In this document: in pieces, positions 1 through 64,000 of the stretch | How positions within the stretch are numbered: the stretch's first letter is position 1 | Layout: the number at the start of each line of letters is the position of its first letter | Virus record (IMG/VR): IMGVR_UViG_3300037153_000606 | From: a virus | Reading direction: 5' to 3' (one strand) | Length of the DNA stretch: 64,000 nucleotides | Program-made: the position numbers and the translations under genes | The notes under the pieces: model-generated | Database searches by the model: none | What the model saw: the letters and a program-made list of their open reading frames with translations, nothing else | What the model was told of the DNA's origin: nothing

Positions 1-51
1 GTGGGGTCCTAGTTCGCGAGTGAGGGTCGAGGGATCTTATGATGACCCGGC

Positions 52-116
52 GACGTGGCTAGGCGTGGCCAGGCTAGGCGAGTCAGGGCCCGGCACGGCG
101 AGGCACGGCATGGCAG
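52..116 (+). ncRNA. Solo GGY-NN guide-like unit (12 pentamers + GGCAG end)
   Basis: GAC-GT GGC-TA GGC-GT GGC-CA GGC-TA GGC-GA GTC-AG GGC-CC GGC-AC GGC-GA GGC-AC GGC-AT GGCAG; same grammar as the 15703-17275 array. Confidence 0.6.
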
Positions 117-2677
117 GACAGGCTGGGCTGTCGCCGGTTCAGGCTTCCTGGATCGGCGACAACCCCGACGAGCCGACGTTGCACTGGCGCGCGCCGAATC
201 TGCGATACGAGGTTCACATCAAGAACTACATGCCCAGCCGGGACCTGCGTGAGGGGTACGGCGCGGTGCCGCACCAGTACGTGTCGTTGCATGAGAACGA
301 TCTGCACAACCCGCACGCGAAGCCTTCGATCCGCAGTGTCGAGAACGGCGAGCTGCGCGCCGTCGACCAGTTCGGCAACCGGCCCGGCAAGCCGCCTGCG
401 CATGTGATGCGGCACATCAACGACGCCATCGACCAGGTGCGCCAGCACGCCGACACACACGCCGACCTGTACGGCCAGCTCGCCGAGCAGCAGGACATCC
501 GTGACGACCTGGCCGCCGTGCCGCACCGGATGCAGCAGGAGGAGCGCGGCCGGGCGATGTTCGAGAACCTGCTGCGCAGCGCCGAGGAGCGTGGCGAGCA
601 CGAGGCGGCGCTCACCCCGGCGCACGAATGGGCCAGACTGTATCTGGCCGCCGGGGCGGGGACTCCAGCCACAGCCCTGGTGGCCCTCAGATCGTTGGGA
701 ATGGCCCACGAGGCCGCCCGAGGTGTATTGGACTACGCGACCTCGTCCTGGGCCGCCTGCGGCGTTCTGGTGTCCGGGGAACCGGACACCATCATCGACG
801 TCGACCCGATCGCCAAGACTGCCGTGCTCTATGACGGCCGGACGGTCGACACCGATCTGGTGCGGTATGCGGCCAGTCATCCGGAGGGCGAACACCTCCG
901 GCATCGACGGCGGCATTTCGCACCGTCCTACGCCCCGGCCTACGGGATGGCCTGGTGCCCGTGGTGTCTCGGCGACGGGTGCGAGCGGTGTGACGACAAC
1001 GGTCAGGTGCCCGCCGACTCCCAGGACGCCGCCGCCGGTGCCGATACGGGTATGGGCGGCACCGACGGCGGCACCACGGCGGCCCTGCAGGAACAACCCG
1101 ATTTCGGTGACGACCTCTCTGGCGGTGAGGAGGATTTCGTCGGTGATCCCGCCGACGGTTCGGGGAGCCAACAGGTCACCGGCATGTGGCACCAGGCCGA
1201 CTACGAGGTCGGCGGGTTGGCCGCCGCCGGTCCCGCGCCGTCGTTCCGGCGTCGCACGCCGCATTCCGAGTCGGATAATCCCGGGTCGACCGGATTCGCG
1301 ACCTCCGCCGACCCGACCAACTGGACCTCCACGGTCGCCTCGCCGTCCAATTTGACCAACTGGAACGCGTCGTTGCACACCGCCAAGCAGGGCGACGAGG
1401 TGACGCATGCCGGAGTGGCGTTGAAGGCCGCAGACACCGGCAGGGTGCTGATGATCCAAAGGTCTAACAAGGACGAGAAGGATCCGGCGCGCGGTACCTG
1501 GGAGTTCCCGGGTGGGAGCCTCGAAGACGGTGACTCCACCTCGTTGCACGGTGCCATCCGGGAGTTCGAGGAGGAGGTCGGGTCGAAGTTCCCTGAGGGT
1601 GGCCACCTGACCCACGTGCATCGCAACAAGAACTATGTGCTGCACACGGTGGTTGTGCCGGAAGAATCCTCGATCAACTTCGCGGACGGCCGGAAAACCG
1701 TCAACCCTGACGACCCGGACGGCGATGATCACGAGCAGTCGGCATGGTGGCAGATCGGCGACGCGCAGAAGAACCCGGCGTTGCGCCGCGAGGTGAAGAA
1801 AACCCCGTGGGACGAGATCAAGAAGGCGGCGAATGTGACCTCGGTCACATTGTCAGGGGGTAATGGGGTCGCCGGTACCTATAAGCCCGCAGGGCGTACA
1901 ACGGCCGAGCTGCGCAGCGACCAGGAGAAGGTCCTGGACCCGGACTGGAAGACCGGGTACACCCACGCGATCGACGACCAGCCCTATCAGCTGCCCGACT
2001 ACACGCCCGGTGAGGGCGGCTTCATGCGGGCCACTCGGTATGCCCAGGGGTACTCCGACGGGCGTGACGACCAGGGCCAGAAGTGGGGCGTCCTGCACGA
2101 CATCCCCGAACCCGCGTTGCCGTCCACCGACGGTGCCAGCGAGGACGCCGATGATATGAGTATCGGCGGCGACGTCCCGAGCGGGGCGCAGCCGTGGCAG
2201 GAGCCGGACGCCGGGTTGCCGGTGGACCGGGACGAGCCGTGGGGCTTCGAGCAGGGTTATCCACCGCAGGGCGCACACCTTGTGGACGCCGATGACACCT
2301 CCACCGCCTCCGACGACCTGTCCAACGTGCCGTCCAGCACGCCGGACATCACCGCCAACGCGGTGTTGGCGCAGTTCTGGAAGTCGGCCGGAGGCGCGGC
2401 ATTGCGCGCCGACGTGACCGAGGGCAAGAACTCCGGCCCGGCCGGTGAATCCACACCCGGCCGGGCCGATGACATCACCGACGGTGACATCGCCGCCACC
2501 GCGCGGGCGGTGTTGGCCAAGATGGGGGCCAAGGACTTCTCCTTCGCCGAGCAGCGCGAGCTGATCGACGAGGGGTTGACCAGCAACGCGCGGGCCCGCA
2601 ACTTCGACGATCTCGACCTCGCAGGCACGCATTACGCGCACATGGCCGACGAGCAGGACGAGGATCTCTGGTTGTGA
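110..2677 (+). CDS. Large multidomain protein with NUDIX hydrolase domain, probably head-associated
   Basis: Nudix box WEFPGGSLEDGDSTSLHGAIREFEEEVG; CPWCLGDGCERC Zn-finger; acidic linkers. ORF is open from 20, but 20-109 overlaps the repeat unit, so ATG 110 is preferred; start uncertain. Confidence 0.75.
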   Translation: MAGQAGLSPVQASWIGDNPDEPTLHWRAPNLRYEVHIKNYMPSRDLREGYGAVPHQYVSLHENDLHNPHAKPSIRSVENGELRAVDQFGNRPGKPPAHVMRHINDAIDQVRQHADTHADLYGQLAEQQDIRDDLAAVPHRMQQEERGRAMFENLLRSAEERGEHEAALTPAHEWARLYLAAGAGTPATALVALRSLGMAHEAARGVLDYATSSWAACGVLVSGEPDTIIDVDPIAKTAVLYDGRTVDTDLVRYAASHPEGEHLRHRRRHFAPSYAPAYGMAWCPWCLGDGCERCDDNGQVPADSQDAAAGADTGMGGTDGGTTAALQEQPDFGDDLSGGEEDFVGDPADGSGSQQVTGMWHQADYEVGGLAAAGPAPSFRRRTPHSESDNPGSTGFATSADPTNWTSTVASPSNLTNWNASLHTAKQGDEVTHAGVALKAADTGRVLMIQRSNKDEKDPARGTWEFPGGSLEDGDSTSLHGAIREFEEEVGSKFPEGGHLTHVHRNKNYVLHTVVVPEESSINFADGRKTVNPDDPDGDDHEQSAWWQIGDAQKNPALRREVKKTPWDEIKKAANVTSVTLSGGNGVAGTYKPAGRTTAELRSDQEKVLDPDWKTGYTHAIDDQPYQLPDYTPGEGGFMRATRYAQGYSDGRDDQGQKWGVLHDIPEPALPSTDGASEDADDMSIGGDVPSGAQPWQEPDAGLPVDRDEPWGFEQGYPPQGAHLVDADDTSTASDDLSNVPSSTPDITANAVLAQFWKSAGGAALRADVTEGKNSGPAGESTPGRADDITDGDIAATARAVLAKMGAKDFSFAEQRELIDEGLTSNARARNFDDLDLAGTHYAHMADEQDEDLWL

Positions 2678-3006
2678 CCCGCCCGCAGCGCTGGACGCTG
2701 CACCCGGACGGTGAGACCGGCGCGAGTTGGGCAGTAGCGCGGGGCAACCGGCCCGTCGCCGCCGGTCTCACCCAGGCGCAGGCGCAACAACTCGTGCAGT
2801 CCCGGATACGTCCCGGGGAACGGGTGTTCAGCGCCGACCGTGACGGCTATCTTACGGAGCTGACACCACGGTCTCGGAGGGGGCGACCGCATGCGACTGT
2901 TGATCGACCTGTGGGTGGGCCTGTTCGGGACCCGGACGACCCGCCGGAACGCAGCGGTTGGCCGCGCCACGATTGGCGTCGGCACGACTGGGCCCGCCAC
3001 ACTTGA
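2674..3006 (+). CDS. Hypothetical protein
   Basis: GTGA overlap with upstream stop; 110 aa. Confidence 0.5.
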   Translation: MTRPQRWTLHPDGETGASWAVARGNRPVAAGLTQAQAQQLVQSRIRPGERVFSADRDGYLTELTPRSRRGRPHATVDRPVGGPVRDPDDPPERSGWPRHDWRRHDWARHT

Positions 3007-3009
3007 GCG

Positions 3010-3363
3010 GTGAACCCCTTCGTCGCGGCGTTGCCCGACGCCCAGGTGATGATCCGCAACCTGGTTCGGGCCGGGTACGACGCCAGCATTTCGATCGTTC
3101 ATGACCTCTTCGATCCGGACGGACTGCAGTGCCCGATGCGCCGTATCCGCGTCCGGATCGGTTTCGCGCAGGTCGACCAGGTCGTGTTGGACTGTGATGC
3201 GGAAGCGTTCATCCCCGATCCCGGTTTGGTGGAGTGGGTGGCCCGCGAGGCCGTGATGGAGTGTCTTCGTCAATGGCCTGCCGAGCAGGTGTTCGGTAGT
3301 GGGTCTGATTGGTTGTGCAACGAACCCTCGGATCAGAGCAGATTGCCCACGAAAGTAGTGTGA
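3010..3363 (+). CDS. Hypothetical protein
   Basis: 117 aa, tight packing, protein-like composition. Confidence 0.6.
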   Translation: MNPFVAALPDAQVMIRNLVRAGYDASISIVHDLFDPDGLQCPMRRIRVRIGFAQVDQVVLDCDAEAFIPDPGLVEWVAREAVMECLRQWPAEQVFGSGSDWLCNEPSDQSRLPTKVV

Positions 3364-4007
3364 CCCAGCCGCCACCCATCACCGCCGTCGTCGGAGCGGA
3401 GCAGCCGACCGTCGCGGTGTTGCCCGGTCCGCAGCAGCAGGTCGTGGTGTTGCCCCGCCAGCAGGGCCCGGTCGCGGTGGTCGGCGGCCCGAGCGCGTTG
3501 CGCGCCACGCTGGCCAGGACCGGTTCCCCGTCGGTCACCGTCGGGGCCAGCCAGGGCATCGACACCGATGCGGTGCACTGGCGCGGGCCGTGGACGCCCG
3601 GCACCCAGTACAACCGCAACGACCTGGTGACCTACCAGGACAAGCTCTGGATCTGTGACACGCCGACGAACACGATCGGGTTCTCGACCGGCTACTTCAC
3701 CGAGATCGGCGCGATCCACACCGTGACCGGGACATTGCAGGCCGCCGACCCGAGCGACCCTGCCGACTTGGTCACGCTGCGCTACCTGCAGACCTCCGTG
3801 CCGGAGACGGTGCCGATCTCCTACCGGCACGTGCAGTCCACCCCGGCGGCAGTGTGGACGATCACCCACAACCTGGGGTTCCAGCCCAACGCCACGGTGG
3901 TCGACTCGGCGGGCACCGAGGTGATCGGCGACCTGGACTACGTGGACGACCACACCGTGCGGATCACCTTCTCGGCCGCCTTCGGCGGCGAGTGTTACCT
4001 CTCGTGA
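3360..4007 (+). CDS. Virion structural protein (fibre/collar-like)
   Basis: GTG 3360 overlaps upstream TGA; WRGPWTPGTQYNRNDLVTY motif and C-terminal WTITHNLG..P.VVDSAG..V motif typical of fibre-associated proteins. Confidence 0.7.
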   Translation: MTQPPPITAVVGAEQPTVAVLPGPQQQVVVLPRQQGPVAVVGGPSALRATLARTGSPSVTVGASQGIDTDAVHWRGPWTPGTQYNRNDLVTYQDKLWICDTPTNTIGFSTGYFTEIGAIHTVTGTLQAADPSDPADLVTLRYLQTSVPETVPISYRHVQSTPAAVWTITHNLGFQPNATVVDSAGTEVIGDLDYVDDHTVRITFSAAFGGECYLS

Positions 4008-4027
4008 TGATCTCGTAGGAGACGGCG

Positions 4028-5491
4028 ATGCCCACCATGCTGGTCCCGCTGGACCTCAAGCAGAACGAGCTGCGCAACGCCTCCATCCAGAACTTGGGCA
4101 CCCCGCCGTCCAATCCGGTCAAGGGCCAGATGTACTTCGATACTGGGTCGAACACGCTCTACTACTGGGACGGCACCGCGTGGCAAGCGGTCAAGTCCGG
4201 CACCGGCGGGCCGCCGACCGGTGCGGCGGGCGGTGACCTCTCCGGCACCTACCCGAACCCGGGTGTCGTGAAGATCAACGGGACGACACTGTCCGGGCTC
4301 GCCACCGGCATCCTGAAGAACACCACCGCCACCGGTGTGCCGTCCATCGCCACGGCGTCCGACATCCCTACCGTCGCGGCCGGGGGCACCGGCCCGCTGA
4401 ATGCCTCTGACGCGTCCACCACGAACGCCCGCACGCCCATTGCGCACGCCACCACTCACCAGCCGGGTGGATCGGACCCGATGGCGGTCGACGCGGTGGT
4501 GGGCACCGGCAGCCTGCGCACCATCGGCACCGGTGCGCAGCAGGCGATGGCGGGCAACACGCGCCTGGACACCATCGCCATGCCGACCGGCAACGTCAAC
4601 ATCAACGGGCACTACATCAACAACGTGCTCGATCCGGTCAGCAGCAGCGACGCGGCGACGAAGAACTACGTCGACACCACCTCCCAGGGCCTGGACGCCA
4701 AAGCCAGCGTGAAGGCCGCGTCGGCCGGGTCGAACCTCACCCTGTCCGGCACGCAGACGGTGGACGGCATCGCGCTGGTGGCCAACGACCGGATCCTGGT
4801 CAAGGACCAGAGCACCACCGCGAACAACGGCATCTACGTGGTCGCGGCCGGAGCGTGGTCCCGCGCGACCGACATGGACTCCTGGGCCGAGGTCCCGGCG
4901 GCGTTCACCTTCGTGGAGCAGGGCACCGTCAACGCCGACACCGGCTGGGTGTGCACCTCCGACCAGGGTGGCACGCTGAATACCACCGCGATCACCTGGA
5001 CGCAGTTCTCCGGTGCCGGTCAGCTCACCGCCGGGGCCGGTCTGACCAAGACCGGCAACCAGATCGACGTGGTCTCCAGCAATGCCGCGATTGCAGTGGC
5101 GGCAGATGCTCTCGCACTGACCCTCGATACCAGCGGTGCAGGCAATGGCCTGCTCGTCACCTCGGGCGGACTCACGGCCAAGGTAGGTCCGGGGCTGACG
5201 TTGAGCGGCCTTGGCATCGTCGTTGATTTTGTCAACACAGCCGGGGCCGCGAATACCTGGATTCCGCGTAAGTGGACGGGCGCGCTGGCCGGGTCGGTCG
5301 CCTACGCCACCGGCGAGGTCTTCACGCACAACCTCGGAACCCGCGATATCCAGGTCGCTGTGGTCAACAACGGCTCGCCCTACAACGCCATCGAGGTGGA
5401 CTGGGAGGCGACCACGGTCAATACCGCCACCATCCGCTACAACTTCAACGTGCTCAACCCCACGGGGTACCGCCTAGTGATCGTGGGCTGA
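4028..5491 (+). CDS. Virion fibre/minor tail protein
   Basis: GGAG RBS; Gly/Thr/Ala-rich; DAATKNYVD and DRILVKDQ..NGIYVV motifs common in phage fibre proteins. Confidence 0.8.
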   Translation: MPTMLVPLDLKQNELRNASIQNLGTPPSNPVKGQMYFDTGSNTLYYWDGTAWQAVKSGTGGPPTGAAGGDLSGTYPNPGVVKINGTTLSGLATGILKNTTATGVPSIATASDIPTVAAGGTGPLNASDASTTNARTPIAHATTHQPGGSDPMAVDAVVGTGSLRTIGTGAQQAMAGNTRLDTIAMPTGNVNINGHYINNVLDPVSSSDAATKNYVDTTSQGLDAKASVKAASAGSNLTLSGTQTVDGIALVANDRILVKDQSTTANNGIYVVAAGAWSRATDMDSWAEVPAAFTFVEQGTVNADTGWVCTSDQGGTLNTTAITWTQFSGAGQLTAGAGLTKTGNQIDVVSSNAAIAVAADALALTLDTSGAGNGLLVTSGGLTAKVGPGLTLSGLGIVVDFVNTAGAANTWIPRKWTGALAGSVAYATGEVFTHNLGTRDIQVAVVNNGSPYNAIEVDWEATTVNTATIRYNFNVLNPTGYRLVIVG

Positions 5492-5493
5492 CC

Positions 5494-8400
5494 GTGCCCC
5501 GCAGTCTTGGCACTGTCAATATCCCGGCGCTCGCCTCGGCCCCGGCCAGTCCGGTCACCGGCGACCAGTACTACGACACTGGGACTAAGCGTCGCTACAT
5601 CTACAACGGCACCGCATGGGTGACTCCGGATGTGCTCGCGGGCGGCACTGCCGGGCAAGTGCTGACCAAGGTCGACGGCACCGACTACAACACGCAGTGG
5701 CAGACGATCAGCGGTGGCGGCGGTGGTTTCGCCGTCACTGACATCGCGGACGGAAGCACCTCGGCGAACACCTTGGTCAGCCCCGGTATCTACCGCATCC
5801 AGTTCACCCAACTCGGACTACCAAGTTGGTCGAGGTGGAACACCTCCAACGGAATCGGGTTCCTGGCCGTCTATAGCTTCGGGAGCAACATCACGCAGAT
5901 GGTCGAATCCTCGATCGCTCCGGCTAGTGGGTTTCCTGGCGGTGGCGAATTGTGGATGCGCTCCAGCGGCAATACGGGCTCGTCGTGGTCCGACTGGCAG
6001 TCGATCAACTCGGCCAATAGCAACCTGATCTCCGACTTCAACCTCGCTCGCGGGCCTGGCTATTACTCTTTGCCAGGGGACAACGCCAACGGTCCCGGTG
6101 TCCCGGGGAACGGGATGTTGTTCGTGGACACCGACATGTCACCGAAGTCGGCGTTCTGGGCTAACACCGCGCAGACGTGGTTCTGTTCTGCTGGTGGCAA
6201 CGCTGGGCAGGTATGGGCGCGGGCAGTGACCGCCGGTGGCGTGGCCGGGCCGTGGCGGCGCATCGACAGCGCGATGCTCACCGGGGGCAGCGCAGGCCAG
6301 GTGTTGTCCAAGGTCGACGGTTCCGACTACAACACGCAGTGGGCCACTCCGGCTACAGTTCCGGGATTCGCTGCACCAACGGCGGAAACTGCTTTCGGTA
6401 CATCTTCGGCAGCCGGTTCCTCGACTTCAGTGCCTCGTGCCGACCACACCCATGGCAACCCTGCGAATCCATTGCCGACAGGCGGTGCGGCAGGGCAGGT
6501 GTTGTCCAAGATCAGTTCTGCCGACTACAACACGACGTGGTCGACGCCGTTACCGGCATACCGGGCCACGGTCACCTCTGACATGGCCGACCAGGGCACC
6601 GACCCCCTGTTCACCCGGTGGCCGTCCCAGTACGGCGTCATCCTCGCCAACAGCGGCGGGCAGTACCGGCTGACCGCTGCCGCCTCGAACCAGTACACCG
6701 GGCTGAAGACCGATTTCACCAACACCCCGCTGGTGTTGGACTGGCTGGAGGCGAAGGTCACCGCAGATCTGGCCGGGACCGCGCCGCTGTTCTTCTTCGG
6801 GATCAAGGACTCCACCGACGGCAACCGGGCCGGGTTCACCCTGTCCGGCACCTCGGTCACCCCGGTGGACCAGACCAACTACACCGACAACCATCCGCAG
6901 GGCACGCCGGTCACGATCACCGCCAACACCCCGGTGTACCTGGCGTTGGCCATCGGGACCGACGCAGTCCGGTACGGCGAGGTCAACCCGAACCCGGCCA
7001 ACCTGTACATGTACACCTCCACCGACGGGTTGGTCTGGACCCGGCGCTACGGCAACACCGCACCCACCATCGCCGCCGCCTGCCGGATCGCCTTCGACGT
7101 ACAGAACTCTGGTGCAACCAGTCTGTTCTACATCTCCCAGATCAATCTTGTCTCGGTCGCGCCGTCCACGACGAGCCTGGATTCGGGTTGGCACTACCTC
7201 AACGCACCGGGTGAGCCGACGTGCACCTATCCGCCCTACGACCTGGCCGGGAACTCTTATTCGCCGGGCCGGTTCCGCCGCGACGGGGCGGGATGTGTCT
7301 GGCTCGACGTGATGATCGTGCCGCCCACCGCGAGTGCGACAGCGGTGTTGTTCACTCTGCCGCAAGGTTTCCGTCCGGCGTACTCGATCTTCCTGTGTGT
7401 GTCGCACACTTCTGGTCCGGCAGTTATCCGGGTGGACCCGAACGGCGACGTGGTGTTCGCCTACTGCGTTACGGGCACACTTACCTGGACCCATCTCGGT
7501 TCGGCCACCTTCATGGCTGAGGACGCGCAGACGGTCAACTGGGTAACACCGGCACTCGGTGGCAGTTGGACCAACCTGGGCACACTCGGCGGCAAGACCT
7601 GCGCCCCGGCCCGGTACTTCGTGGACGCGGCAGGCGACATCCATCTGTCCGGCATGATTGCAGGCGGCGGCACGGGTTCTGCCAACGCACCTTTCTCGTT
7701 GCCCGCAAACCTGTGGCCGAACGGCACGGACGGTGCGATCATCAATCAGCCGACGTGTTGCTCACCAGGTTCGGCAGGCGCGCAGGCCCGTGTCGATGTG
7801 AACAATGGCGCGTTGGGCGTCGTGGTCGTGAACAGCTACGGCGGCGGTGGCGGCAACGCCTGGGTGTCACTGGACGGCATCGTCATCGCCAACCCGAACG
7901 GCAACTGGTCAACCCCGGCGCTCATCAACTCGTGGGTCGCCTATTCGGCGTCCTATGTGACAACCCAGTTCTGTGTGAACAAGTTCGGCATCGCCGCGAT
8001 GCGCGGGCTCATCAAGTCCGGCAGTGGTGGTGCGGTCGCGGCGGCGAGTATGTCCACCGAGATCGCACCGCGCTACACAGTCATCTTCTTGGGATATGCC
8101 AACGCCGGATGTGCCCGTCTGGACACGATATATGACGGGCGGATCACGCCGAGCACCTATTGGAACTCCGGTACGAATGCCTTCGTCTCCACGGTGGGCC
8201 GATGGTGGTCCGAGGCCGAAGGTGGCGGAAGTGGTCCGCAGGGACCAACCGGCCCACAAGGACCGTCCGGCGGGCCGGTGCCGTCCGGGGGACAGACCGG
8301 GTTTGTGCTCGCCAAGAAGTCGGCCACCGATGGTGATGTGCAGTGGGCTAATCCAGTATCGGACACGGGTTGGAAAACGCTGCCCATCGCCAGCGGTTAT

Positions 8401-8715
8401 GCCGCCTACACGAACACACCTGCCCCGGCGTACCGGATCATCAGTGGTGTCGTCTATTTCCGGGGCCAGGTCGGCAAGACGGATGGCACGGCGTTCGCAG
8501 CCACCTCGTTCAACCCAGTCACCGCACTACCCGCCGAGGCGCAGCCGACCCTGGCGAGCGGTGGTTACGTGATGGCGGCGATAGCCACCAGTTCGGGCTC
8601 GATCACCGCACGGCTTTACATCGGCTATTCCAATACCGCCCAGATGACCACCAACATGAGTGCCACAGGAGCGGTCTACATCGACATCGGCGGGTTCTCC
8701 TATCCACTTGGCTGA
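5494..8715 (+). CDS. Modular tail fibre / receptor-binding protein
   Basis: GTG just after upstream stop; 4 copies of GGxxGQVLxKxxxxDYNTxW-type linker; short GPQGPT collagen stretch; fibre-tip-like beta modules. Confidence 0.8.
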   Translation: MPRSLGTVNIPALASAPASPVTGDQYYDTGTKRRYIYNGTAWVTPDVLAGGTAGQVLTKVDGTDYNTQWQTISGGGGGFAVTDIADGSTSANTLVSPGIYRIQFTQLGLPSWSRWNTSNGIGFLAVYSFGSNITQMVESSIAPASGFPGGGELWMRSSGNTGSSWSDWQSINSANSNLISDFNLARGPGYYSLPGDNANGPGVPGNGMLFVDTDMSPKSAFWANTAQTWFCSAGGNAGQVWARAVTAGGVAGPWRRIDSAMLTGGSAGQVLSKVDGSDYNTQWATPATVPGFAAPTAETAFGTSSAAGSSTSVPRADHTHGNPANPLPTGGAAGQVLSKISSADYNTTWSTPLPAYRATVTSDMADQGTDPLFTRWPSQYGVILANSGGQYRLTAAASNQYTGLKTDFTNTPLVLDWLEAKVTADLAGTAPLFFFGIKDSTDGNRAGFTLSGTSVTPVDQTNYTDNHPQGTPVTITANTPVYLALAIGTDAVRYGEVNPNPANLYMYTSTDGLVWTRRYGNTAPTIAAACRIAFDVQNSGATSLFYISQINLVSVAPSTTSLDSGWHYLNAPGEPTCTYPPYDLAGNSYSPGRFRRDGAGCVWLDVMIVPPTASATAVLFTLPQGFRPAYSIFLCVSHTSGPAVIRVDPNGDVVFAYCVTGTLTWTHLGSATFMAEDAQTVNWVTPALGGSWTNLGTLGGKTCAPARYFVDAAGDIHLSGMIAGGGTGSANAPFSLPANLWPNGTDGAIINQPTCCSPGSAGAQARVDVNNGALGVVVVNSYGGGGGNAWVSLDGIVIANPNGNWSTPALINSWVAYSASYVTTQFCVNKFGIAAMRGLIKSGSGGAVAAASMSTEIAPRYTVIFLGYANAGCARLDTIYDGRITPSTYWNSGTNAFVSTVGRWWSEAEGGGSGPQGPTGPQGPSGGPVPSGGQTGFVLAKKSATDGDVQWANPVSDTGWKTLPIASGYAAYTNTPAPAYRIISGVVYFRGQVGKTDGTAFAATSFNPVTALPAEAQPTLASGGYVMAAIATSSGSITARLYIGYSNTAQMTTNMSATGAVYIDIGGFSYPLG

Positions 8716-8728
8716 GATGAGGGGCCTG

Positions 8729-8760
8729 ACTGCCTCCTCCCGGCCCTGACCGGCGAAGTA
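8729..8760 (+). promoter_or_regulatory. Putative phage late promoter, CCTG-N22-GAAGTA family
   Basis: ACTG at 8729 and GAAGTA at 8755; same spacing at seven other intergenic sites. Confidence 0.55.
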
Positions 8761-8774
8761 CGGAGGAGGCCGCC

Positions 8775-8921
8775 ATGCTGCGCAAGTACGGCACCCTGGA
8801 GGTGTTGTCGGCCGCGATCGGCCAGATCCCCCGGGGCACCCGGTCACTGGACCCCCGGTTGGGGCACCGTGCGGTGTTCTCCTTCGTGCCCCGGGCCGGG
8901 TTCCTCTACGTCCGGTCCCGG
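8775..8921 (+). pseudogene. Orphaned original 5' end of the protease/scaffold gene
   Basis: [11 protein letters not shown]; encodes ...HRAVFSFVPRAGFLYVRSR, repeated as HRAVFSFVPRPGFLYVRSR in the 9466 ORF; similarity ends where the HNH gene begins. Confidence 0.8.
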
Positions 8922-9439
8922 GTGCTGCGGTATCGCTGGCTGGCCTCTTGTCGACAGGTTCGGCAAGCCCGGACACCCTTGTACAGGTATGTGTTCTCGG
9001 CGGTGAACTCGTGACCATGCTTACAGTGCGTCTTGGCGAGATTCCAGGCTTGAACCGAGTTGCCGCGCAGTGTGTTCTCCCGCGAGGTGACCGGTCGGAC
9101 ATGGTCAGGATTGACGCAGGCCCGGTTGTCGCAGACGAAGTGGTCGAGTACTTTTCCGACCGGTACGGGTCCGTATTTCCGTTCATAGTAGAACTTGGTC
9201 GCCTTGACGGTCTTGTGTCCCTTGGCGGGGTCGTTGGTCAGTCCGTACCCGTCGGCATTGAGGTGCTTCTGCCAGATCCAGCACCCGTTGCCCGCGACGA
9301 TGTAGTCGATCTTTCGGGTGTTATGTCCGTGGACGAAGCGCATCGGTTCTCCACGCACCCAGCCGAATCTTCGGTGGGACTGTGGAGCGATCTTGGTGCG
9401 TTGTCCGCAGCCACACTCGCAGAGCCCATCACTTGCCAT
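8906..9439 (-). CDS. HNH homing endonuclease
   Basis: CECGCG N-terminus; CWIWQ..GYG..LDHFVCDNRACVNPDH..T.REN; KTHCKHGH..CRTC C-terminal domain. Confidence 0.9.
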   Translation of the reverse strand: MASDGLCECGCGQRTKIAPQSHRRFGWVRGEPMRFVHGHNTRKIDYIVAGNGCWIWQKHLNADGYGLTNDPAKGHKTVKATKFYYERKYGPVPVGKVLDHFVCDNRACVNPDHVRPVTSRENTLRGNSVQAWNLAKTHCKHGHEFTAENTYLYKGVRACRTCRQEASQRYRSTRDRT

Positions 9440-9465
9440 GTGATGAATCTTTGCGGAGGTGAGTG

Positions 9466-12400
9466 ATGTTCCGCAAGTTTGCTTCTGCTGAAGTGTTGGC
9501 CGTTGCAAAAGGTGAGTCATTGAAAAAGGATGCTCATCGAGCGGTCTTTTCATTTGTACCTCGACCTGGGTTTCTCTATGTAAGGTCTAGAAGTATATCT
9601 AGTCGCTGCAACGACAACTACGATTTTTTCGGCGCGGACGAGATCGCCAAGTCCTACCGGACCTTCATCGGCAAGCCGGTGTTCGTCAACCACAACAACT
9701 CCGACCACCGCCGGGCCCGGGGGATGGTCATCGACGCGGTCCTGCACCGGGACCGCAACGCCGACGGGTCCCCGGATTTCTGGGTCGAAGCGCTCATGGA
9801 GGTCGACGCCGAGACCTACCCGAAACTCGCCAAGTCGATCCTGTCCGGCGAGATCGACCGCACCTCGATGGGATGCGACGTCGAGTTGTCCAAGTGTTCC
9901 TACTGCGGCAACGAGGCGACCTCGCCGTTGGAGTACTGCCAGCACATTCCCGGCAAGAAGGGCAAGCGGATCTACAAGATGCTTCCCGACGGACGCCGGG
10001 AAGGACAACTCGTCTTCGAGATCTGTTCTGGTTTGTCGTTCTTCGAGAACTCACTGCTGGTGGAGCCTCCGGCAGATCCGACGGCTTATTTCCTTGGGCA
10101 GCCGGTATTGGGACCTGGTTTAGAGCATCTCAGGCAGAAAGCAGCGAATCTGCAGGCCGTTCTGGAGGAACAGCCTGCCGCGCCACGCCATGACATGCCT
10201 AGCCGAGCCTCGACAAACCAAGCCCGGCCGTTGCAGCGTACGGCAGCGGCTGGTGACGACTGGCATGTCGGGATGGACCCTGAGCGCCGCCGCAAGGCCG
10301 AGGAGGCCGCAGGCAAGCTCTGGGAGGGGTTCCACCAGATCATGGATCCGGGGTCGACGCCCGCCTCACGCGTCTCCGACCGCAACATGCGGGTGATGAA
10401 CAACCTGCAGAACCTGGGATATCAGCCGCATCACATCAAGTTCGAGGACGACGAGGACGAAGGGCATCCGTACGCCCACATCCAGGGACCCAAGGGGTGG
10501 TACGGCGTCGACTACGGCGGCCCGCACATGGAGATCCGGCACCAGGCCACCGGCAACGAGTCCCACGACTTGATCAACTTGCAGCACTACGACAAGGAGA
10601 CCCGCGAGCAACACCGGATGCCCGGGTACGGACCGCACGAGGCCGAGGCGGACCTGCACCACTGGGTACACGGCGACCCGGAGGAGACTGGCGGGAGCGC
10701 CGAGTACCTGGAGCACAACGACCCGCGCATCAAGCGGTGGATCGGCCGCCACCAGGCCGCGTTGCAGGTCGAGGCGGTCACCCAGGAGCATGCCGAGGAC
10801 TACCTCAACGAGCACCCGATCAGCCCCACACACATCCTGAGCCGGGTCGAGCAGGCCGCCTCGGACCCGGCCACCCTGCACTCCGGGATGAAGTGGTACG
10901 ACGACGCACACGGGATGGCCAAGACCATGGCCAGCCACCACGGCGTGCCGTTGCAGCACGCGGCAGGTGCACTGGGGGTCTACTCCTCCAGCTCGGCCCC
11001 GGCCCCGAACTTCCACATGGCCTCGATCGCCCTGCATGCCGGAAAGGGGATCTGGGCCCGTGAGTCCGGCGGTTCCGCCGAACACGGTTACAAGGGATCC
11101 CCGATGGCGTCCGAGGCCGATGCCAAGAAGGTGGACCGGATCTTCTCCGGAGAGCACTACAACGACGTCATCGGTTCGTCCAAGACCAAGCACTACGCCC
11201 GGCTGATCCACGACCCGTCCAACGATCACGACGTGGTCATCGACCGGCACGCGGTGGCGGCGGCGATCGGTCATTACGGCAACTCCGGCGAGCCGTACAA
11301 CAACGTGGCCGGGCCGATGGAGAACGTCAACGCCAAGGGGGCGGGCAAGCTCTACGACCGGTTCTCCGACGCCTACCGGCAGGCCACCCACCACCTGAAC
11401 ACGTCGCCCGAGTACAGCCCTCTGCGCAAGCACATGGTCCGGTCCGGACTGCTCGGCGAGGGCGAGAAGATCAAGCCGCACCAGGTGCAGGCGCTGGCCT
11501 GGATCGCGCAGAAGGACATCAGCGACCAGCATGCCCGCAACGACATGACCAACGCCAACCAGCGCGCCATCGACGACTGGCAGAACCACTACACCAGCCG
11601 GTACGGGGTGGACGCGCACCACCCGGTGTCCGGCAAGGGGTTCTACGGCCAGGAGCCGACCCCGGCGAAAGCGGCGAGCATGCAGCGCCTCTCCTACGGG
11701 GAAACGAAAGCCCCTCAGGACGTCGACACGCTGCGCGACGAGCGGTGCGCGATCTGCGGTAACGACACGGCCTACGACGGGCGGGAGTGCCTGGTCTGCG
11801 GGTACATCGCGCCGCCCAAGGCGTTGGGTGACCCGGACGTCGACAAGGCCAAGCATCTGGACGAGTTGAAGCAGTCGGTCGACGACGCGCTCTCCGAGGT
11901 CGACCCGTCCCGGCCGGGTGCGGACTTCGACCCCGGCGACCTGGACGAGATCCAGGCCGAGATCGGTGAGGCGGGCACCCCGCCGATGGTGTGCCCGAAC
12001 TGCGACTCGGTCTTCGACCCGGCCGAGGAAGAGATCAATGCCGGTGATACCTGCCCGGACTGCGGTCAGGCCGAGGTGGCGGAGGCCGAGCCGGAGGAGG
12101 GCGAGGGAGACGCCCAGGATGTGGCCGAGGACGAGGCCACCGAGGGGCTGCCCGGCGAACAGGCCGAGGACCAGGACGTGCCCAGCGGGGACGAGGACGA
12201 AGACGCCGACGAGGACGAGGAAGACGAGGACGGGGAACCAGACGACGAAGACGAGGAGGACGAGGAAGACAAGCGCAGACGTCGTCCTGTTGCCAGCCGG
12301 TCCGCGACCTCGAAGTACCGACCACCATCGAAGGGGTACGACATGCAGAAGGCACTGGCGGCACTGGCCGAGCTGCAGGCCCTGGTCGAGCACCAGCAGC

Positions 12401-13263
12401 ACGAGAACCTGAAGCTGCAGCGGCGGCTCGCCGCCAAGGACAGCCAGATCCAGCGGTTGACCTACGGTCTGCAGGCGATCGCCCAGCATCTCGGCCCCGA
12501 CGTGGACACCCTGGTGCGTTCGGCCATGCTGCGCAAGCGGGCCGACGAGCAGAACCCGGCCCAGCCGGTGCCCGAGCCCGCGCCGGAACCGCCGACCGAG
12601 TCCACCGTGCAGGCCGAGACGCCGGAGGCGTTCGCCGACGTCACCGCGCCGGGCATGGTGCCGGGGTCCACCCAGGACGTGGCCGCCGACGCCGTCTCCA
12701 CCGCGTACACGCCCGGTCAAGACGTGGGCGCGCCGCCACTGCGCCAGTTGGTCGACGTGACCCGGCCCATCGACGGCACCCAGGGACCGCGCCCGTTAAG
12801 CGAGACCAAGACCAACGTGGACGTGCGGGTGGGCAACCCGATGAACCCGCAGACCGCGTTCCCGCTCGGCGGTGACTTCGCCCAGGCGCAGCGCACCGGT
12901 TCGGTCAACGGCGGCAGCGGGGACCTGAAGACGATGGCCTCGATCCGGCTGGCCAGGCTGCGCATCGCGGCCAACATCGAGGACGGCGAGGACCTGGCCA
13001 TCGCGCAGCGCATCGCCGCCGAGCTGGACGTCCCGGCGATCAACGCCGAGATCGCCACGCTGTCCAACGTGATCAAGGCGAGTGCGGCGCGCCGCCAGCA
13101 GCAGCCACCGCCGCGCGGAGTGCCGCCGCGCCCGGCTCCGGGGGTGGGCCGCACCGTTCCGCCGATGACCCGTTCGGCCGGGTTGCGCACCGCATCGCGG
13201 CCGGACGCCGAGGACGCCGACCTGGCGCTGGTTTTCCTCTCCGAGCAAGCCCTGTCCAGCTGA
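9466..13263 (+). CDS. Capsid maturation protease / scaffold polyprotein with inserted domains
   Basis: GGAGGT RBS (GTG 9463 or ATG 9466); FIGKPVFVNH, TSMGC, FFENSLLVEPPADP protease-like motifs; Zn fingers, acidic tract, coiled coil; lies upstream of decoration and capsid genes. Confidence 0.75.
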   Translation: MFRKFASAEVLAVAKGESLKKDAHRAVFSFVPRPGFLYVRSRSISSRCNDNYDFFGADEIAKSYRTFIGKPVFVNHNNSDHRRARGMVIDAVLHRDRNADGSPDFWVEALMEVDAETYPKLAKSILSGEIDRTSMGCDVELSKCSYCGNEATSPLEYCQHIPGKKGKRIYKMLPDGRREGQLVFEICSGLSFFENSLLVEPPADPTAYFLGQPVLGPGLEHLRQKAANLQAVLEEQPAAPRHDMPSRASTNQARPLQRTAAAGDDWHVGMDPERRRKAEEAAGKLWEGFHQIMDPGSTPASRVSDRNMRVMNNLQNLGYQPHHIKFEDDEDEGHPYAHIQGPKGWYGVDYGGPHMEIRHQATGNESHDLINLQHYDKETREQHRMPGYGPHEAEADLHHWVHGDPEETGGSAEYLEHNDPRIKRWIGRHQAALQVEAVTQEHAEDYLNEHPISPTHILSRVEQAASDPATLHSGMKWYDDAHGMAKTMASHHGVPLQHAAGALGVYSSSSAPAPNFHMASIALHAGKGIWARESGGSAEHGYKGSPMASEADAKKVDRIFSGEHYNDVIGSSKTKHYARLIHDPSNDHDVVIDRHAVAAAIGHYGNSGEPYNNVAGPMENVNAKGAGKLYDRFSDAYRQATHHLNTSPEYSPLRKHMVRSGLLGEGEKIKPHQVQALAWIAQKDISDQHARNDMTNANQRAIDDWQNHYTSRYGVDAHHPVSGKGFYGQEPTPAKAASMQRLSYGETKAPQDVDTLRDERCAICGNDTAYDGRECLVCGYIAPPKALGDPDVDKAKHLDELKQSVDDALSEVDPSRPGADFDPGDLDEIQAEIGEAGTPPMVCPNCDSVFDPAEEEINAGDTCPDCGQAEVAEAEPEEGEGDAQDVAEDEATEGLPGEQAEDQDVPSGDEDEDADEDEEDEDGEPDDEDEEDEEDKRRRRPVASRSATSKYRPPSKGYDMQKALAALAELQALVEHQQHENLKLQRRLAAKDSQIQRLTYGLQAIAQHLGPDVDTLVRSAMLRKRADEQNPAQPVPEPAPEPPTESTVQAETPEAFADVTAPGMVPGSTQDVAADAVSTAYTPGQDVGAPPLRQLVDVTRPIDGTQGPRPLSETKTNVDVRVGNPMNPQTAFPLGGDFAQAQRTGSVNGGSGDLKTMASIRLARLRIAANIEDGEDLAIAQRIAAELDVPAINAEIATLSNVIKASAARRQQQPPPRGVPPRPAPGVGRTVPPMTRSAGLRTASRPDAEDADLALVFLSEQALSS

Positions 13264-13312
13264 CCGTGCTACCCGCCAAGCAATAGCAACGGCGTAGAGA
13301 GGAAAGATCACA

Positions 13313-13828
13313 ATGCTGAGGACGCCACTCAACCTCAACTACATGAAGCGCACCATCCGGCCGCTCTACGCCAACACCCAGGCCACCCCGAAGGGCATGT
13401 TCCTGGACCCGGCGTGGGCGTTCACGGTGGACATCTACCCCGGCATGGCGATGCAGAAGAACGCGGGCCAGCTGGTCGCGCCGCTCGGCTCCGGCGACCC
13501 GTACGGCCTGTCGGACTTCTTCGAGGCCCCCACCCTCGGGATCCGTCAGATCACCGATTCAGGCATCAACGCCTGCGCGGTGTGGGTGCTCGATCCCGAT
13601 GCGGAGTTCCAGGTGCTGCCTCCGGCCTTCGACACCACGCTGGCCTGGGCCGAGGCGGGCGGAGGTGCGATGACCCCGGTGTTCGCCTACACCAGCGGCG
13701 CGAAGCAGGGCCAGCTGGCGATCGGCACCGGTGCAGGCATCGGCACCAAGGCGGTGGCCCGGCTGCTCAACGTGTCCGGCACCGGGGCCAATTCAGTGAT
13801 CACCATCGGCGGGCTGCCGAGCAGCTAA
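13313..13828 (+). CDS. Capsid decoration / head structural protein
   Basis: 171 aa between scaffold and capsid genes; RBS AGAGG; assigned by synteny. Confidence 0.65.
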   Translation: MLRTPLNLNYMKRTIRPLYANTQATPKGMFLDPAWAFTVDIYPGMAMQKNAGQLVAPLGSGDPYGLSDFFEAPTLGIRQITDSGINACAVWVLDPDAEFQVLPPAFDTTLAWAEAGGGAMTPVFAYTSGAKQGQLAIGTGAGIGTKAVARLLNVSGTGANSVITIGGLPSS

Positions 13829-13873
13829 GACGCCCGGACCATCGTTCCCGGCCCGAGAATCAGGAGAAGCGCA

Positions 13874-14848
13874 ATGACCCAGCTGATGGTCCCGCAGGGC
13901 GTCCAGGTCCCGATGAAGTCGGACGACTACGTCGCCCAGATCATGGCCAGGCACCAGGGCAAGACAGCCACCCACAACCAGAAGCTGCAGGCCATCGCGC
14001 GGGTGCTCTCCGACGAGGTCTCCGGCTTCAAGCGGCTCGGTGTCGGCATGATCGGCCCGATCCAGCTCAAGCTGCGTTATCAGGGCATCACCCGCAACGT
14101 GCTGGTCGAGGACCCGGTCACGCCGGGCACCCCGGTCGAGTACGACGTGTGGGACGACCTGGGCCAGGCCTTCATCCTGTCCGGCAACGAGGGCGAAGTC
14201 GACATCACGATCTTCGAGGGCAAGCGGGTGCGGGTGGACTTCTACCGCATCGCGTCGCAGGCCCAGATCCGCAAGGAAGACCTGATGTACCTGCGCATCA
14301 ACGCCGTCGAGCAGGCGCAGGACGAGACCAAGCAGTCCATCCTCAAGCAGGAGGACTCCCGGCTGATCATCGTGTTGCAGGCGGCGCTGACCAACTACGC
14401 GACCCGGCCGGACCACGTGATCACCCCGAACCACACGGTGTCGGAGACCTCGGGCTACTACACCCCGGCCTCGTTCTATCAGGCGGTCGCGCAGACCGAC
14501 ATGCACGAGCTGGTGTCCAGCCGCATGCTGGTCAACCCGATGGACTACCGGGACTTCTTCAAGTGGGACATCAACACCACCGGTTGGGCGTTCAAGGACC
14601 GCGTGGTGGCCGGTGAGACGATCACCAGCTTCGGCGAGTTCCAGGTGCAGCGCTCGATCATGGTGCCGCAAAAGTCGCTCTACCTGCTGCCCGAGCCGAA
14701 CTTCCTCGGCGTCTTCCCGGTCCTGTACAGCTTGGACGTGGAGGAGAACCACCAGGTGGCGCGCTTCCTGCGCGGTTGGGTGTTCGACGAAATGGTTTGC
14801 CAATTGGTTCTCAACCCGAGAGGCATAGCGGCTGTTACCAAGCCGTGA
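13874..14848 (+). CDS. Major capsid protein
   Basis: 324 aa; AGGAG RBS; strongly GC3-biased codons; C-terminal LVLNPRGI; synteny; followed by terminator. Confidence 0.8.
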   Translation: MTQLMVPQGVQVPMKSDDYVAQIMARHQGKTATHNQKLQAIARVLSDEVSGFKRLGVGMIGPIQLKLRYQGITRNVLVEDPVTPGTPVEYDVWDDLGQAFILSGNEGEVDITIFEGKRVRVDFYRIASQAQIRKEDLMYLRINAVEQAQDETKQSILKQEDSRLIIVLQAALTNYATRPDHVITPNHTVSETSGYYTPASFYQAVAQTDMHELVSSRMLVNPMDYRDFFKWDINTTGWAFKDRVVAGETITSFGEFQVQRSIMVPQKSLYLLPEPNFLGVFPVLYSLDVEENHQVARFLRGWVFDEMVCQLVLNPRGIAAVTKP

Positions 14849-14860
14849 GACCATAGTTTT

Positions 14861-14907
14861 ACGTTACTACCCCTTCCCATTCGATGGTGAAGGGGTAGTA
14901 TCGTTTT
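14861..14907 (+). terminator. Hairpin + T-tract after capsid gene, covering the RBS of the next gene
   Basis: TACTACCCCTTC (14865-76) pairs with GAAGGGGTAGTA (14889-900), then TTTT, then ATG 14908. Confidence 0.75.
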
Positions 14908-15738
14908 ATGCCTCGGCCGCCGTCTCCAACGACTTCGAAGACGTGTCAACGTGACGGTTGCGATAACCGATTCGAAGTCACCCAAGCCAAAGCTCAGAGG
15001 GATCGTCGATTTTGTTCGAAAGATTGCTCGAACAAAGCCACCGCGCTAATCCGTGGCGCTTCGTATCGAGCCAGTCATGGGTATAAGCCGCCAGTTTGTC
15101 CATGTGGTCGTTCTATCCAACCGAGACCGGGCCAGCGGTACGTCTATTCGAAGAAATATTGCGACATGGAGTGTCGTGCTCGATTTAGCCCGAGGCGACA
15201 ACCCAATCCTGAAAAGTGGGGTTCATACACGTGTCGCGTGTGTGGCACTGAATTCACCCGCCGGAAGAACTCTCGTAATGCCAAGATCTATTGCAGCCTT
15301 GCGTGTGCCAACAAGGAGACCAAGAAGAAGCATCACATCGTGTTGCGCGATGACGATGTTGTGTTCGACAGTGCCTGGGAGGCGTTCTTTTACGGCGCGT
15401 GCAAGATCGCGAAGATCCCGATCGAACGGTTCGACCGAGATCATGGTGTTGCCTACGACCCAGAATACCTGGATCGGTGGTACGCGCCAGACTTCTGGTT
15501 GCCCGACGTCCAGGCATGGGTCGGTCGCACCGGCGTTGCGATCGAAATCAAAGGTGTTGAAGACGACCGCGACGAAACCCGGTGGACCGCCTTCCGGTCG
15601 ACGGGAGTCGACCTGGTGGTGATGGACCGGTACCGGATGGAGAACCTGTCTGCACACTCGTTGTCCGACATCCTGCGAGTCGCCACGATGAGGGACAATC
15701 CCGCCTTGCCATGCCAAGCCGCGACACGCCTAGCCTAA
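14908..15738 (+). CDS. Free-standing endonuclease: Cys-rich zinc-finger repeats + PD-(D/E)XK domain
   Basis: Repeated CxxC..(F/Y)CS..C units; FDSAWEAFF..YAPDFWLP..IEIKG; lower-GC 5' half; 3' end runs into the array. Confidence 0.75.
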   Translation: MPRPPSPTTSKTCQRDGCDNRFEVTQAKAQRDRRFCSKDCSNKATALIRGASYRASHGYKPPVCPCGRSIQPRPGQRYVYSKKYCDMECRARFSPRRQPNPEKWGSYTCRVCGTEFTRRKNSRNAKIYCSLACANKETKKKHHIVLRDDDVVFDSAWEAFFYGACKIAKIPIERFDRDHGVAYDPEYLDRWYAPDFWLPDVQAWVGRTGVAIEIKGVEDDRDETRWTAFRSTGVDLVVMDRYRMENLSAHSLSDILRVATMRDNPALPCQAATRLA

Positions 15739-17275
15739 CCTTGCCACGCCGAACCAGGACTGCCGCGCCCTGCCAAGGGTTGCCCCGCCCAACCCAACCG
15801 GGCCTCGCCTGGCACGCCGAGACGAACCCGGCCAAGTACCGCCGTGCCATGCCGCACCTTGGCAGCCTCACCGAGCCATGCCGAGCCATGCCCATCCACG
15901 CCGTGCCCTGACCACCATGCCGTGCCTGCCGAGCCACGCCAAGCCTTGACCCGCCCTGACGGGCCGAGCCTTGCCCTGACTGCCGAACCACGCCAAGCCA
16001 CACCAAGACCCGACCTGCCAAGCCGAGCCGTGCCGAGCCATGCCTGCCCCGCCGCACCACGCCGCACCATGCCGCTGCCCTACCGTGCCGCACCCTGCCC
16101 GCCTTGCCCAGCCAAGACGTGCCACTCCAGGCCAAACCCTGCCCGCCTTGCCTCACCTCGCCGTGGCCCGCCCAACCGCACCGAGCCCCGCCAAGCCTGC
16201 GTCGCCCCGCCGTGACCCGTCACGCCGGGCCCAACCAAACCACGCCTGCCCGACCGAGCCCTGCGTTGCCCTGCCTGGACCAACCGCGCCTCGCCTGCCA
16301 TGCCCCACCTGGCCAGACCATGCCCAGCCGTGCCAGCCTGCCAAACCGAGCCCTACCGAGCCGTACCCAGACGAGCCAAGCCACACCGTGCCCGCCCAAC
16401 CGGGCCGCACCGGGACTCGCCGAGCCCTACCTTGCCTGCCTTGCCGAGCCGAGCCTCGCCAAGCATTGCCATGCCCAGCCGTGCCTGCCGAACCGAGCCC
16501 TACCGGGCCGAGCGGTGCCCTGCCTGGCCTAGCCGCGCCGCGACTGCCCTGCCTTGCCTCACCCAGCCTTGCCGAGCCGCACCAAGCCTTGCCGCGCCTG
16601 CCGTACCTCGCCCAGCCGAGCCCGGACGGACCTAGCCCCACCGCACGGTGCCCTGCCGAGCCATGACTGCCCTGCCCTGCCGCACCGAACCGAGACGTGC
16701 CGGACCACCCGGGCCAAGCCACGACTGCCGTGCCACACCCTGCCGACCATGCCCAACCCAGCCATGCCGAGGCTGCCCCGCCGTACCGGACCCGGCCGCA
16801 CCAAACCAAGCCATGCCTGCCGCGACCTGCGATGCCCTGCGGTACCAGGACATGCCGTGCCTGCCGAGCCGGGACCCGCCCCGCCATGACTAGCCATGAC
16901 CGGACTTGCCCCACCGAGCCTGCCCAGCCACGCCTTGCCCAGACTTGCCAGGCCTTGCCGTGCGCTGCCAGCCGAGCCAAGCCTTGGCTGCCTCGCCACG
17001 CCGAGCCCTGCCGAGCCCACCTAGCCTTGCCCTGCCACGGCTGCCCTGACATGACCCGCCGTGCGATGCCGAACCGGGCCGGACCATGCCTGCCTACCAG
17101 GCCACGCCCCGACTCGTCCCGCCTTGCCTTGCCTGCCGGGCCGAGCCTTGACTAGCCATGCCTAGCCACGCCATGCCGAGGCTGCCCAGCCATACTGCGC
17201 CGTGCCGAGACTTGCCCCGCGACGACCCGACATGCCTGCCCGACCTCGCCACGCCCACCTAGCCGTGACTGCCAC
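15703..17275 (-). repeat. GGY-NN pentamer array, ~29 units; putative guide-RNA array (VIPR-like)
   Basis: Plus strand reads RCC-NN in 5-nt register, broken about every 8-13 pentamers by a 4-nt step (gcct/gact/ggct/gccc); downstream of and co-oriented with a RAMP-like gene. Confidence 0.85.
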
Positions 17276-17282
17276 GAAGCGA

Positions 17283-17320
17283 ACCGCCGGGATCATGCCC
17301 CACCACATGATCCCGGCGGT
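17283..17320 (-). promoter_or_regulatory. Perfect 15-bp hairpin in the array leader
   Basis: ACCGCCGGGATCATG - 8 nt loop - CATGATCCCGGCGGT. Confidence 0.7.
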
Positions 17321-17363
17321 CCAAAGCCACCCATTCCCTCCCGCGAGACGAGTGGCCGGTCTG

Positions 17364-17819
17364 TCAGCTCGCCTGATGCTCGCCGTTCAGGTCGTCGAGC
17401 ACCATCCGGGTGAACTCATCCAAGTGACGGTACTGAGCTGCTAGCGCACGCCAGCGCCGTTCCGCCTCCTGCAGGATCAACCTCCGCTTGAGCGGGTCGA
17501 GCGCGATGTCCTCGACCGGTTCATAGTTCGGTTGGTGCGCCGTAGGGCGCGACACCGCGATGTACTTGCGGACCCGTTTCTCCTCGTCCGATGCATCCCG
17601 GTAGACCACCTTCACCGAGGTGATCAGCTTGTGGGCCTGGGTGAGCCGGTGTTTCTCCCCGGCCACCCGGTTGTCCCACTCGAAACGCGAGTACAGCGGG
17701 TGTTTCCTGCCGAGCGACTGGACGTCGGCCAACACCGCCCGAGGAGTCAGCTCGCCCTGTCGTTGGCGAACCTCCTCAAGCTGGCGAGCCAACTCCTCGT
17801 GAGCGGTGAAGGCGGTCAT
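17364..17819 (-). CDS. Accessory protein of the RAMP/array operon, function unknown
   Basis: 151 aa; starts 3 nt after RAMP-like gene stop; LTPRAVL..HPLYSRFEWDN..AGEKHRL.QA..LI. Confidence 0.8.
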   Translation of the reverse strand: MTAFTAHEELARQLEEVRQRQGELTPRAVLADVQSLGRKHPLYSRFEWDNRVAGEKHRLTQAHKLITSVKVVYRDASDEEKRVRKYIAVSRPTAHQPNYEPVEDIALDPLKRRLILQEAERRWRALAAQYRHLDEFTRMVLDDLNGEHQAS

Positions 17820-17822
17820 GGC

Positions 17823-18452
17823 TTAGTTGATGACCGTGATCTCGCGGGCCTGGTCGATCTCGAACGTCCCGTACTCGCCGTTCTTCTCCGGACGCCACTC
17901 ACCGACACCGACGGTGAGACCGGCGGCGGAGATGATCGAGAGCACCGAGTCGCGGGTGATCGCGGACTTGACGTACTGCACGGTCAGCTCGGAGGTCCAG
18001 TCCGGGAACTCGGCGCGGTAGCGCAGGTCGGTGCCACTGATGCCAACCGTCACCATGTCCTCGCGCATCTTCGGCTCGCCGACGATCGGGAAGAGCGCCT
18101 GGTTGCAGTGTTCGCTCATCACGCCACGGAAGAACAGGAACTGGCGCAGCTCGGTCATCCGGACCGACTTGCCGTACAGCCGGGCGGCGGACACCGTCGC
18201 GGCCTTGAACGCGACGGACGGGAAGCCGTAGCCGTCGGCGGTGCGGTACAGCGAGGACTCGAACTCGGCCTCGGGGTCGCGGGGTTCCTTGATGGTCTTG
18301 CGGCCCTGCTGGGTGTCCAGCATCTGGCGCTTGGCCTTCTCCGACCAGTTGTGCACGATCAGCGGCATGGTGCCGACGACCGGCACGAGCAACGTCTCGA
18401 CGTCGATCTTGGTGATGTCCAGTTGGGCTGGAGCGGCGGCTGCTGCGGGCAT
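17823..18452 (-). CDS. Stand-alone Cas7/RAMP-like RNA-binding protein (Vipr-like)
   Basis: 209 aa from ATG 18452 with AGGAGG RBS; V.GTMPLIVH first strand, FPSVAFKAA helix, C-terminal glycine loop GVGEWRPEKNGEYGTF; no other cas genes in the window. Confidence 0.75.
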   Translation of the reverse strand: MPAAAAAPAQLDITKIDVETLLVPVVGTMPLIVHNWSEKAKRQMLDTQQGRKTIKEPRDPEAEFESSLYRTADGYGFPSVAFKAATVSAARLYGKSVRMTELRQFLFFRGVMSEHCNQALFPIVGEPKMREDMVTVGISGTDLRYRAEFPDWTSELTVQYVKSAITRDSVLSIISAAGLTVGVGEWRPEKNGEYGTFEIDQAREITVIN

Positions 18453-18549
18453 GTAAGCCTCCTGGGGCTCGATACGTAATGGGTAGAACGTTGACGAGGG
18501 GGAAGTTAGCACGGTGAAGAGGACTCCCGCAAAGCCAGTACGTTTTCTT

Positions 18550-18581
18550 CCTGTCCTTTGCTGGATACACACGCAGAAGCA
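18550..18581 (+). promoter_or_regulatory. Putative late promoter upstream of lysin
   Basis: CCTG 18550, GAAGCA 18576. Confidence 0.5.
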
Positions 18582-18583
18582 AC

Positions 18584-19546
18584 GTGGATGCCGCCACACT
18601 GGTCAAGGCGATGCCGGGGCTCAGCCTCACCCGGGCCAGCCAGCTGGTCAATGGGGCCAATGCCGCGATGTCCATCGGGCAGATCAACACCGTCAAGCGG
18701 TGTGCGATGTTCCTGGCGCAGATCGGCACCGAGTCCGCTTCGTTGCGTTACCAGCAAGAGATCCAGCCGCCGCCGGGCGCGCAGTACCCGCCCTACATCG
18801 GGCGCACCTTCATCCAGGTCACCTGGCGGGACAACTATTCCGCGTTCGGCAAGTGGTGCAAGGCCAAGAACCTGCTCGCGGACGCGAATCTGTTCGTCAA
18901 CAAGCCCGCCACCCTGGCCGCCGACCAGTGGGCCTGGCTCGGGCCGGTGTGGTACTGGACGGTGGCCCGGCCCAATCTGAACGCGATGGCGGACGCGGGT
19001 GACATCGTCGGGTGCACCCGGGCCATCAACGGCGGGCTGAACGGGCTGGAGGACCGCACCCAGCGTTACCACCGCTGCCTGAGCCTCGGCACCGCGATCC
19101 TGCCGACCACCGCCACGCCCCAGCCGGAGGACGACATGCCCACCCAGCTCTACCTCACCGCATCCTCGAAGAAGCCGACCAAGGTGCCCGCTGGCGGGAA
19201 ATGGACCCCGGTGCTGTGGGACGGCTGGTCCCCGAAGGGCATCTCCGGCGGTGTCGGCGTGATACTCGGCAAGACGACCAAGTTGTTCAGCATGTCGGCG
19301 TGGCTCTACACCACCGGGCTGACCCCGGATGACAACATCTACTTCAAGGTGCAGACGCTGGCCACGAAGGACAACAAGCCGCTGGCCACTTTCCCTTACT
19401 CGGAGCAGCGTGGCACCACCGGCGGGTCCAACTTCAACTACAGCCAGGTCGGTTCGGTCAACCCCGGCACCAACCTGCGGCTGCTGGTCTCGGCCACCCG
19501 CGAATGCACCGTCACCCAGGCCTGGTGGCGAATCTTTGTTTGGTGA
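18584..19546 (+). CDS. Endolysin, GH19 (chitinase-like) catalytic domain
   Basis: MFLAQIGTES, YIGRTFIQVTWRDNY, TRAINGGLNGLEDR..RY motifs. Confidence 0.9.
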   Translation: MDAATLVKAMPGLSLTRASQLVNGANAAMSIGQINTVKRCAMFLAQIGTESASLRYQQEIQPPPGAQYPPYIGRTFIQVTWRDNYSAFGKWCKAKNLLADANLFVNKPATLAADQWAWLGPVWYWTVARPNLNAMADAGDIVGCTRAINGGLNGLEDRTQRYHRCLSLGTAILPTTATPQPEDDMPTQLYLTASSKKPTKVPAGGKWTPVLWDGWSPKGISGGVGVILGKTTKLFSMSAWLYTTGLTPDDNIYFKVQTLATKDNKPLATFPYSEQRGTTGGSNFNYSQVGSVNPGTNLRLLVSATRECTVTQAWWRIFVW

Positions 19547-19557
19547 GTGAGGTTGCC

Positions 19558-19899
19558 ATGCTCAACGCCTATGTCACCTCCGCGATCCGGACCGGCGTGC
19601 CGCTCCTGGTCGGTTGGATCGTCTCCTGGCTGGTGGCCAAGGGGATCGGCATCGACGACCAGACCCGCGACTGGCTGGTCTCGTTCCTGACCTTCGTGCT
19701 GTCCATGGCCTACTACCTGATCGCTCGCTGGCTGGAGCAGAAGAACCCGAAGCTGGGCTTCCTGCTCGGGGTACCGGTGCAGCCGGTCTACGTCGCGCCG
19801 GGTGCGACCCCGGCGGCCGTGTCCTCCACCACGGATACGGTGACCGAGGACGTGACCGTGACGAAGAAGGCGGCCAAGCCGCCCAACTCGGCTGGCTAG
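19558..19899 (+). CDS. Holin
   Basis: Two hydrophobic helices; IRTGVPLLVG..YYLIARWLE; directly after lysin. Confidence 0.8.
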   Translation: MLNAYVTSAIRTGVPLLVGWIVSWLVAKGIGIDDQTRDWLVSFLTFVLSMAYYLIARWLEQKNPKLGFLLGVPVQPVYVAPGATPAAVSSTTDTVTEDVTVTKKAAKPPNSAG

Positions 19900-19927
19900 G
19901 TCCTTCCGGCGTGGCTACTCTGCGCCC

Positions 19928-20314
19928 GTGCGACTACGGGTGCTGATCCTCGGCGACTACGACTACGGGCGGCCTGAGCGGGTCTACGCCGACCTGTCCC
20001 GGCTGTTCCTGCAGGACGGGCTGCAGGTGCTCACCGTGGTGCACGGCGGCGCGCTCACCGGCCCGGACCGGATGGCGCGAACGTTCGCCGAGGAGTGGCA
20101 ACCCTGGTGCGTGTTCTTCGGCCGTGACGTGGTGCAGGAGGTGCACCAGGCGGCCTGGGCGGCCTTCCAGCTGGAGGCGGGTGGGATCCGGGACTGGGCC
20201 ATGATCGCCACTCAGCCCGACCTGTGCCTGGCCTACCCCGGACCGTCCGGGCGGAGCCGGGGTCTACTGGACGAGGCGCGGCAGGTCATGGAGGTCTGGG
20301 ATCGATCCGGTTGA
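19928..20314 (+). CDS. SLOG-family (DUF2493-like) protein
   Basis: RVLILG..Y, VVHGGA.TGPD..A, AGGIRD.AM, DLCLAYP. Confidence 0.65.
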   Translation: MRLRVLILGDYDYGRPERVYADLSRLFLQDGLQVLTVVHGGALTGPDRMARTFAEEWQPWCVFFGRDVVQEVHQAAWAAFQLEAGGIRDWAMIATQPDLCLAYPGPSGRSRGLLDEARQVMEVWDRSG

Positions 20315-20339
20315 GACAACTCCGGTTATGCGATACACT
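20311..20339 (+). promoter_or_regulatory. Sigma70-type promoter
   Basis: TTGAGA-17 nt-TACACT upstream of GAGGAG RBS. Confidence 0.5.
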
Positions 20340-20378
20340 GATGGAACAGTTACGACCCACTTTTACCGAGGAGCCACC

Positions 20379-21233
20379 ATGATGATCGAGTTGCTCAAGT
20401 ACCGTCCCGGGATGCCGATCCATGCGGGGATGCGTGTACTCGTCTTCCGCAAGATCGCGGACTTCTGCTGCGAGTGGTCCCCCGCGCTCATCGTCAGTAT
20501 CAATTCTGACGGCGATCCCGAGTTCCTATTCGATGGGGACGAACCGCGAGAAGGGCAGCTGCAAAAGCTGTCGATGGACGTACGGCAAGAGAATGGAGAT
20601 GTGATCAATTACATCCACTCCTATCCGCATCTTTTGCACGGTAAGAGATTCTTGATGTGGGATCGCGATCGACAGGGGTGGGAACCCGGGACGATTATCT
20701 TCGGCAACGGGGTGAACGGCGGAGGCTATTCGATCAGGTTCGATCACCCAGTTGTGCCGGTGCGTGTCAAGGCTGAGCTGACCCCTGCACAAGAGCGTTC
20801 CCGGAATCGTTGGGCGGGCTACCAGGTCGTGCTGGGCCTCATCTTCCTGTTCATCTATCTGGGCACTGTCGGCAACGCCAAGGGGGTACCGGGCGGTCTG
20901 TTCCTGCTCGGCCTGGTGTTCATCATCGGCTTCTTCTCGCTGTTGACCTATCTGGCCTACCGGTTCCCGACCGCGACCAAGGCCGTCGCCGTCATCGGTG
21001 GCGGGGTCGCTGCCGCGAGCATGGCGAGCCGGGTCTACCGTGCAGCCGCGCATCCGAGCACCGGTGACTCCAGCACGTGGTTGCCGCCCGCACCGGTGCC
21101 GCCCGCCGTGCCTCCGGCCCCCTCGGGGCGTTACATCTACCACGAGATGAACACCCCGTACGCGCACGGCTCGAACGGGCAGACCTATGTCGGCAACGGT
21201 GGTCCGCTCCAGTGGGTCCGCGATCCGCAGTGA
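20379..21233 (+). CDS. Membrane protein
   Basis: GAGGAG RBS; 2-3 hydrophobic segments; Pro-rich tail; lower-GC 5' half. Confidence 0.7.
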   Translation: MMIELLKYRPGMPIHAGMRVLVFRKIADFCCEWSPALIVSINSDGDPEFLFDGDEPREGQLQKLSMDVRQENGDVINYIHSYPHLLHGKRFLMWDRDRQGWEPGTIIFGNGVNGGGYSIRFDHPVVPVRVKAELTPAQERSRNRWAGYQVVLGLIFLFIYLGTVGNAKGVPGGLFLLGLVFIIGFFSLLTYLAYRFPTATKAVAVIGGGVAAASMASRVYRAAAHPSTGDSSTWLPPAPVPPAVPPAPSGRYIYHEMNTPYAHGSNGQTYVGNGGPLQWVRDPQ

Positions 21234-21254
21234 CCTGAGAAAAGACAACTCAGG

Positions 21255-21317
21255 TTGTGGTGACTCAGTTTATTGGGCTATGATGGTGCTACCACCTACT
21301 GAGGAGCCACACTCATG
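21255..21317 (+). promoter_or_regulatory. Early-type promoter and conserved start-associated sequence
   Basis: TATGATGGTGCT (21279) and GAGGAGCCACACTCATG, both echoed at 22600-22648. Confidence 0.55.
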
Positions 21318-22268
21318 AACGCCAGAACTGACGTCCACCGCCCGTCCGCCCCCGAGTTCGACCCGGCCCTGTACGACTGCCGGGGCGTCTTCGACACCTG
21401 CACCGACCCGCTCAAGGGCGGCGGTTCGCAGCAGCCCCGTCTGGACGCCGTTCGTGCGCTGCGCGAGCAGGGCTACACGTTCGGTCCGGGTTCCTCGCAC
21501 CAGTGCGGGCACTGCGGTGCGCACATCCGCTACTGCGCGCTGATGGTCCGCGAGGACGTCAAGCAGTTCATCTACGTCGGCGAGACCTGCCTGGACGGCC
21601 GCTTCGAGCTGACCAAGGGCGAGTTCGACGCGCTGCGCAAGGCCGCCCAGTTGGACCGGGAGAAGCAGCGGCTGCTGACCGCCTACCGCGAGCTGTGCGA
21701 GCGTCACCAGGCACTGGCCTACGCCTCGTACGCGATCGACATCATCGACGGCTACATCAACGAGGTGTCCGACCCGGAGCGGGCGCTGCACCTGCGTGCC
21801 GGTGCCGGGTGGGCGCTGTCCACGATGGCCGACATCGCCCGCAAGGCGCGCAAGTACGGCGACATCAGCGACAAGCAGGTCGCCTTCCTGGAGCGGCTCC
21901 TGGTCGAGGTGGACGAGAAGATCGCCGCCCGGATCGCCAAGGACGCCGAGATTGCCAACAAGCCCCAGGCTGTTCTGGTGGTCACCGGCAAGCGCCAGCT
22001 GGTCGAGGGCACCGTGATCAGCCGCAAGGACCAGGAGAACCCGTACAGCTACAACGGCGGCAGGATCTGGAAGATCTTGGTCGAGCAGGCCGACGGTTCC
22101 CGGGTCTGGGGCACCGAGCCGGGTGCGTTCGTCACGGACAAGGGTGACAGAGTCAAGTTCATGGCCGCCGTCAAGGTCTCCGACAAGGACCCGGGGTTCG
22201 GGTTCTACTCCCGGCCGACCGGCTTCGAGGTCGTCGAGCGCACCGCCGCCGAGGAGGTGGCGGTGTGA
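21315..22268 (+). CDS. Hypothetical protein with Zn-binding motif and OB-fold-like C-terminus
   Basis: CGHCG..YVGETC; beta-rich C-terminus ending FGFYSRP. Confidence 0.75.
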   Translation: MNARTDVHRPSAPEFDPALYDCRGVFDTCTDPLKGGGSQQPRLDAVRALREQGYTFGPGSSHQCGHCGAHIRYCALMVREDVKQFIYVGETCLDGRFELTKGEFDALRKAAQLDREKQRLLTAYRELCERHQALAYASYAIDIIDGYINEVSDPERALHLRAGAGWALSTMADIARKARKYGDISDKQVAFLERLLVEVDEKIAARIAKDAEIANKPQAVLVVTGKRQLVEGTVISRKDQENPYSYNGGRIWKILVEQADGSRVWGTEPGAFVTDKGDRVKFMAAVKVSDKDPGFGFYSRPTGFEVVERTAAEEVAV

Positions 22269-22471
22269 GCACCTGGCGGTTGACCCTGCGCGGGTACGGC
22301 TTCGAGATGCGCGGTGTCGCGAGCGGGGACGTGCTGCACGAAGTCATCAGAGATCTGGACACCTTCGGCAACGCGCACCACATCCAGCTGATCTTCAGCA
22401 AGACCGGGGACGACTATCAGCCGTTCTCGGGTCCGGATCCGCAGGAGGACGTTCCGGGGTATCGGTCGTGA
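22265..22471 (+). CDS. Small hypothetical protein
   Basis: GGAGG RBS, GTGA overlap. Confidence 0.65.
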   Translation: MSTWRLTLRGYGFEMRGVASGDVLHEVIRDLDTFGNAHHIQLIFSKTGDDYQPFSGPDPQEDVPGYRS

Positions 22472-22563
22472 CCGCACTCATCGTGACTATCTGGGTCGTC
22501 GTCGCGGTCATGGTCCTGTACGTGGTCGGTGAGCACTGGCTGGACCACAAGCGCGACGATTGA
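22468..22563 (+). CDS. Small membrane peptide (31 aa)
   Basis: GTGA overlap; MTALIVTIWVVVAVMVLYVVGEHWLDHKRDD, one hydrophobic helix. Confidence 0.5.
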   Translation: MTALIVTIWVVVAVMVLYVVGEHWLDHKRDD

Positions 22564-22599
22564 CAACTCACGTTCTACAACTCATCTTGCGCCATGGTG

Positions 22600-22648
22600 T
22601 ATAATGGTGCTGTACGTTTCATCAACTACTTGAGGAGCCACACTCATG
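22600..22648 (+). promoter_or_regulatory. Early-type promoter and start-associated sequence
   Basis: TATAATGGTGCT; GAGGAGCCACACTCATG. Confidence 0.55.
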
Positions 22649-23533
22649 GACAAGCAACTGGATCGCATCAGCAAACTGCTCCGGCAGGCCGAGAAGGCCG
22701 GGACCCCGGAAGAGGCCGACGCCTTCATGGCCAAGGCGCAGCAGCTCGCCACCGCCACTGCCATCGATCTGGAGGTCGCTCGCCAGCACGTCGCCGACAA
22801 AGAGCGCCGCAAGGTGCCCACCATGCGCCAAGTCAAGATCGGCGAGCAGGGCAAGCGGCTGCTGCACACCTACGTCGAGCTGTTTTTGGCCATTGCCCGC
22901 GCCAACGACATCACCTGCGACATCGCGCACAACTCCACCTACGTCTACGCCTTCGGCTTCGACACCGACATCGACGTAGCCGAGGCGCTCTACGCTTCGC
23001 TGGTGGTGCAGATGGTGGAGGCCTCCAATGCCTATCTGCACTCTGGTGAGTTCAAGGCCGAGAAGATCTGGGTGCCTGGTGGTTACCGTCGCACCGGCAA
23101 GCGTTACTACAACGAGTGGACCGATCGCTATGTCCAGGACACGGAGTACGTCGAGGGGCGGTACAAGTCCACTCCCACCATCACCGCCCGCAAGTCCTTC
23201 CAGGTGGCCTTCGCCCGCAAGGTCGGCCAGCGGCTCACTGAGGCCCGTGGGCAGGCCATCGCAGCCGCCGAGGCGGCCGAGGCCGAGCTGATCATTCCAG
23301 TGTCCGGAGTTCCGGATGCCGCCAGCACCGGGACCGCGCTGGTCCTGCGGGCCAAGGAGGTCGAGGTCCGCGACTTCTACAAGGCCACCTCGCGCGCACG
23401 CGGCTCCTACCGGGGCGGTCGTTCCTCAACCAGCTCCGGCCATGCCCGCAACGCGGGTCGCGAGGCCGGGGCCAAGGCTCGGCTCGGCGGGGAGCGGGCC
23501 ATCGGCGGCGGCCGGAGGACGATCACCTCATGA
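22646..23533 (+). CDS. DUF2786-domain protein (Rv0184-like)
   Basis: N-terminal LDRISKLLRQAE..GTPEEADAFMAKAQQL signature. Confidence 0.85.
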   Translation: MDKQLDRISKLLRQAEKAGTPEEADAFMAKAQQLATATAIDLEVARQHVADKERRKVPTMRQVKIGEQGKRLLHTYVELFLAIARANDITCDIAHNSTYVYAFGFDTDIDVAEALYASLVVQMVEASNAYLHSGEFKAEKIWVPGGYRRTGKRYYNEWTDRYVQDTEYVEGRYKSTPTITARKSFQVAFARKVGQRLTEARGQAIAAAEAAEAELIIPVSGVPDAASTGTALVLRAKEVEVRDFYKATSRARGSYRGGRSSTSSGHARNAGREAGAKARLGGERAIGGGRRTITS

Positions 23534-24024
23534 GCGGGCGCGACTTCCAGCGATCCAAGGTCTACGCCGCCGAGATCGAGATGATCAACCTGGTCGACAC
23601 CGCGCAGAAGATGGGCATCACCACGCTGCGGATCGGCGCGTCGGACATCGCGGTGCCGATCGAGCGCAAGTTCGGCGACATGGACGGTGTGCAGCGCTAC
23701 GTGGACCTGGTGCTCGGCGAGGTGGCCCGCGAGTACGGCGTCTCGGCAGACGTGCGGGTGCGTGAGCGCAAGGGCAACACCAAGGCGCATTACGAGTCCC
23801 CCGGCGGAGTGATCGCCGTGCCGCCGCACCAGGGCTCCCGGTCCTCGTGGGCGATGCGCGAGTTCGTGGTGCTGCACGAGATCGCGCACCACCTGACCAA
23901 CGGGCACCAGCACGACGGGGTGTTCGTGGCCGCCCTCGCCGACCTGTTCGGCCGCTTCGTCGGTCCCGAGGCGCAGTTCATGTTCACCGTCATCACGCAC
24001 CAGGGCAACGTGACGCACAGCTGA
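23530..24024 (+). CDS. HEXXH metallohydrolase, TIGR04338/Rv0185-like
   Basis: RDFQRSKVYAAE; WAMREFVVLHEIAHHL..H...F. Confidence 0.85.
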   Translation: MSGRDFQRSKVYAAEIEMINLVDTAQKMGITTLRIGASDIAVPIERKFGDMDGVQRYVDLVLGEVAREYGVSADVRVRERKGNTKAHYESPGGVIAVPPHQGSRSSWAMREFVVLHEIAHHLTNGHQHDGVFVAALADLFGRFVGPEAQFMFTVITHQGNVTHS

Positions 24025-24025
24025 C

Positions 24026-24057
24026 CCTGTCCTGTCGGCCCCCTCCGGACGGAAGTA
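24026..24057 (+). promoter_or_regulatory. Putative late promoter
   Basis: CCTG 24026, GAAGTA 24052. Confidence 0.6.
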
Positions 24058-24083
24058 GCGACACCCGTCCTGAGGAGGCCGAT

Positions 24084-24650
24084 ATGCCGTTGGCAGCGCT
24101 GGAACTGGCTCGTCTGGCGAACGAGACCGACATGATCGTGTTGCGGAACACCCGACCCGGTTACACGGTGTTCCAGGACGACAACACCAAGGTCACGTTG
24201 GTCTTCGCCGGAGCAGGTGACCCGGCTGGTGAGGATGTGCAGCAGTGCTCGGCGGCGCTGCTGAAGAACTCCCGGCTGGTGCGGGCCGTCTCCATCGGGA
24301 TCCTGCAGATCGAGGAAGCTCCCGAAGCGCTGCAGGCCGCTCTGGACGCTCAACGCAACGAGTACGAATCCCGTGAGGCGAAGATGGCCGAAGCGGCCGA
24401 TCTCGCCCAGCGTGCGGCCGACCGGACCGTCGCCCGAGGCATCGCCTGCATCGCGCCGAAGGGGTCCCGAGGCGAGCTGTGCGGCTCCTACACGCTGGCT
24501 GCGCAGAACCCTCGGGAACGGCCTCCGTTGTGTGCCGAGCACCAGCACCTGGCCAGCCAGTACGCGATCATGGAGACGGACAACATCGACGACAACGGCA
24601 AGGCTGAAGTGGTATGGCGGCGCGCGTCGCTGTCGCGGGCGCGCGGGTAA
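24084..24650 (+). CDS. Hypothetical (likely virion assembly) protein
   Basis: GAGGAGG RBS; 188 aa; C..C..C..H cluster. Confidence 0.75.
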   Translation: MPLAALELARLANETDMIVLRNTRPGYTVFQDDNTKVTLVFAGAGDPAGEDVQQCSAALLKNSRLVRAVSIGILQIEEAPEALQAALDAQRNEYESREAKMAEAADLAQRAADRTVARGIACIAPKGSRGELCGSYTLAAQNPRERPPLCAEHQHLASQYAIMETDNIDDNGKAEVVWRRASLSRARG

Positions 24651-24680
24651 GAAACCTATCCGGAGAAGGAAGAGAAGGAC

Positions 24681-25286
24681 ATGACCGATCCCAGCACCCC
24701 CGACGTCCCCACCACCTCCGAGGCTGCCGCCGCAGGACCGCCCTCCGGTGAGACACCGGTCGCCACGGCGCAGTCCGCCGAGACGCCCGCCGATGAGGAG
24801 TCCGGCCAGGAATTCGTGCCGAACCCGCTGTTCCAGACCGGCGTGGTGGACACCTCTGGCCTGGGGGTTCCCGACATCAGCTCGGTCAGCCCGGTGCTGG
24901 ACCAGGCGCGGTCCGACTCGCTGCAGGCGGCCATCGACGACCTGGAGTCCGATGCCCCGAACACCGGCAACGTGGTGCTGGGCGATCGGGACAAGGACGA
25001 GGTGCTCGGTGAGCTAAAAGCCGCCCAGGAGGCGCACGAGGCCGCTGTGGCTGAGAAGGCCGGAGAGGGCGACGAGGCCGCCGAGGCCGCCGAGGCCGGT
25101 GAGGGCGAGGCTCCTGCCGCCGATGAGACGTCGGCGGGCACCGGGACCGCAGACAGCTCTGGCACTCAGGTGGAGGGCACCGTCGAAGGCACCGTGCACG
25201 GCACCGATGATCCGGCGTCCGAACCGGCCGCCGACAGTCAGGCCGAGGAGTCCGGGACTACCGACGAGTCCACGCCGCCAGCCTGA
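24681..25286 (+). CDS. Acidic low-complexity hypothetical protein
   Basis: GAAGGA RBS; E/A/D/T-rich. Confidence 0.7.
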   Translation: MTDPSTPDVPTTSEAAAAGPPSGETPVATAQSAETPADEESGQEFVPNPLFQTGVVDTSGLGVPDISSVSPVLDQARSDSLQAAIDDLESDAPNTGNVVLGDRDKDEVLGELKAAQEAHEAAVAEKAGEGDEAAEAAEAGEGEAPAADETSAGTGTADSSGTQVEGTVEGTVHGTDDPASEPAADSQAEESGTTDESTPPA

Positions 25287-25438
25287 TCCTCGGGCCCTTC
25301 TCCCGGAGATCTGTCCAGACCGACCGGCACGCCACTGACCCTTGGCGTGTCGGTCGGTCCATGCCGGGGCCCGGCGCTCGGAGGCGAAGTAGTGCGATGC
25401 GCGGCGGTTCCGGCCCAGGCCAGAGAGGCAGCGGATAG

Positions 25439-26083
25439 ATGACGGCCAATACCACGCCCCGGTTGGGGCTGATGCTGCCAGTCGGTTCCGACACCTTCAC
25501 TCCGGATGACTTCATCTCCACCTTCACCAAGCTCGACGGAGTACCCGGGATCACTCCGGTGTCGAGCTATGCCGCATTGCCGACCGGCCTGACCGAGAAG
25601 CAGCACGGATCGGTCTACATGCAGACCGACAACCTGGCCCAGTGGATGTGGAACAAGCCGACCTCGACCTCGACCGGCGTGTGGCAACGGATCAACTCGG
25701 TCGGTTTCCTCGGCAGTGCCCCGGCCATGACGAAGAGCTACACCAACAGCACCACTTCGGAGACCGGTGCGCCGACCATCCAGACCGTCACCGTGAAAGC
25801 GCCAGGTGGTCGCCGTCTCGGCGTCTACGCCCGTATCTCGTCGATGAGCCACAGCGCGTCGGGCGTCACCGAGATCTTTATCGTGTATAACGGCACGACG
25901 GTCGTCGTCAGGGGTTATGGGAGTTCCGGCAATACCACCGGCAACTCGCAGGAACTTTACTACATCACCGGGGTGGCTTCGGTGGGCCAGAGCCTCCAAT
26001 TCGACTTCAGGTTCCGGCCCTACAACGCAGGTACGTCAACTGCCAACAACGGCGGCAGCGCCCTGTACGTCTGGGAGATCTAG
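25439..26083 (+). CDS. Virion structural protein
   Basis: TTPRLGLMLP..SD N-terminus seen in fibre-type proteins; Thr/Ser/Gly-rich. Confidence 0.65.
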   Translation: MTANTTPRLGLMLPVGSDTFTPDDFISTFTKLDGVPGITPVSSYAALPTGLTEKQHGSVYMQTDNLAQWMWNKPTSTSTGVWQRINSVGFLGSAPAMTKSYTNSTTSETGAPTIQTVTVKAPGGRRLGVYARISSMSHSASGVTEIFIVYNGTTVVVRGYGSSGNTTGNSQELYYITGVASVGQSLQFDFRFRPYNAGTSTANNGGSALYVWEI

Positions 26084-26089
26084 TTCGCG

Positions 26090-26935
26090 ATGGCCGACAG
26101 CGACCGGGCCTACGTCTCTCAGTACTCGCAGGAGACGCTCGGCCTGATGCTCGCAGTGGCCTCGGTACCCACCGACGCCGACGGCACCGTGCTGGTCACC
26201 GTGTCCAACCAGGACACCCAGGCCACGCTGTTCCAGCGGGTCGCCGATCACGTCGGCGTCGGGCAGTACCAGATCGATCTGACGCCGGACGACACGGCGG
26301 TGCTGGGCAACTACATCGCGCAGTGGGCCTACCAGCTCAACGGCGCGCAGAAGAGCTACAACGGCTACTACTCCATCGGCGGCGCAGAACCGGCCTACGA
26401 CCAGCTCACCCCCGCGCTGAAGCAGATCGTGGACAACGTCTGGATCCGCTTCGCCGACCTGTTCGACTCGCCGTCCGGCGGCCCGAACCTGCAGACCTAC
26501 TTCCAGACCAACTGGAACCGGGGCCGTATCGCCCAGTTGATGGGGTTCGCGGTCGGCTACCTGAACACCATGGCGCAGCCGTACTCGACCTACACGGCGG
26601 CCACCTTCCCGGTCGACCAGTGGGGTTCGCTGCTCGAACAAAGCACCTACGTGGAGTGCCTGAAGCACCTGCGGCGCAGCTACGTCGAACAGCCCGAATA
26701 CCAGGGCGGCTCGATCTCCCGGCTGGACCGGCGTGACTACCTGCAACGCTGGGAGGACGTGCTCGCCGACGAACAGGCGCTGCTGAAGGGCCAGATGGAC
26801 ACCTTCAAGATCAGCCAGATGATGCTCGGTCGTCCGGCCGTGCTCGTCTCCGGCGGAGTGTTCGGCAGGTGGGCCCCGTCCGCCTACCCGGGCAACATGG
26901 GACGCCCCCGGCTGTGGTGGTCGAATTATTTTTAG
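26090..26935 (+). CDS. Neck/head-tail adaptor-like structural protein
   Basis: 281 aa, GC3-biased codons; function from synteny only. Confidence 0.6.
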   Translation: MADSDRAYVSQYSQETLGLMLAVASVPTDADGTVLVTVSNQDTQATLFQRVADHVGVGQYQIDLTPDDTAVLGNYIAQWAYQLNGAQKSYNGYYSIGGAEPAYDQLTPALKQIVDNVWIRFADLFDSPSGGPNLQTYFQTNWNRGRIAQLMGFAVGYLNTMAQPYSTYTAATFPVDQWGSLLEQSTYVECLKHLRRSYVEQPEYQGGSISRLDRRDYLQRWEDVLADEQALLKGQMDTFKISQMMLGRPAVLVSGGVFGRWAPSAYPGNMGRPRLWWSNYF

Positions 26936-26970
26936 ACTATTCAGTAATCTGACCGTGCTACGGTCCCACT

Positions 26971-27480
26971 ATGGTCAACCCGACATGGGACACCAGCAGG
27001 GTCGAGGACGTCACCGAGCACTTCTGGAGTCGGGTCGACGGATCCGGTGGGCAGGACGCTTGTTGGCCGTGGACTGGCCCTCCGATGAAGTCGGGATACG
27101 GGCAGCTCAACCTCAAGGCGCTCGGCGGCCACGTCTACGCCCACCGGATGGCCTTCATCCTGTTCTACGGGCCGATCCCGGATGAGGCGTCCGTCGATCA
27201 CGAGTGTCACAACCGCGATCACTCCTGTGCGGGCGGGAACAGTTGTCCGCACCGCCTGTGCTGCAACCCGAAGCACCTGAAGGCCAAGACGCGGGGCGAG
27301 AACGTCAAGGCCGCCTACGAGGGCCGCCAGCGCGGATCCAACATCACGCACTGCCCGCACAACCACGAGTACACGCCGGAGAACACCAAGACCACCGGCC
27401 ACGGTCGGCAATGCCGGACCTGCCTGCGGAAGAGAGCCAACGAGTACTACGCCCGGAAACGAGCCGAGCGCAATAGTTGA
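26971..27480 (+). CDS. HNH homing endonuclease
   Basis: FWSRVD..CWPWTG..GYG..AHRMAF..VDHECHN..CCNPKHL..EN; THCPHNH..CRTC. Confidence 0.9.
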   Translation: MVNPTWDTSRVEDVTEHFWSRVDGSGGQDACWPWTGPPMKSGYGQLNLKALGGHVYAHRMAFILFYGPIPDEASVDHECHNRDHSCAGGNSCPHRLCCNPKHLKAKTRGENVKAAYEGRQRGSNITHCPHNHEYTPENTKTTGHGRQCRTCLRKRANEYYARKRAERNS

Positions 27481-27496
27481 TCTTGGTTTGGCCTGT

Positions 27497-27528
27497 CCTG
27501 CCGTGTGTACCGATCCCGCCGCGAAGTA
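27497..27528 (+). promoter_or_regulatory. Putative late promoter
   Basis: CCTG 27497, GAAGTA 27523. Confidence 0.6.
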
Positions 27529-27559
27529 GGGAGCGCGGACTGACGGACGGAGACCGGGC

Positions 27560-27904
27560 ATGGCCATCGCCACCGATACCGAGAAGAACTCGATCATCAC
27601 CAAGTACGGTTCCGACGTGGTGGCTTTTTCGCTGCACTCGGCCGACCCGGGAACCACCGGGGCGAACGAGTTGGGCGGCGGGTCACCCCCGTACGCCCGG
27701 AAGGCACCGGCCTGGTCCGCCCCGAACGCGGGTGTGATCACCAGCCAGACCGTCTTCGACATCCCTGCGGGGGCCACTGTGGCCTGGGTGGGGGCCTGGT
27801 CGTCGGTCTCCGGCGGCACCTTCCTGGACAAGGCCCAGGTCTCCCAGCAGCAGTTCAACAGCCAGGGCCAGTACCAGGTCAACGCCACGGCCACAGCGCA
27901 GTAG
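27560..27904 (+). CDS. Small virion structural protein
   Basis: SLHSADPGTTGANE..G..YAR motif typical of small fibre-associated proteins. Confidence 0.7.
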   Translation: MAIATDTEKNSIITKYGSDVVAFSLHSADPGTTGANELGGGSPPYARKAPAWSAPNAGVITSQTVFDIPAGATVAWVGAWSSVSGGTFLDKAQVSQQQFNSQGQYQVNATATAQ

Positions 27905-27914
27905 GGGGTGGCCC

Positions 27915-29525
27915 ATGGTCCCGCAGCAGCGGGACGTTCTGAACTATGACGCCACGTCGGTCTCCAACGCGTCTTTCAGCATCCCGCTACCTTCCACCGT
28001 CACCGGCACCGACGGGGACGGCAACCCGATCTACACGATCACCATCCAGCCCGATGACTGGGGCATCGTGCTGGTGGTCTGGTCGGCGGTCAGTGGTTCC
28101 CCGCTCGCCGGGCTGAGCACCTCCTGGCAGGTGCTGCAACCGCCGACGGTGGCCAACCAGGTGTGTTTCGCGGTGCTGGCACGCCAATTCGTCGATGGCG
28201 ACACGGTCGTCGACATCGAGCTGACCGACAGCAGGTTCCTGCTCGCGGTCGGTATCTGGTACTCCGGCGCGGACCGGGTTGACACAGTGGGACAGCCGGG
28301 GATCAACCCGAGCGCGGTGCTGCAGACCTCGACCGCGCCGTCGATGGTCGCCTCTGGCGCGTCCGACGAGCTGGGCCTGTCGCTGTTCGTCTCGGCGATG
28401 CGGTCCGTGCCGCCGGTGGTGCAGGTCAGCCAGGGCACCGTGGTAGTCGGCAGGACCGGCAATCCGAACACGGTGCTCGGCCTGATCGCCGCCGGGCCGC
28501 TCTCAGGACCCGGGCCCACCGGGGACGTCATCGCCACCTACGACACAGGCGCACAGTCCCGCGCCGGGATCCAGCTCGGCCTGCTGACGCTCGGCGGGCA
28601 GATCGCCGGGACCGCCAGCTTCGGGACCCAGGTGACCCTCGCGGCCACCGGCGTCCCGGCACGGCCTACCGACGCCGCATTCGCTGTTGCGGTCGCACTG
28701 GCCGTCACCGGCCTATCCGGTAGTCAGGCCGCGTTCACCCCGACGGTCGTACTCAGCGCAGTGGGGCGACCGATCGTCCCGATCAACCTCAACCCGGTCG
28801 TCAACCTGAGCACCGTCGGGCAGATACGCGGCTTCGCCACGAAGACCATGACCATCGGGCTGGCCACCATCGGCTCGCCCCACTTCACCGGCACGCCCGC
28901 GTTCAACCCGAGGGTCGTCCTCGCCGCCACCGGGGTGAAGAAGGTCAGCGGCATGATCGGCCTCGGCCCCACCGTGACACTCTCCACGCGGGGTCGGGCG
29001 CTGACCTGGGCACGTCCCGGTTTCACCGTCACCGTCCGGCTGGCGGCACTGGGCACCCCGACCATTCCCGGCACCGCCCATTTCCGGCCCGGCGTCACGT
29101 TGTTCACCCGGCGCAACGGGGTCTTCATCCTCGGCACGGCGGGCTGGGGGCCGTTGGTCACACTGCGCGCCGCCGGTGTGTTGATGGCCACCTCCGGCAG
29201 TGCGGACTTCACCCCCGAGATCACTCTGACCGCCGACGGCACTCCGGACTTCACACCGGTCGGGGAAGTCGATTTCGGACTGCGGGTGACACTGGCCGCC
29301 GACGGGTTCTCGCTGCCGCGCGGCCCGGTGGGTGTCACCATCAAACCGGTGCTGCAGGAACCGGATCCGGACTGGCACGGGCGGCCCAAGGACGAGTACG
29401 ACTGGCGGGTGGACCTGCCGGTCGGCACGGCCGGGTTCGATACTGAGGTCACCCTGATCGCCGAAGGCGGCGAGCTGCTCGGCGCGACCCAGCACGCCGC
29501 GCACACGTGGAGCGTGGACGAATGA
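27915..29525 (+). CDS. Virion structural protein with beta-strand repeats
   Basis: Repeated F..(V/T)TL.A.G units. Confidence 0.7.
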   Translation: MVPQQRDVLNYDATSVSNASFSIPLPSTVTGTDGDGNPIYTITIQPDDWGIVLVVWSAVSGSPLAGLSTSWQVLQPPTVANQVCFAVLARQFVDGDTVVDIELTDSRFLLAVGIWYSGADRVDTVGQPGINPSAVLQTSTAPSMVASGASDELGLSLFVSAMRSVPPVVQVSQGTVVVGRTGNPNTVLGLIAAGPLSGPGPTGDVIATYDTGAQSRAGIQLGLLTLGGQIAGTASFGTQVTLAATGVPARPTDAAFAVAVALAVTGLSGSQAAFTPTVVLSAVGRPIVPINLNPVVNLSTVGQIRGFATKTMTIGLATIGSPHFTGTPAFNPRVVLAATGVKKVSGMIGLGPTVTLSTRGRALTWARPGFTVTVRLAALGTPTIPGTAHFRPGVTLFTRRNGVFILGTAGWGPLVTLRAAGVLMATSGSADFTPEITLTADGTPDFTPVGEVDFGLRVTLAADGFSLPRGPVGVTIKPVLQEPDPDWHGRPKDEYDWRVDLPVGTAGFDTEVTLIAEGGELLGATQHAAHTWSVDE

Positions 29526-30229
29526 CGCAGCCGAAACCGTTCCTCCCGGTGCAGCCGAACAACCAGCCCTACTACGTGCGCGAGGTGCAGAACTGGGCGA
29601 TCCAGCAGGAACGGCAGAGGCATATCGAAGCAATCCTCTGGGTCGGAGAGCCGACTCTGTTTCTGTTGCTCTGGAAAGTGGAGGACTACGAGGCCGGGTA
29701 CGTGGCCCGGTGCCCGCGTTGCCGCCTGTCCGACGACTCGCTCAACGACCGCATCGAGAAGGTCTACCAGCAGCCGGTACAGGCCACCTGCCCGTACTGC
29801 TTCGGCACCACTTTCGACGGCGGGGTGCGGGCCAAGGTGGTCCGGCCCGCGATCTTCACCGACTCCAACGAGATCGAGCGCAAGTCGGCCCGGGGCGTGA
29901 TCTATCCGGAGAGCTGCGTGGTGGAGAGCACCGACGACTTCCGGGCCCGGCAGGGCGACTACGCCTGTCGTCAGGACGGATCGCGCTGGCAGTTGTCCCA
30001 GCCGAACGGGATCCAGCTGCGCACCGGGTATGCACACCCGGCCCAGGCCAACGCCGCGCTCGGCTACGCGCAGATCCCGGCCACCCGCCAGGACCCGTCC
30101 AGCGTGGCTTTCCAGATCCCGCCCAACGACGCCGAGCTGGGTGGCTGGCTCACCTCGCCGCAGTACTGGCCCACACCGGCCAACGACATGGTCGCGGGCC
30201 CGGCCATCCCGGGTGGGGAGGTGCCGTAG
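29522..30229 (+). CDS. Head-tail joining protein
   Basis: ATGA overlap; CPRC..CPYCFGT.F.GG; synteny. Confidence 0.65.
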   Translation: MTQPKPFLPVQPNNQPYYVREVQNWAIQQERQRHIEAILWVGEPTLFLLLWKVEDYEAGYVARCPRCRLSDDSLNDRIEKVYQQPVQATCPYCFGTTFDGGVRAKVVRPAIFTDSNEIERKSARGVIYPESCVVESTDDFRARQGDYACRQDGSRWQLSQPNGIQLRTGYAHPAQANAALGYAQIPATRQDPSSVAFQIPPNDAELGGWLTSPQYWPTPANDMVAGPAIPGGEVP

Positions 30230-30960
30230 TGCCGCTGGAGATGCTGCCCGAGTCGCGGCTGAGCTGGGACCCGGACCGGATCGTGATCCTGGTCGACTCG
30301 ACCGGCGGGTTGGACACCAACCTGCTGGCTGAGCAGGCGGTGCACGAGGCACGGGTGGTGATGCCGAAGGTCACCGGCTATCTGGTGACCACGCTGCGGG
30401 CCATCCACGGCGACAACTTCTTCGGCATCTACTTCCCGGACAAGCGGGTCCGGTACCTGGAACAGGGCACCGGGCCGTTCACCATGAACAACCTGGCCGG
30501 GAAGACCGTCCCGATGTGGATCGACGACCCGAGCGGGAAGGAGCGGGCCGCCAACCCGAAAGCGAAGACCCGGACCACCGTGGACGGCCGGACCCAGGTG
30601 CTCATCTTCCGGCGCGCGGCGCTCAAGGGGTCGCGCCGCAACGTGCGCAGAACGCTCCCAGGCGGCCGTACCCGCGTCGTCAGCGTCCCGGCCTCCTATC
30701 CGGGTGCGGCGGGCCGGATCAGCCGCCGTGAGGCCTCTCAGCCCCTCACCACGGCAGGCCGTCAGGGCGGCCGGGTGGCACGCGGCAACGTCGGGGTGCG
30801 CTGGCGGCACCCCGGCATCACCGGACGCCAGTTCCTCAACTACGCGATGTCGGTCACCGCCATCACCAACGGATTGGGTGTGGACGTGGTCTACCTCGCC
30901 GACGCGGTGACCATCTTCACGCTGCTGCGCAAGTACACCCAGGGAGGTGGCAGCGCATGA
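30229..30960 (+). CDS. Neck/tail completion-like basic protein
   Basis: GTG overlaps upstream TAG; YLEQGT and WRHPGI..RQFL motifs. Confidence 0.6.
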   Translation: MPLEMLPESRLSWDPDRIVILVDSTGGLDTNLLAEQAVHEARVVMPKVTGYLVTTLRAIHGDNFFGIYFPDKRVRYLEQGTGPFTMNNLAGKTVPMWIDDPSGKERAANPKAKTRTTVDGRTQVLIFRRAALKGSRRNVRRTLPGGRTRVVSVPASYPGAAGRISRREASQPLTTAGRQGGRVARGNVGVRWRHPGITGRQFLNYAMSVTAITNGLGVDVVYLADAVTIFTLLRKYTQGGGSA

Positions 30961-31622
30961 CCGCACCGCACACCGGCTACCTGACCCGGCTCAAGGGCTG
31001 CGTCGTGGACGCGCTGTCCACGGTGTTCAATTCGACCTTCCCCGACCCGCGTTTCCGGGGTCTGAAGGTGTCCATCGAGTACCCGTTGGACCAGCAGAGC
31101 TACCCCTCGATCTGGGTGAACTACGACGACTCGGACTCGCTGGAGATCGCTTCGATCGACCATCGCGAGTTCCTGGTCGATACCGACGGCCTGCATCACG
31201 AGGTAACCCGGTGGAACTTCGCCGGATCAGTCACCCTCACCGTGGTCGCGCTGAGTTCGCTGGAGCGCGACGCGCTCTATGACGAGGTGGTGCGCATCTT
31301 CGCGTTCAGTCGGATCGAGGAGGCCAATCCGGACTTCCGCACCATTCTGGAGACCAACGACTTCCTGTATCTCGCGGTCAACTGGGACCAGTTGCGCCCG
31401 CACGGGGATGCCGCCGCCCCGGGTACCCCGTGGGGCAGCGAGGACGAGGTCATCTACGAGCGGTCGCTGGGCTTCGACGTGGAAGGTGAGTTCGTCTCCG
31501 ACTGGCGTACCAACACCCTGGTGCCGCTGCGGGAGATCGTGGTGGTCGGCGAGGCGGTCAACGATGCGGGTGATCCGCTCGGGCTGGAACCAATGATCCT
31601 CGGTATCGGCCGCACCGACTGA
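30957..31622 (+). CDS. Tail terminator-like protein
   Basis: Immediately before sheath; YPSIWVNY..LTVVALSSLERD. Confidence 0.6.
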   Translation: MTAPHTGYLTRLKGCVVDALSTVFNSTFPDPRFRGLKVSIEYPLDQQSYPSIWVNYDDSDSLEIASIDHREFLVDTDGLHHEVTRWNFAGSVTLTVVALSSLERDALYDEVVRIFAFSRIEEANPDFRTILETNDFLYLAVNWDQLRPHGDAAAPGTPWGSEDEVIYERSLGFDVEGEFVSDWRTNTLVPLREIVVVGEAVNDAGDPLGLEPMILGIGRTD

Positions 31623-31625
31623 CCT

Positions 31626-31657
31626 CCTGCCCTGCCACCGGGCCGCGCAGCGAAGTA
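31626..31657 (+). promoter_or_regulatory. Putative late promoter
   Basis: CCTG 31626, GAAGTA 31652. Confidence 0.6.
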
Positions 31658-31691
31658 ACGAGCCTTCGCGTCCATCAGCCAGGAGGGCCTC

Positions 31692-33209
31692 GTGACCAGT
31701 GGCGTCAACTTCTCGGCGGGCTATGTCCCGCCCGGTGTCTACGTCTCCACCAAGTCCACCGGCTCGACCGGCGTGGTCGGGGTCGGCGACACCGTCGTCT
31801 GCCTGGTGGGACGGGGAATCGGCTATCAGACCTACACCGAGTCGATCAACTTCGGCAGCGGCGACAACGTCACCCTGGACAACCTGGGCATCGACCCCAC
31901 TTCGGTGGTGGTGACCAGCTCGGGCGCGGCACAGACGCCGTACACGCCGGATGAGCCGAGCCTGCCGCACGACTACTCGGTCAGCCAGAGCCAGGAACCG
32001 GACCTGCAGGACCGCAGCACGGTCATCACTCGCACGCCGAGCGGGGAGATCCCCACCAACGTCAACCTGCTGGTGCGTTACAACTACACCAGCGAGGCCT
32101 ACAACGCGCTGCACAGCTTCACCGACTACGCCACGTTCGTCTCGGTGTACGGCCCGGCTCTGGACCCGGTGACCGGCGCGATCGTCAGCCCGCTCACCCT
32201 GGCCGCTCAGATCGCGTTCCAGAACGGCGCGAACGTGCTCTACGCGGTCGCCCTGGACACCACCAGCGGCCTGTCGCTGCCCGACCAGTTCGCGGCGGCC
32301 TATGCACTGACCATCCCGAACTACGACATCAACATCATGGTGCCGCTGTTCGAGGACGCCATGGACGCGGGGTCTGCCAAGACCGAGATCGCCGCCCTGT
32401 CCTCGTTCCTGAACAGCGCCGAATCCAACGGCTTCCCCCGCATCGCGATCGTCGGCCCGGCGGCGGGATTCGTCGGCGATCCGGGCGAGGTTGCCACCGA
32501 CACGGCCTACCGGCGTGTCGTGTGGACCTGGCCGCAGGGGTTCCTGTTCTTCAACCCGGTGCGCACGGTCAACGGCACGGTGACCGTGGACGGCTTCTAT
32601 GCGGCAGCCGGGGCGGCCGGGTACCTGGCCAACAATGACCCGAACCAGGGTCTGACCCAGGCGCAGCTGCGCAGCTTCTCGGGGATGCCGGTGAGCATCC
32701 TGTCCGCGATCGCCGACCCGACCAAGAAGAACATCTGGTCCTCCTCCGGGGTGGCCGTGTTCGAGATGAACCGGATCAACCAGATCATCTGCCGCCACGG
32801 GGTGACCACCGACGTGTCCAACGTCGGTACCCGGGAGATCTCCATCGTGCGGTGCCAGGACGCGCTGTTCGTGGAGATCGAGCTGACCCTGGTGGAGGCC
32901 AACCTGATCGGCACCCCGATCACGGCGAACACCCCGCTGATGGTCAAGTCCCTGGTCACCGGTGCGCTGGAGTCGGCGCTGGCCAACTACACCATCGCCT
33001 CCTACGACTCGGTGGTGGTCAACCAGCAGGCACTCCCCACCGGCGACCCGACGGTGATCGAGGTCAGCTTCAACTACCAGCCCACCTACCCGCTGGACTA
33101 CATCACCGTCACCTTCACCCTGGACCTGTCCACCGGCAACATCTCCAGCCCGATCACCGACACGGCCGGTTCCGGCGGCAGCAGCAGCGCGCTGCAGGTC
33201 GCGGGCTGA
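31692..33209 (+). CDS. Tail sheath protein
   Basis: YVPPGVYV N-terminus; RHGVTT..REISIVR; YQPTYPLDYITVTF C-terminus. Confidence 0.9.
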   Translation: MTSGVNFSAGYVPPGVYVSTKSTGSTGVVGVGDTVVCLVGRGIGYQTYTESINFGSGDNVTLDNLGIDPTSVVVTSSGAAQTPYTPDEPSLPHDYSVSQSQEPDLQDRSTVITRTPSGEIPTNVNLLVRYNYTSEAYNALHSFTDYATFVSVYGPALDPVTGAIVSPLTLAAQIAFQNGANVLYAVALDTTSGLSLPDQFAAAYALTIPNYDINIMVPLFEDAMDAGSAKTEIAALSSFLNSAESNGFPRIAIVGPAAGFVGDPGEVATDTAYRRVVWTWPQGFLFFNPVRTVNGTVTVDGFYAAAGAAGYLANNDPNQGLTQAQLRSFSGMPVSILSAIADPTKKNIWSSSGVAVFEMNRINQIICRHGVTTDVSNVGTREISIVRCQDALFVEIELTLVEANLIGTPITANTPLMVKSLVTGALESALANYTIASYDSVVVNQQALPTGDPTVIEVSFNYQPTYPLDYITVTFTLDLSTGNISSPITDTAGSGGSSSALQVAG

Positions 33210-33225
33210 GAAGGGAGCCTGAGCG

Positions 33226-33717
33226 ATGCCCAGTCCGAAGGTGCGGGTGGTCGGCAGCGGCTACTCGACGTTCACCTATGCCGGTCAGATCATCGCCTTC
33301 TTGGAGCAGGTCGACGACTCCGGACAGCGGGCTTTCTCCGACGCGGGCGCACCGTACCAGTTCATCCAGCCGATCGGGGCGATGCACCCGACCGAGATCG
33401 CCACCAGCCGGGTACTGCAGGGCGGCACCCTGAACCTGACCATCCGCGAGCTGTGGAACACCTACGTCTGGGAGCAGCTGGCCAACCTGACCGGCACCCG
33501 CAACATCGTCGACATCTTCAACCGGCTCGCCGCGCAGAACACCTATGTGACCTGCCAGATGGTGATCCGGCCGCCCACCGGCTCCGGCAAGCCGCGCGGC
33601 AAAAACTACCACAACTGCACCATCGTCGACATCGGCGACAACGACACGATCACCGTCGGTGCACTCGCGGTCACCAAGGGCATCGTGGTCGCTTACACGC
33701 ACACGAGCGCGCTATGA
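33226..33717 (+). CDS. Tail tube protein
   Basis: 163 aa directly after sheath. Confidence 0.8.
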   Translation: MPSPKVRVVGSGYSTFTYAGQIIAFLEQVDDSGQRAFSDAGAPYQFIQPIGAMHPTEIATSRVLQGGTLNLTIRELWNTYVWEQLANLTGTRNIVDIFNRLAAQNTYVTCQMVIRPPTGSGKPRGKNYHNCTIVDIGDNDTITVGALAVTKGIVVAYTHTSAL

Positions 33718-34247
33718 CCACCGGGCCGAACGAGGCGGACCTGTTGCCGGTGGATGCACAGGCCACGTTCGGCCCGTCGTTCGTGCTTCCCATCACCCCG
33801 GAGACCGAACCGGAGGAAGGCCCTTTCGACGACGTCGACACCGAGCTGGACCCGAAGATCCGGGAGGATTTCATCGGGCTCACCTATCTGGGCAAGCTGG
33901 AGGAGACGTGTCGGGTTGCTGGGCACACCTTCCTGTTGCGCACCCCGTCCCAGGTGGACCGGCTGGAGATGGGGCCGCTGCACAAGCCGTATCTGAACAC
34001 GGTCACCACCGAGGCAGCGTGGCGGCAGCTCACCGTGGCCGCCTATTTGCGCCGCATCGACTCGCAGGTCGCGCCCGACCCGCTCTCCCCGTCGATCACC
34101 GCGCTGCGCGTCCGATTGGACTGGGTGCGCGAGAACATCTATTCCGAGCAGGTCGTCGACCGGCTCTACGACGAGTGCCTGCTGCTCGACTCGCGGGTGC
34201 GCGACGTCATCGAAGCCCTGGACGGCCAGGGGGAACCCTCGGCCTGA
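33714..34247 (+). CDS. Tail assembly chaperone
   Basis: ATGA overlap; between tube and tape measure; slippery site near the end. Confidence 0.75.
   Translation: MTTGPNEADLLPVDAQATFGPSFVLPITPETEPEEGPFDDVDTELDPKIREDFIGLTYLGKLEETCRVAGHTFLLRTPSQVDRLEMGPLHKPYLNTVTTEAAWRQLTVAAYLRRIDSQVAPDPLSPSITALRVRLDWVRENIYSEQVVDRLYDECLLLDSRVRDVIEALDGQGEPSA
34229..34235 (+). other. -1 programmed frameshift site GGGGGAA
   Basis: G GGG GAA in chaperone frame; the -1 frame stays open to 34657. Confidence 0.7.
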
Positions 34248-34255
34248 CCGGAGCG

Positions 34256-34657
34256 ATGGACCCCTGGGTCACCACCCAGATCCGGCTGGCCGAACGACAG
34301 GGTCTGCTCACCGGCTCCGTACTGAGCCCGGTGCAGCTCAAGGCCGTGCTGTTGTGCGAGACGATGGACCTGGTACGCGCCACGAACCGGTCCGAACGGG
34401 AGCTGCGCCAGGCGATGCTGGCCACTGGCCGCTGGGAGTTCGCCGACCTGTTCCCGGAGTACGTCCCGGCGACCGATTCCGAGGAGGCGGTGCAGGCCGA
34501 CCTGGAGTCCGAGGACCAGGTGGTCTACTACTTCCCCGCCCCGGGCGACCCGAACTTCGACCCGAAAGAGGCGCAGCGGCTGCTCGACGAACTGGTCAGG
34601 GGCAACTCCTCCGGCAACGTGTCGGCGGCCGAGCTGAACGGGCACGAACATGCCTAG
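34256..34657 (+). CDS. Tail assembly chaperone, frameshift extension
   Basis: In the -1 frame relative to the upstream chaperone; precedes tape measure. Confidence 0.7.
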   Translation: MDPWVTTQIRLAERQGLLTGSVLSPVQLKAVLLCETMDLVRATNRSERELRQAMLATGRWEFADLFPEYVPATDSEEAVQADLESEDQVVYYFPAPGDPNFDPKEAQRLLDELVRGNSSGNVSAAELNGHEHA

Positions 34658-37097
34658 GCGCAACTCGGTCGGCGCGCTGACCCAGCAGATCCGTGAGTCG
34701 TTCACCGAACTGAAGACGGCGGCGGACATGCTCAGCCAGGCCGCCTCGGCCAGCCAGAATACCGCCGCCGACATGGCCAAGGCATCCAAGGAGAACAAGG
34801 CCTCGATCGATGACCTGGTCAATACGCTCAGTGCGATGGCGGGCATGCCGGGCCAGTATGGCCCCACCATCGGCGGTACCCGCACTCCCGGATACGCGTT
34901 CGGCCGGACTCCCGGCGTGGGTGGTTATCAGACGCCGCGTCCTTCTTCATGGCCCGGTGGGCATTACCCCGGTGGCGCGTCCTACGGGATGGGTGTTCAG
35001 GGTGGTCCCGGCCTTCCGGCCCGCCGCCCGCAGAACCTCAGCGAGGTGCGCGGTTGGGCGGCCCAGGCGATCCACCAGCGCTTCGGCACCGGCGGGCTGA
35101 CCTACGAGCGCACCGGGGGCAAGACCGCCAGTGGCGAGGACGAGTACCGGGTCAGTGGGCCGGGGATACGTGAGGGCGGTTTCACCGGTTCTGCTGAGCA
35201 GGTATCCCAGCACGCGGCTGGACAGAGATCCGGTATCGGGGGAGCGGTCACACGTGGTTTCGCCTCGCGTATGGCCGGAGGGATGCTCGGTGGCGAAGGG
35301 GCGCTCGGAGGTGTGCTCGGGGCGTCACGGGCCATCCCCTTCGTCGGTGAGGCGCTCATGGCCGCTGAGGCGGTGTACAAGGGCGCGCAGTTCATCGGCA
35401 ACCAGCGGCAGGCCAACGCTGCCTACCAGGGCATCTACGACCAGTCGAACATGGCCGGGATGGGCCAGCGCTTCCTGCAGGAGGGCTACAAGCTCAGTCA
35501 GATCTTCTCCGGCGGCCTCACCGGTGCGCAGGCCGACCAGGCGTTCAAGGCCGTCTCGGCGATGGGTTATCAGGGCGGGGCCCGACAGCAGCGGCTGGAC
35601 TTCGTCCAGTCCAACTACAAATCGATGGGCATGTCGGTCCAGGACTCGATGCAACTCATCAGCATCGCCAGCCAGTCGCTCACCACGTCGCTGCAGGGGC
35701 TGCATTCCGAGCTGCAGGGCGTCTCGGACATCGCCAAGCAGACCGGCCAGAACGCCCAGGTGTTGCGCCAGTCGCTGACCCAGAACCTGGCGCTCGCCAC
35801 CAACGCCGGGTATGGCCAGGCGGCCGGGCCGCTCGCCGAGGCGATGACCGCCTCCACCACCGGGCTGGGCCGCATGTACGCGGGCACCTCGATGGGCGGG
35901 ATGGTCAACAGCCTGCAGCAGCAGACCATCACCGCGATCTACGGCGGGTACGCCGGTGCTGGGCAGCTGGCGCTCGCCACCCAGACCAACCCGCTGGCCC
36001 CGGCCATGGCCGCGCAGGCGCGGGTCAACGCCACCCTGGACTCGCTGCTGCCGAGCAACGTGACGCAGGCGGTGAAACAGCAGATCCAGGCGGCCGGAGG
36101 GCCGAAGGCGATCACCAGCAGCAGTAACGGCGACGTCATCGCCCGGCGGATCGGGCTGGACACCATCGCGGGCAGCGGCGTGGACGCGATGTCGATCTAC
36201 AACACGCTGCAGGCGCAGGGCATCACACCGCCCCAGGACACCGGGGCGCTGTACGGATACGTGGTCTCCTTGATCGCCAAGCAGATGAGTGGCGGAATGA
36301 CCACGGACACCGCCAAGCGGGTGGCGGCCGGAGACGTGCAGACCGGCGGCCAGGCCCAGAAGTCGATCTCCAAGGCCAACCAGACCGAACCGGTGGTGCC
36401 TAAGGGGCAAACCGGCGGACAGGCCAGCAATCCGAACAGCATCGGAGCCGCCACCACGCTCACCACGCTCGCGGCGGGCACCACGACGGGCGGGGAGAGC
36501 ACCTTCGACCCGGTGATCCAGGCGGCCGAGAAGGACATCGGCCGGGGCGGTTTCGTGCAGGTGACCACGGGCACCGGCCAACGGGTGGTCACCCTCTCCG
36601 AGGCGGCCAAGAGCTACCGCGACCAGTTGGTCAGCGGTACCGCGATCATCGTCGGTGCGGAGAAGGGCAAGAAGACCGAGAACGCGGGCAAGACCTTCGG
36701 CGAGGCCTACGGCACGGAGAGCCTCGGGTCGAAGATGTACGGCATCTCCACCAAGTCCAAGACCGGTCCGGCGGGCGGTGCGCTGGGCAGTCAGGGCAGC
36801 GCGATCATGAAGCTCGGACTTTCCGATACCGACCTGACCAAGGTGGCGCAGAAGTACGCCCAGGGGGGCGACAAGGGGCTGCTGAAGTACGCCCAGGGGC
36901 TGCAGAAGGACGAGGCCAAGCAGAACGCCACCGACAAGAAGACCAATGCCGAGATCAAGCTGTACATGACCCCGGAGTTGTCCCGGTGGCTCGGCGTGGA
37001 CACCACCGACAACGTCACCAAGGTGAACTCCTCGGCCAACTCCGGAGCGCCGTTGGATTCCACCACTAACTACGGCGCATCCACCCCGCTGGGATAG
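34650..37097 (+). CDS. Tape measure protein
   Basis: 815 aa, Ala/Gly/Gln-rich helical; synteny; short length fits a short contractile tail. Confidence 0.75.
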   Translation: MPRRNSVGALTQQIRESFTELKTAADMLSQAASASQNTAADMAKASKENKASIDDLVNTLSAMAGMPGQYGPTIGGTRTPGYAFGRTPGVGGYQTPRPSSWPGGHYPGGASYGMGVQGGPGLPARRPQNLSEVRGWAAQAIHQRFGTGGLTYERTGGKTASGEDEYRVSGPGIREGGFTGSAEQVSQHAAGQRSGIGGAVTRGFASRMAGGMLGGEGALGGVLGASRAIPFVGEALMAAEAVYKGAQFIGNQRQANAAYQGIYDQSNMAGMGQRFLQEGYKLSQIFSGGLTGAQADQAFKAVSAMGYQGGARQQRLDFVQSNYKSMGMSVQDSMQLISIASQSLTTSLQGLHSELQGVSDIAKQTGQNAQVLRQSLTQNLALATNAGYGQAAGPLAEAMTASTTGLGRMYAGTSMGGMVNSLQQQTITAIYGGYAGAGQLALATQTNPLAPAMAAQARVNATLDSLLPSNVTQAVKQQIQAAGGPKAITSSSNGDVIARRIGLDTIAGSGVDAMSIYNTLQAQGITPPQDTGALYGYVVSLIAKQMSGGMTTDTAKRVAAGDVQTGGQAQKSISKANQTEPVVPKGQTGGQASNPNSIGAATTLTTLAAGTTTGGESTFDPVIQAAEKDIGRGGFVQVTTGTGQRVVTLSEAAKSYRDQLVSGTAIIVGAEKGKKTENAGKTFGEAYGTESLGSKMYGISTKSKTGPAGGALGSQGSAIMKLGLSDTDLTKVAQKYAQGGDKGLLKYAQGLQKDEAKQNATDKKTNAEIKLYMTPELSRWLGVDTTDNVTKVNSSANSGAPLDSTTNYGASTPLG

Positions 37098-37100
37098 CTG

Positions 37101-37874
37101 ATGGCCGCCGCATCCTGCCAACTGGGCGACCTGCGCTGGCGGGTGAATCCGACCAACATCAGCTGGAACTACCAGCTGGACACCGCCGTGATCGAGACGC
37201 TGGGCGGTCAGGTGGTGCAGATCCTCGGGGCGACCTTGGGTGATCTGACCATCTCCGGCGACTTCGGCCAGAAGTGGATCTCGGCCACCGGCAAGGGCAG
37301 CAGCGCGGACTCCTGGGAACTGGCCAACGCGTTCCACACCAAGATCAAGGGGATGATGGACGCCCAGTCCTCCATCCCGTTCATCAAGGGTTCCGGGGCC
37401 GGGCGCACGGTCAAGGCCGAACAGGCCTTCGTGCACAAGCCGTATGCGTTCACCTACTCCGACGACCTGCACACCTGGAACTTCAAGGTGCTGATCAAGG
37501 CCATCGCGGACGCCGACGGCGACGGCAGTTCGATCAGCTACTCCAACGGCAAGTACAACCAGCGCTACCAGCTCACCCTGTTCATCGTGCAGGCCGACTC
37601 CGACGTGGTGAAGACGATCGCCTCGGACGCGTTCATCGCCCGCATCGCGAAGGGCATCGGATGGCGCAAGTCGGGCGGCTTCCACGGTTCGGTGACCGCC
37701 CAGCAGGCCCAGGACATCATCCTGGCCAATGGCGGCACGATCAGCCAGATGCTGGCCCAGACCCTGGGCGGGCAGCCGATCAAGATCCCGGCCAGTACCA
37801 CTCCGCCGACGTCGAGTCGTAAGTCGGCGTCCGATTCGAGTAGAGGGGTCGGACGCGGTGTACGGGCCATCTAG
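37101..37874 (+). CDS. Tail/baseplate protein
   Basis: RVNPTNISWNY..ETLGGQVVQILG; synteny. Confidence 0.65.
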   Translation: MAAASCQLGDLRWRVNPTNISWNYQLDTAVIETLGGQVVQILGATLGDLTISGDFGQKWISATGKGSSADSWELANAFHTKIKGMMDAQSSIPFIKGSGAGRTVKAEQAFVHKPYAFTYSDDLHTWNFKVLIKAIADADGDGSSISYSNGKYNQRYQLTLFIVQADSDVVKTIASDAFIARIAKGIGWRKSGGFHGSVTAQQAQDIILANGGTISQMLAQTLGGQPIKIPASTTPPTSSRKSASDSSRGVGRGVRAI

Positions 37875-37883
37875 GAGGAACCG

Positions 37884-38081
37884 ATGACCAACCCGCTGGT
37901 CAACACCTGGGGGTGCGATGTGCCGGTGAGCATGCCCGAGCCGGTCGAGTTCGATCCCGACGTCGCCGCCGACATGGGTAGTCATGTGTTCACGCCGGAC
38001 GGGCTGCGGATCGCGTTGAACAAGGCCACCCTGCAGGAGACGTTCGCGCCGACTTACGCACCGCCGTCGAGGGTTCGATGA
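37884..38081 (+). CDS. Small hypothetical protein
   Basis: AGGAGG RBS; ATGA overlap with next gene. Confidence 0.65.
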   Translation: MTNPLVNTWGCDVPVSMPEPVEFDPDVAADMGSHVFTPDGLRIALNKATLQETFAPTYAPPSRVR

Positions 38082-38806
38082 GCAACGCAGTCACCGGCGT
38101 CACGGGCAACCCGTCACTCGCGATCGCGCCGATCTCACCTAAAGGGCACCGGGGCGGCAACGCCAACATGGCGCTGACCTACACCTACCAGGGCGTCTAC
38201 TACAGCGCGATGGTGCGCTGCACCAAACTCGCGATCAGTTACTCGCTCAACTCCGAGGAGAGCCATTCCCGCCAGACCAAGGCGTTCTACCCGCACCGGC
38301 GCGCGCAAGGCCAGTTCGCCATCACCCTGGCTCTGGTCGGCTGGAATGAGTACTCCCAGGCGATGGGATGGTTCACCCGGTTCGCCCGGCAGGCGCTCGC
38401 CATGTCCAGCAACGACCCGGCGCTGTGGGTGGAGGTGTCGATGCCGTCCCGCAAGTTCACCCGCTGGGGGATCCCTACCACCGGGATGAACTTCGGTGAT
38501 CACACGGCCTCGATGGTCTTCTCGCCGACCATCACCTTCATCTCGGTGCGTGACCCGAACGACCCATCCACGGCGATCCTGTCTGGTCGCGCCAACCAGA
38601 TCTCCCGGCAGAGCAATGCCGGGATCGACCCGCTCGCAGTGAGCTTTTTTTATCCCTCGTCGGCGGTCAACACGCCCGGCAAGCTCGATGAGAGCCTGTA
38701 CGGCCCGACCGGGGCGCTACCGGCACTGCCCACAGATCAGGCCCAGCAACAAGTCTCGCCGAGCAGCCCGTCCCAGGGCATCGGGCGGGGCGTGTACGAG
38801 GAGTAA
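38078..38806 (+). CDS. Tail/baseplate protein
   Basis: 242 aa in tail operon; C-terminal GIGRGV resembles GVGRGV at the end of the 37101 gene. Confidence 0.65.
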   Translation: MSNAVTGVTGNPSLAIAPISPKGHRGGNANMALTYTYQGVYYSAMVRCTKLAISYSLNSEESHSRQTKAFYPHRRAQGQFAITLALVGWNEYSQAMGWFTRFARQALAMSSNDPALWVEVSMPSRKFTRWGIPTTGMNFGDHTASMVFSPTITFISVRDPNDPSTAILSGRANQISRQSNAGIDPLAVSFFYPSSAVNTPGKLDESLYGPTGALPALPTDQAQQQVSPSSPSQGIGRGVYEE

Positions 38807-38812
38807 TCGATC

Positions 38813-41440
38813 TTGGCCACGCTCATTTACACTCCGGCAATTAGGGCGCACATCGCGCCCAGCAAGGGCGGCATCATCGACATCAGCGAGGACTTGGTGT
38901 CCTGGACGCTGATCCTGCGCGAGAACGCCCCGCACACCTTCACCTTCAAGCTGCAGAACAGCCAGCGCAAGTACGACGGGACGTTCCTGCCGATGGACCG
39001 GATCTCCATCGGCCTGAAGCGGATCAACTGGCTGCAGTGCTTCACCGGCTATCTCAACGATTCGCCGATCTTCCAGGCGTGGCCGGGCACCCTGGACCTG
39101 ACCGCCACCTGCACCCTCAAGGTGCCGTTGTTCTACTACTGGGACCCGAACACCAAAGAAGGCATCGCGCTGATCACGAAGTCGCTGGCCAAGATGAAAT
39201 CGCCGGACCAGGTGGTGGGCGACCGGGGCCTGTCCGGGCTGATCGTGGATTCGCTGACCCAGGTGGTGAAGTGGCCGCAGAAGCGCATCCACATCGGCCA
39301 GGTGCCCAACACCTGGCTCAAGATCGCCACCAAAGTGGGCCAGCAGATCGAGGAGGACACGGCGGTCTACGAGAAGCTCGGCGTCGGCTACACGATCAAC
39401 GGCACCTCCTCCGACGCGGCGGTGAACATCCCGGTGGGTGGCAATCTGAACGCCACTCAGGCCAAGCGTGCCTCGCAGATCTACAGCGCCCTGATCGGGC
39501 CGCTGAAGATCACCGACACGCCGCTGCAGGTGATGACGTTCATGTGCGCGCTGGTCGAGTCCGGACTGAAGATGTACGCCAACTCCAACAACCCGGAGTC
39601 GATGAAGATCGACCATGACGCGGTCGGCTCGGACCACGGGTCGGTCGGGCTGTACCAGCAGCAGGTCGGCGGCGCGCCGAACTCGACAGCGGACTGGGGA
39701 ACCACCCAGGAGCTGATGGACCCAGTTACTTCGACGAAGAAGTTCACCGACCGGCTCAAGAGTGCGGTCAAGGGCGCGCAGTACAACCCGCAGGGACTGT
39801 CGGACGAATCCCAATGGGGGGCCTACGTCCAAACGGTGCAGGGCTCGGCCTATCCGGACCGCTACCAGGAGCAGCTGGGGGCGGCGAAGGCGATCGTGGC
39901 CAGTGCACAGAAGGTGACGTCAACCTCCGGAACGGGTGCGGCAGCGTCCACGCCGTTCGGCACCTCCGACATCGGCACCTCCGACGTGGCCGAGTCCACC
40001 GGCAACCAGGTTGCCAAAGTGGCCTCGAACTTGATCCAGACGCACGCCGCGTCCAAGAAGTGGATCATCTATGTGCTCGGCGGTGACGATCCGGACCACA
40101 CCGACATCGGCGCGGTGACCAAACTGGACTGTTCTTCGCTGGTGGATTGGGTGTACTACCACTCCACCGGCGGTAAGCACCTATTCGCTTCCGGTGGCGG
40201 GCGTTCGAATGTGGGGTCGATCCTGAACACCTGCCAACGGCTCAACCGCACCATTCCCGTCGACTTGGCCGCGTACGTGCGCGGTGCAGTGCTCATTCAC
40301 GGGCCCAACGAACACATCGGTGTGTCGCTGGGCAACGGTGCCGACCACGTGGCCGCACATTGCCCCTACCCGGATCCGTCCAAGGACGTCGACATCTCTC
40401 CGATCGCCGGGAACGGGTTCACCATCGGCGGACTATTGCCGGACGTCGACTACTCCGGGTCGGCCACCACCCAGGCCGCCGCCAATCAGCTCAAGTCGAT
40501 CATGAAGTACTCGAATGTCACGGTTGCACCGAAGGATCTCTCGCTAGTGCCCGATCCGTCCCAGACCAGTGCCGGGGTGTCTGACCCGACTTCCGGCCAG
40601 GTCGACCCGTTCCAGTCGCTGGTCAACGGCATCTACTTCAACGGGCAGAACGCCAACACCCTGGGCTCGTTGTTCGGCGGCCCGATCATGATGATGAACA
40701 CCCAGCCGTTCCTGCCGTGGTTGCAGAACCTGGTGGCCAGCTCGATGCGCTCGTTCTGCTCGGCCCCGAACGGCGACTTCATCGCCTGGTTCCCGGACTA
40801 TTTCGGGCTGTGGAAGACCGCCGCGATCATGAACATTGAGCCGATCGAGCTGCAGAACTTCGCGGTCTACTGGTCCGACCAGCAGATCGTCACGCACCAG
40901 TACGTGATCGGCAACATCGGGGAGTCCGCGTTCGACCCGGCTTCCGGGGGACTGGGCTGGATGAACGACACCGTCACCGACCTCGCCGCGCTGGCGCGGG
41001 GCAGCTCCGGGGTGGCCACCATGGACTACCCGGAGATCTTCGAGGTGATCTACAACGACAAGAGCAAGGGGGCCGACTCGGGCTTCATCCAGGCGTTCTT
41101 GCAACGCTTCGGGGCCCGCCCGCACACCGACCAGATGCCCAATATCGCCAAGGGCAAGGCAGAGTTCTTCTACGCGCTGTACCGCTTCATGCAGAGCTGG
41201 GCCGGGCAGTTCACCGCCACGATGCCGACCACCTTCATGCCCGAGGTATTCCCCGGGATGCTGGTGCGGATCCCGGACTACGGGTTCCAGGCCTACGTGC
41301 AGGGCGTGCAGCACCAGGGCGTGTACGGGCAGGGCGGCGGCTTCACCACCCAGATCTCGATCTGCGCCCCGTCCACCATCGGCACCAAGAACAACAACAC
41401 CATGCTGGCGTGGTTGCCGAATGCGGCGGCGAGTTTGTAA
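38813..41440 (+). CDS. Baseplate hub with lysozyme-like and NlpC/P60 peptidoglycan hydrolase domains
   Basis: TTG start, GAGGAG RBS; ALVES..SVGLYQQ..WG..MDP; LDCSSLV..HIGVSLG..H. Confidence 0.8.
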   Translation: MATLIYTPAIRAHIAPSKGGIIDISEDLVSWTLILRENAPHTFTFKLQNSQRKYDGTFLPMDRISIGLKRINWLQCFTGYLNDSPIFQAWPGTLDLTATCTLKVPLFYYWDPNTKEGIALITKSLAKMKSPDQVVGDRGLSGLIVDSLTQVVKWPQKRIHIGQVPNTWLKIATKVGQQIEEDTAVYEKLGVGYTINGTSSDAAVNIPVGGNLNATQAKRASQIYSALIGPLKITDTPLQVMTFMCALVESGLKMYANSNNPESMKIDHDAVGSDHGSVGLYQQQVGGAPNSTADWGTTQELMDPVTSTKKFTDRLKSAVKGAQYNPQGLSDESQWGAYVQTVQGSAYPDRYQEQLGAAKAIVASAQKVTSTSGTGAAASTPFGTSDIGTSDVAESTGNQVAKVASNLIQTHAASKKWIIYVLGGDDPDHTDIGAVTKLDCSSLVDWVYYHSTGGKHLFASGGGRSNVGSILNTCQRLNRTIPVDLAAYVRGAVLIHGPNEHIGVSLGNGADHVAAHCPYPDPSKDVDISPIAGNGFTIGGLLPDVDYSGSATTQAAANQLKSIMKYSNVTVAPKDLSLVPDPSQTSAGVSDPTSGQVDPFQSLVNGIYFNGQNANTLGSLFGGPIMMMNTQPFLPWLQNLVASSMRSFCSAPNGDFIAWFPDYFGLWKTAAIMNIEPIELQNFAVYWSDQQIVTHQYVIGNIGESAFDPASGGLGWMNDTVTDLAALARGSSGVATMDYPEIFEVIYNDKSKGADSGFIQAFLQRFGARPHTDQMPNIAKGKAEFFYALYRFMQSWAGQFTATMPTTFMPEVFPGMLVRIPDYGFQAYVQGVQHQGVYGQGGGFTTQISICAPSTIGTKNNNTMLAWLPNAAASL

Positions 41441-42141
41441 TGGCCACCAAGACGGCCGTCGTCAAGCTGCCTTCGACGACATCGACCTCTGGGTCCGGAG
41501 CGGCCATCTCCACCGGGAAGATCATCTCGGTGGTCGGCAATGTGGCCCAGGTCCGGCTGTCTATCGGAAACCAGGTCGTCCAGGTACGTACCGACCTACT
41601 GCGGGCTAAAGGGGTCGCCCCGAAGACCGGGGAGAACTGGATCCTCGACCAGCAGTTCGGGGTCGGCTGGTGCCTGGCGGCCATTGCCAGCTATCCCGGC
41701 CTGGACGCGGCGGCGTGGGCCGCCCCGGTGTTGCTCGGGAGCTGGGTCAACGCCTCCACCGCGCCGTGGACCAACAGCAACGGCACGTACGCCCCGGCAG
41801 GGTGGCTCCGGGACGATCTGGGCTGGGTGAGCCTGCGCGGCACGGTCACCGGCGGTACGGCGTCAGCATCCAATGCGGCCGGGCCGCTTCCCGCCGACAT
41901 CATGCAGCTCCCGGACGGCTACCGACCACCGCTGGACGGGCAGCTCCGCTTCCCGGTGGGTGCCGGGGCCAGTTCGACCGGTGTGGTGATGGTGCGCCCG
42001 GACGGCTTCGTGCGGGCCATGGCCGGAGCGACGCCGATCTCATTGGACGGGATCCGGTTCCGCTACGTCCAGCAGGCCGTCTACAACGTGAGCTTCACTC
42101 CGACAGTTACCCTCAGCGCGTCGGGGCAGCGCAAGGTCTGA
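41440..42141 (+). CDS. Baseplate spike-like / minor tail protein
   Basis: OB-like N-terminus (PKTGENWIL); V.LRG.V..LPDGYRP tip module. Confidence 0.6.
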   Translation: MATKTAVVKLPSTTSTSGSGAAISTGKIISVVGNVAQVRLSIGNQVVQVRTDLLRAKGVAPKTGENWILDQQFGVGWCLAAIASYPGLDAAAWAAPVLLGSWVNASTAPWTNSNGTYAPAGWLRDDLGWVSLRGTVTGGTASASNAAGPLPADIMQLPDGYRPPLDGQLRFPVGAGASSTGVVMVRPDGFVRAMAGATPISLDGIRFRYVQQAVYNVSFTPTVTLSASGQRKV

Positions 42142-42143
42142 GT

Positions 42144-42175
42144 CCTGGCGTCTCTCCGGATCGGCCCGCGAAGTA
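42144..42175 (+). promoter_or_regulatory. Putative late promoter
   Basis: CCTG 42144, GAAGTA 42170. Confidence 0.6.
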
Positions 42176-42205
42176 TGGAAGGGCTCGGGACAGGAGGCGC
42201 GTGCC

Positions 42206-42634
42206 GTGCAGACGCTGGCGGTCGTCGATGGCGATTTGGTGCTCAACGCCGGAAGCATCCTGACCATCTCCGGGCCTAACAAGATCAAGCAGGACCTGTA
42301 CTTCGCACTGCACGAGGCCTACGGTGCCGATCCGTACCACCCGACCTGGGGGACCGTATTGGACCAGTTCATCGGGCTGCCGCAGACGCCTGCGGTGCGT
42401 CAGAGCGCCATCAACGAGGTGAGCCGGGTCCTCGACAACTACGTGGCGGTGCAGTCGGACCAGATCAACTCCTACACCGCCACTGACAACCGGTCCGGCT
42501 TCTACGCCTCCGACGTGGTCCGTTCCGTCGACTCGATCGACGTCCAGGGGATGGGGCCCAATATCATGATCACGGCGAACCTCACCACGATGGCGGGCCA
42601 GCAGCTCAGTGCGCAGCGTGAGGTGGGCAGCTGA
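42206..42634 (+). CDS. Baseplate wedge protein (gp25-like)
   Basis: GDL..KIKQDL..YHPTWGTVLDQFIG. Confidence 0.8.
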   Translation: MQTLAVVDGDLVLNAGSILTISGPNKIKQDLYFALHEAYGADPYHPTWGTVLDQFIGLPQTPAVRQSAINEVSRVLDNYVAVQSDQINSYTATDNRSGFYASDVVRSVDSIDVQGMGPNIMITANLTTMAGQQLSAQREVGS

Positions 42635-44526
42635 TGCCGACCACTGCCGAGATCGCCTCGAACATCGTCGCCTCGCTGGCGTTGACCGAACCCACTCTGG
42701 ACACCTCGGTCGGCTCGGTCACCCGCAAGATCATCGATGCGGTGTCCGGAGTGCTCTCCGAGCAGTCCTCGGACAACCACCTGATCACTTACACCTACGA
42801 CATCGACTCCAAGACCGGTGCGGACCTGGACGACTTCTGCGCACTGTTCGGGATCAAGCGGTTCACCGGTAACCGGGCCACCGGGATCTGCACGTTCTCA
42901 CGCCCGGCCGACACCGCCTCCACCACCGTCGCCTCGGTGCCGATGGGCACCCAGGTTTCCTCCGCAACGGCAACGCCGGTCAGTTTCCAGACCGTCATGT
43001 CGGCCACCCTCGGGCTCGGCCAGCTGGCCGTCGACATCCCGGTGCAGGCGTTCTCCTCCGGCCCCAGTGGCAACGTCGCAGCAGGCACCCTGGTGAACCT
43101 CGCATCGTCCTTGGACGGCATCGGCACCGTGAACAATGCCCAGCCGTGCGTCGGCGGCACCAACGACGAGACCGATGACCAGCTGCGCACCCGGTTCAAG
43201 GCGACCGTGTTCCAGAGCCTGGCCGGAACCCAGCAGATGTACCGGGGCATGGCCCTCAAGACCCAGGCCGACCCGACCGATCCGACCTCGCTGGCCGTCA
43301 CCGCCGCCAACGTCATCGGCCCCCGGATGACCTACAACGAGCAGGTGGCCATCCAAGCCGACGGGACGGCCATGTCCTCGATCCCGGACGCCGCGTTCAT
43401 CTACTCGGCCTCGGTGTACCTGGGTGCGGACATCGCCGGAGGCTTGGTCGAACCGCAAGGGGCCAACCAGTCCTACACGGTGACCATCAACAACGCCGTC
43501 TTCCCGGCCACACTGAAGGTCACCGCCGTCTCCGGCGGGCCGCTGGTTGTCGGCACGGTCTGGGATCTGCAGTTCGACTACGTCTCGAAGTTCTCCCGCA
43601 ACGACCCGTTCGGCACCCGGTGGGCGGGCGGGTCCTACATCTCCACCCGGGTCGACCTGTGGGTCAACGGGCTGATCACCAGGCAGTTCACCCAGTCCTG
43701 CGTGTACTCCACCGACGCGTCACTGACCTTCGTCACCGACACCCCGCACCAGGGCCCGATGGACCCCACCCGGTTCTCGCTGCTCAACGGCAGCCAACCG
43801 GTCGCCGGAGATTTCTTCACCCCGCTGCTGGCCGGGCCGATCCTGTGGGTACCCACCACGCTGCAGGATGCCGCCGCGAAGACCTACACGCTGGGCACGC
43901 ACTACGACATCGTGCATCAGTCCGACGCGTTCGGGTATTCACCGACCTCGAAGTTCGGTCTGGTCTGGCACCATGCCGCCTCGGCACTACCGGCCAACGG
44001 CACCAAGTTCACCCTGACCTACAACTACAACCGGGTACCCACCCAGATCCAGAACGACATCGAGTCGCAGTGGCGGCTGCTGGGCACCGACATGCAGGTG
44101 CACGGCGGCATCGCCAAGTACTACCGGTACCATCTGGCGGTCGTGTACAACCCGGGCACGTCCACCCCCACGGTGAACCTGGACATCAACACCGCGCTGT
44201 TCAACCTGGTCAACTCGCTCGGGTTCCGGTCTGCCCTGCAGGTCTCGGACATCTTGCAGGCAGTGCACAACGTGGCCGGAGTGGACAACGTGCGGTTCCT
44301 GACCAGCACCGACGACCCGACGAACTACGGCATCCAGCAGCTGTACCGCGATCCGCTCTATCCGAGCACCGGGCACACCACCCCGGCCATCACCGGCCCG
44401 ATCAGCGCGGTCGGCGGGCGCGCCGCCGACGTCTACTTCGACGACGCCAGCTACCCGCAGTTCGATCCGACACTGAGCCCGGTCCGGATCGTGGTTAAGG
44501 CGAGAAACACGTTTGGTGTCAGCTGA
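42634..44526 (+). CDS. Baseplate J-like protein
   Basis: GADLDDFCALFGIKR..ATG..TF; GPSGNVAAG; GGTNDETDDQLRTR. Confidence 0.9.
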   Translation: MPTTAEIASNIVASLALTEPTLDTSVGSVTRKIIDAVSGVLSEQSSDNHLITYTYDIDSKTGADLDDFCALFGIKRFTGNRATGICTFSRPADTASTTVASVPMGTQVSSATATPVSFQTVMSATLGLGQLAVDIPVQAFSSGPSGNVAAGTLVNLASSLDGIGTVNNAQPCVGGTNDETDDQLRTRFKATVFQSLAGTQQMYRGMALKTQADPTDPTSLAVTAANVIGPRMTYNEQVAIQADGTAMSSIPDAAFIYSASVYLGADIAGGLVEPQGANQSYTVTINNAVFPATLKVTAVSGGPLVVGTVWDLQFDYVSKFSRNDPFGTRWAGGSYISTRVDLWVNGLITRQFTQSCVYSTDASLTFVTDTPHQGPMDPTRFSLLNGSQPVAGDFFTPLLAGPILWVPTTLQDAAAKTYTLGTHYDIVHQSDAFGYSPTSKFGLVWHHAASALPANGTKFTLTYNYNRVPTQIQNDIESQWRLLGTDMQVHGGIAKYYRYHLAVVYNPGTSTPTVNLDINTALFNLVNSLGFRSALQVSDILQAVHNVAGVDNVRFLTSTDDPTNYGIQQLYRDPLYPSTGHTTPAITGPISAVGGRAADVYFDDASYPQFDPTLSPVRIVVKARNTFGVS

Positions 44527-45803
44527 TGGCCGTCATCCAGAACGTCAACGAGGCACCGTCGTTCTTCGCCACCCAGTCCCAGAGCGACGTTTCCGACGAT
44601 CTGATCACCTCGCAGGTCGACCCGACCCAGCCGCAGGTCAACGGGCTGTCCAGCTACACCGACCCGCTGGTGGTCGACCACACGGTCAAGTCCCGGTTGC
44701 CGAACTTCGACCCCACCCTGTACAACCTCGATCCATCCAGTCACCTGATGCACTTCCTCGGTGCACTGCTCGGAGTGGCCGGGGTCGGCGGGCTGCGCCG
44801 CCAGCAGACCATCAACCGGATGTCGGGCACCATGGCGGGGGCGCACTTCCTGGACCTCGACGGGTTCTGGGGCGCGTTGTTCGGGGCGTACCGGATGTCC
44901 GACGAGCAGATCCCCGAAGTGGACGGGGCGATCCTCGACCCGGCCGTCTCGGTCGCCGACCCGGAGACCTGGGACGCTGCTCGCAGCCGGGACGGCAAGA
45001 TGCGCTCCCGGATCGTCCAACTGGCCGCCGGGTTCGCCCAGGGAGCCACTTACTCGGGAGTCCGGATGGCCGCCGAGGCGGTGCTGGGCAGCGAGGTGGA
45101 CGTCTCGGAATCGTGGATGATCGTGGACACGCTGCCACCGGGGCATGCATCCACCGTGCAGCCCAACACCTATTTCGCGGTGCAGTCGCAGTACCACACC
45201 TACGACGAGATGAAGGGCAACCGGTGGTCCGCCCTGCAGGGCGGGTACGTCGTGCCGGGCAACACCCCGCTGGGCAACCGGGGCGAGGTGGTGATCACCC
45301 CGAAGCGGGCGATCAGCGACGAGGAACGCATCCAGGTCGCGCACGTGCTGCAGGATCTCGCCCCGGCCGGGGTAGTGATCACCGTGCTGGCCACTCCGGC
45401 GGTGGCGCACCGCGAGGTGCTGCCCCGTTTCGTCTACGCCGACTCCTCGGACTGGTCGGTCACCTCCGTCATCGCCTCCTACCAGAACGTCGAAGACTTC
45501 GGCGATGTCATCTACCCGAGTGTGGACGGTGCGAACGCGGCCAGCCGCCCGGCGTTGAGCCAGTACAGCGGCGAGCGCTGGAACTACAACTCGCGGGTGG
45601 CTGCGGTCACCGCCTACCAGATGGTCAACAACGCGCAGTCCAGCACGGCGGTGGATGCCCAGACCATCCTCTACGCCGACGGCACGGCCCATGAGTACGC
45701 CCCGACGCTGGCCATGTTGGACCCGAAGCAGGGGGCGTTGATCCGCACCGGGACCGAGGGTGTGCTCACCAGCTACCCGTACGCGGCCGGGCGGTTCGGA
45801 TGA
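44526..45803 (+). CDS. Baseplate wedge (tail protein I-like)
   Basis: Follows J; LDGFWGALFG..R; LQDLAPAG. Confidence 0.7.
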   Translation: MAVIQNVNEAPSFFATQSQSDVSDDLITSQVDPTQPQVNGLSSYTDPLVVDHTVKSRLPNFDPTLYNLDPSSHLMHFLGALLGVAGVGGLRRQQTINRMSGTMAGAHFLDLDGFWGALFGAYRMSDEQIPEVDGAILDPAVSVADPETWDAARSRDGKMRSRIVQLAAGFAQGATYSGVRMAAEAVLGSEVDVSESWMIVDTLPPGHASTVQPNTYFAVQSQYHTYDEMKGNRWSALQGGYVVPGNTPLGNRGEVVITPKRAISDEERIQVAHVLQDLAPAGVVITVLATPAVAHREVLPRFVYADSSDWSVTSVIASYQNVEDFGDVIYPSVDGANAASRPALSQYSGERWNYNSRVAAVTAYQMVNNAQSSTAVDAQTILYADGTAHEYAPTLAMLDPKQGALIRTGTEGVLTSYPYAAGRFG

Positions 45804-48800
45804 CGTCGCCTCCGGCGGTCAACCCGGTCGGCACCGTCACGGCCCTCGCGCCGCTGTTCGTCGACCACTCCGATCTGGGCATCTTCAGCCAAGCGGTCAA
45901 CGCCACGATGCAGACCAGCCCCGGCGCGCGACAGCTGGCCGGACAGATGTTCTGGTCCACCGACGCACGCCCGGCCGACTCGCCGGTTCAGGAGACGCTG
46001 GAGATCTCGCTGTCCTCCACCCGGTTGGTGAACTGGATCAAGTTCGACATCTCGATCTTCCCGACCCTGATGGCGATCCAGTACTACGACGCGGCCAGCA
46101 ACAACTGGCTGCCGCTACTGGACCAGTTCGGCCAGCCCTATCAGCAAATGATCATGCGGTCGATCCCGGTGCAGCTGCCCAACCCGGTCAACGTGCCCGG
46201 TCACCTGCACCCCCAGCACTCCTTCGTGGGGCACTGGCGGTCGGTGTCGCAGCGGCTCAAGCCGACCTATCTGCAGCGGCTGCGATTCGTGCTGCAGCGA
46301 CTCAACAATGGTCTGGGACCGGTGAGCCCCCTGGGTGACCAGGTGCCCTACTCGCTGGCGCTGCGCAGCATCACCTTCGGTTACGAGGTCGCCACTCGCG
46401 CCGATGTGCCGCGCACCCTGCCGGTCGACGACACCTACAACCAGTCCTTCGCCTCCACCGATGACCTGCTCGGTTCTGCGATCGCGTTCTCGCTGCGTGA
46501 TCCGGTGGTCAACCGGATCGTCGACAACACCGACACTGACGCGGATGCGATCTGGGTATGTGAACCGCAGCCCTATCCCGGAGCGGTGGTGTGCTTCTAC
46601 GCCGACCTGCGCGACGCCACCGGGAATCCGCAACTGATCGACCAGATCTACATCAACCCGGTTTCCTCCGGGGCACACGTCACCGTCTACGTGTCCAACG
46701 ACCTCACGGTCGGCGGTTTCGATTCGCCCACCACCCCGTTGGACATCACCCAGGTGCAGACCGTCGGCACCACCCCGGTGACGATCCAGTACGGTCGCCT
46801 GCTCCATTTCGGTCAGTACGGCGAGCAGGCCGCGCTGGCCATCACCAATGTGCCGTTGGATGTGAACGACCCGGCCATGCGGCACAAGGCGGTGCTCGGT
46901 TACGACCCCACATTGCCGTGGTGGTTCGGGGTGACCGTGAGCCCCGGTTTCGACCAGGGGGTGGACACCGCCGAGCACCCGATCTTCGACTGTGGGGTAT
47001 GGCGGCTCTCGCTCACCGCCGACGGGGTGACGCTGATTTTCGCCGACGGGGATGCGCACATCTGCCCGATTACCTACCAGGGGTTGCAGGACACCTCGGT
47101 CGTGGTGAGTTACGACGGCGAGGGCACCTTCCACATGCACGCCCGCAACTCTTCCGACGACCAGACCGATGACTTCTGGGTGGTGCCGCTGCAGCCCACC
47201 CCGTCGCCGGTAGTGACTCTCGGGACCGATGTCGGGATGGAGTACTTCCTGAACTCCGACCTGACCTACATGGTGCTCAAGGAGGAGCTGGCCGACGGCA
47301 GCGACGGGTACTTGGACAACCCCGGCAGTTACTGCACGGTCGCCCAGTTCTCCGGCAACGACACGCCGCAGTCGCACAACGCACTGCTGCGCCTGGACCT
47401 GTCCGCGACCACCTTGATCGACGCCACCCACCCGTGGGGACTGTTCGGTGGCCCGAGCGCGCAGTACGAGAACCTGGTCTGGTCCCCGGTGCCGCGCGAC
47501 TTCGTGATGACACGCGGGTGGATGTACCTGCCGCCGACCGAGGCGCGCTTCGTCAAGCTGGAGATCACCAACCTGCAGGCGGTGCCTTATGACGTGGCGG
47601 TGGTGGGACCGCAGCAGGTGAAGACCTTCCCGCCCCAGGTGCTCGACGCCTACCGGGACCAGTTGATCAACACCGCGTCGGTGGTGCCGCCACTAGGGGC
47701 GGCCACCCAGATCTCGCTGTCTGGGACGGTGCCGTACGAGCTGCCGGTCTTCGTCTCCACCGGCGGCAACGGGGACCGGGGCTACACGAACACCGAGGTC
47801 TACATCTCCGACGACTACAGCGCCCAGGAGCGGCTGCGTGCGCTCAACGCGTCGGTGTGGAACTACCAGACTTGGCACGTGGGGATCCGGGCTCCCCGCT
47901 TCACGAGCGCCCAGGTGCATCGCTACACCCAGGAGACGATCACCCGCACCGGGAAGGTCGCCTACCAGTGCGGCCTGCGCCAGATCTCGTTCGCCTACTC
48001 CTCGTTCACCTCCCAGCAGGACACCGGGATGTACGAGGAGACGTTCTACTCCGATCGCAACATCAACAACGACCCCAACCAGACCAACATCGTCTATGAC
48101 CCTGATCTGGACGCGCTGTACTCCGGCGATACCACGACCAAGGCGAGCGCCACGTCGCTGGTCTACACGTCGTTGCGGGACGTGCGCGCGGTGCAGTTCG
48201 CGGTGCAACAGTCGCAGCCGGTGCAGCTGCTGCCCGACGACGAGTTCGAGGACCCGAGCTACTCGAACTGGACGCTGCTCGGCGATGTCGCACCGCCGCA
48301 GGAAGGGATCGTCACCTCGCCGGTGTTCGGTTCGCTGCTGCCGATCGACCGCCAGCTGGTGGGAGGGTTCTGGGCCGATATCGAGCCGGTGTACCACACC
48401 TGGGGCGGCATCACCGACCAGGGCAAGCTCTACAGCGATCTGGGGTCCAACGTCCCGAAGTCGGACGAGACCTACGGCGGGGTGGCCTCGGCCCCTGTCA
48501 CCCAACCGGCCGGTGGGCGGCTGTACGCGGCGGCACGGGTGGTCTCCGACCAGGACTTGTCCAGTCCGCTGTCGCTGCAAATCATGGACTCGGTCACCGG
48601 CCAGCCGTTGGCCGAAAAGTCGATCAACGTGAAGGCCAACCAGGTGACCGAGTGGTACGTCGGGTACACCGTCGGCGAGGGCGGTGAGACCACCGCCAAT
48701 ACGTGGGGCGATTTGACTGGTGCCTACCTGAACAACTTCCCGTCGTTCTCGGACAGCTTCCAGCGCGCCGACTCCACATCGCTGGGGCTGATGGACTCCG

Positions 48801-50584
48801 GCCAGCAGTGGCAGTCCCCGGCCTCCTCGGCGGGCTCGCTGGCCATCGTCAACAAGATCGCGGTGTGCAATGTCGCCGGGCAGGTCAGCTGGGTGGACAC
48901 CCAGACACCGTGGGGCACGCTGTCTGTGGTGCTGGGGAACTCGTTCACCACCGGCACCGCGTCGGCCTCGGTGCCGTTGCTCTACCTGGGCCATTACCGG
49001 CTGATGAACGACGGCCGGGTGGTGGACAGCAACACCGGCCGGGTGGTCGCCACCACCGCCGGGATCGCCACCGGAGATTCGCTGCAGGCCACATTCCTGC
49101 CCACCGCGCTGCTCTCCTCACCGCCGGGCGGCGTTGACCCGACCGTGCAGTCCTGGTCGTTCACGCTCTCCCGCAACGGCACCCAGGTCGCCACTCTGTC
49201 CAGTGCGCACGGCATCGGCACGATGCGCGGGCTGGCCGGTGCGGTCGGCCAGCAGTTCACCTCGTTCAGCTGGGTGCCCCGTGCGGCGGCCGTCCCGGCC
49301 GGGACGGTCATCCCGGCCCAGCCGATGCCCACCGACGGCGCGGAGGACCCGTCCGGGCTGCAGTGGGTGCAGGCCAACGGCCAGGTATGGAGCACTCCGC
49401 AGTCCCCCATGCAAAGTCCGCCGGTGCCACCCACGTGGGGAAGTCTCCCGGCGTGGCAGGGCGGCGCGAACACCATCACCGCCCCGGCCTTCCCGAGCGG
49501 TGATACCCCGGCCATCGTGATGGTCTCGACCGACACCGGAAACCAGTACGGCACGTTCATCTTCCGGATCACCCAGCTCGCCGCCACGATCGCGGCCAAC
49601 ACCTATTCGATCGCGGTGCTCGACCAGCCCAACGCGAACACCCAGCTGCAGCTGCAGGCCAACGGCGACCTGGTCCAGGTGGTGTCCGGGACGGTGACCA
49701 CCGTCAAGGCGGGGGTGATCCCGGCGGCGTCGATGACGACCGGCGACATCGCGATCAAGTACGCCAAGACCTCGCAGCTGTCCACGGCGTTCAAGACCGC
49801 TCAGGGCATCTCGAACAGCAGCGCCCAGAGCATGATCTTCATGGTCGACGACACGGTGGTCGGCACCTACTCCGGCAACAACATCTTCAGCCAGTCGATC
49901 CGGGGGTTGTTCGGTTACAACGACAACGCGGGGCACTACACCATCACCACCGGGTTCGGCTGGTTCACCGACGCCAACGGGGTGACCACCTCCTCGGGCG
50001 ACGAGACCTGGGACGACGTGAGCGCGCACGAGTCGCGTACCTGGGGCGACCTGTCGATGAACATCAGCGAGGACAACCCCAACCCGGTCTTCGTCCAGGT
50101 GATCCAGGAGAACGCCTCGGTCGACTCGTGGTACATGGATACCTTGTCGCTGTTCTCCGACCCGATCGTGTGGGAGTTCTCCAACAACGGCGGGAAGAGC
50201 TGGGTACCCGGTTACGACGTGGCCAACAACCCGGAGGGGGCGGTCGCGTTCAACCCCAAGAACCCGAACGACCTGGCCGCCGTGTCCAACCAGCTCTGCT
50301 ACCGGGTGACCATCTGGGCACCGGGGAAGTGGGTCAGCCACTTGGCGATCCGGCCCTGGTACCAGGGCTTCATGCGGTGCATGCCGTTCCGGCCGCAAGG
50401 CGTCCCGCAGGGCCCGAACATCAACCCGTGGGACCATTACCCGCCGATCGAGCTGGACCCGCGCTGGCAGGTGTGGCACCTGCCGATCCCGCGTGAATGG
50501 TGGTTCGCGTTCCGGGTGCCGGACACCAGGCCGCGCTACATCACTCCGTACGTCACCGACAACGTCGTGGTCAGTGGGGTCTGA
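45800..50584 (+). CDS. Large baseplate/minor tail protein
   Basis: 1594 aa, beta-rich, GC3-biased; DSFQRADSTSLG motif; synteny. Confidence 0.75.
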   Translation: MTSPPAVNPVGTVTALAPLFVDHSDLGIFSQAVNATMQTSPGARQLAGQMFWSTDARPADSPVQETLEISLSSTRLVNWIKFDISIFPTLMAIQYYDAASNNWLPLLDQFGQPYQQMIMRSIPVQLPNPVNVPGHLHPQHSFVGHWRSVSQRLKPTYLQRLRFVLQRLNNGLGPVSPLGDQVPYSLALRSITFGYEVATRADVPRTLPVDDTYNQSFASTDDLLGSAIAFSLRDPVVNRIVDNTDTDADAIWVCEPQPYPGAVVCFYADLRDATGNPQLIDQIYINPVSSGAHVTVYVSNDLTVGGFDSPTTPLDITQVQTVGTTPVTIQYGRLLHFGQYGEQAALAITNVPLDVNDPAMRHKAVLGYDPTLPWWFGVTVSPGFDQGVDTAEHPIFDCGVWRLSLTADGVTLIFADGDAHICPITYQGLQDTSVVVSYDGEGTFHMHARNSSDDQTDDFWVVPLQPTPSPVVTLGTDVGMEYFLNSDLTYMVLKEELADGSDGYLDNPGSYCTVAQFSGNDTPQSHNALLRLDLSATTLIDATHPWGLFGGPSAQYENLVWSPVPRDFVMTRGWMYLPPTEARFVKLEITNLQAVPYDVAVVGPQQVKTFPPQVLDAYRDQLINTASVVPPLGAATQISLSGTVPYELPVFVSTGGNGDRGYTNTEVYISDDYSAQERLRALNASVWNYQTWHVGIRAPRFTSAQVHRYTQETITRTGKVAYQCGLRQISFAYSSFTSQQDTGMYEETFYSDRNINNDPNQTNIVYDPDLDALYSGDTTTKASATSLVYTSLRDVRAVQFAVQQSQPVQLLPDDEFEDPSYSNWTLLGDVAPPQEGIVTSPVFGSLLPIDRQLVGGFWADIEPVYHTWGGITDQGKLYSDLGSNVPKSDETYGGVASAPVTQPAGGRLYAAARVVSDQDLSSPLSLQIMDSVTGQPLAEKSINVKANQVTEWYVGYTVGEGGETTANTWGDLTGAYLNNFPSFSDSFQRADSTSLGLMDSGQQWQSPASSAGSLAIVNKIAVCNVAGQVSWVDTQTPWGTLSVVLGNSFTTGTASASVPLLYLGHYRLMNDGRVVDSNTGRVVATTAGIATGDSLQATFLPTALLSSPPGGVDPTVQSWSFTLSRNGTQVATLSSAHGIGTMRGLAGAVGQQFTSFSWVPRAAAVPAGTVIPAQPMPTDGAEDPSGLQWVQANGQVWSTPQSPMQSPPVPPTWGSLPAWQGGANTITAPAFPSGDTPAIVMVSTDTGNQYGTFIFRITQLAATIAANTYSIAVLDQPNANTQLQLQANGDLVQVVSGTVTTVKAGVIPAASMTTGDIAIKYAKTSQLSTAFKTAQGISNSSAQSMIFMVDDTVVGTYSGNNIFSQSIRGLFGYNDNAGHYTITTGFGWFTDANGVTTSSGDETWDDVSAHESRTWGDLSMNISEDNPNPVFVQVIQENASVDSWYMDTLSLFSDPIVWEFSNNGGKSWVPGYDVANNPEGAVAFNPKNPNDLAAVSNQLCYRVTIWAPGKWVSHLAIRPWYQGFMRCMPFRPQGVPQGPNINPWDHYPPIELDPRWQVWHLPIPREWWFAFRVPDTRPRYITPYVTDNVVVSGV

Positions 50585-50585
50585 C

Positions 50586-52361
50586 ATGCCTGTCGCGCAC
50601 CTCTACCGGGTGGTGCAGGACGCCGCCGGGAACGCCATCGCCGGGGTGCAGGTCACCCTGTGCGACCCGGGCACCGACAACCCGATCGTCGACGGCATCT
50701 ACGCCGACGTGAACCTGACGTCCCCGATGTCCAACCCGTTCACCTGCATGACCGGGGTCATCGACGTCTACCTCTCCCGGGCCCGCACGGTCCGGGTGAA
50801 CGCCAGCTACGGGTCCCAGACCCAGATGGCGGATTACATCGACATCCTGCCCAGCGCCGAGATGATTCTGGCCGCCACCAGCCCGATCGAGGTGGACAAC
50901 GACGCGTTCCCAGGCGCGATCCTGCAGATGATCGACAACGACACTGCCGAGTGGGTCGCCACGCCTGCCGCCGCCGGTGCCGTGGTGGAGATCGTCCCGG
51001 GCAACGACGTCACCGTGGACAACACCGACCCGTCCCGTCCGGTGGTCGGGGTGACCTCCGGCGCGGCCGGTGGCGGCAACGTCACGTTCAAGGGCGCTTG
51101 GCAGTCGATCGCCTATTACCTCAACGATGTGGTCACCTATCTCAACCGGCTCTACATCTGCGTGCTGGACGTCTCGGCCACGTTCATCTCCCCGGATTCG
51201 GACCAGGCGCACTGGGCCGAGATCGCGGCGATCCACGACGGCAACGGCCGGTTGCAGGCGACCGATCCTGCCGCGACCGGCGATCTGGTCACACTCAACT
51301 ACTTCAACACGAACGCGGTCCGTAACCCGCCCCCGTCGGATCTGATCACCGATCTCGGTTCTGGGTCGAACCGGTGGCGGCGCGTCTACACCGGCGCGGT
51401 CGTCACGCCGCCGACCCAGTCCACCCCGAACGGTGCCTCGGTCACCGTCGATGCAACCAAGGGTGATGCGCTGATCCCGCTCGGGTCGACCCCGATCACC
51501 TTCTCGCAGATCATCAACCCCGCCGTCGGGCAACTACTGCGGATCACCTGGGTACAGGGCAACTCACCGGTCACCTTCGTCTGGCCGTCGAACTGCCTGT
51601 TCGCCGACGGGACCGGCCCGCAGGTGCTGCAACCCAACTACCAGCTCACCGTCGAGTTCCGCTGGAACGGGAGCTTCTGGATCGAGATCTCGCGGTCCTC
51701 GGTGGCGCACGGCATCCCGATCGGCGGAGCTGCGGGTCAGATGCTGGGCAAGGTGTCCGGCACCGACTACGACGCGGCATGGGTGCCGCCGCCGATCGCG
51801 GTGCCGACCGGTGGAATCGTTCTGTTCGGTGCGGTCAACGCTCCGTCGGGATGGCTGTTGTGCAACGGGCAGGCGGTGTCGCGGACCAGTTATTCCGCGC
51901 TGTTCGCGGTGATCGGCACGACCTACGGCGCGGGAGACGGCTCGACCACGTTCAACGTGCCCAACCTGTCCAGCCGGTTCCCGTACGGCACCACCCCGGG
52001 CTCGACCGGCGGGGCCGCCTCGCACACGCACTCGTTCAGCGACGGCGGGCACACCCACTCGTCCGCCACGCACTACCACGGACTGTCCGGGAACGGTCAG
52101 GCCCGTATCCACTTCGGCACCAGCCATATCTGGATGGACTCGTCCTCGGCGGGCGCGTCATGGACCAGTGACACCAACTCCGGATGGGGTGGCGGCAACG
52201 ATCTCCCGAACGTCGGCGGGAACTCGAACGGTGCGGCGCTGGGCGGCACCACGGATAACGCGACACCGGGCGCGACCGGTTCCGGCACCGCAAATGGAAC
52301 CACCGGATCGGCGTCGAGCCTGCCGCCCTATCTGGGCGTGCAGTACATCATCAAGATCTGA
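50586..52361 (+). CDS. Tail fibre with tail-collar domain
   Basis: PTGGIVLF..APSGWLLCNGQAVSRTSYSALFAVIGTTYGAGDGSTTFNVPNL; PPYLGVQYIIK. Confidence 0.9.
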   Translation: MPVAHLYRVVQDAAGNAIAGVQVTLCDPGTDNPIVDGIYADVNLTSPMSNPFTCMTGVIDVYLSRARTVRVNASYGSQTQMADYIDILPSAEMILAATSPIEVDNDAFPGAILQMIDNDTAEWVATPAAAGAVVEIVPGNDVTVDNTDPSRPVVGVTSGAAGGGNVTFKGAWQSIAYYLNDVVTYLNRLYICVLDVSATFISPDSDQAHWAEIAAIHDGNGRLQATDPAATGDLVTLNYFNTNAVRNPPPSDLITDLGSGSNRWRRVYTGAVVTPPTQSTPNGASVTVDATKGDALIPLGSTPITFSQIINPAVGQLLRITWVQGNSPVTFVWPSNCLFADGTGPQVLQPNYQLTVEFRWNGSFWIEISRSSVAHGIPIGGAAGQMLGKVSGTDYDAAWVPPPIAVPTGGIVLFGAVNAPSGWLLCNGQAVSRTSYSALFAVIGTTYGAGDGSTTFNVPNLSSRFPYGTTPGSTGGAASHTHSFSDGGHTHSSATHYHGLSGNGQARIHFGTSHIWMDSSSAGASWTSDTNSGWGGGNDLPNVGGNSNGAALGGTTDNATPGATGSGTANGTTGSASSLPPYLGVQYIIKI

Positions 52362-52376
52362 CCGGGGATTCGGAAT

Positions 52377-55300
52377 ATGAGCGCGCTTCGCGACACCATG
52401 CCGTACGACTTCACCAGCGGGCCGTATGACGAGGACACCACCAAGACCTACACATTGCCTTTCGACGTCACCATCGGCGGGATCACCACCGACCAGGTGA
52501 CGGCGTGCTGCTGCGGGTGGATCGCGTTTGGCACCTTGAACTGGTCGGAGGACACCGATCAGGGTGGTACGACCGGGCGGTTCCCGACCGGGGATCCTGC
52601 CGCAAGCGGGCTCACTTCCGGTGGGTTGGTCTGTGCTTTCTTCGCACCGATCCCGACCGGCCAGGAAGGATCGCCCGCCTCGGTCAGCACCACCACCATC
52701 GGCGGGGTACAGGCCTGGACCATTACCTGGCCGTTCCAGTATCTCGGTGGCGACTACATCACCAATGCGTTCCAGGTGGTGGTCTACAACAGCCCCGGCG
52801 GGTACCAGATCGAGATCAACATCGGCTCGATCCTGGTGGATCAGTGGCCGACCGACACCGCACCGGCGGGGATGCCGATGTTCGGTATCTACGTCCCGAC
52901 TGCATCGGGTGAGACGACGATCCTGAGTGAGCCGGTGGCCGGTGCGTGGCTGGACTCCGACTCCGTGCACGGCCTGGCGAACAACACGGCCGGTACTGAC
53001 ACGACCCCGGGCCGCTACACCTACGTCTCGGCAGCCCCTCCTCCGCCGGTCACCCTGCATGCCGTCGCGCACCTCTACCGGGTGGTGCAGGACGCCGCCG
53101 GAAACATCCTGCCGGGTGCCCAGGTGTCGCTGTGCGATCCGGGTTCGACCAGCATCATCCCGAACAAGCTCTACTCCGACGTCAACCTCACCGTGCCGAT
53201 CTCCAACCCGTTCACCGTCCCGAACGGGATCATCGACGTCTACCTGGAACGACCCCGCAGTGTCACCGTGATCACCGTGTACGGCGGCAGCACGATCACC
53301 GCCGACTACCTGGAGCTGATGCCGCTGGCCGAGAACATCCTCGCGGCCACCGGCCCGGTCGTGATCGACAACGACGCGTTCGCCGGTGGCGTGCTGCAGA
53401 TGGTCAACTCGGCGACCGCCGAGTGGGTGGAACCGTCGTTCCTGTCCGGCGGGGTGGCCGAGATCCAGGCCGGTGAGAACGTCACTGTCGATGCGACCGA
53501 TCCCGCCTCGCCGGTGGTCTCGGCCAACCCCGGTGTCACCACGATTCAGCCTGGTACCAACATCACCGTCGATGCCACCGACCCGGCCCAGCCGATCGTC
53601 GCTGCCGCAGGTGCCGCCGACGGCGATGTGGCGGCGCTGATCGCGAGCCCGACCAGCAACACCCACCAGCAGCTGAACACGCTCTACGGCGGCGCGCCGT
53701 CGAAGTGGTTCGTGCAGAACACCCCGTACGCCACGCACACCGCCGTCCCGACCCCGTACGAGGGGGACGAGTTCCTCTACACCACGACCGGTGCCGCGCC
53801 GCGTGTCGCCGGGGACGTGTGGACATACCACGCGAACGCCTGGGCCAAGACCGGCAACATCCTCGGCCCGCAGGGCCCGACTGGTGCTACCGGTGCGACT
53901 GGTCCGCAGGGGACGACAGGCGCGACAGGCCCACAAGGAACCACCGGTGCAACTGGCCCGCAGGGTTCGAAGGGTGATATCGGGGCGACCGGTGTTACCG
54001 GTCCGCAAGGACCTGCCGGTCCTACCGGCCCCACCGGTACGACCGGATCACAAGGCCCGAAGGGCGACAAGGGCGATACAGGCGCGACAGGCCCGGCCGG
54101 GCCGACAGGTCCCACCGGGTTGCAGGGGAATGCCGGTCCCATCGGCGCAACAGGCCCGCAGGGCGACACCGGCCCACAGGGACCGATCGGGCCGGAAGGG
54201 CCGGTAGGGCCGCAGGGTGCGGCCGTCTCGGTGAAGGGCACCGTGGCGACCTCGGCCGACCTGCCCGCGACCGGCAACACCGCCGGGGACGGGTTCGTCG
54301 TCGATGACACCGGGCACCTGTGGTCCTGGACGGGTTCGGAATGGGTGGACTGTGGGGCGTTGCAGGGACCGCCCGGTGATCAAGGACCCTCCGGGGAGGG
54401 CGTGCCGACCGGAGGCACCGCCGGTCAGGTACTGTCCAAGATCGACGGGACTGATTTCAACACGCAATGGGTCGACCAGACTGGTTCCACCGAGGTCATC
54501 GACACCCGTGCCGCCGGAACCTCAGCCGATGATCTGACCACTCCCGGCCTCTACCTCATCACCGCGAGCCATCTGGGCATCGTCAACGCCCCAGTGGTGG
54601 ACTCCGACTGCGTTGGCATCCTGACCGTCGACAGGTTCGATGATGCGTCGGAAGGCACTAACTACATCACCCAGGTTTGGCGAGCCACTGATGTCGACAG
54701 GGGAGGTGATTACTGGTTCCGGTCCACCAATTACCTACCTGACTGGTTTGACTGGACACCCATCAAGATGGCGCTGTACCAGACCGTCAACGACTTCAAC
54801 CTAGTGATGTTACCTGGTGTGTACCAGACATTTGGCAACTACCCAAACGGTCCTGGTTACGGCAGTAACGGGTTGCTTGTGGTGCAAACTCTTGGCAATG
54901 GAGCGGTCAACCCGGATGCGATGACCCCACCGACGCAAGTCCAGTATTGGACCGCTACTCTCAGTAATTATTCCTATCGACGCATCTACACCAACCTGGA
55001 TGGTTGGAGCGCATGGAGTTTCGTCGGTTCTCTCCCGGCAGGCGGGAGTACCGGGCAGGTTCTCGCCAAGATCGACAACAATGATTACCGCGTCCAGTGG
55101 GTTGACCAGGCGGCAGGCGGTGGCGGTACCCCGTCGAGCACCGTCACCACCCAGGCAATCGGAGACACCGGGATAGTCGGCACCAGTACCAACTTCGCCC
55201 GCGAGGACCACGAGCACGGGATGCCCAACTTCGGCGGCGTCACGGCGCAGACCACTCCCGGAGCAGCATCATCGAACGGGTCGGCAACGTCGGTTTCCCG

Positions 55301-57161
55301 CAGCGATCACACGCACGGCACGCCGCTCAATTCGTTACCGACCGGAGGATCCGCAGGACAGGTTCTTTCCAAGATCGATTCAGCTAGTTACAACGTGCAG
55401 TGGGTGACAGTCGGCGTCTGGCGCGGTGAATGGGTGAGTGGCACAAGCTATGCCGCCAATGATGTCGTTACGAGTACCAGCATCTCCGGGGCCAATATCA
55501 CGGCGACCTACGTGTGCACATCAGCGAACACCGGCACATCCGCACCGTCGCTGGACACCGCACACTGGGCCGAACTGGGTGCTCGGCACAACATCAACGG
55601 CAACCTCACCCAGACGGAATCGGGAAACCCGCCGACCAACGCAAGGGAGTTGACACCGAAAAGCTACGTCGATTCACACGACATGCAGGCTGGCGGTACC
55701 GCTGGACAAGTGCTGACCAAACAGTCCGGCACCGACTACGACACTGCGTGGGCAGCACCTGCCGGTGTCATCACACCGGTGCAAACCATCAATCCAGCCA
55801 ATGGCGCGATCACCATCGATGTCAGCAAGGGTGATGCCTATCTGCAGGTTTCTTCGCCGGGGATCACGAGCATTGCGCTCACGAATCCGGTCGACAATCA
55901 GATCTTCAGGTTGACGATCAACCAAGGCATTTCAGGCAGTTTCCCGTACGACGTGATATGGCCGACGAACATTCAATGGGCCGGTCAGCCAGGAACAACT
56001 GGGCCCAACCCGAATATGGCGGCCAATATGACGATCACCCTTCGGTACCGGGCATCGGGTTCGGCGTGGATCGAACTTGAGCGCAGCCAGATGCCCATGG
56101 TCTACAAGGGTTCCTGGTCTGCGGCCAGCAACGCTCGTTTTCGGCGCGGTGACGTCGTGCTCTACAACGGCATGCCCTACGTCGCCACAGCGGACAAGGC
56201 GACGGCCGGGACCTGGGTGCCCGCCGAATGGCAAGCGCTCAGTGACCTGCCTACCGGCGGCACGGCTAATCAGGTGCTCACCAAGGTCGACGCAACGAAC
56301 TACAACACCGCTTGGCAGTCAGCAGCCCGGTGCAAGGTCGACACCTATGCGATAGCCGGTAGCTACACCTGGAACAAGCCCGCCGGGGCGATCATGGTCC
56401 AGGTCATAGGTATCGGCGGTGGTGCAGGTGGCGGATCTGGCAATACCACCGCATCGGCCGTTCTCGGCGTCGGAGGAGCGGGCGGTGCAGGCGGCGGATT
56501 GTTCAACCGCACCATCAACGCTGTGGACATTCCGGCGACTGTCTCGGTCATAGTCGGCGCAGGTGGGGCGGGGGGTGCCAGTGTCTCGGCCAACTCCACT
56601 GCAGGGAGCAACGGTGGCGGCGGGACGGGCTCGTCTTTCGGAGGTGCGACCTTCTATTGCAGCACCGCTACATCGGTTGCTGGATCCGGATCATCTACCT
56701 CGATTCCCTCAGGTATCTACGGCGGGGGTAACGGTGCCGGGGGCGGGAGTGGTGTGGCGGGAGGAAGCGCTATCCCCGCTGTCTCTACAGTCGCTCCTCT
56801 GGGGCTGTTTGCCGGTGCGGGCGGTGGCGGTGGAGGTGGAGGGATTTCCGCTGCCAATGCCGCCGCCGCCGGTGGTTCCGGTGGGGCGACTTCGGCCGGT
56901 TCGGGGACTTTTTCGTCCGGTGGTGCCATCGCGACCAACGGCAGTGCAGGCAACCTCAATGCGTCGACCCCCAACTCGGTGTATGCCGGAAGTGGCGGCG
57001 GTGGTGGAGGTTCGGGGTTGACCGCAGCTGGTGGGTCTGGCGGTGCTGGGGGTTGGCCAGGGGGAGGCGGTGGCGGCGGAGGTGCCGCCCGCAACGGGTA
57101 CACCTCGGGGGCCGGAGGCAATGGTGCGGACGGCTTCGTGCAGGTCATCACCTGGTTCTAG
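52377..57161 (+). CDS. Long tail fibre with collagen-like repeats and Gly-rich C-terminal domain
   Basis: G-X-Y run ~53865-54220; five GGxxGQVL linkers; Gly-rich end [14 protein letters not shown]. Confidence 0.85.
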
Positions 57162-57298
57162 AAGGTCTGCTGAGGATGGATTTCGGTTATGTGGGTTACG
57201 AAAGACATCATCTAAGAGATACTGGGGGTTGACAAAGCCCGGTATTTGTTGCCTAACCCAGGACTCCCCGGCACACTCTTGCACATAGAGGAGGAGTG

Positions 57299-57622
57299 AT
57301 GTCGACGCTTGACTATGCCGCCGCGCGTGCCGTGGCGCGGGCGCGACTCCTCGAACGCGCGGTGCACGACTCGGGCCCCTGGCAGATCGAGATCGCCGGG
57401 ATCCGCGAGGACGCGGTCAAGGTCCGTACCCCGCACCGGGTGCTGTTCCTGGCCAATTTCTACTCCGTTCCCGACCCGGACGCCACGGTGGCGTGGCTGC
57501 TCTGCGATGGGCAGTTCCTGTCCTCCAAGGACATCCGGCTCGGCGACTCCGGGCCGTTCTCCATCGAGTGGTCCATCATCGGCCCGGATTCGCTGGAGCC
57601 CTCGTCACCGGCAGTCGCATGA
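57299..57622 (+). CDS. Hypothetical protein
   Basis: GAGGAGG RBS; ATGA overlap with helicase. Confidence 0.65.
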   Translation: MSTLDYAAARAVARARLLERAVHDSGPWQIEIAGIREDAVKVRTPHRVLFLANFYSVPDPDATVAWLLCDGQFLSSKDIRLGDSGPFSIEWSIIGPDSLEPSSPAVA

Positions 57623-59193
57623 CCGCATCACCGGCCGCCGCCGCCCGGCCGGTGATGGACAACGGGCGGCTCTTCCACTCCCCACTCGGCCTATTCGGCT
57701 TCCAGGCCGAGTGCGTGGCACGCGCCTACTACCAGGACGGGCTGCTCGCGGTCTGCGATACCGGGCTCGGCAAGACGATCATCTCGATGGCGCTGGCCGC
57801 GCAGCTGTTCCAGGACGACCAGGTCGACCTCGTCATCCACGTGGCGCAGAAGAACAAGATCGACAAGAGCGAGTTCCCGGCCGACTGGGCCCGGTTCAGC
57901 TCGCTGCGCACGCACGTCTACCACGGCACCAACCGGGGCAGGCGACTGGCCAAGGCGGGCACCCCGGACGTGCTGATCAGCACCTACGAGACGCTGCGCG
58001 AGGACCTGGTCATCTTCTCCGGCCGGTCCGGGCGGGCCCGCACCGACGGCATGCTGGTCGAGGTGCTCAAGCTGCGCACCGCACGGGTGCTGTGGATCTT
58101 CGACGAGATCAGCAAGCTGGGCAACCGGTCCTCCAAGCTGTACCGCGCCTTCGAGTACGTGCTCACCCAGCAGCGCAACCACGGCCTGCCGCCCCGGGTG
58201 CTGGGTCTCTCGGCTACCCCGATGTCCACCGACTACGAGCAGCCGTTCAACATCGGCCGGATCGTCTGGCCCGCCCGGATGCCGAGCGTCACCTACTTCG
58301 AGGACACCTACACCTACGGCCGCGACGACCACGGGCGGCTGCTGTACAAGCGCGGTGCCCGGGAGTGGTTCGCCGCCCAGTTCGAGCCGCTGATCTACCG
58401 CAAGCGGCGCACCGACCCGGACGTGGTCGACCAGATGCCCCGGCTGATGGAGAAGGTGCTCCCGGTCGACCTGCACCCGGAGCACCGTGCGCTCTACGAG
58501 GCCGTGGGACGCCTGTACGGCCCCGATCCCACCCCGAGGCAGCAGGACCTGCTGCTGATGGCCCAGCGGCTCACTGCGGGCCATCCCCGGGCACTGCTGC
58601 GCAGCGGCTCGGAACTGGCCAAGGCGGTGGTGGAGACGCTCGGCGCAGACCGGCTGCGAGCCGTCCCGTCGGCCAAGACGCTACGGCTGATCGAGCTGCT
58701 GTCCACACTGAAGGCGCAGGGCGACCCGGCGTTGGTGTTCTGCGCCTTCGCCGAGACCGTGCTGCCCGAGGTGGCCGCCGATCTGGTGTCCGCCGACCTG
58801 CGGGTGGGTATCTACACCGGAGGGCAGTCGTCCAGCTCGAACGAGGCCGCCAAGGCCGCGTTCAAGGCCGGAGAGCTGGACGTACTGCTGTCCTCGGACG
58901 CTGCGGCTACTGGGCTGAACTTGCCTCAGGCGGCCTACGTGATCGAATACGATGCCGCGTCCACGTTCGCCCTGCGAACACAGCGGTTCGGACGCGGGTT
59001 GCGTATCGACTCGGCCAAGTCCCATGTCTATGGCTTGACTATTGTGGCCCGCCGGACCGTCGAGGTCGGCCTGCTGCAGAGCATGCTCAAACGCAACGAC
59101 CTACAAGACGAGTTGCACGGCGATCGTGGTGCAGAAGGACATCTCGACGCCAAAGTGCGCCGAGATGTCTCCTTCGAGGCGTTGCGGAATTAG
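57619..59193 (+). CDS. SNF2-like SF2 helicase
   Basis: CDTGLGKT (I), FDEIS (II), SATP (III), GLNLPQAAYVIEYD (V), QRFGRGLRI (VI). Confidence 0.9.
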   Translation: MTASPAAAARPVMDNGRLFHSPLGLFGFQAECVARAYYQDGLLAVCDTGLGKTIISMALAAQLFQDDQVDLVIHVAQKNKIDKSEFPADWARFSSLRTHVYHGTNRGRRLAKAGTPDVLISTYETLREDLVIFSGRSGRARTDGMLVEVLKLRTARVLWIFDEISKLGNRSSKLYRAFEYVLTQQRNHGLPPRVLGLSATPMSTDYEQPFNIGRIVWPARMPSVTYFEDTYTYGRDDHGRLLYKRGAREWFAAQFEPLIYRKRRTDPDVVDQMPRLMEKVLPVDLHPEHRALYEAVGRLYGPDPTPRQQDLLLMAQRLTAGHPRALLRSGSELAKAVVETLGADRLRAVPSAKTLRLIELLSTLKAQGDPALVFCAFAETVLPEVAADLVSADLRVGIYTGGQSSSSNEAAKAAFKAGELDVLLSSDAAATGLNLPQAAYVIEYDAASTFALRTQRFGRGLRIDSAKSHVYGLTIVARRTVEVGLLQSMLKRNDLQDELHGDRGAEGHLDAKVRRDVSFEALRN

Positions 59194-59247
59194 CCTCGCC
59201 CTGCCAAGCCATGCCCCGCTGAGCCGCGCCGGGCCTAGCCATGCCGT
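59193..59247 (-). ncRNA. Solo GGY-NN guide-like unit (11 pentamers)
   Basis: gcctc gccct gccaa gccat gcccc gctga gccgc gccgg gccta gccat gccgt, directly at the helicase stop. Confidence 0.75.
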
Positions 59248-59274
59248 GCAGGAGCGAGTCTAGGCTCCGGACCC

Positions 59275-59598
59275 ATGGCGCACACCCACCTGCTGACGCA
59301 GGTCGAGTTCTGGATCCCGCCGTTGCTGGAGGAGCTGGCACCGGGTGAGAAGGTGACCTGGCAGGCGAGCTTCCTGACGCTGCCCGACCCGTCCGTGGAG
59401 GGCGGCGGCTGGGTGCCGGTGGTCTGCCTGTACCTGGAGGTGCCGGTGACGGCGGAGAACTCGTTCTACGGCACCACCATGCTGCCGCCGTTCGCGCTCA
59501 CCCTGCCGCAGGTGCGCCAGGCGGTGGTGGAGACGCTGGAGCAGCTGGTCAAGCGCCGGGACGAATACCACGCCGCTAGCGGGGCCGACAAGACCTAG
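59275..59598 (+). CDS. Hypothetical protein
   Basis: 107 aa, GC3-biased codons. Confidence 0.7.
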   Translation: MAHTHLLTQVEFWIPPLLEELAPGEKVTWQASFLTLPDPSVEGGGWVPVVCLYLEVPVTAENSFYGTTMLPPFALTLPQVRQAVVETLEQLVKRRDEYHAASGADKT

Positions 59599-59599
59599 A

Positions 59600-60340
59600 T
59601 TCCGGGGCCGCGAGGGGGTTAGGTTCCCGGAACAGACAGAAGCCCCGAGTCGTAGCCTCGAAGCTGCGTGCCGTCGTCGCTACGGGCCCAGGGCCTCTAT
59701 CTGCCTTTACCAGCGATGGGAGCGTAGCTGATGTTGTGCACAGCGCACCAGTGATCGCCGAATAACGGCATTACGTCGTTATTGGCGAGCCCGACGCTAA
59801 CCAGCCGCCCGCATGGTCCGGGCTGGCATGACCGAAAACTGTCGGGGCCGGGATGAACTCCGGTTCGAACCCAGGTCGCACTGGACGGTTGCGTGCGCCC
59901 GGAAATGGGTGTCCGGGAGTTCTTGCACACCGAAGACCGACGATCCGACCCGGGCAAGCGTGCCGTCCGGGGCGAGTCGGGGTGAGACCCGGAGCGTGGC
60001 GGGACAGGGGAAGCCCGAACCCGGCCCGAGACGTCGGATGTGCAGGGACACCGCGACCAGGTAGCCGTGACGGCTGGAACACCCGGAGTCCGGTGCTGCC
60101 GAGACCGCACGGCCCCAGTTAGCGGCTGGGGCTGCCTGAACAAGGCCGAAGGCATCTGTCGTTAGCTGCCGCCGTAACCCCCTGCTGGAGGGGGTGGTGG
60201 TGTCTCGGCATCCTGATGCCACCGGTACGGGGTGTGGGATGCGTCGACAGCCTGATCCTGGGTGCGGGAGCAGGCAGCGGATGCCCTAGGGTCGGGAGGC
60301 AACGGTTGGACATCCAGCCACATGTCACCACCTACCGGGA
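59600..60340. ncRNA. Candidate large structured non-coding RNA
   Basis: No convincing ORF; several stems including a long-range 9-bp pair; T-loop-like GGTTCGAACCC. Confidence 0.35.
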
Positions 60341-60356
60341 CGGGAACGGACCTTAC

Positions 60357-60614
60357 GTGCCACTTGCCACCAACTTCCCGCGCCGCCAGGCACCCACCGG
60401 ATCCTTGCGTTGCCTGGCCTGCCTGTCCCGGCACCGGCTCACCCGGATCTGTCTCGGGCAGGGTGTCACCTGGATGTGTCCGACCTGCCTGCGGCTGGTG
60501 GACCACCTGGCCAGTGTCGAGGGGGTGGACCGGGACCGCGCGGTACGCCGCACGGTGCGGACCATGCGGGCGGCCTCGGCAGCGGAGACGATGCACCGCG
60601 CGGGCCGCCGTTGA
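60357..60614 (+). CDS. Small zinc-finger protein
   Basis: CLAC..CPTC; GTG 60357 preferred over ATG 60216. Confidence 0.55.
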   Translation: MPLATNFPRRQAPTGSLRCLACLSRHRLTRICLGQGVTWMCPTCLRLVDHLASVEGVDRDRAVRRTVRTMRAASAAETMHRAGRR

Positions 60615-60653
60615 TAGGTGCGGCACCGGGGAGGGTAGGCCGTGCCGGTAGTG

Positions 60654-60712
60654 GAAAGCCGCCGGTCCAGACGACTCAGGGGAGGGTCGTTGGGGGTGGA
60701 CCGGCGGCTTTC
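60654..60712. terminator. 16-bp inverted repeat
   Basis: GAAAGCCGCCGGTCCA / TGGACCGGCGGCTTTC between convergent genes. Confidence 0.6.
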
Positions 60713-60771
60713 TGCCTGCCCATCATGACGGACCGCCCGTAAGACGGGGGTAGTGCGTCATCTAGATGACA

Positions 60772-60807
60772 ACGAAGGCCCCGCCGGAAAAGTGACGGGG
60801 CCTTCGT
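60772..60807 (-). terminator. 12-bp inverted repeat after minus-strand gene
   Basis: ACGAAGGCCCCG / CGGGGCCTTCGT. Confidence 0.65.
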
Positions 60808-60824
60808 CGATCAGGTGGTGAATG

Positions 60825-61874
60825 TCAGCGCCGTCCGGTGGACGTGTAACAGGACGCGGTAGCTCGCGCTATCGCACCAGCCCCACCTGTGCTCGCGGCA
60901 TTGAGCACCAAGGGTCCGCCGTCCAGCGAGACGGTAACAGTACCCACCGTCCCCGCCGGGGTCGAGGCATATACCGGATCACGTGAGGTCTGCACGAACT
61001 GCACATTGATCCCGATGTCTCGTTGTTGCCCGAAGTCATCGGTCGCGAACTGCATCGTCAATGACCGACAGCTGCCTGGATTGTCGTGGTCAAAGATCAC
61101 GTTGTCGGTATATTTCGGCGCGGTCGAGGTATCCACGATATCTGTTGTGTTGAACAGCGAGTTGCCGACTTGGGTCGTCTGGGGATAACTGCCACGTTCC
61201 GAGAACATCGGTGTGAAGTTGATGGTGGCGTAGCTGTACACCGGCGTGCCCTTACCGACGGCGAGTGCCGAGGACCCCCGGTAGGCCACTAGCCGGTAGT
61301 ACATCCTGCCCATCGGGATCTTGGGAGCGGTGACCGTGCCGGACGAGTGATAAAGCCGCATCACCGAGTGGTAGGTCGAGCCGTAGGTGCGTTGCAGGGT
61401 CAGCGACCAGCCGGAGGGCAGGTTGTGCGCCGCGTAGCTGAAGGTGGCCCCGGTGGAGTTCGCGGTGACGTGGGTGTGTATCCCCTTGAGGCTGACGCTG
61501 ACCGCCGGGAGCACCCCGACGTAGGACGACCTGGTGCCGGTCACCCAGCGGTGGTGGTAGACCGCGAGCCGGTACCGGTAGGTGCCGGTGTAGTTCAGCT
61601 TCGGCGCGGTCACCGTTCCGGAGCGGCGGGTGCCCAGCGCGACCACGGTGACCCACTTCTTGCCGGAGAGCCGTTGCAGGTAGCCGTGCGACCCGGCCGG
61701 GACGTGGTGTTCGGCGAAGCTGAAGACCTCCGAGTGCCTGACGTTGATGTAGCGCTGGCTGGCGTGCAGGCTGGCGTGGGCGGCGGCGGCTTGGGCCGCC
61801 GGTGCGACTGCCAGACCCCCGGCCAGCAGCCCCGCGCCGGTGAGCGCGGCGACCAGTTTCCGATTGACGTGCAT
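60825..61874 (-). CDS. Secreted protein with signal peptide and tandem beta-sandwich domains
   Basis: MHVNRKLVAALTGAGLLAGGLAVAPAAQA; duplicated LQR..SGTVTAPK..YRL unit. Confidence 0.75.
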   Translation of the reverse strand: MHVNRKLVAALTGAGLLAGGLAVAPAAQAAAAHASLHASQRYINVRHSEVFSFAEHHVPAGSHGYLQRLSGKKWVTVVALGTRRSGTVTAPKLNYTGTYRYRLAVYHHRWVTGTRSSYVGVLPAVSVSLKGIHTHVTANSTGATFSYAAHNLPSGWSLTLQRTYGSTYHSVMRLYHSSGTVTAPKIPMGRMYYRLVAYRGSSALAVGKGTPVYSYATINFTPMFSERGSYPQTTQVGNSLFNTTDIVDTSTAPKYTDNVIFDHDNPGSCRSLTMQFATDDFGQQRDIGINVQFVQTSRDPVYASTPAGTVGTVTVSLDGGPLVLNAASTGGAGAIARATASCYTSTGRR

Positions 61875-61955
61875 GCGGTGTATCCCCCCGAAGACGTAAG
61901 AAGAAGCCCGGCTGATCCGGGCTTCCGTCTCGGGCAACATAGCTGGCGGTGAGGA

Positions 61956-62297
61956 TCATCGCCACTTCAACGGTTGCCCGCCCGCCTGGCGAACCCCGCC
62001 CGCCTTCTGGAACCGTTCGTGCACGGCGGACCGGGACATGCCCATCGCGTCGGCGATCTCCGCCCAGGAGTAGGCCCACCGGTCGGTACGCAGCTCGGTG
62101 ATCGCGGCCAACAGCTCGTCGTCGAGCTGGGCACGCAGTTCGGCCAGACCCTGCAGCGCGACCAGGTCGCCCTCCTCGGCAGTGCGCCTGCGCAGGCCCC
62201 TGACGACGCGCTGGACGAACCCGATGTACTCGGTGTTCTCCCGGCGGCGTTTCGTCGATCTGGTGTCCGGAGATCCGGACGTCATCGTGGCAGTCAT
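61956..62297 (-). CDS. Small HTH DNA-binding protein
   Basis: YSWAEIADAMGMSRSAVHERF; start uncertain (ORF open from 62381). Confidence 0.75.
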   Translation of the reverse strand: MTATMTSGSPDTRSTKRRRENTEYIGFVQRVVRGLRRRTAEEGDLVALQGLAELRAQLDDELLAAITELRTDRWAYSWAEIADAMGMSRSAVHERFQKAGGVRQAGGQPLKWR

Positions 62298-62515
62298 CTG
62301 GTAACGCTCCAAACGTAAGAGATGCCGGATGAGATAACCGGCGTTAGGACTACGGTACAACAACTCACGAATTGCCAGCAACCGTTACAACCGACTAATC
62401 TCCACCGGTTGCGGTCTCTCGATCGGTGTGCGTACGATCACACTTCATCCTGACCTGGTCAGTTGATTTTCCTGCCCTGGGTCGGAAACTACGTGAGATT
62501 ACGGGGACGTGACGT

Positions 62516-63367
62516 ATGACTAGAACATGGCAGGACAACGCGCACGAGTTCGGCGCGTTGACCAAGCAGGGCAAGGACTTCCGGCTCGCGTTGCTGGTCG
62601 CCTGCTCGGTCGAACGAGGACGGCCTGGACCGAAGGCGATAGACCCAAACGGGTCTATCTCCACCAAGGTCGACGCCAAGTCGTTCGCAGAGGTGGCGCT
62701 GGGCATCCGCAAGTCCGACCGTGTACTGCGTCACTTGGATGCCTGGAACAAGATGGCCGAGGCGTTGCCCGATCAGGTGCCTGTCGCCGACACCCTCACT
62801 CCCGTCGACGCCGAGACCTTCGGCGAAGTCAGTGAGGAGGTCCAAGACAAGTTCGCCGAAGTCTTCACGTCGATCACCGACGAGAAGCCGACTGGCGGAC
62901 GCCCACGCGACTCCAAGCCCGAGGATGCGGCGGCGATCATCGGCAAGCGCGGTGCCAAGGCCGTCCTGGACGAGATGTCCACCGACGAGTTCAACAAGCT
63001 GGCCGAGGCGGTTAGCAAGAAGCGTGCTGAGAACTTTGAGTCCGATTTCGCCAAGCAGCGCAAGCGCAAGCCCAAGCCGAAGGACAACGGCAACGACGGT
63101 GGTGCGGACAAAGACGAACTGGCCAAGCAGGCCACCCGACTCGCCTTGTTCGCCCAGACCGAACCCGGTCCGGGTTCGTTGTTGGAGATCAACTCAATTC
63201 TCGTCGGCCCTAAGCGGACCCATCTGGATGCCGAGATCTTCCAGTATTTAGGGGAATGGATCGACCGGATGCGGATGGGTCTCGACATGGTCGAACGCGC
63301 TCTCAAAAGCGCCACGACCGGCGAGGATCTGGCGGGCCAGATCGAAGACTTCCTCAGCGAGCAGTAG
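62516..63367 (+). CDS. Hypothetical protein
   Basis: 283 aa, charged and helical. Confidence 0.7.
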   Translation: MTRTWQDNAHEFGALTKQGKDFRLALLVACSVERGRPGPKAIDPNGSISTKVDAKSFAEVALGIRKSDRVLRHLDAWNKMAEALPDQVPVADTLTPVDAETFGEVSEEVQDKFAEVFTSITDEKPTGGRPRDSKPEDAAAIIGKRGAKAVLDEMSTDEFNKLAEAVSKKRAENFESDFAKQRKRKPKPKDNGNDGGADKDELAKQATRLALFAQTEPGPGSLLEINSILVGPKRTHLDAEIFQYLGEWIDRMRMGLDMVERALKSATTGEDLAGQIEDFLSEQ

Positions 63368-63412
63368 AGGGCGAGCTGGGGCAGAAATCTACCAAGAGGG
63401 AGGTGAACACAT

Positions 63413-63877
63413 ATGGGACGACGATTACAAGCAGCGTCAACCGTGGCCTTCCTCAAGCAACGCGGGGGAGCTAACTGGATAGATCTTGCCGCCGAGTTCG
63501 GTGTCACCCGGGCAGGGGTGAAGAACCGGATCAAGGCGGCCCGGATCTACCTGGTAGAACAAGGTGCGCGAGAGACGATCGCGAGACCGACCCGGGAGAA
63601 CGATTTCCTGTACATGGTGACCGGGCAGTTGTACGGCACCAGTTGGACAGAGCCCGGCATTACCCCGGGAGCCAGGGATGATCTCCAGGCGATTCGCGGG
63701 ATCTTGATCAGGATGCGCGATCAGATCGAGATCGGGTTGGACAACGAGGTCAACCGCAAGAGCGGCCAGTACCGCGAAGGCCAGAAGGTTGCCGCGTCGC
63801 TGACCTTGGTCATCGACGAGACTGACAAGAAGGAGAAGGTCATCAGGAAGTATCTCGCCCGCAGTATGGGCACCTGA
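63413..63877 (+). CDS. HTH-containing protein
   Basis: GGAGGT RBS; WIDLAAEFGVTRAGVKNRIKAAR. Confidence 0.7.
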   Translation: MGRRLQAASTVAFLKQRGGANWIDLAAEFGVTRAGVKNRIKAARIYLVEQGARETIARPTRENDFLYMVTGQLYGTSWTEPGITPGARDDLQAIRGILIRMRDQIEIGLDNEVNRKSGQYREGQKVAASLTLVIDETDKKEKVIRKYLARSMGT

Positions 63878-63936
63878 CCGAAGGCCGGGCAGGCGGCGTC
63901 CCGTCGCAAGTTCTGCCGCCTGCCTGGTCCTCGGTC
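63876..63936 (+). terminator. Long imperfect hairpin
   Basis: GACCGAAGGCCGGGCAGGCGGC / GCCGCCTGCCTGGTCCTCGGTC. Confidence 0.55.
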
Positions 63937-64000
63937 AGGACCTAAAGAGTATCAGGTTGAGATGACTCAGGATATGATTAGTCCTGTAATTGACAACCGC

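Follow-up and report, generated by a model that had tools for sequence, protein, structure and literature searches.

VIPR systems employ a small Cas7-like protein, Vipr, that binds guide RNAs (vrRNAs) made of 9–16 GGY/NN repeats; the NN dinucleotides pair with two of every three bases of double-stranded DNA, the skipped base usually being the codon wobble position, and the targets belong to competing phages and satellites (bioRxiv 10.64898/2026.04.26.720920). Some of these systems carry staggered arrays in which adjacent guides overlap by one base (10.64898/2026.04.26.720920, fig. S18), and a filament model and structures of Vipr have been reported separately (bioRxiv 10.64898/2026.04.26.720927). 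Solo vrRNAs are also known in F5 satellites and VIPR-null SUSP1-family phages, and they match rivals better than self (bioRxiv 10.64898/2026.10.15.759431). As far as the available text of the VIPR preprints extends, guides are located next to vipr, on satellites, or at loci from which VIPR has been deleted.

Here we describe a guide unit found near the start of the window—that is, the whole 64,000-nucleotide stretch of phage DNA that was analyzed (IMG/VR record IMGVR_UViG_3300037153_000606). The source is a large actinobacterial phage of 66% GC, present in several metagenome assemblies, with a major capsid protein that shares ~56% identity with its counterparts in Mycobacterium phage Myrna, Gordonia phage Skog, and Rhodococcus phage E3. 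We propose, with a probability of roughly 0.6, that positions 38–165 of the plus strand constitute a self-contained VIPR vrRNA gene, written in frame into the linker of a virion protein and likely aimed at a rival allele of the gene that contains it (its host gene). VIPR is an already published kind of system; the in-frame, gene-linked, and putatively self-promoted placement of the unit at 52–116 is a new variant of it.

VIPR machinery and guide units of the phage

The VIPR components and guide units of the window are as follows:

17826–18452, minus strand: vipr, encoding a 209-aa Cas7-like RAMP protein (P0027), identified by fold and profile match
17367–17819, minus strand: candidate vap, encoding a 151-aa all-helical protein (P0028) with a match to phrog_15946, and adjoining vipr on the same strand
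15696–17255, minus strand: staggered vrRNA array of about 30 or more units, with 4-nt GGCA phase shifts between them
52–116, plus strand: solo vrRNA guide tract of 13 GGY-NN pentamers with a GGCAG end
10175–10229, minus strand: third solo unit, with 11 pentamers and a GGCAG end, antisense in a DUF7178 head protease-like gene (9463–13263)
59186–59245, minus strand: helicase solo unit, with ten pentamers and a GGCAG end, directly after the helicase stop codon

A Vipr protein is thus encoded on the same element as the 52–116 unit. The AlphaFold2 model of P0027 has a pLDDT of 94.5, and the PDB matches listed for it by Foldseek are all CRISPR Cas7-family RAMP subunits or effector complexes (E down to 3e-6), the named families being Csm3, Cmr4, and type VII Cas7; the protein also matches phrog_4652 at an E-value of 7e-41, and vipr has 3656 cluster representatives. 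For the candidate Vap, searches returned neither a Pfam family nor a fold match. The array covers 1.56 kb, over which the GGCA phase shift is seen about 30 times. One of its units, at 16490–16544, decodes to [DE][DE]LG[DE]VL[CW]YAA, and a search with the corresponding 22-base gapped pattern gave 38 exact hits among viral contigs, each spelling DELGDVLWYAA in frame in a MazG-like gene. At 11/11, this unit lies above the threshold for natural targets, which is a match of at least 80% of NN with a one-base skip and without gaps (10.64898/2026.04.26.720920). The decoding rule, in which NN corresponds to codon positions 1 and 2, holds in this phage. No target was found for the other array units among the relatives' loci examined. 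The SNF2 motif-I unit of the array was rejected as a guide against this helicase family, which it does not fit. At 14908–15738 (+), an HNH-endonuclease-like ORF (phrog_1271) occupies the stretch between the capsid gene and the array's 3' end, and it shares ~40 nt with the last array unit.

The 52–116 unit reads, on the plus strand, GACGT GGCTA GGCGT GGCCA GGCTA GGCGA GTCAG GGCCC GGCAC GGCGA GGCAC GGCAT GGCAG; its pentamer slots begin with 11 GGC, one GAC, and one GTC, and its NN series is GT TA GT CA TA GA AG CC AC GA AC AT AG. With 13 pentamers in tandem, it falls within the 9–16 GGY-NN repeats per guide of known vrRNAs. The GGCAG at 112–116 is followed in shifted phase by GGACA GGCTG GGCTG, as at the end of a staggered unit. 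In the sense orientation the unit decodes to V Y V [HQ] Y [DE] [SR] P T [DE] T [IM] [SR]. The pattern (GGYNN)x5+GGY occurs 22 times in the window, compared to 0.00 times in 100 dinucleotide-preserving shuffles. In a degenerate scan of both strands of the window, pentamer runs were confined to the array and to three solo sites, at 47–126 (+), 10170–10234 (-), and 59186–59255 (-).

The original prediction, made from the letters alone, had described 12 pentamers ending in GGCAG like the array units; the shared end was confirmed, and the count is corrected to 13 slots. Both of its decodings, antisense and sense, were exactly reproduced, and the distance of about 15 kb that it gave between unit and array measures 15.6 kb (17.7 kb to vipr). 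Its statement that neither decoding finds a match in the window also held, no site reaching 9/13 NN or more and the best having 6/13.

The enclosing gene, the hexamer, and the hairpin

Three features surround or flank the guide tract:

2–2677, plus strand: C-terminal 891 codons of a 1377-aa polyvalent virion-protein gene, with a SWIM-like domain followed by a NUDIX domain
38–43, plus strand: -10-like hexamer TATGAT, 5 nt before GGCGA (49–53), which precedes the repeat tract
125–165, plus strand: 3' hairpin, with a core stem at 129–143/147–161 of 15 pairs, two of them G-U

The 1377-aa ORF (P0001) was called identically in three assemblies, the sources being two Logan assemblies and JGI/IMG contigs of up to 149,996 bp. 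Residues 339–457 form a SWIM-like zinc-finger domain that is common to Gordonia phage RedWattleHog gp12 and cluster C mycobacteriophage proteins, and residues 957–1078 form a NUDIX domain. Twenty-three homologues (815–1887 aa) were recovered, in 20 of which the NUDIX domain lies within the same protein, and the 19 that were aligned are collinear with the 1377-aa ORF along its entire length. In one homologous polyvalent gene (L042, ~8050–9250), an intein-like insertion (CFLPD...VHNC) was observed inside the SWIM-like zinc finger. A conserved block of the family, ..RRRTVPPGN.R.EW...SRVRV[KE]GS, ends at window position ~37; past it the homologues diverge, and the stretch encoded by the unit is present in 0/23 of them. 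The unit is translated in frame as aa ~503–525 (..ATWLGVARLGESGPGTARHGMAGQ..) of this variable linker, the reading frame runs uninterrupted through hexamer, unit, and hairpin, and GC3 in the frame of the 1377-aa ORF is 0.83–0.96 from position 119 onward.

These data bear on several earlier suggestions. The unit had been placed at a gene boundary; it instead lies in frame within the 1377-aa ORF, the start of which is 1456 nt upstream of the window start. The suspicion that an ORF start at 20 was spurious proved right: GTG-20 encodes a V of RVRVEGS and is not a start codon, because it falls within the conserved block that ends at ~37. Conservation of the stretch as protein, which had been named as evidence against a guide, was looked for and is not a property of the homologues. 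ATG-110, with GAGG 6 nt upstream, was considered as the start of a separate downstream gene and rejected as the main reading, since in the 19 aligned homologues a single ORF spans both halves; it may be an extra internal start.

A TANNNT hexamer ends 5–6 nt before the first GG pentamer in 6/6 solo units examined, namely the three in the window, two in a relative's locus (L050), and one in another (L047). TANNNT is rare in the phage genome, with a background of 0.00088 per position. A scan of window positions 1–600 for the sigma-70 consensus found no promoter; from the sequence pattern of the solo units, we infer that TATGAT at 38–43 acts as one. The hairpin that follows the unit has a folding energy of -32.2 kcal/mol (z = -4.46 relative to 200 shuffles), and strong, comparable hairpins are also found 3' of the five other solo units examined. 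Hexamer and hairpin together speak for a putative transcription unit. At 129–161 it provides the structured 3' extension expected of a vrRNA, in a shape unlike the type II pseudoknot.

Candidate targets and alternative explanations

The guide has no self-target at or above 80% NN: 6/13 is the best score in the window, and the phage's own allele of the candidate target reaches 7/13 at the protein level. The exact pattern of 11 dinucleotides returned 0 matches in viral, genome (596 Gb), and metagenome contigs. Within the 1377-aa ORF, the best match to the sense decoding is at aa 456–468 (VQVQYQRPDEKYP, 7/13), 45 codons upstream of the unit and just before the window; this site, 56–91 nt ahead of the window start, was scored as protein only, and an exact 48-mer used to look for the upstream DNA had no match in viral or metagenome contigs. 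A score of 7/13 was reached anywhere in the protein by only 38/2000 order-shuffles, and the significance of the likeness to the family motif alone is about 0.02, which is moderate. The homologous site is the best match in 14 of the 23 homologues, with up to 8/13 (e.g., VQVQYERPSDRFP and VTVQYQRPTERAP), and at the DNA level it tops the whole locus, on both strands, in L043, L044, L045, L046, L047, L053, and L066, with scores of 7/13 NN and 16–18/26 bases. Since these loci share one motif and are not independent, the family-site matches count as a single moderate observation. Nine of guide residues 1–10 are found in some allele, and the last three, which correspond to the 3'-terminal pentamers, match none. 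No rival allele reached 80% NN among the 23 homologous proteins, 5 loci found via them, and 34 IMG/VR loci, the best having 7–8/13.

The sense reading of the guide is a variant of a conserved segment of the family, V[QT]VQY[QE]RP[TS][ED]R.P, and because it spells a variant of this segment, located 45 codons upstream in its own gene, a rival polyvalent gene is the likely target. The original prediction had pointed to a homologue of the gene upstream of the window; this is the best-supported reading, given aa 456–468 and the sites of the rivals, although the match stays below 80% NN. A relaxed pattern, V.VQY[DE].PT[DE], returned four matches, two of which contain stop codons. Another of the four, at 8948–8986 of L085 (VMVQYDEPTETMS), lies in frame in an 837-aa ORF and, at 11/13 NN, is above the 80% level. 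L085 is a viral contig of 46% GC and aquatic type, and the ORF, which is of unknown function, is situated in the tail region and unrelated to the polyvalent family; the tail protein of L085 resembles those of phages of Nonlabens, cyanobacteria, and Rhodobacter, not of actinophages. The 11/13 match is probably due to chance. The pattern VYVQY.[SR]PT[DE] gave one match, which was rejected as a target and attributed to chance because of stop codons in frame.

The helicase solo unit decodes to LNMPEAGYIV, which agrees with 10/10 codons of motif V in a rival helicase that is 70% identical (P0033) and thus exceeds 80% NN; the rival allele was taken from a protein database and confirmed as DNA at L048 1695–1729. 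The phage's own helicase allele (TGLNLPQAAYVI) matches this unit at 5/12. Helicase relatives were absent from viral_contigs, and those in phage records were too distant (~28% identity). The hairpin following the helicase unit extends over the 3' end of the helicase gene's coding sequence, which is on the opposite strand. The third solo unit, at 10175–10229, has TACGCT 5 nt upstream and a hairpin-like CTGCAG..CTGCAG context downstream, and no target of at least 70% was found for it in any locus examined. A further unit was found in a relative:

L050 4626–4676, plus strand: in-frame solo unit of ten pentamers with a GGCAG end, preceded by TATGAT and followed by a 10-bp hairpin to ~4715

This unit is located inside a homologous polyvalent ORF of 1712 codons, just upstream of the NUDIX domain, and its 5' leader (TTATGATGAY..GGCGA) resembles that of the 52–116 unit. 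It decodes to EQ.AWW[DE][IM].., an 8/10 match to EQSAWWEIKH of L046 and L047. L050 also carries a minus-strand unit, antisense within its head protease-like gene, that matches the present window at 9778–9810 (FWVEALMEVDA) with 9/11 NN, and a unit of L047 matches L050 at 10/12 and the window at ~10516–10550 (GGPHMEIRHQAT) at 9/12 NN. Judged from these alignments, the relatives' guides are likely to target this phage in turn. The cross-matches suggest that these phages aim guides at each other's core genes from inside or beside the same genes, and the helicase unit, at 10/10 for the rival compared to 5/12 for the own allele, supports the view that solo guides would be aimed at rival alleles of the host gene.

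We regard it as highly probable that the 52–116 unit is a gene of the VIPR guide type. The stretch does lie within an ORF of a GC-rich genome, where ordinary coding sequence might take on a pentamer look by chance, but the likelihood of this is negligible; it is already refuted by the shuffles, which contained zero such runs, by the array of the same phage, which is made up of the identical repeat and GGCAG end, and by the homologues, all of which lack the stretch. Another possibility is a working guide whose target lies elsewhere, in an unsampled element or in a gene like the 837-aa ORF of L085, in which case the likeness to the host gene would be coincidental. The in-frame site in L085, at 11/13 NN, is above 80%, and the family site reaches only 7/13; given four matches at eight dinucleotides, a match at three further of the remaining five would be expected at ~0.01 by our estimate. 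However, a host shared by L085 and this 66% GC phage is unlikely in view of the 46% GC of L085 and its non-actinophage tail likeness, and the ORF stands outside the polyvalent family. The search pattern was itself derived from the family motif, and each of two further solo units from this group of phages demonstrably targets alleles of its host gene. We therefore consider a target elsewhere unlikely.

A similarly low probability is assigned to a fossil, i.e., a guide or array unit that was inserted into the linker or decayed there and is now only a Gly/Ala/Arg-rich protein stretch. Its in-frame translation, the failure to find an adequate target, the two degenerate triplets (GAC and GTC), and the three 3'-terminal pentamers that fit no allele are all compatible with such a history. 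Yet 11/13 GGC, the GGCAG end, TANNNT at the standard distance, and the 15-pair hairpin are intact, although dispensable for the protein, and GTC/CGC degeneracy is found equally in array units that have perfect targets. Homologues exist without this stretch, and since they do not share it, it is not an old, conserved part of the linker. More improbable still is a decoy or regulatory vrRNA that would soak up or redirect a rival's Vipr, or tune the host gene through the 7/13 self site. Satellite solo vrRNAs act as redirectors (bioRxiv 10.64898/2026.10.15.759431), and guides of relatives match the head gene of this phage at 9/11 and 9/12 NN; against this, no decoy site in multiple copies was found, a search of 596 Gb of genomes yielded 0 matches to the exact pattern, Vipr is encoded by the phage itself, and 7/13 is far below the match reported as functional in the preprints.

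On the preferred reading, that of a self-contained guide gene aimed at a rival allele of its host gene, the RNA of the 52–116 unit would arise either from the unit's own promoter or by cleavage of the mRNA. Each GGY would be bound by one Vipr protomer, the exposed NN would pair with double-stranded DNA with every third base skipped, and the Vipr-guide complex would keep the bound gene from being transcribed. The most likely target would be the polyvalent gene of a not-yet-sampled rival relative; the phage's own copy (VQVQYQRPDEKYP, 7/13) would escape the guide, and guide and resistant allele would be inherited jointly as one cassette. A broader reading, which we put forward tentatively and at somewhat less than even odds, is that a complete guide-RNA gene has been written in frame into the very gene whose rival alleles it attacks, and that such cassettes recur in core genes, namely those for the polyvalent virion protein, the head protease-like protein, and the helicase. 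One DNA stretch would then serve as promoter, guide RNA, and protein linker, and the cassettes would exert an RNA-guided marker exclusion, spreading among relatives by recombination.

Implications and comparison with known systems

The present case suggests a further layout for VIPR guides, in which individual guide genes, each equipped with a promoter and a hairpin of its own, are scattered through the genome of a VIPR-positive phage. Each would be located within or next to a gene and spell foreign alleles of it, with some of the guides translated as protein linkers. If this is true, the targets of orphan guides would be predictable from the alleles of the host gene in relatives, and phages would control, one gene at a time, recombination and co-infection with close kin. 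Annotators would also be warned that an unusual Gly/Ala/Arg-rich linker in an actinophage protein may in fact be a guide gene.

The locus shares with the VIPR systems described to date the GGY-NN repeat, a Cas7-like Vipr with an accessory neighbour, a wobble-aligned skip code, and the one-G overlap of GGCA|G; it is likewise phage-borne, aimed at competing elements, and without self-targets (10.64898/2026.04.26.720920). Whereas the vrRNAs of that study are intergenic and flank vipr, the 52–116 unit is 15.6 kb from its array and inside a coding frame, and its 3' element is a simple hairpin where the VIPR type II tail is a pseudoknot. The solo vrRNA preprint (10.64898/2026.10.15.759431) offers a second parallel: a stand-alone gene away from the vipr-vap operon, a self-match below the rival match, and conflicts between close relatives. 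The solo vrRNAs presented there sit in satellites or in the deleted VIPR locus of phages without Vipr, whereas this phage keeps its Vipr. By the definition given in that text, solo vrRNAs belong to elements without vipr and vap; the phage studied here carries vipr and a candidate vap, and its 52–116 unit is solo only in the sense of standing apart from the array. Guides embedded in coding frames are not described in the available part of 10.64898/2026.10.15.759431, in which the targets of solo vrRNAs are vipr, other vrRNAs, satellites, and host decoys. The solo units of this phage, in contrast, are scattered and spell rival alleles of the structural and replication genes in or beside which they are situated.

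Two systems outside VIPR also offer parallels. Virus-borne mini-CRISPR arrays serve in conflicts between related viruses and, as here, bring a minimal guide to bear on close relatives while the own copy is mismatched; they differ in having contiguous spacers and in needing host Cas proteins, and they are not known to be embedded in coding frames. T-even phages carry free-standing homing endonucleases and exhibit marker exclusion. These endonucleases are DNA-cutting proteins, whereas in the present phage no nuclease was detected and the RNA guide probably silences its target; the two arrangements are alike in that a weapon gene lies beside the resistant allele of its own target and is co-inherited with it.

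Follow-up and report, generated by a model that had tools for sequence, protein, structure and literature searches.

We identified, in the window (the whole 64-kb stretch of viral DNA analysed here), an arrangement that is probably an end-replacing homing cassette, made up of an antisense HNH endonuclease gene and a recoded 5′ segment of a head-maturation protease gene. This reading draws on the anatomy of the locus with its native stub, on the boundary within a chimeric gene, on the sporadic yet site-specific occurrence of the HNH gene and on a second independent case, all of which are observed directly. The first-pass annotation had interpreted the locus as an HNH gene inserted in a head gene and bringing its own replacement N-terminus, and the comparisons below support that interpretation. 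The features are as follows.

8716..8774, plus strand: protease-gene 5′ leader of native type with its RBS (GGAGGAGG, 8762-8769), which now precedes the stub
8775..8921, plus strand: displaced native N-terminus (stub), 49 codons, GC3 0.96, profile match 1e-13
8906..9439, minus strand: intact free-standing HNH endonuclease gene, 177 aa, Pfam PF13392 (HNH_3) at 4.7e-8 and PHROG at 1.2e-41
9440..9465, between the two divergent genes: 26-nt spacer with the new RBS GGAGG (9455-9459) for the live protease gene
9466..9615, plus strand: cassette-borne replacement N-terminus, ~50 codons, GC3 0.26-0.45, right boundary at 9586-9645
9466..13263, plus strand: live chimeric gene, 1265 aa, with a head-maturation protease domain, a DUF7178 domain and an acidic scaffold-like tail

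The ATG at 8775 begins MLRKYGTLEVLSAAIGQIPRGTRSLDPRLGHRAVFSFVPRAGFLYVRSR, 49 codons that end at a breakpoint at 8921/8922. Past this point the stub frame consists of antisense-HNH sequence and reaches a stop at 9014, giving 79 aa in total. The leader upstream of 8775 (GGACTGCC...CGAAGTACGGAGGAGGnCGCCATG) is conserved with the protease-gene leaders of the HNH-free relatives L082, L083 and L084, and therefore 8775 is the native protease start. A profile of 90 N-termini matches the stub with an E of 1e-13. Moreover, the core block of the stub shares 84-86% of its bases with HNH-free relatives, and 11-13 of 17-18 same-residue codons are identical. The GC-rich original start with an RBS, lost at about 8921, had been described in the first-pass annotation and agrees with the sequence. 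The late promoter that it placed at this start fared less well, as no sigma-70-type site was found on either strand in 8500-9800; thus neither a late promoter nor an HNH promoter is demonstrable. The same scan returned two weak terminator-like sites, at chance level. We infer that the live gene is transcribed by read-through from upstream. When the stub peptide was searched against IMG/VR for a pre-insertion allele, the best match was 48%. For annotators the stub at 8775 is a hazard, being easily mistaken for the start of the gene or for a small gene.

The HNH gene runs on the minus strand from an ATG at 9439-9437 to a TAG at 8908-8906, antisense within a co-oriented late gene block. Its five terminal codons and TAG (8906-8921) lie on the strand opposite the stub, so that the stop codon is borrowed from the remnant, as had been claimed. 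The D-H, N and H catalytic columns and the Cys/His columns are invariant in an alignment of HNH homologues, by which the catalytic motif is judged intact. GC3 is 0.74 in the HNH gene and 0.87 in the host gene. A search of genome contigs with an HNH family profile gave distant matches only. The database version of the HNH protein is 32 residues too short.

The ATG at 9466 begins a 1265-aa gene with MFRKFASAEVLAVAKGESLKKDAHRAVFSFVPRPGFLYVRSRSISSRCNDN. This gene matches phrog_18299 (head maturation protease, 4e-27) and Pfam DUF7178 (7e-21), and in Gordonia phage Stormageddon its homologue bears a capsid maturation protease annotation. When the core block of the stub (8865-8921) is set against that of the live gene (9535-9591), 18/19 residues are identical but only 39/57 bases; at same-residue positions the codon is identical in 3 of 18, and GC3 is 0.95 in the stub and 0.26 in the live copy. 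These values bear out the earlier description of a new RBS and start that re-encode the N-terminus in AT-rich synonyms. The return to normal codon use that it had noted is seen by about 9616-9645, and GC3 rises from 0.3 to 1.0 across the boundary. The GC3 of the recoded block has a z-score of about -4 (equally low 19-codon windows, 4 of 4369), and 9421-9661 is the lowest-GC island of the window (0.42, window mean 0.66). Base identity of the live gene to relatives is 0.50-0.73 over 9466-9585 and reaches 0.8-0.97 by 9616-9675. The live gene is a chimera, with a cassette-borne end in frame with a native core. The live core copy shares 68-72% of its bases with relatives, yet 17-18 of its 19 residues are the same. 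As a protein the recoded N-terminus is closest to its own clade (L084, 77%); import from a distant low-GC phage, and with it a low-GC foreign source of the new start, was therefore rejected. The live copy has extra Lys residues, AT-shifted amino-acid changes, which suggests that AT pressure on it reaches beyond silent sites.

In the HNH-free relatives L082, L083, L084 and L001 a single GC-rich N-terminus is joined directly to (S/A)ISSRCNDN, the join that the first-pass annotation had predicted for such genomes. Among the relatives examined, none carries two copies of the N-terminus without the HNH gene, the arrangement it had named as fatal to its interpretation. Megablast of a phage collection returned no close DNA relatives of the window, and no HNH-free sibling at >90% was found that would fix the pre-insertion sequence. 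A search with the DUF7178 protease gave 593 homologues. The HNH gene is present in 5/77 distinct protease lineages. All HNH homologues of at least 60% identity with readable surroundings stand head-to-head with the protease gene, namely those of L085, L086 (the same as L092 and L206), L087, L093 and L088. In L088, whose HNH is 74% identical, the head-to-head layout is the same and the start reads MFRKFAAA; the spacer between HNH and protease genes is 28 nt in L085 and L087. Therefore, the distribution of the HNH gene is sporadic yet site-specific, as that of homing elements should be. HNH homologues near 52% identity lie in unrelated contexts; the architecture is thus not shared by the HNH_3 family at large. 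The more similar two HNH proteins are, the more similar are their proteases, a pattern as compatible with long vertical co-residence as with frequent homing.

The second case comes from L085, an unrelated assembly from an NCBI genome record, which has its own stub with its own RBS. Here the HNH gene runs 17 codons into the stub and the recoded live start has a GC3 of 0.38, compared with 0.76. The low-GC3 tract of L085 continues for ~40 codons past the junction, beyond the need of a recognition site or of the duplicated part. The stub ends after RSR in the window and after RSRMIS in L085, in both at the YVRSR/xISS codons, and it is at these codons that the HNH-bearing alleles are recoded. No decayed stubs turned up in L086, L087, L093 or L088 when all six frames were searched with a profile. 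Three to four HNH-bearing loci are thus without a stub, which shows that a stub is not obligatory, and the stubless loci may represent homing endonuclease genes of the ordinary intergenic kind.

We propose that the mobile unit comprises the antisense HNH gene together with an RBS, an ATG and ~50 codons in which almost every synonymous position is changed. During mixed infection the HNH would cut the GC-rich native allele near the YVRSR/xISS codons, a site suggested by both independent stubs ending there. For repair of the right-hand end, homology to the donor downstream of the recoded tract would be used, and the crossover would fall at ~9586-9645. The left-hand end would not pair with the recoded copy, given its 68% base identity, and so would either pair with the donor stub, as in the model for the yeast WHO elements discussed below, or join illegitimately just past the HNH 3′ end. 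The start of the recipient would be displaced upstream as a dead stub that retains the native leader, and since the cassette supplies its own translation start, an in-frame gene would be rebuilt without splicing. It is plausible that recoding renders the resident allele resistant to cutting; recoding would also remove the homology between stub and live copy, so that recombination could not delete the HNH gene. In a genome with GC3 near 0.95, to differ at synonymous sites is automatically to be AT-rich. That the native site is cleaved, that the recoded one is immune and that the cassette homes, along with the repair pathway, we infer from the sequences. The earlier term cleave-and-rescue is a fair analogy, and the closest natural model is end-replacing homing of the WHO and fungal mitochondrial mORF kind, in which the cut allele receives a copy of the cassette.

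Codon use was compared between HNH-bearing and other lineages. The median GC3 dip in the 5′ zone is -0.23 in HNH-bearing lineages and -0.03 in other lineages (Mann-Whitney p = 2e-4), and over a 66-nt core the HNH-bearing alleles are further from consensus (p = 0.001), although both p-values overstate independence because the HNH-bearing lineages form only about three independent groups (L085 with L086 and L093; L087; the window with L088). The dip lies at the same codons in all HNH-bearing alleles. The ISSR codons, ATC TCC TCC CGG in the consensus, are spelled ATa TCa TCa aGa in three of these alleles and mostly alike in two more, with ATa TCt agt CGc in the window allele. An alternative, and one compatible with end-replacing homing, is that the AT-rich new start is regulatory and not protective, acting as promoter and leader of the HNH gene or easing translation. 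As the 26-nt spacer is too short for two promoters, the HNH promoter and leader would have to lie on the other strand of the protease gene, within its initial ~150 nt, and the AT-rich tract (9440-9615) coincides exactly with the stretch that precedes the HNH start. However, a promoter-like site is found on neither strand. In L085 and L087 the first ~8 codons beside the HNH start are GC-rich and the dip is centred on the conserved HRAVF..YVRSR.ISSR block, 20-50 codons in, whilst in L086 and L093 it affects only the junction codons. A start that is AT-rich and weakly structured may also aid translation from the new RBS, and the extra Lys codons indicate AT pressure on replacement sites too. Overall we regard a regulatory role in place of a protective one as unlikely.

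The arrangement could also be a one-off accident, in which an intergenic HNH gene such as those of L086, L087 and L093 was copied in by faulty, partly illegitimate repair that left a functionless stub, with codon use reflecting the history of the donor. Most HNH-bearing loci have no stub, the two stubs end at different codons with the HNH 3′ ends truncated differently, as would be expected of independent illegitimate joins, and the low-GC3 tract of L085 extends well beyond the junction. Yet both joins fall only a few codons from the HNH C-terminus, the HNH staying intact, the recoded N-terminus is clade-native in protein sequence, which makes a foreign low-GC donor unlikely, and the GC3 dips lie at the same codons in all HNH-bearing alleles. 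Such an accident therefore seems to us quite improbable.

Two further readings are very hard to sustain. HNH proteins encoded beside head and packaging genes function in DNA packaging in some phages, and this, like the tracking of HNH identity with protease identity, would suit a packaging-associated or domesticated nuclease; against it, the gene occurs in only 5 of the 77 lineages and is antisense in a co-oriented late block. An assembly chimera is contradicted by the same architecture in the unrelated L085 assembly and by the HNH protein being recorded on 3 contigs. Less tenable still is a self-splicing intron from 8922 to ~9591 that carries the endonuclease gene and whose splicing joins the first start to ISSRCNDN. 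Although 8921 could be joined in frame to 9592, the Rfam group I and group II intron models gave no match even at E up to 10, the HNH gene is antisense, and the supposed intron would hold a complete translation start (RBS and ATG) together with a homologous N-terminus that aligns with relatives from residue 1. Moreover, the G at 8921 and the A at 9591 misfit the usual group I intron boundary nucleotides, U and G. The live ORF from 9466 is complete from residue 1 and splicing is therefore unnecessary, in keeping with the splice-free element first envisaged. An intein was rejected, as the HNH is on the opposite strand and stops lie between it and the host gene.

End-replacing homing has close counterparts in fungi. 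The WHO elements of the yeasts Torulaspora and Lachancea home into FBA1 and replace its 3′ end, and their homing logic has been demonstrated by experiment (Coughlan et al. 2020, PMC7282813). As in WHO, the unit pairs an endonuclease gene with a replacement gene end, which in WHO confers resistance; the displaced native end is kept as a fragment, a proposed homology arm; and the target gene is chimeric, its divergence changing abruptly at the cut site (here a putative one), with no need of splicing. In contrast to WHO, the 5′ end is replaced here, so that an RBS and a start codon have to come with the cassette, the nuclease is a small antisense HNH and not an intein-derived LAGLIDADG/zinc-finger protein, the host is a dsDNA phage, and cleavage is predicted from sequence. 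Fungal mitochondrial mORFs also make hybrid genes (atp6 of Allomyces macrogynus; atp6, atp9, cox2 and nad3 of Glomus), whose native ends are 91-98% and inserted ends 64-81% identical to relatives, with mostly synonymous differences (PMC3630166). The corresponding values here are 84-86% and 68-72%, and again the inserted end reads in frame into the native core, the native end lying beyond the endonuclease ORF. However, mORFs replace C-terminal ends, involve GIY-YIG or LAGLIDADG nucleases and reside in organelle genomes. PMC7487136 mentions a free GIY gene and an atp9 N-terminus duplicated with it. The locus in the window works like the WHO/mORF class but is a 5′ mirror-image variant and a member of neither named family, since the 5′ rather than the 3′ end is replaced and the nuclease family also differs. 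We know of no other RBS-dependent 5′ replacement.

Among prokaryotic systems, phage 21 and e14 in icd, and integrations in tRNA genes, are integrase-borne elements with a replacement gene end. There too the inserted DNA restores the interrupted gene through its own synonymously diverged end, but by site-specific recombination at att sites and with replacement of 3′ ends. The T4 seg and mob genes are free-standing phage endonucleases that home without introns, and a ribonucleotide reductase gene split by an endonuclease is reportedly nrdA of Aeromonas phage Aeh1, with mobE. A free nuclease gene beside or in an essential gene and a sporadic occurrence among relatives are common to phage intronless homing and the window, and the cutting of a nuclease-free allele with co-conversion of the linked resistant allele would be as well. 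Barth et al. 2023 (PMC10448857) cite this split ribonucleotide reductase case. These systems are not known to leave a duplicated gene end; the gene stays unaltered or is divided into two functional peptides. No published description of end-replacing homing in a phage was found in the literature searched; the end-replacing trick is known from fungal mitochondria and yeast.

In summary, on the end-replacing reading neither an intron nor an intein is required for a homing endonuclease to reside in an essential phage gene, and the head-protease gene of an actinobacterial phage is kept working by the silently re-spelled first ~50 codons of the cassette. Chimeric 5′ ends of this kind can distort head-gene phylogenies. 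Because the nuclease is intact, the native stub is retained, relatives without the HNH exist and there is a second case of independent origin, the locus offers a clean system for nuclease targeting, for immunity through synonymous recoding and for anti-recombination divergence in phage-phage competition. It is also a natural parallel to engineered cleave-and-rescue gene drives. More tentatively, we raise the possibility that this is a natural element whose HNH would disable the head-protease gene of a co-infecting relative or convert it, that selection has driven the re-spelled start to a near-maximal synonymous distance from every native allele, blocking both cleavage and homologous recombination, and that end replacement may be a general fourth route, next to introns, inteins and gene splitting, by which homing endonucleases persist in essential phage genes, and may drive mosaic 5′ ends.

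Over positions 20-15738 of the window all genes lie on the + strand, apart from a lone minus-strand gene for a free-standing HNH endonuclease. This gene sits between a fibre-like gene and the gene for a head-maturation protease, together with a truncated stub of the protease gene and a new start for its live copy. The features of the locus are:

5272-8715, + strand: fibre-like gene, 1147 aa
8762-8769, + strand: native ribosome-binding site (RBS), preceding the stub ATG
8775-8921, + strand: stub of 49 codons, ATG at 8775, ending ...HRAVFSFVPRAGFLYVRSR at 8921
9439-8906, - strand: HNH gene, 177 aa, ATG at 9439, TAG at 8908-8906
between the HNH start and the live ATG: spacer of 26 nt, with GGAGG at 9455-9459
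9466-13263, + strand: live protease gene, 1265 aa, ATG at 9466, opening with MFRKFASAEVLAVAKGESLKKDAHRAVFSFVPRPGFLYVRSRSISSRCNDN; two head-type genes follow downstream

In the 1265-aa protein, the N-terminal ~210 residues match head-maturation protease family phrog_18299 (4e-27), and a DUF7178 domain comes after the protease domain. The HNH gene ends inside the stub: its last five codons and stop are the stub's YVRSR codons read on the opposite strand. The database call for the HNH protein (P0121) is 145 aa long and begins at an internal Met; its homologues align from MASDG (177 aa), with a zinc-finger-like N-terminus containing CxCGCG included.

The first-pass annotation had proposed a native start at 8775 and a recoded second start at 9466, and this is borne out. 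Across blocks of 19 codons the stub and the live copy have 18 residues in common, yet only 39/57 bases and 3/18 same-residue codons are identical, with third-position G+C (GC3) of 0.95 in the stub block vs 0.26 in the live block. A profile of 90 homologous N-termini picks up the stub at 1e-13. Across the entire window (65.9% G+C), 9421-9661 is the island with the lowest GC; only 4 of 4369 windows of 19 codons in neighbouring genes have GC3 as low as the live block, and from ~9616 the live gene is back to 0.9-1.0.

Comparison with the closest relatives without the HNH gene (HNH-free loci L082, L083 and L084; protein identity 79-83%) indicates which copy is native. The stub block has 84-86% base identity to these loci and 11-13 of 17-18 codons in common, vs 68-72% and only 3-4 codons for the live block. 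Moreover, the ~60 bases preceding the ATG at 8775 (GGACTGCC...CGAAGTACGGAGGAGGnCGCCATG) show conservation with their protease-gene leaders, whereas what precedes 9466 is the opposite strand of the HNH 5′ end, which only L088, another HNH+ contig, has in common with the window. Therefore 8775 is the original start, and 8922 to ~9615 is inserted DNA. Identity of the live gene to its relatives climbs from 0.50-0.73 up to 9585 to 0.8-0.97 by 9616-9675, a sharp chimeric boundary. As the first-pass annotation had predicted, L082, L083, L084 and L001 lack an HNH gene upstream of the protease gene, and each carries a single GC3-rich N-terminus directly joined to (S/A)ISSRCNDN. Among loci L154-L233 this otherwise invariant motif has T in place of C (ISSRTNDN) in about one third of homologues and A or V in a small number, and thus its Cys is not essential.

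HNH homologues at 60-74% identity come from five other assemblies, and all of those with readable surroundings face this protease gene head-to-head (L085; L086, the same lineage as L092 and L206; L087; L093; and L088, which is terminal on a 708-nt contig). Homologues at ~52% identity lie in unrelated gene arrays. A second HNH-type gene of the window (27031-27471, +) has 26-32% identity to the HNH of the protease locus (tblastn E 8e-15). In a set of 90 protease loci (77 distinct) the HNH is limited to the head-to-head lineages, a sporadic distribution as would be expected of a homing element and not of a packaging nuclease. Since its catalytic and metal-binding columns are invariant among homologues, the HNH gene looks active.

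Recoding goes with the HNH. The median GC3 drop from gene body to 5′ zone is -0.23 in HNH+ lineages vs -0.03 in HNH-free ones (Mann-Whitney p = 2e-4, the HNH+ lineages making only about three independent groups), and in all HNH+ alleles the minimum falls over the conserved HRAVF..YVRSR.ISSR codons. The consensus spelling of ISSR, ATC TCC TCC CGG, is ATa TCa TCa aGa in L093 and L206; L085 (ATa TCg TCa aGa) and L087 (ATt TCa TCa aGa) are each one base off this, and the window has ATa TCt agt CGc. A few HNH-free alleles have a local GC3 dip at the YVRSR.ISS codons (L083 at 3001-3200, spelling AGA AGT ATT TCT; L171, L189 and L177/L178 around 2501-2700), and may either resist cleavage or carry the footprint of a cassette since lost. 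At the protein level the re-spelled start finds its closest matches in the window's own clade (L084 77%, L083 72%), which excludes import from a distant low-GC phage and fits a cassette long circulating inside this clade. With genome GC3 near 0.95, all synonymous changes at two-fold codons and two of three at four-fold codons lead to A/T, so selection merely to differ would predict GC3 of ~0.2-0.3, matching that observed. Extra Lys codons in the re-spelled start show that AT pressure reached replacement sites too.

A second, independent case of stub, HNH and recoded start is L085, on a 155-kb contig of an NCBI assembly. Its stub has GGGAGGGAG ahead of a GTG start, ...AAHRAVFDYEPKPGFLYVRSRMIS (profile E 1e-18), and its HNH takes the last 17 codons and stop from this stub. 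GC3 is 0.38 in the live start vs 0.76 in the stub, 5/16 same-residue codons being identical; the nearest N-terminus to the stub is that of L093 and to the live start that of L086. The stub ends, RSR| in the window and RSRMIS| in L085, differ by three codons and so bracket the likely break site.

It is possible that the stub has no role and was left by one-off faulty homing: the two stub junctions differ and most HNH+ loci are without a stub, none being detected in L086, L087, L093 and L088 by N-terminus profile search. However, both joins spare the HNH by a few codons only. A regulatory origin of the AT-rich tract is possible as a co-factor, this being the sole place where an HNH promoter could lie; a promoter scan found no promoter-like site in the region. 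An intron carrying an endonuclease gene is very unlikely given that there is no Rfam match, that the HNH lies on the opposite strand and that the live gene has a complete open reading frame, in keeping with the splice-free arrangement originally suggested. Lastly, a packaging nuclease or an assembly artefact is contradicted by the HNH distribution and the independent L085 assembly.

The source of the window is a phage-like element of ~150 kb, its own HNH protein being recorded on contigs of up to 149,996 bases. A homologue search placed counterparts of its large head gene in Streptomyces and Kitasatospora assemblies, on contigs of 150-157 kb, and also in Rhodococcus phage Finch, Gordonia phage Stormageddon and Mycobacterium myoviruses including I3 and Cali. 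The 150-157 kb contigs with protease homologues come from isolate assemblies, one with a plasmid label and some with ParB/RepB/Spo0J-family annotations, which suggests an extrachromosomal, phage-plasmid mode of persistence for these phages. Past the 324-aa head-type gene, a strong hairpin (CTACCCCTTC...GAAGGGGTAG) with a T run after it (14850-14905, +) probably terminates the protease-to-capsid operon. One of the few low-GC islands contains a sigma-70-type promoter close to consensus (TTGACA, 17 nt, TG-TATAAT; 22560-22610, +), a short distance before an ATG at ~22646.

Under end-replacing homing, the HNH would break the native allele near the YVRSR/ISS codons and the right end would recombine downstream of the recoded tract, whilst the left end would either pair with the donor's stub or join illegitimately just past the HNH gene, the recipient's own start turning into a new stub. 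Since the 5′ end is replaced, such a cassette needs an RBS and an ATG, both of which the window cassette has; transcripts of the live gene probably begin upstream and read through the antisense HNH. Yeast WHO elements replace the 3′ end of FBA1 at every homing, with the displaced fragment a proposed homology arm (PMC7282813), and fungal mitochondrial mORFs are a described end-replacing system (PMC3630166), with an atp9 N-terminus case also mentioned (PMC7487136); the window arrangement is the 5′ mirror image of both. Our literature searches turned up no account of phages using end-replacing homing, and a recent survey of phage homing endonucleases names intron, intein, split-gene and free-standing modes only (PMC10448857). 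The window is a good example: its nuclease is intact, the recoding is extreme, the stub keeps a conserved native leader, relatives without the HNH are available, and the gene family offers a second independent case. It may represent a 5′-replacing phage variant of the end-replacing homing known in yeast and fungal mitochondria.

Follow-up and report, generated by a model that had tools for sequence, protein, structure and literature searches.

What is encoded by a tract of degenerate pentamers lying behind two small genes in a viral genome (IMG/VR record IMGVR_UViG_3300037153_000606), and upon what might it act? The cassette was analysed within a window, i.e., the whole stretch of 64,000 nt under study. 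A preliminary description placed on the minus strand, in order, a 209-aa gene, a 151-aa gene, a leader and an array, and this order and its coordinates are confirmed on the sequence. We are highly confident that the cassette is an RNA-guided system of the VIPR (Viral Interference Programmable Repeat) class with a staggered array, borne by a large GC-rich actinobacterial phage. The class itself is already known: the same description noted that the locus might belong to VIPR, and VIPR is indeed described in bioRxiv 10.64898/2026.04.26.720920. The features of the locus, together with two vrRNA-like units found elsewhere in the window, are as follows:

17823..18452 (18452 to 17823), minus strand: vipr, coding for a 209-aa minimal RAMP (Cas7-like) protein
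17364..17819 (17819 to 17364), minus strand: vap, coding for a 151-aa accessory protein
17281..17360, minus strand: putative leader with two stable hairpins, between the vap stop and the first pentamers
15696..17259, minus strand: staggered vrRNA array of ~320 GGYNN pentamers in 39 segments with 4-nt steps
14908-15738: Zn-finger/HNH-like endonuclease gene, between the capsid gene and the array
55..118, plus strand: 12-pentamer vrRNA-like unit at the edge of the window, with GGCAG at its end
59191..59245, minus strand: solitary vrRNA-like unit of 11 pentamers

The cassette and its two proteins

The ATG of vipr is preceded by AGGAGG, and vap starts 3 nt past the vipr stop. The cassette is flanked by a capsid gene, the HNH-like gene and an endolysin, and virion proteins are the largest other ORFs of the window; its earlier placement between capsid and lysin genes holds, with the amendment that the Zn-finger/HNH-like gene intervenes on the capsid side. 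No cas1, cas2, cas5, cas6 or large-subunit gene was seen near the cassette, and neither a sigma-70 promoter consensus nor that of an intrinsic terminator was found for it. This is the minimal form of such loci, which are mostly viral or proviral: vipr and vap in a virus, with neither a CRISPR array nor a cas operon seen near them. It falls outside class 1 CRISPR-Cas, its units being of 5 nt, repeats of 25-40 nt being absent and the operon comprising two small genes; likewise, a search of Rfam returned no CRISPR direct-repeat family.

Vipr is a small stand-alone RAMP homologous to the described Vipr proteins. The RAMP hallmarks earlier read from its sequence are supported by a match across the G-loop to the solved SUSP1 Vipr protein (PDB 36pp_D; E=8.4e-6 with phmmer and 2.5e-7 with a profile), wherein residues 133-199 are aligned and the G-loop GVGEWRP corresponds to GVGDWRP of SUSP1. 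As only the C-terminal 60 residues show the similarity, the mechanism may differ in detail in the present clade; moreover, among the published types I-VII, which are told apart by place in the Vipr tree and by vap class, so weak and C-terminal a resemblance to the type II SUSP1 Vipr suggests, as far as sequence comparison goes, a type other than II. The closest solved folds are those of the RNA-targeting Csm3/Cmr4, and the closest Vipr proteins in named genomes (~58-68% identical) are from Kribbellaceae, Micromonosporaceae, Microbacterium, Streptomyces, and Naumannella. Vap displays a winged-helix-like N-terminal domain followed by a long C-terminal helix. Neither Vipr nor Vap has a match in Pfam.

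The region between vap and the array is strongly structured, with a fold energy of -62.4 kcal/mol (z -5.3) and an equally good fold in 0 of 200 shuffles. The preliminary description was right about a structured leader, which actually contains two hairpins in place of the single 15-bp one proposed, the stem of the second being 18 bp in the RNA fold. This segment, for which we infer a leader function, has neither a U-tract nor a terminator consensus, and no Rfam family, hammerhead included, was found in it or in and around the array.

Array anatomy and related loci

Sharing the strand of vap and starting 105 nt beyond it, the array extends from 17259 to 15696, its 1,564 nt agreeing with the earlier estimate of ~1.57 kb. 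Its constant triplets (GGC 204, GGT 57, GTC 31, CGC 8) and the information at pentamer positions 1-5 (1.67, 1.30, 1.19, 0.12, and 0.05 bits) bear out the alternation of a constant GGY, with variants GTC and CGC, and a variable NN. Guide RNAs of the VIPR class (vrRNAs) are defined by at least 4, and typically 9-16, tandem YNNGG/GGYNN repeats near vipr with GGY conserved and NN hypervariable, a description that suits the array. In-phase runs of at least four GGY hold 179 pentamers, as against a mean of 0.3 and a maximum of 12 in 200 shuffles. Segmentation was by a dynamic-programming parse, which yields ~320 pentamers in 39 segments, ~27 of these with at least 7 pentamers; division of the array by 4-nt GGC-A steps, as first described, stands, and the count of ~29 units given with it is replaced by these figures. 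Thirty-seven of the 38 inter-segment steps are of 4 nt and the remaining one is of 6 nt; the consensus junction between segments is GGCAG|G, and 23 of the 39 segments end in GGCAG. Such a 4-nt step equals a 1-nt overlap of successive guides, which is the defining arrangement of a staggered array, where each guide starts as the previous one ends.

The autocorrelation of the array is 0.53 at lag 5, with a peak that drifts to 5k-1 because of the repeated 4-nt steps, of which this drift is a signature. Power at exactly period 5 is weak across the whole array because the same steps scramble the phase, making local autocorrelation and the parse the valid measures. The GGY share is 82%, as compared with 87-96% in relatives, and there are several segments of 1-5 pentamers; given that the array is more degenerate than its relatives, some of its units may be decaying.

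The association of the three components recurs widely. The vap gene follows vipr in 114 of ~150 related loci, and when homologue neighborhoods were searched for 5-nt-period arrays, as had been recommended, ~70 among the first 83 loci proved to have a same-strand GGYNN array with the GGCAG junction adjoining vipr, with essentially none on the opposite strand. The junction and units of 9-14 pentamers recur in 15 related arrays, including those of phages UmaThurman, Ecliptus, and Saal; the array-bearing loci include cultured Gordonia and Mycobacterium phages, and one relative (L007) has an array of 68 segments. Gordonia phages Pipp and ODay have a vipr homologue, the array scan having covered loci other than these two. 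The GGCAG-junction arrays of the homologue loci correspond to the "staggered array" of 10.64898/2026.04.26.720920 (its Fig. S18, "staggered vrRNA arrays"), a preprint from which experimental confirmation of this form is absent. In the cultured Gordonia and Mycobacterium phages, present annotations either omit the arrays or wrongly make proteins of them.

Turning to the two outlying units, that at 55..118 probably closes a second array whose remainder lies upstream, beyond the window. The unit at 59191..59245 falls mostly between two genes of the plus strand and overlaps the last ~30 nt of ORF 57309-59222; when both were compared with ~3 Mb of sequence, no target was found for the latter.

Guides and their target motifs

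Targets were decoded by the published 1-nt-skip rule, (xNN)n. Guides 21, 33, 19, and 17+18 have in-frame targets with the skipped base at the codon wobble position; chance would give ~0-2 matches. As the skip falls on the wobble base, what each guide addresses is effectively a conserved motif of a protein:

16667..16725, minus strand: guide units 17 and 18 taken together across their junction, motif I of SNF2 helicases (LLLADEVGxGKT)
16598..16667, minus strand: guide unit 19, the SHERGYPALLDI region of 520-590-aa ThiF/E1-family proteins
16485..16544, minus strand: guide unit 21, the DELGDVLWYAA motif of MazG-like pyrophosphohydrolase genes
15980..16044, minus strand: guide unit 33, the region of the catalytic site, R[ED]TKTKPLKDVDI, in CD-NTase genes of CBASS

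Guide 33 has 18 exact matches (24/24) in metagenome contigs, all in frame in CD-NTase-like ORFs. Four of the products, scored with PADLOC, match PDLC00809 at 1e-105 to 1e-120, and each of the three target neighborhoods examined is a type III CBASS operon that includes TRIP13, HORMA, and effector genes. With up to 3 mismatches, the same guide has two matches in 401 Actinomycetes genomes, both in cyclases, versus 0 for the control. Guide 21 has 38 exact matches to its 22 specified bases in IMG/VR, all in frame in ORFs of 51-192 aa with the wobble base skipped. For guides 17+18, whose pattern was picked after the decoded motif had been seen and with the junction codon masked, the exact matches, over 18 specified bases, number at least 119, and among those listed all are in frame (median ORF 635 aa). 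Guide 19 has three matches with 2-3 mismatches of 26 in 301 genomes (control 0), all in frame in homologous proteins. Its ThiF/E1 target adjoins capP-like and IetS-like genes. PADLOC detects a weak E1-E2 similarity in this protein, limited to a 50-residue E1 stretch at 3e-15; its identification as a canonical Cap2 was rejected, there being no match at E 1e-15 or better.

A further five full-length guides yielded no clear target. The pattern of unit 27, which decodes to a TIR-like RDLFLCHAS, was discarded, its two identical matches in 28-aa ORFs of viral contigs being at chance level. Among viral sequences there were no exact matches for unit 38 (decoding to a ComEC/MBL-like LPHHGS) or for units 24, 12, and 39, and unit 39 also had none in 251 genomes. 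Self-matches in the window are at the level of the shuffled control. Searches with all guides against ~1.2 Mb of loci, followed by ~0.1 Mb from CBASS and ThiF loci, returned only the matches already known, and in these sequences the guides do not converge on one element. The apparent novelty lies in the matches of some guides to defence genes of the host, the CBASS cyclases among them; the VIPR preprints consulted make no mention of defence-gene targets, and the two searched for CBASS lack the term.

Proposed mechanism and comparison with known systems

Based on homology with the characterised SUSP1 system, we propose that vipr, vap, and the array are co-transcribed from the minus strand, and that Vipr protomers would polymerise on the transcript in a 5-nt register, each holding a GGY and exposing the next NN. 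The preliminary description had likewise envisaged one subunit per GGY presenting NN, and this arrangement is the one reported in the VIPR cryo-EM paper (10.64898/2026.04.26.720927). Since the 4-nt GGCAG|G step breaks the register, the precursor would yield ~30 separate guide RNPs of ~8-14 pentamers each, probably by processing at the GGCAG|G junctions. Each RNP, assisted by the winged-helix-like Vap, would bind dsDNA of sequence (xNN)n, with every third base skipped, and repress transcription; binding to DNA rather than RNA, silencing, and the biological role are all points that we infer.

That the tract might instead be a meaningless GC-rich tandem repeat, or a Gly/Trp/Arg-rich coding region beside an unrelated 209-aa gene, is a notion encouraged by the long ORFs that can be drawn through it on both strands. 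It is refuted by the lack of codon periodicity (period-3 power of 0.43 versus 8-29 in the flanking genes), by 4-nt steps that break every reading frame, by the confinement of information to three of five pentamer positions, by the tight same-strand linkage of array and vipr at ~70 loci in distant hosts, and by the exact guide-to-target matches. With a VIPR system as the preferred reading, the nucleic acid bound has to be considered. Each of the four guides with a resolved target is antisense to the coding strand, and could pair with mRNA in the manner of type III Cas7 complexes, for which the kinship with the Csm3/Cmr4 folds also speaks; but an orientation shared by all four guides is not significant (p ~0.12), either strand of dsDNA can hold the site bound by the characterised VIPR, and a 1-nt skip on single-stranded RNA is without report, making action on mRNA by the RNPs of this clade quite improbable.

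The same VIPR machinery could also serve mainly in counter-defence, silencing host immune genes (the CBASS cyclase, possibly SNF2-type and E1-type defence proteins) beyond or instead of those of rival phages and satellites. This is consistent with the perfect agreement of guide 33 at 24 of 24 NN positions in CD-NTase-like ORFs of 18 contigs, the complete type III CBASS operons at the three loci whose neighbors were examined, the identity of both matches in Actinomycetes genomes as cyclases, the capP-like and IetS-like genes beside the ThiF/E1 target, and the absence of CBASS from the two VIPR preprints searched for the term. On the other hand, prophages and other mobile elements often carry CBASS operons, so that the conflict may still be between elements, and transcriptional repression of a defence protein that is already expressed may be too slow for lytic infection. 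MazG-like genes are typical of phages, SNF2 motif I, being universal, reveals little of what the guide is meant to hit, and only 4 of ~30 guides are resolved, with no other guide matching the CBASS operons. We regard a mainly counter-defensive role as a genuine possibility, though short of an even chance. A stronger form, which we judge rather unlikely as a joint claim, is that the array is a multiplexed panel of ~30 motif-level silencers, each matched through the skipped wobble base to a protein family of its own, at a conserved catalytic or nucleotide-binding motif, with part of the panel aimed at host anti-phage immunity (the type III CBASS CD-NTase, perhaps E1-like and SNF2-type defence proteins). 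If true, it would amount to RNA-guided broad-spectrum counter-defence, with a scope beyond that of an arm directed at a single rival satellite or prophage.

VIPR joined the known RNA-guided classes only very recently (2026), and study has been limited to enterobacterial and Pseudomonas systems; the present locus and its relatives show a staggered, tail-less array form to be widespread in actinobacterial phages. Cultured, tractable carriers include Gordonia phages UmaThurman and Ecliptus and many Mycobacterium smegmatis phages, e.g., Saal; Pipp and ODay are also tractable, and are known here from the vipr homologue alone. With arrays in cultured phages, it can be tested directly by experiment how guide boundaries are set by a 1-nt register shift. 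The target matches suggest that phages can aim one guide at a whole protein family, including the CBASS cyclase, via a conserved motif; if confirmed, RNA-guided silencing of host immunity would join the known anti-defence repertoire.

The nearest known systems are those comprised of Vipr, Vap, and vrRNA (bioRxiv 10.64898/2026.04.26.720920, 10.64898/2026.04.26.720927, and 10.64898/2026.10.15.759431). The present locus shares with them a ~200-aa minimal RAMP bearing a G-loop, a phage-borne operon of the two genes vipr and vap, guides built from 9-16 GGY/NN pentamers, the 1-nt overlap of successive guides, 1-nt-skip targets with the skip at the codon wobble, the absence of self-targets, and solitary vrRNAs elsewhere in the genome. 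Unlike the characterised systems of E. coli and Pseudomonas, its host group is Actinobacteria; it lacks the conserved 3' tail or pseudoknot after each guide, having the GGCAG|G junction instead; and its array is of 39 segments (68 in L007) versus 4 vrRNAs in SUSP1. Further, whereas the guides of the characterised systems converge on one satellite or prophage, each resolved guide here matches a different conserved protein family, including the CBASS cyclase. The Cas7 backbone of class 1 CRISPR-Cas (Csm3/Cmr4/Cas7 on crRNA) has a 6-nt step as against 5 nt here, where two of five guide bases pair and a repeat-spacer array is absent; unlike those systems, the present one is phage-borne, with guides encoded in the genome and without a known acquisition module. 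Phage guide RNAs and mini-arrays, e.g., phage CRISPR arrays directed against host islands or rivals, are likewise virus-carried sets of programmable guides. They differ in effector and code from the present system, which uses Vipr and gapped pairing, and in its targets, which are conserved protein motifs rather than unique protospacers.

Cassette layout and array structure

The window derives from a large tailed phage (G+C ~66%), in which the cassette follows the order head protein gene, Zn-finger/HNH-like gene, array/leader/vap/vipr (minus strand) and endolysin gene, the remaining large ORFs scored being virion or lysis proteins. The anatomy proposed in the preliminary description, viz., a 209-aa gene, a 151-aa gene, a leader and a GGY/NN array, is borne out by the ORF coordinates and a parse into pentamers.

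Features of the cassette and its flanks
18452->17823, minus: vipr, 209-aa ORF, AGGAGG upstream of the start
17819->17364, minus: vap, 151-aa ORF, starting 3 nt past the vipr stop
Between vap and array, minus: leader of ~85 nt with two strong hairpins (fold -62.4 kcal/mol, z -5.3)
17259->15696, minus: repeat array of 1,564 nt (pentamer parse)
13874-14848, flank of the cassette: major head protein gene (phrog_2522)
14908-15738, plus: Zn-finger/HNH-like endonuclease gene (phrog_1271, 2e-15)
18584-19546, other flank of the cassette: endolysin gene

The 3' end of the plus-strand Zn-finger/HNH-like gene enters the distal end of the minus-strand array by ~40 nt, and the two are thus convergent and overlapping. 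Elsewhere, the plus-strand ORF 9463-13263 (1,266 aa) has at its N-terminus a region resembling head-maturation proteases (phrog_18299, phrog_2774), and also contains extended acidic tracts of low complexity and Cys-rich motifs.

The array is real and far above chance: in-phase GGY runs of at least four cover 179 pentamers against a mean of 0.3 in shuffles. Its autocorrelation peaks at lag 5 (0.53) and shifts to 5k-1 with distance, as expected from repeated 4-nt steps. A dynamic-programming parse yields ~320 pentamers in 39 segments, ~27 of which hold 7-14 pentamers, while some of the short ones look like indels within longer guides. The constant triplets are GGC (204), GGT (57), GTC (31) and CGC (8), and information falls across pentamer positions 1 to 5 (1.67, 1.30, 1.19, 0.12 and 0.05 bits). 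Steps between segments measure 4 nt in 37 of 38 cases, and GGCAG ends 23 of the 39 segments, its final G doubling as the opening G of the following unit. Codon periodicity is absent (0.43 vs 8-29 in neighbouring genes), so that ORFs drawable through the array are artefacts.

Two vrRNA-like units occur away from vipr. The window opens with a GGYNN unit of 12 pentamers (55-118, plus) that ends in GGCAG and probably closes a second array, also on the plus strand, lying upstream of base 1; as this unit overlaps the nominal 5' end of ORF 2-2677, the true start of that ORF is likely further downstream. A solitary 11-pentamer unit (59191-59245, minus) is mostly intergenic, sitting between two plus-strand genes and reaching into the 3' end of ORF 57309-59222; no target for it turned up among the sequences searched. 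It is reminiscent of the 'solo vrRNAs' described in a later paper, the third VIPR preprint.

Vipr, Vap and their relatives

The 209-aa Vipr has no match in Pfam but matches phrog_4652. By itself, its sequence recovers PDB 36pp chain D ("SUSP1 Vipr protein") with E 8.4e-6, and a 21-sequence profile does so with E 2.5e-7, the alignment comprising the C-terminal strands and the glycine-rich loop (GVGEWRP vs GVGDWRP). Its AlphaFold2 model (pLDDT 83) has only Cas7-family RAMPs as top PDB matches in Foldseek, namely Csm3, type VII Cas7 and Cmr4 (probability 1.0, E about 1e-5), which, together with the 36pp match, upholds the RAMP identity initially read from the sequence. Given that the similarity to the Vipr of SUSP1, a characterised type II system, is weak and C-terminal only, the alignment suggests a different VIPR type here. 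The 151-aa Vap matches phrog_15946, and its model (pLDDT 92) displays a helix-helix-helix-wing domain with a 40-residue terminal helix.

At E <=1e-3 the Vipr family comprises 3,656 cluster representatives (50% identity), and homologues were found in 34 GenBank phage records (27 Mycobacterium, 5 Gordonia, 1 Pseudomonas and 1 cyanophage), 432 IMG/VR stretches and 67 bacterial-genome loci, the closest of the latter in Actinobacteria. The preliminary description had pointed to homologue neighbourhoods as a place to look for such arrays: same-strand GGYNN runs lie directly up- or downstream of vipr in ~70 of the first 83 loci examined, with essentially none on the opposite strand. A vap homologue directly follows vipr in 114 of ~150 loci, and pairwise checks agree with this linkage. 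Fifteen related arrays parse alike, with 9-14-pentamer units, 4-nt steps and, in the great majority, the GGCAG junction. Array size is smallest in temperate phages of Gordonia and Mycobacterium, at 4 units, and reaches 68 units in the closest long relative, locus L007 (IMGVR_UViG_3300036832_001295; Vipr 69% identical), whose 2.8-kb staggered array (7446-10258) is the largest examined and is accompanied by a second array of 338 nt. The window array is among the largest and somewhat more degenerate than most, with a GGY share of 82% vs 87-96% in most relatives and 79-82% in two.

In Gordonia phage UmaThurman (NC_031249) the array (L002:4617-4912) falls in the 'hypothetical protein' CDS gp40, whose 108 aa are almost wholly array, and in Mycobacterium phage Saal (L003:3598-3844) it is overlapped by the 5' part of another such CDS, gp51; both look like mis-annotated vrRNA arrays.

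Guide targets and their possible purpose

Targets were sought on both strands with every GGY replaced by one wildcard, as in the published rule. Self-targets in the window did not rise above shuffled controls. The 22-base gapped pattern of unit 21 has 38 exact IMG/VR matches (~0.01 expected by chance), every one of which falls in frame on the DELGDVLWYAA motif in small MazG-like proteins. Unit 33 was searched without bias in 401 Actinomycetes genomes (<=3 mismatches), giving two matches vs none for the reversed control, both at one shared motif in oligonucleotide cyclases of CBASS (Pfam SMODS; PADLOC PDLC00809, 1e-109 and 1e-121). Among metagenome contigs, its 24-base pattern is matched exactly 18 times, on each occasion in frame at R[ED]TKTKPLKDVDI, adjoining the GS...DxD catalytic residues. 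The three loci examined hold complete type III CBASS operons, comprising either TRIP13, two HORMA proteins, cyclase and a 4TM effector, or HORMA, cyclase and a SAVED-endonuclease. Unit 19 has three matches in 301 genomes (2-3 mismatches/26; none for the control), all at SHERGYPALLDI of 520-590-aa ThiF/E1 proteins whose system affiliation is uncertain. In one genome (G052; L333:4313-11983) the ThiF/E1 gene adjoins capP-like and IetS-like (subtilase) genes, which may constitute an uncharacterised defence island.

Read through their junction, units 17 and 18 (16667-16725, minus) decode as LLLADEVGxGKT, i.e., SNF2 motif I, and their 18-base pattern, in which the junction codon is masked, has at least 119 exact matches; those listed are all in frame in large ORFs. 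This evidence counts for less, since the pattern was picked after the motif was seen. The motif runs continuously across the 4-nt junction with the junction codon as sole mismatch; either certain 4-nt steps represent indels within a guide, or one target can be tiled by adjacent guides. At all four targets the vrRNA runs antisense to the coding strand. Since targets generally fail to match the terminal GGCAG (e.g., target CG vs guide AG), this pentamer seems, from the alignments, to be a structural junction and not guide sequence. Units 38, 24, 12 and 39 have no exact match in viral sequences, unit 27 (TIR-like decode) has chance-level matches only, and the other guides have none in the same CBASS or MazG contigs.

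In published VIPR cases the guides point to a single satellite or prophage; here, each resolved guide addresses a different conserved protein family. This is compatible with counter-defence, the CBASS cyclase being a bona fide anti-phage enzyme, although silencing a defence already expressed may be too slow in a lytic cycle. It is equally compatible with attack on competing mobile elements, in which CBASS, MazG and SNF2 genes are frequent.

Proposed mechanism and comparison with VIPR systems

What is directly observed comprises the parts, their conservation, the RAMP fold, the homology to Vipr and guide-target matches that follow the published code. As for their operation, we propose that vipr, vap and the array form one transcription unit, in which the leader hairpins would separate or stabilise the mRNA and guide precursor. 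Vipr filaments would build up in a 5-nt register and stop where the 4-nt step shifts it, letting host nucleases trim the RNA at GGCAG|G. The resulting RNPs would each bind a gapped dsDNA site and block transcription, assisted by the winged-helix-like Vap. Such DNA-level silencing in this clade is somewhat less certain than VIPR membership.

That membership is very probable, as the cassette's features are the defining ones of the class, and the initial suspicion of a VIPR system was correct. The class was published in preprints in 2026 (bioRxiv 10.64898/2026.04.26.720920, 10.64898/2026.04.26.720927). The published Vipr, discovered by structure search, is a minimal RAMP, mostly phage-borne and usually with one vap partner; its vrRNAs have 9-16 YNNGG repeats with conserved GGY and hypervariable NN, and target dsDNA with a one-nucleotide skip usually at the codon wobble, resulting in transcriptional silencing. 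By cryo-EM, a helical filament of Vipr protomers sequesters each GGY and presents NN (10.64898/2026.04.26.720927), in agreement with the earlier guess of one subunit per GGY. Another paper recovers VIPR arrays via period-5 entropy patterns. CBASS goes unmentioned in the two VIPR preprints searched for that term and in the VIPR passages of a third paper.

The window adds a conserved GGCAG junction, a link to cultured actinophages whose arrays stand unannotated, and one guide's match to type III CBASS cyclases. [quoted passage not shown] In the staggered form, successive vrRNAs have 1 nt in common, exactly the 4-nt step seen here. The class is already described, and the window holds its staggered-array form in an actinobacterial phage.

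What the first reader, a model, noticed from the sequence alone, without database searches (positions are those of the whole stretch)
16487..16545. The code is readable: one unit spells the MazG motif EELGDVLWYAA when NN = codon positions 1-2
Seen: the plus-strand NN series is ga ga ct gg ga gt ct tg ta gc gc. Read as NNx codons this gives [ED][ED]LG[ED]VL[WC]YAA. Knowledge: EELGDVLWY is the signature of MazG-like nucleotide pyrophosphohydrolases. Inference: each unit specifies a gapped 30-40 bp target in which every third base, the wobble position, is skipped. Recognition would then ignore synonymous escape mutations, with the RNA antisense to the coding strand. This is the strongest internal evidence that the array holds targeting information.
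Basis: partly seen in the sequence, partly recalled or inferred. Interest (0 to 1): 0.95.

Follow-up and report, generated by a model that had tools for sequence, protein, structure and literature searches.

The report
VIPR guide RNA aimed at MazG

Summary

**What is there.** Window 16490-16544 holds 11 NN[G/A]CC pentamers between two TGCC four-mers. It is one unit of a 1.56-kb array (15701-17264).

**The locus.** A 209-aa protein lies next to the array (17823-18452, minus strand). Its family profile matches the solved "SUSP1 Vipr protein" (PDB 36pp, E=2.8e-28), and its model folds like Cas7. The locus is therefore a VIPR system (bioRxiv 10.64898/2026.04.26.720920). That paper reports GGY/NN guide RNAs that read DNA with a 1-nt skip at the wobble position.

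**The direct test.**
- The pattern GANGANCTNGGNGANGTNCTNTGNTANGCNGC has 38 exact hits in IMG/VR contigs and 19 in species genomes.
- The same dinucleotides in reversed order have 0 hits.
- All 57 hits are in frame as [DE]ELGDVLWYAA, with varying wobble bases.
- All 7 ORFs tested are Pfam MazG.

**A second guide.** Unit 16672-16725 hits SNF2 helicase motif I (LLAD[ED]VGTGKT) in 4 of 4 cases, all in frame.

**Negative results.** Five other guide patterns (four array units and one solo guide) gave no exact hit. The "TIR" unit gave only chance-level hits.

**Status.** This is a new member of a known kind, an uncultured soil actinophage-like contig with a large staggered array. Other first-stage notes on this genome had flagged the same array; none had been followed up.

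The parts
16490..16544 (-). MazG-directed guide unit (vrRNA): 11 pentamers. RNA sense is the minus strand, 5'-GUCGC GGCGC GGCUA GGCCA GGCAG GGCAC CGCUC GGCCC GGUAG GGCUC GGUUC-3'. It is bounded by TGCC (GGCA in RNA sense) at 16486-16489 and 16545-16548.
   Evidence: for the sequence and decoding. for the target matches; complementarity stops at both TGCC marks.
15701..17264 (-). Staggered VIPR guide array: 282 NN[G/A]CC pentamers and 39 off-length tokens (37 four-mers, 23 of them TGCC, plus two six-mers). Units are mostly 39-64 nt. There are 23 TGCC-bounded units, up to about 35 guides if other NGCC four-mers also end units.
   Evidence: There is no Rfam match. The same architecture occurs beside vipr homologues in IMG/VR loci and in cultured phages.
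16672..16725 (-). Second validated guide unit, with one degenerate 4-nt repeat (ACCC). Its NN series reads LLA[DE][DE]VGTG[KN]T, which is SNF2 helicase motif I (Walker A).
   Evidence: 4 exact IMG/VR hits; all in frame 0 of 370-761-aa ORFs. SNF2-rel_dom plus Helicase_C in the 3 ORFs tested.
17823..18452 (-). vipr gene: 209-aa minimal RAMP/Cas7-like protein with the G-loop GVGEWRPEKNGEYG.
   Evidence: the family profile hits PDB 36pp 'SUSP1 Vipr protein', E=2.8e-28, over nearly full length; single sequence, E=8.4e-6. AF2 pLDDT 94 and Foldseek top hits Cmr4/Csm3/type VII Cas7; phrog_4652; 4736 homologues, none named.
17364..17819 (-). Candidate vipr-accessory gene (vap): 151 aa. The N-terminal ~105 residues look winged-helix-like.
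   Evidence: homologues sit directly after vipr in 15 array loci; phrog_15946; model pLDDT 85; VIA Z 5-6 to FOX/Fur/MarR/PadR winged helices, which is a modest score. There is no Pfam, NCBIfam or PDB sequence hit.
17265..17363 (-). Structured 99-nt spacer between vap and the array, containing an 18-bp hairpin plus a second hairpin. It may be a terminator, leader or processing element.
   Evidence: MFE -59.7 kcal/mol, z = -5.7 against shuffles.
52..125 (+). Solo pentamer unit (NNGCC on the minus strand, so RNA sense would be plus), about 12 repeats.
10170..10235 (-). Solo pentamer unit, about 10-12 repeats, following a TGCC.
59190..59250 (-). Solo pentamer unit of 11 repeats, starting at the stop codon of the 566-aa gene 57493-59193.
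   Evidence: No exact 1-nt-skip target was found in metagenome contigs.

Best explanation
The stretch is one guide of a VIPR (Viral Interference Programmable Repeat) system carried by an uncultured soil phage of about 150 kb and 66% GC, with actinophage affinities.

The minus strand encodes, in order:
- vipr, a 209-aa minimal Cas7-like RAMP;
- a 151-aa accessory gene;
- a structured spacer;
- a 1.56-kb 'staggered' array of GGY-NN pentamers, cut into units by GGCA phase shifts.

By analogy with the characterised SUSP1 system, Vipr protomers polymerise along each unit. They clamp each GGY triplet and present the NN pairs. The NN pairs base-pair with one DNA strand while every third target base is skipped.

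For this unit the 22 read bases are codon positions 1-2 of [DE]ELGDVLWYAA, a conserved core motif of small MazG-type nucleotide pyrophosphohydrolases. The RNA is antisense to the coding strand. Its likely job is to bind and silence mazG genes on rival phages or mobile elements, whatever their synonymous codon choice.

Shown here: the anatomy, Vipr homology and fold, co-orientation of array and gene, exact wobble-phased matches to real MazG genes, and a second guide matching SNF2 helicases.

Inferred from the literature, not shown for this locus: transcription and processing of the units, RNP formation, and transcriptional silencing.
For: (1) Vipr identity. The family profile hits the solved SUSP1 Vipr, E=2.8e-28. 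The model folds like Cas7.

(2) Array-gene linkage. A scan for the pentamer pattern alone returned 120 viral loci, and about 60 of them gave a tblastn hit to Vipr. 47 loci carry a clear homologue (at least 120 aa aligned). In the 41 of these with a detected array, the array lies a median 104 nt from vipr, and all 46 such arrays have GGYNN on the vipr strand. Cultured phages Saal, Ecliptus, UmaThurman and LESphi2 show the same arrangement.

(3) Target test. There are 38 + 19 exact gap-1 matches against 0 for the reversed order. 57 of 57 are in codon phase, and 7 of 7 ORFs tested are Pfam MazG.

(4) Complementarity ends exactly at the two TGCC marks. The flanking guide dinucleotides do not match the target's flanking codons, apart from one position that agrees in about half the MazG targets.

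(5) A second guide gives 4 of 4 in-frame hits in SNF2 helicases.

(6) Across the whole array, plus-strand NN usage tracks codon position 1-2 usage of the phage's own genes (r=0.66). The reverse complement gives r=0.00, and positions 2-3 and 3-1 fit worse.

(7) No unit exceeds its shuffled controls against the 64-kb window itself; one 8-repeat unit reaches 81%, which equals its shuffle maximum. The VIPR papers likewise report no self-targeting.

(8) High-GC carriers of the exact target exist. One is a 39-kb GC-63% viral record in which mazG sits beside FtsK/SpoIIIE, ParA and ParB genes. Others are Actinoplanes, Paractinoplanes, Micromonospora and Saccharopolyspora genomes.

(9) The published mechanism was read.
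Against: - There are no RNA data for the array. The one soil metatranscriptome that holds part of the locus has only two 151-nt contigs inside vipr, and DNA carry-over cannot be excluded.
- Most exact viral hits come from contigs of 44-54% GC, which probably do not share a host with this 66% GC phage. The match may therefore reflect a very conserved motif rather than a particular rival.
- Only 2 of the 8 guide patterns scanned (7 array units and 1 solo guide) have convincing exact targets.
- No other guide hits the five complete target genomes above shuffles, so there is no convergence on one competitor.
- Only 64 kb of a roughly 150-kb genome could be checked for self-targets. Another first-stage note, unchecked, says the same genome has a MazG-like gene.
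- The paper reports experimental confirmation for the ribozyme-interspersed and single-vrRNA architectures but describes staggered arrays only from sequence. Processing at GGCA is therefore inferred.
Confidence: 0.87

Rival explanations
1. Self-regulation. The guide targets the phage's own mazG, or a gene acquired from it, to time its expression, rather than a rival's gene.
For: A first-stage note (unchecked) says the same genome encodes a MazG-like protein outside this window. Only 64 kb of about 150 kb could be examined. No competitor genome is hit by more than one guide.
Against: No unit exceeds its shuffled controls within the window. The VIPR papers report no self-targeting at 80% or more NN match in any set examined. 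No MazG motif occurs in the window in any of six frames.
Confidence: 0.07
2. Relic or unexpressed unit. The array evolves by duplication and drift, and this unit keeps an old match but is no longer transcribed, processed or loaded.
For: 9 of the unit's 11 triplets are GGY; the other two are degenerate (CGC, GUC). A strong hairpin lies between vap and the array. No RNA coverage of the array was seen, though this is uninformative for small repeats.
Against: A perfect 22 of 22 match confined exactly to the unit is not expected of a decaying relic. Internal degeneracy of repeats is described as frequent in functional vrRNAs.
Confidence: 0.05
3. Chance resemblance. With about 280 dinucleotides and two-fold degenerate decoding, some run will look like a known motif.
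For: The 'TIR' unit has only 2 hits, out of frame with any long ORF, which is chance level for 18 specified bases. Five other guide patterns have no exact hit.
Against: 57 exact hits against 0 for the reordered control. All hits are in phase and all lie in one protein family. A second unit behaves the same way. NN usage across the whole array looks like codon positions 1-2.
Confidence: 0.01

Closest known systems
VIPR systems (Vipr + vrRNA), type II exemplified by Escherichia phage SUSP1 and a Pseudomonas fulva prophage (bioRxiv 10.64898/2026.04.26.720920; 10.64898/2026.04.26.720927; 10.64898/2026.10.15.759431)
   Same: A roughly 200-aa minimal RAMP protein homologous to SUSP1 Vipr. Co-oriented GGY/NN pentamer guides of 9-16 repeats. 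A small accessory gene after vipr. Targets read with a 1-nt skip aligned to wobble positions. The guide lands on a catalytic or conserved motif, as reported for the satellite recombinase active site.
   Different: There is no conserved 3' tail between guides. Instead there is one uninterrupted 1.56-kb array punctuated by GGCA phase shifts. It holds about 23-35 guides against 4 in SUSP1. Vipr has only weak single-sequence similarity to the SUSP1 protein (E=8.4e-6, aligned over about 59 residues). The predicted targets (MazG, SNF2 helicase) are not among those published. There is no convergence on one satellite or prophage.
'Staggered' VIPR arrays with 1-nt overlapping vrRNAs (fig. S18 of the same preprint)
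   Same: Consecutive guides abut with a one-base register shift. In the window this shows as 4-nt GGCA tokens every 39-64 nt.
   Different: The preprint describes these from sequence and reports experimental confirmation only for two other architectures. Here two units match their targets exactly from one GGCA mark to the next, which supports those marks as guide boundaries. I could not determine which of the seven published types this locus belongs to.
Class 1 CRISPR-Cas Cas7 backbone (Csm3/Cmr4, type VII Cas7) with crRNA
   Same: RRM core, glycine-rich loop and thumb. Foldseek probability is 1.0 with TM about 0.5. One protomer binds each short RNA segment, with periodic interruption of base pairing.
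   Different: No CRISPR repeats or spacers, and no cas1, cas2 or other cas genes. The period is 5 nt with 2 read bases, rather than 6 nt with 5 read bases. The guides are hard-wired in a phage genome.

Membership tests
VIPR system | Vipr protein: minimal RAMP (RRM core, G-loop, thumb) homologous to the described Vipr | tested here: met
   The profile of 47 homologues hits PDB 36pp_D 'SUSP1 Vipr protein', E=2.8e-28, profile positions 14-196 against chain residues 1-189. Single sequence E=8.4e-6, with GVGEWRP aligned to GVGDWRP. AF2 pLDDT 94; top folds are Cmr4, Csm3 and type VII Cas7.
VIPR system | Adjacent non-coding tandem GGY/NN (YNNGG) pentamer repeats on the vipr strand | tested here: met
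   282 pentamers. The plus-strand triplets are GCC 173, ACC 52 and GAC 34; the first two classes (225) correspond to GGY on the RNA strand. The array starts 100 nt downstream of vap on the same strand. 46 of 46 arrays in related loci are co-oriented with vipr.
VIPR system | Individual guides of about 9-16 repeats | tested here: met
   Distances between four-mer marks are mostly 39-64 nt, which is 7-12 pentamers. This unit has 11 repeats.
VIPR system | Targets matched by NN with a 1-nt skip, the skip falling on the codon wobble position | tested here: met
   MazG unit: 57 of 57 exact hits in phase. SNF2 unit: 4 of 4. Gaps 0, 2 and 3 and shuffles give no match on the fetched target loci. The reversed-order control gives 0 hits.
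VIPR system | Accessory vap gene beside vipr | tested here: inconclusive
   A 151-aa gene follows vipr here and in 15 related loci. Its N-terminal half is weakly winged-helix-like (Z 5-6), in line with the DNA-binding vaps described. No sequence of a published vap was available for comparison.
VIPR system | vrRNA is transcribed, processed and bound by Vipr; the complex silences targets | not testable with these tools
   Only two 151-nt contigs of a soil metatranscriptome lie in vipr. There are no small-RNA data.
MazG nucleotide pyrophosphohydrolase (the target family) | Pfam PF03819 domain containing the matched motif | tested here: met
   7 of 7 ORFs score 30-40 bits against a cut-off of 22, and the motif lies inside the domain. 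PHROG 'MazG-like pyrophosphatase' for two high-GC carriers.
CRISPR-Cas | Repeat-spacer array and cas gene set | tested here: not met
   The tandem-repeat and Rfam scans found no CRISPR repeat. The neighbours are capsid, HNH and endolysin genes.

The most novel reading that the evidence does not exclude
This array may not be aimed at one rival. It could be a library of about 30 guides directed at near-invariant catalytic motifs of whole protein families carried by competing phages and mobile elements (MazG and SNF2 helicase shown). That would be family-level silencing: it works across very different genomes (exact targets from 44% to 71% GC and several phyla) and cannot be escaped without damaging the enzyme. 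Nearly all guides would be antisense to coding strands. The published natural targets are one satellite, one prophage locus, or other vipr genes.
Probability: 0.3. Interest if true: 0.6.

Novelty: new member of a known kind. Interest (0 to 1): 0.4.

Why it matters
The result shows that the VIPR wobble-skipping code, published from Escherichia and Pseudomonas systems, can be read directly in an uncultured high-GC soil phage. It also gives concrete, testable targets (MazG and the SNF2 helicase Walker A motif).

It adds sequence-level support for two points that the preprints leave open or do not report:
- GGCA phase shifts are real guide boundaries in 'staggered' arrays.
- An array can be strongly strand-biased, with guides antisense to coding strands.

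It also flags that cultivable SEA-PHAGES phages carry annotated-as-hypothetical vipr genes with arrays. These are Mycobacterium phage Saal and other mycobacteriophages, and Gordonia phages Ecliptus, ODay, UmaThurman and Pipp. They offer a tractable actinobacterial model.

The scan gains no new mechanism from this.

Tried and rejected
- **Coding reading of the array.** Long ORFs exist in several frames on both strands. GCC or GGC every 5 nt leaves almost no stop codons, so such ORFs are expected. No frame stays open throughout, and gene callers produce spurious 190-208-aa ORFs here.
- **Early ideas.** Curved or rigid DNA, a Rho-binding C-rich RNA, a TRAP-like ring binding site and a packaging site were all considered. 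I dropped them once the Vipr link appeared.
- **Rfam:** no family at E up to 1.
- **MazG gene or target in the window:** none.
- **Exact 1-nt-skip scans with no hit:** units 16603-16667, 16866-16920 and 15985-16044 in IMG/VR; solo unit 59190-59250 and unit 16343-16392 in metagenome contigs.
2 hits in near-identical contigs of 47% GC, in a 28-aa frame. This is chance level.
- **Other guides against the 38 MazG-target loci and five complete target genomes:** nothing above shuffles.
- **Own whole genome:** not held. Logan contigs carrying the locus gave no DNA, so the rest of the genome could not be checked for self-targets.
- **vap:** no Pfam, NCBIfam or PDB sequence hit and no Foldseek hit.
- **Published type classification:** the supplement held as text has no table of loci.
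- **RNA run X7:** it covers only parts of vipr and none of the array. Absence of array coverage in assembled contigs says nothing.

Full report
**1. Observation**

Window 16490-16544 reads gaacc gagcc ctacc gggcc gagcg gtgcc ctgcc tggcc tagcc gcgcc gcgac, with TGCC on either side.

The unit is part of a 1,564-nt tract (15701-17264). A dynamic-programming parse splits the tract into 282 NN[G/A]CC pentamers and 39 off-length tokens: 37 four-mers, 23 of them TGCC, plus two six-mers. Units are mostly 39-64 nt. NN entropy is 3.8 of 4 bits, while the triplet is GCC, ACC or GAC in 259 of 282 pentamers. TRF sees only fragments of the tract, and Rfam has nothing.

**2. What the locus is**

I scanned IMG/VR for GCC(NNGCC)5 alone.

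A tblastn of the window's neighbouring proteins against those loci was informative. The 209-aa minus-strand ORF 17823-18452 gave hits in about 60 of the 120 loci, and 47 carry a clear homologue (at least 120 aa aligned). The 151-aa ORF 17364-17819 follows it in 15 loci. In the 41 loci with both a clear homologue and a detected array, the median distance from array to gene is 104 nt. All 46 such arrays have GGYNN on the coding strand of the gene; 33 lie downstream and 13 upstream.

Both proteins are PHROGs of unknown function, with no Pfam or NCBIfam hit. The 209-aa family has 4,736 unnamed homologues.

A profile of 47 homologues hits one solved structure: PDB 36pp, 'SUSP1 Vipr protein', E=2.8e-28, over nearly the full length. 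The single sequence gives E=8.4e-6 through the G-loop. The AF2 model (pLDDT 94) is most similar to the Cas7 backbone proteins Cmr4, Csm3 and type VII Cas7.

That name led to three 2026 preprints on VIPR systems. They describe:
- a minimal phage-encoded RAMP, Vipr;
- guide RNAs (vrRNAs) of 9-16 GGY/NN repeats;
- DNA recognition in which only the NN bases pair and one target base is skipped per repeat, the skip falling on the codon wobble position;
- transcriptional silencing of rival mobile elements;
- seven types, including 'staggered arrays' whose vrRNAs overlap by 1 nt.

The window's array, read on the minus strand as (GGYNN)n with GGCA phase shifts, fits the staggered description.

**3. Test of the specific claim**

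With the guide written 5'-GGYNN-3' and the target 3'-xNN-5', the target strand read 5'->3' is exactly the plus-strand NN series followed by one free base.

- The pattern has 38 exact matches in IMG/VR and 19 in the one-genome-per-species collection.
- The same dinucleotides in reversed order have none in IMG/VR.
- All 57 matches are in codon phase and read [DE]ELGDVLWYAA, inside ORFs of 51-342 aa measured stop to stop, some truncated by locus ends.
- The ten skipped positions vary freely among hits, except the Trp codon.
- Seven of seven ORFs tested exceed Pfam's MazG cut-off.
- On the fetched target loci, gaps of 0, 2 or 3 nt and shuffled orders reach 15-17 of 22 bases, the same as noise.
- The dinucleotides of the neighbouring units do not match the codons flanking the target, apart from one position that agrees in about half the MazG targets. 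Complementarity therefore runs exactly from one TGCC to the next.

**4. Is the rest of the array like this?**

Unit 16672-16725 contains one degenerate 4-nt repeat and decodes to LLA[DE][DE]VGTG[KN]T. Its pattern has 4 exact IMG/VR hits. All are in frame in 370-761-aa ORFs, and the three tested carry SNF2-rel_dom plus Helicase_C. Three of the four come from complete viral genomes of about 63 kb and 63-65% GC.

Five other guide patterns (four array units and one solo guide) had no exact hit. The 'TIR' unit had only two chance-like hits. Exact matching is stricter than the 80% criterion used in the preprint, so this is a lower bound.

Plus-strand NN usage across the whole array correlates with codon position 1-2 usage in the phage's own genes (r=0.66; log-likelihood -765 against -782 for uniform). 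The reverse complement (r=0.00), positions 2-3 and 3-1, and bulk dinucleotides all fit worse. Most guides in this array therefore seem to be antisense to coding strands. 49 other arrays show no such uniform bias against this reference.

No unit exceeds its shuffled controls within the 64-kb window; one 8-repeat unit reaches 81%, equal to its shuffle maximum. No further guide hits the five complete target genomes above shuffles.

**5. Who carries the target?**

Most viral hits come from contigs of 44-54% GC and are unlikely to share a host with a 66% GC phage. High-GC carriers do exist:
- A 39-kb, 63% GC viral record in which the MazG-like gene lies beside FtsK/SpoIIIE-like, ParA-like and ParB-like genes. 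This looks like a plasmid-like or conjugative element.
- Actinoplanes (two genomes), Paractinoplanes, Micromonospora, Saccharopolyspora and an Actinomycetota MAG.

The contig itself is present in several soil metagenomes. One soil metatranscriptome holds two 151-nt pieces of vipr, which is at most a weak hint of expression.

**6. Other anatomy**

The accessory protein model (pLDDT 85) has an N-terminal half that resembles winged-helix DNA-binding domains at modest scores (Z 5-6). This is compatible with the DNA-binding vaps described in the preprint, but it is not proof.

The 99 nt between vap and the array fold into two strong hairpins (z=-5.7).

Three further short pentamer runs, in effect solo guides, lie at 52-125, 10170-10235 and 59190-59250. 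Another first-stage note reports a second ~550-nt array just upstream of the window.

**7. Verdict**

It coincides with a mechanism published in preprints from April to October 2026, so the kind is known.

This locus is a new member: an uncultured soil phage, one of the larger staggered arrays, and new predicted targets. The remaining uncertainty concerns expression and processing of this array, and which element is the natural victim.

Noticed in passing
window 52-125 (-), 10170-10235 (+), 59190-59250 (+): Three short isolated NNGCC pentamer runs (10-12 repeats) lie far from vipr. They resemble the 'solo vrRNAs' of the October 2026 preprint. The one at 59190 starts at the stop codon of a 566-aa gene. 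Its 1-nt-skip pattern has no exact hit in metagenome contigs and no self-target in the window.
   Followed up: partly
L121 (Mycobacterium phage Saal 36.6-36.8 kb), L122 (Gordonia phage Ecliptus), L123 (Gordonia phage UmaThurman), L124 (Pseudomonas phage LESphi2): Cultured, deposited phages carry vipr homologues annotated 'hypothetical protein', with GGYNN arrays beside them. In UmaThurman, the annotated CDS gp40 (33362-33685) lies entirely inside the array and is probably a false gene call. 27 mycobacteriophage records have the gene.
   Followed up: partly
window 14908-15738 (+): A 276-aa ORF sits between the capsid gene and the array. Its GC is lower than its surroundings, and it has Cys-rich motifs and a PHROG HNH-endonuclease hit (E=2e-15). 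It is possibly a homing endonuclease inserted next to the array.
   Followed up: no
window 15701-17264: Plus-strand NN usage mirrors codon position 1-2 usage (r=0.66) while the reverse complement does not (r=0.00). This implies a strong strand bias of targeting in this array. 49 other arrays show no consistent bias against the same reference.
   Followed up: partly
window 17265-17363 (-): The vap-array spacer folds into two hairpins (-59.7 kcal/mol, z=-5.7). One is an 18-bp perfect stem without a U-tract. Its role (terminator, leader or processing signal) is unknown.
   Followed up: partly
L102 (IMGVR_UViG contig, array 1961-3536): Another viral contig has an equally long TGCC-punctuated array (1,576 nt, 280 pentamers, 33 TGCC) beside a Vipr only 35% identical. 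Kilobase-scale staggered arrays are therefore not unique to this phage.
   Followed up: no
Logan contigs carrying this locus; runs X5 and X6: Gene callers place spurious 208-aa and 190-aa ORFs inside the array. Soil runs X5 and X6 contain contigs that match parts of the array and then run on into different pentamer sequence. This suggests related phages with different guide content.
   Followed up: no
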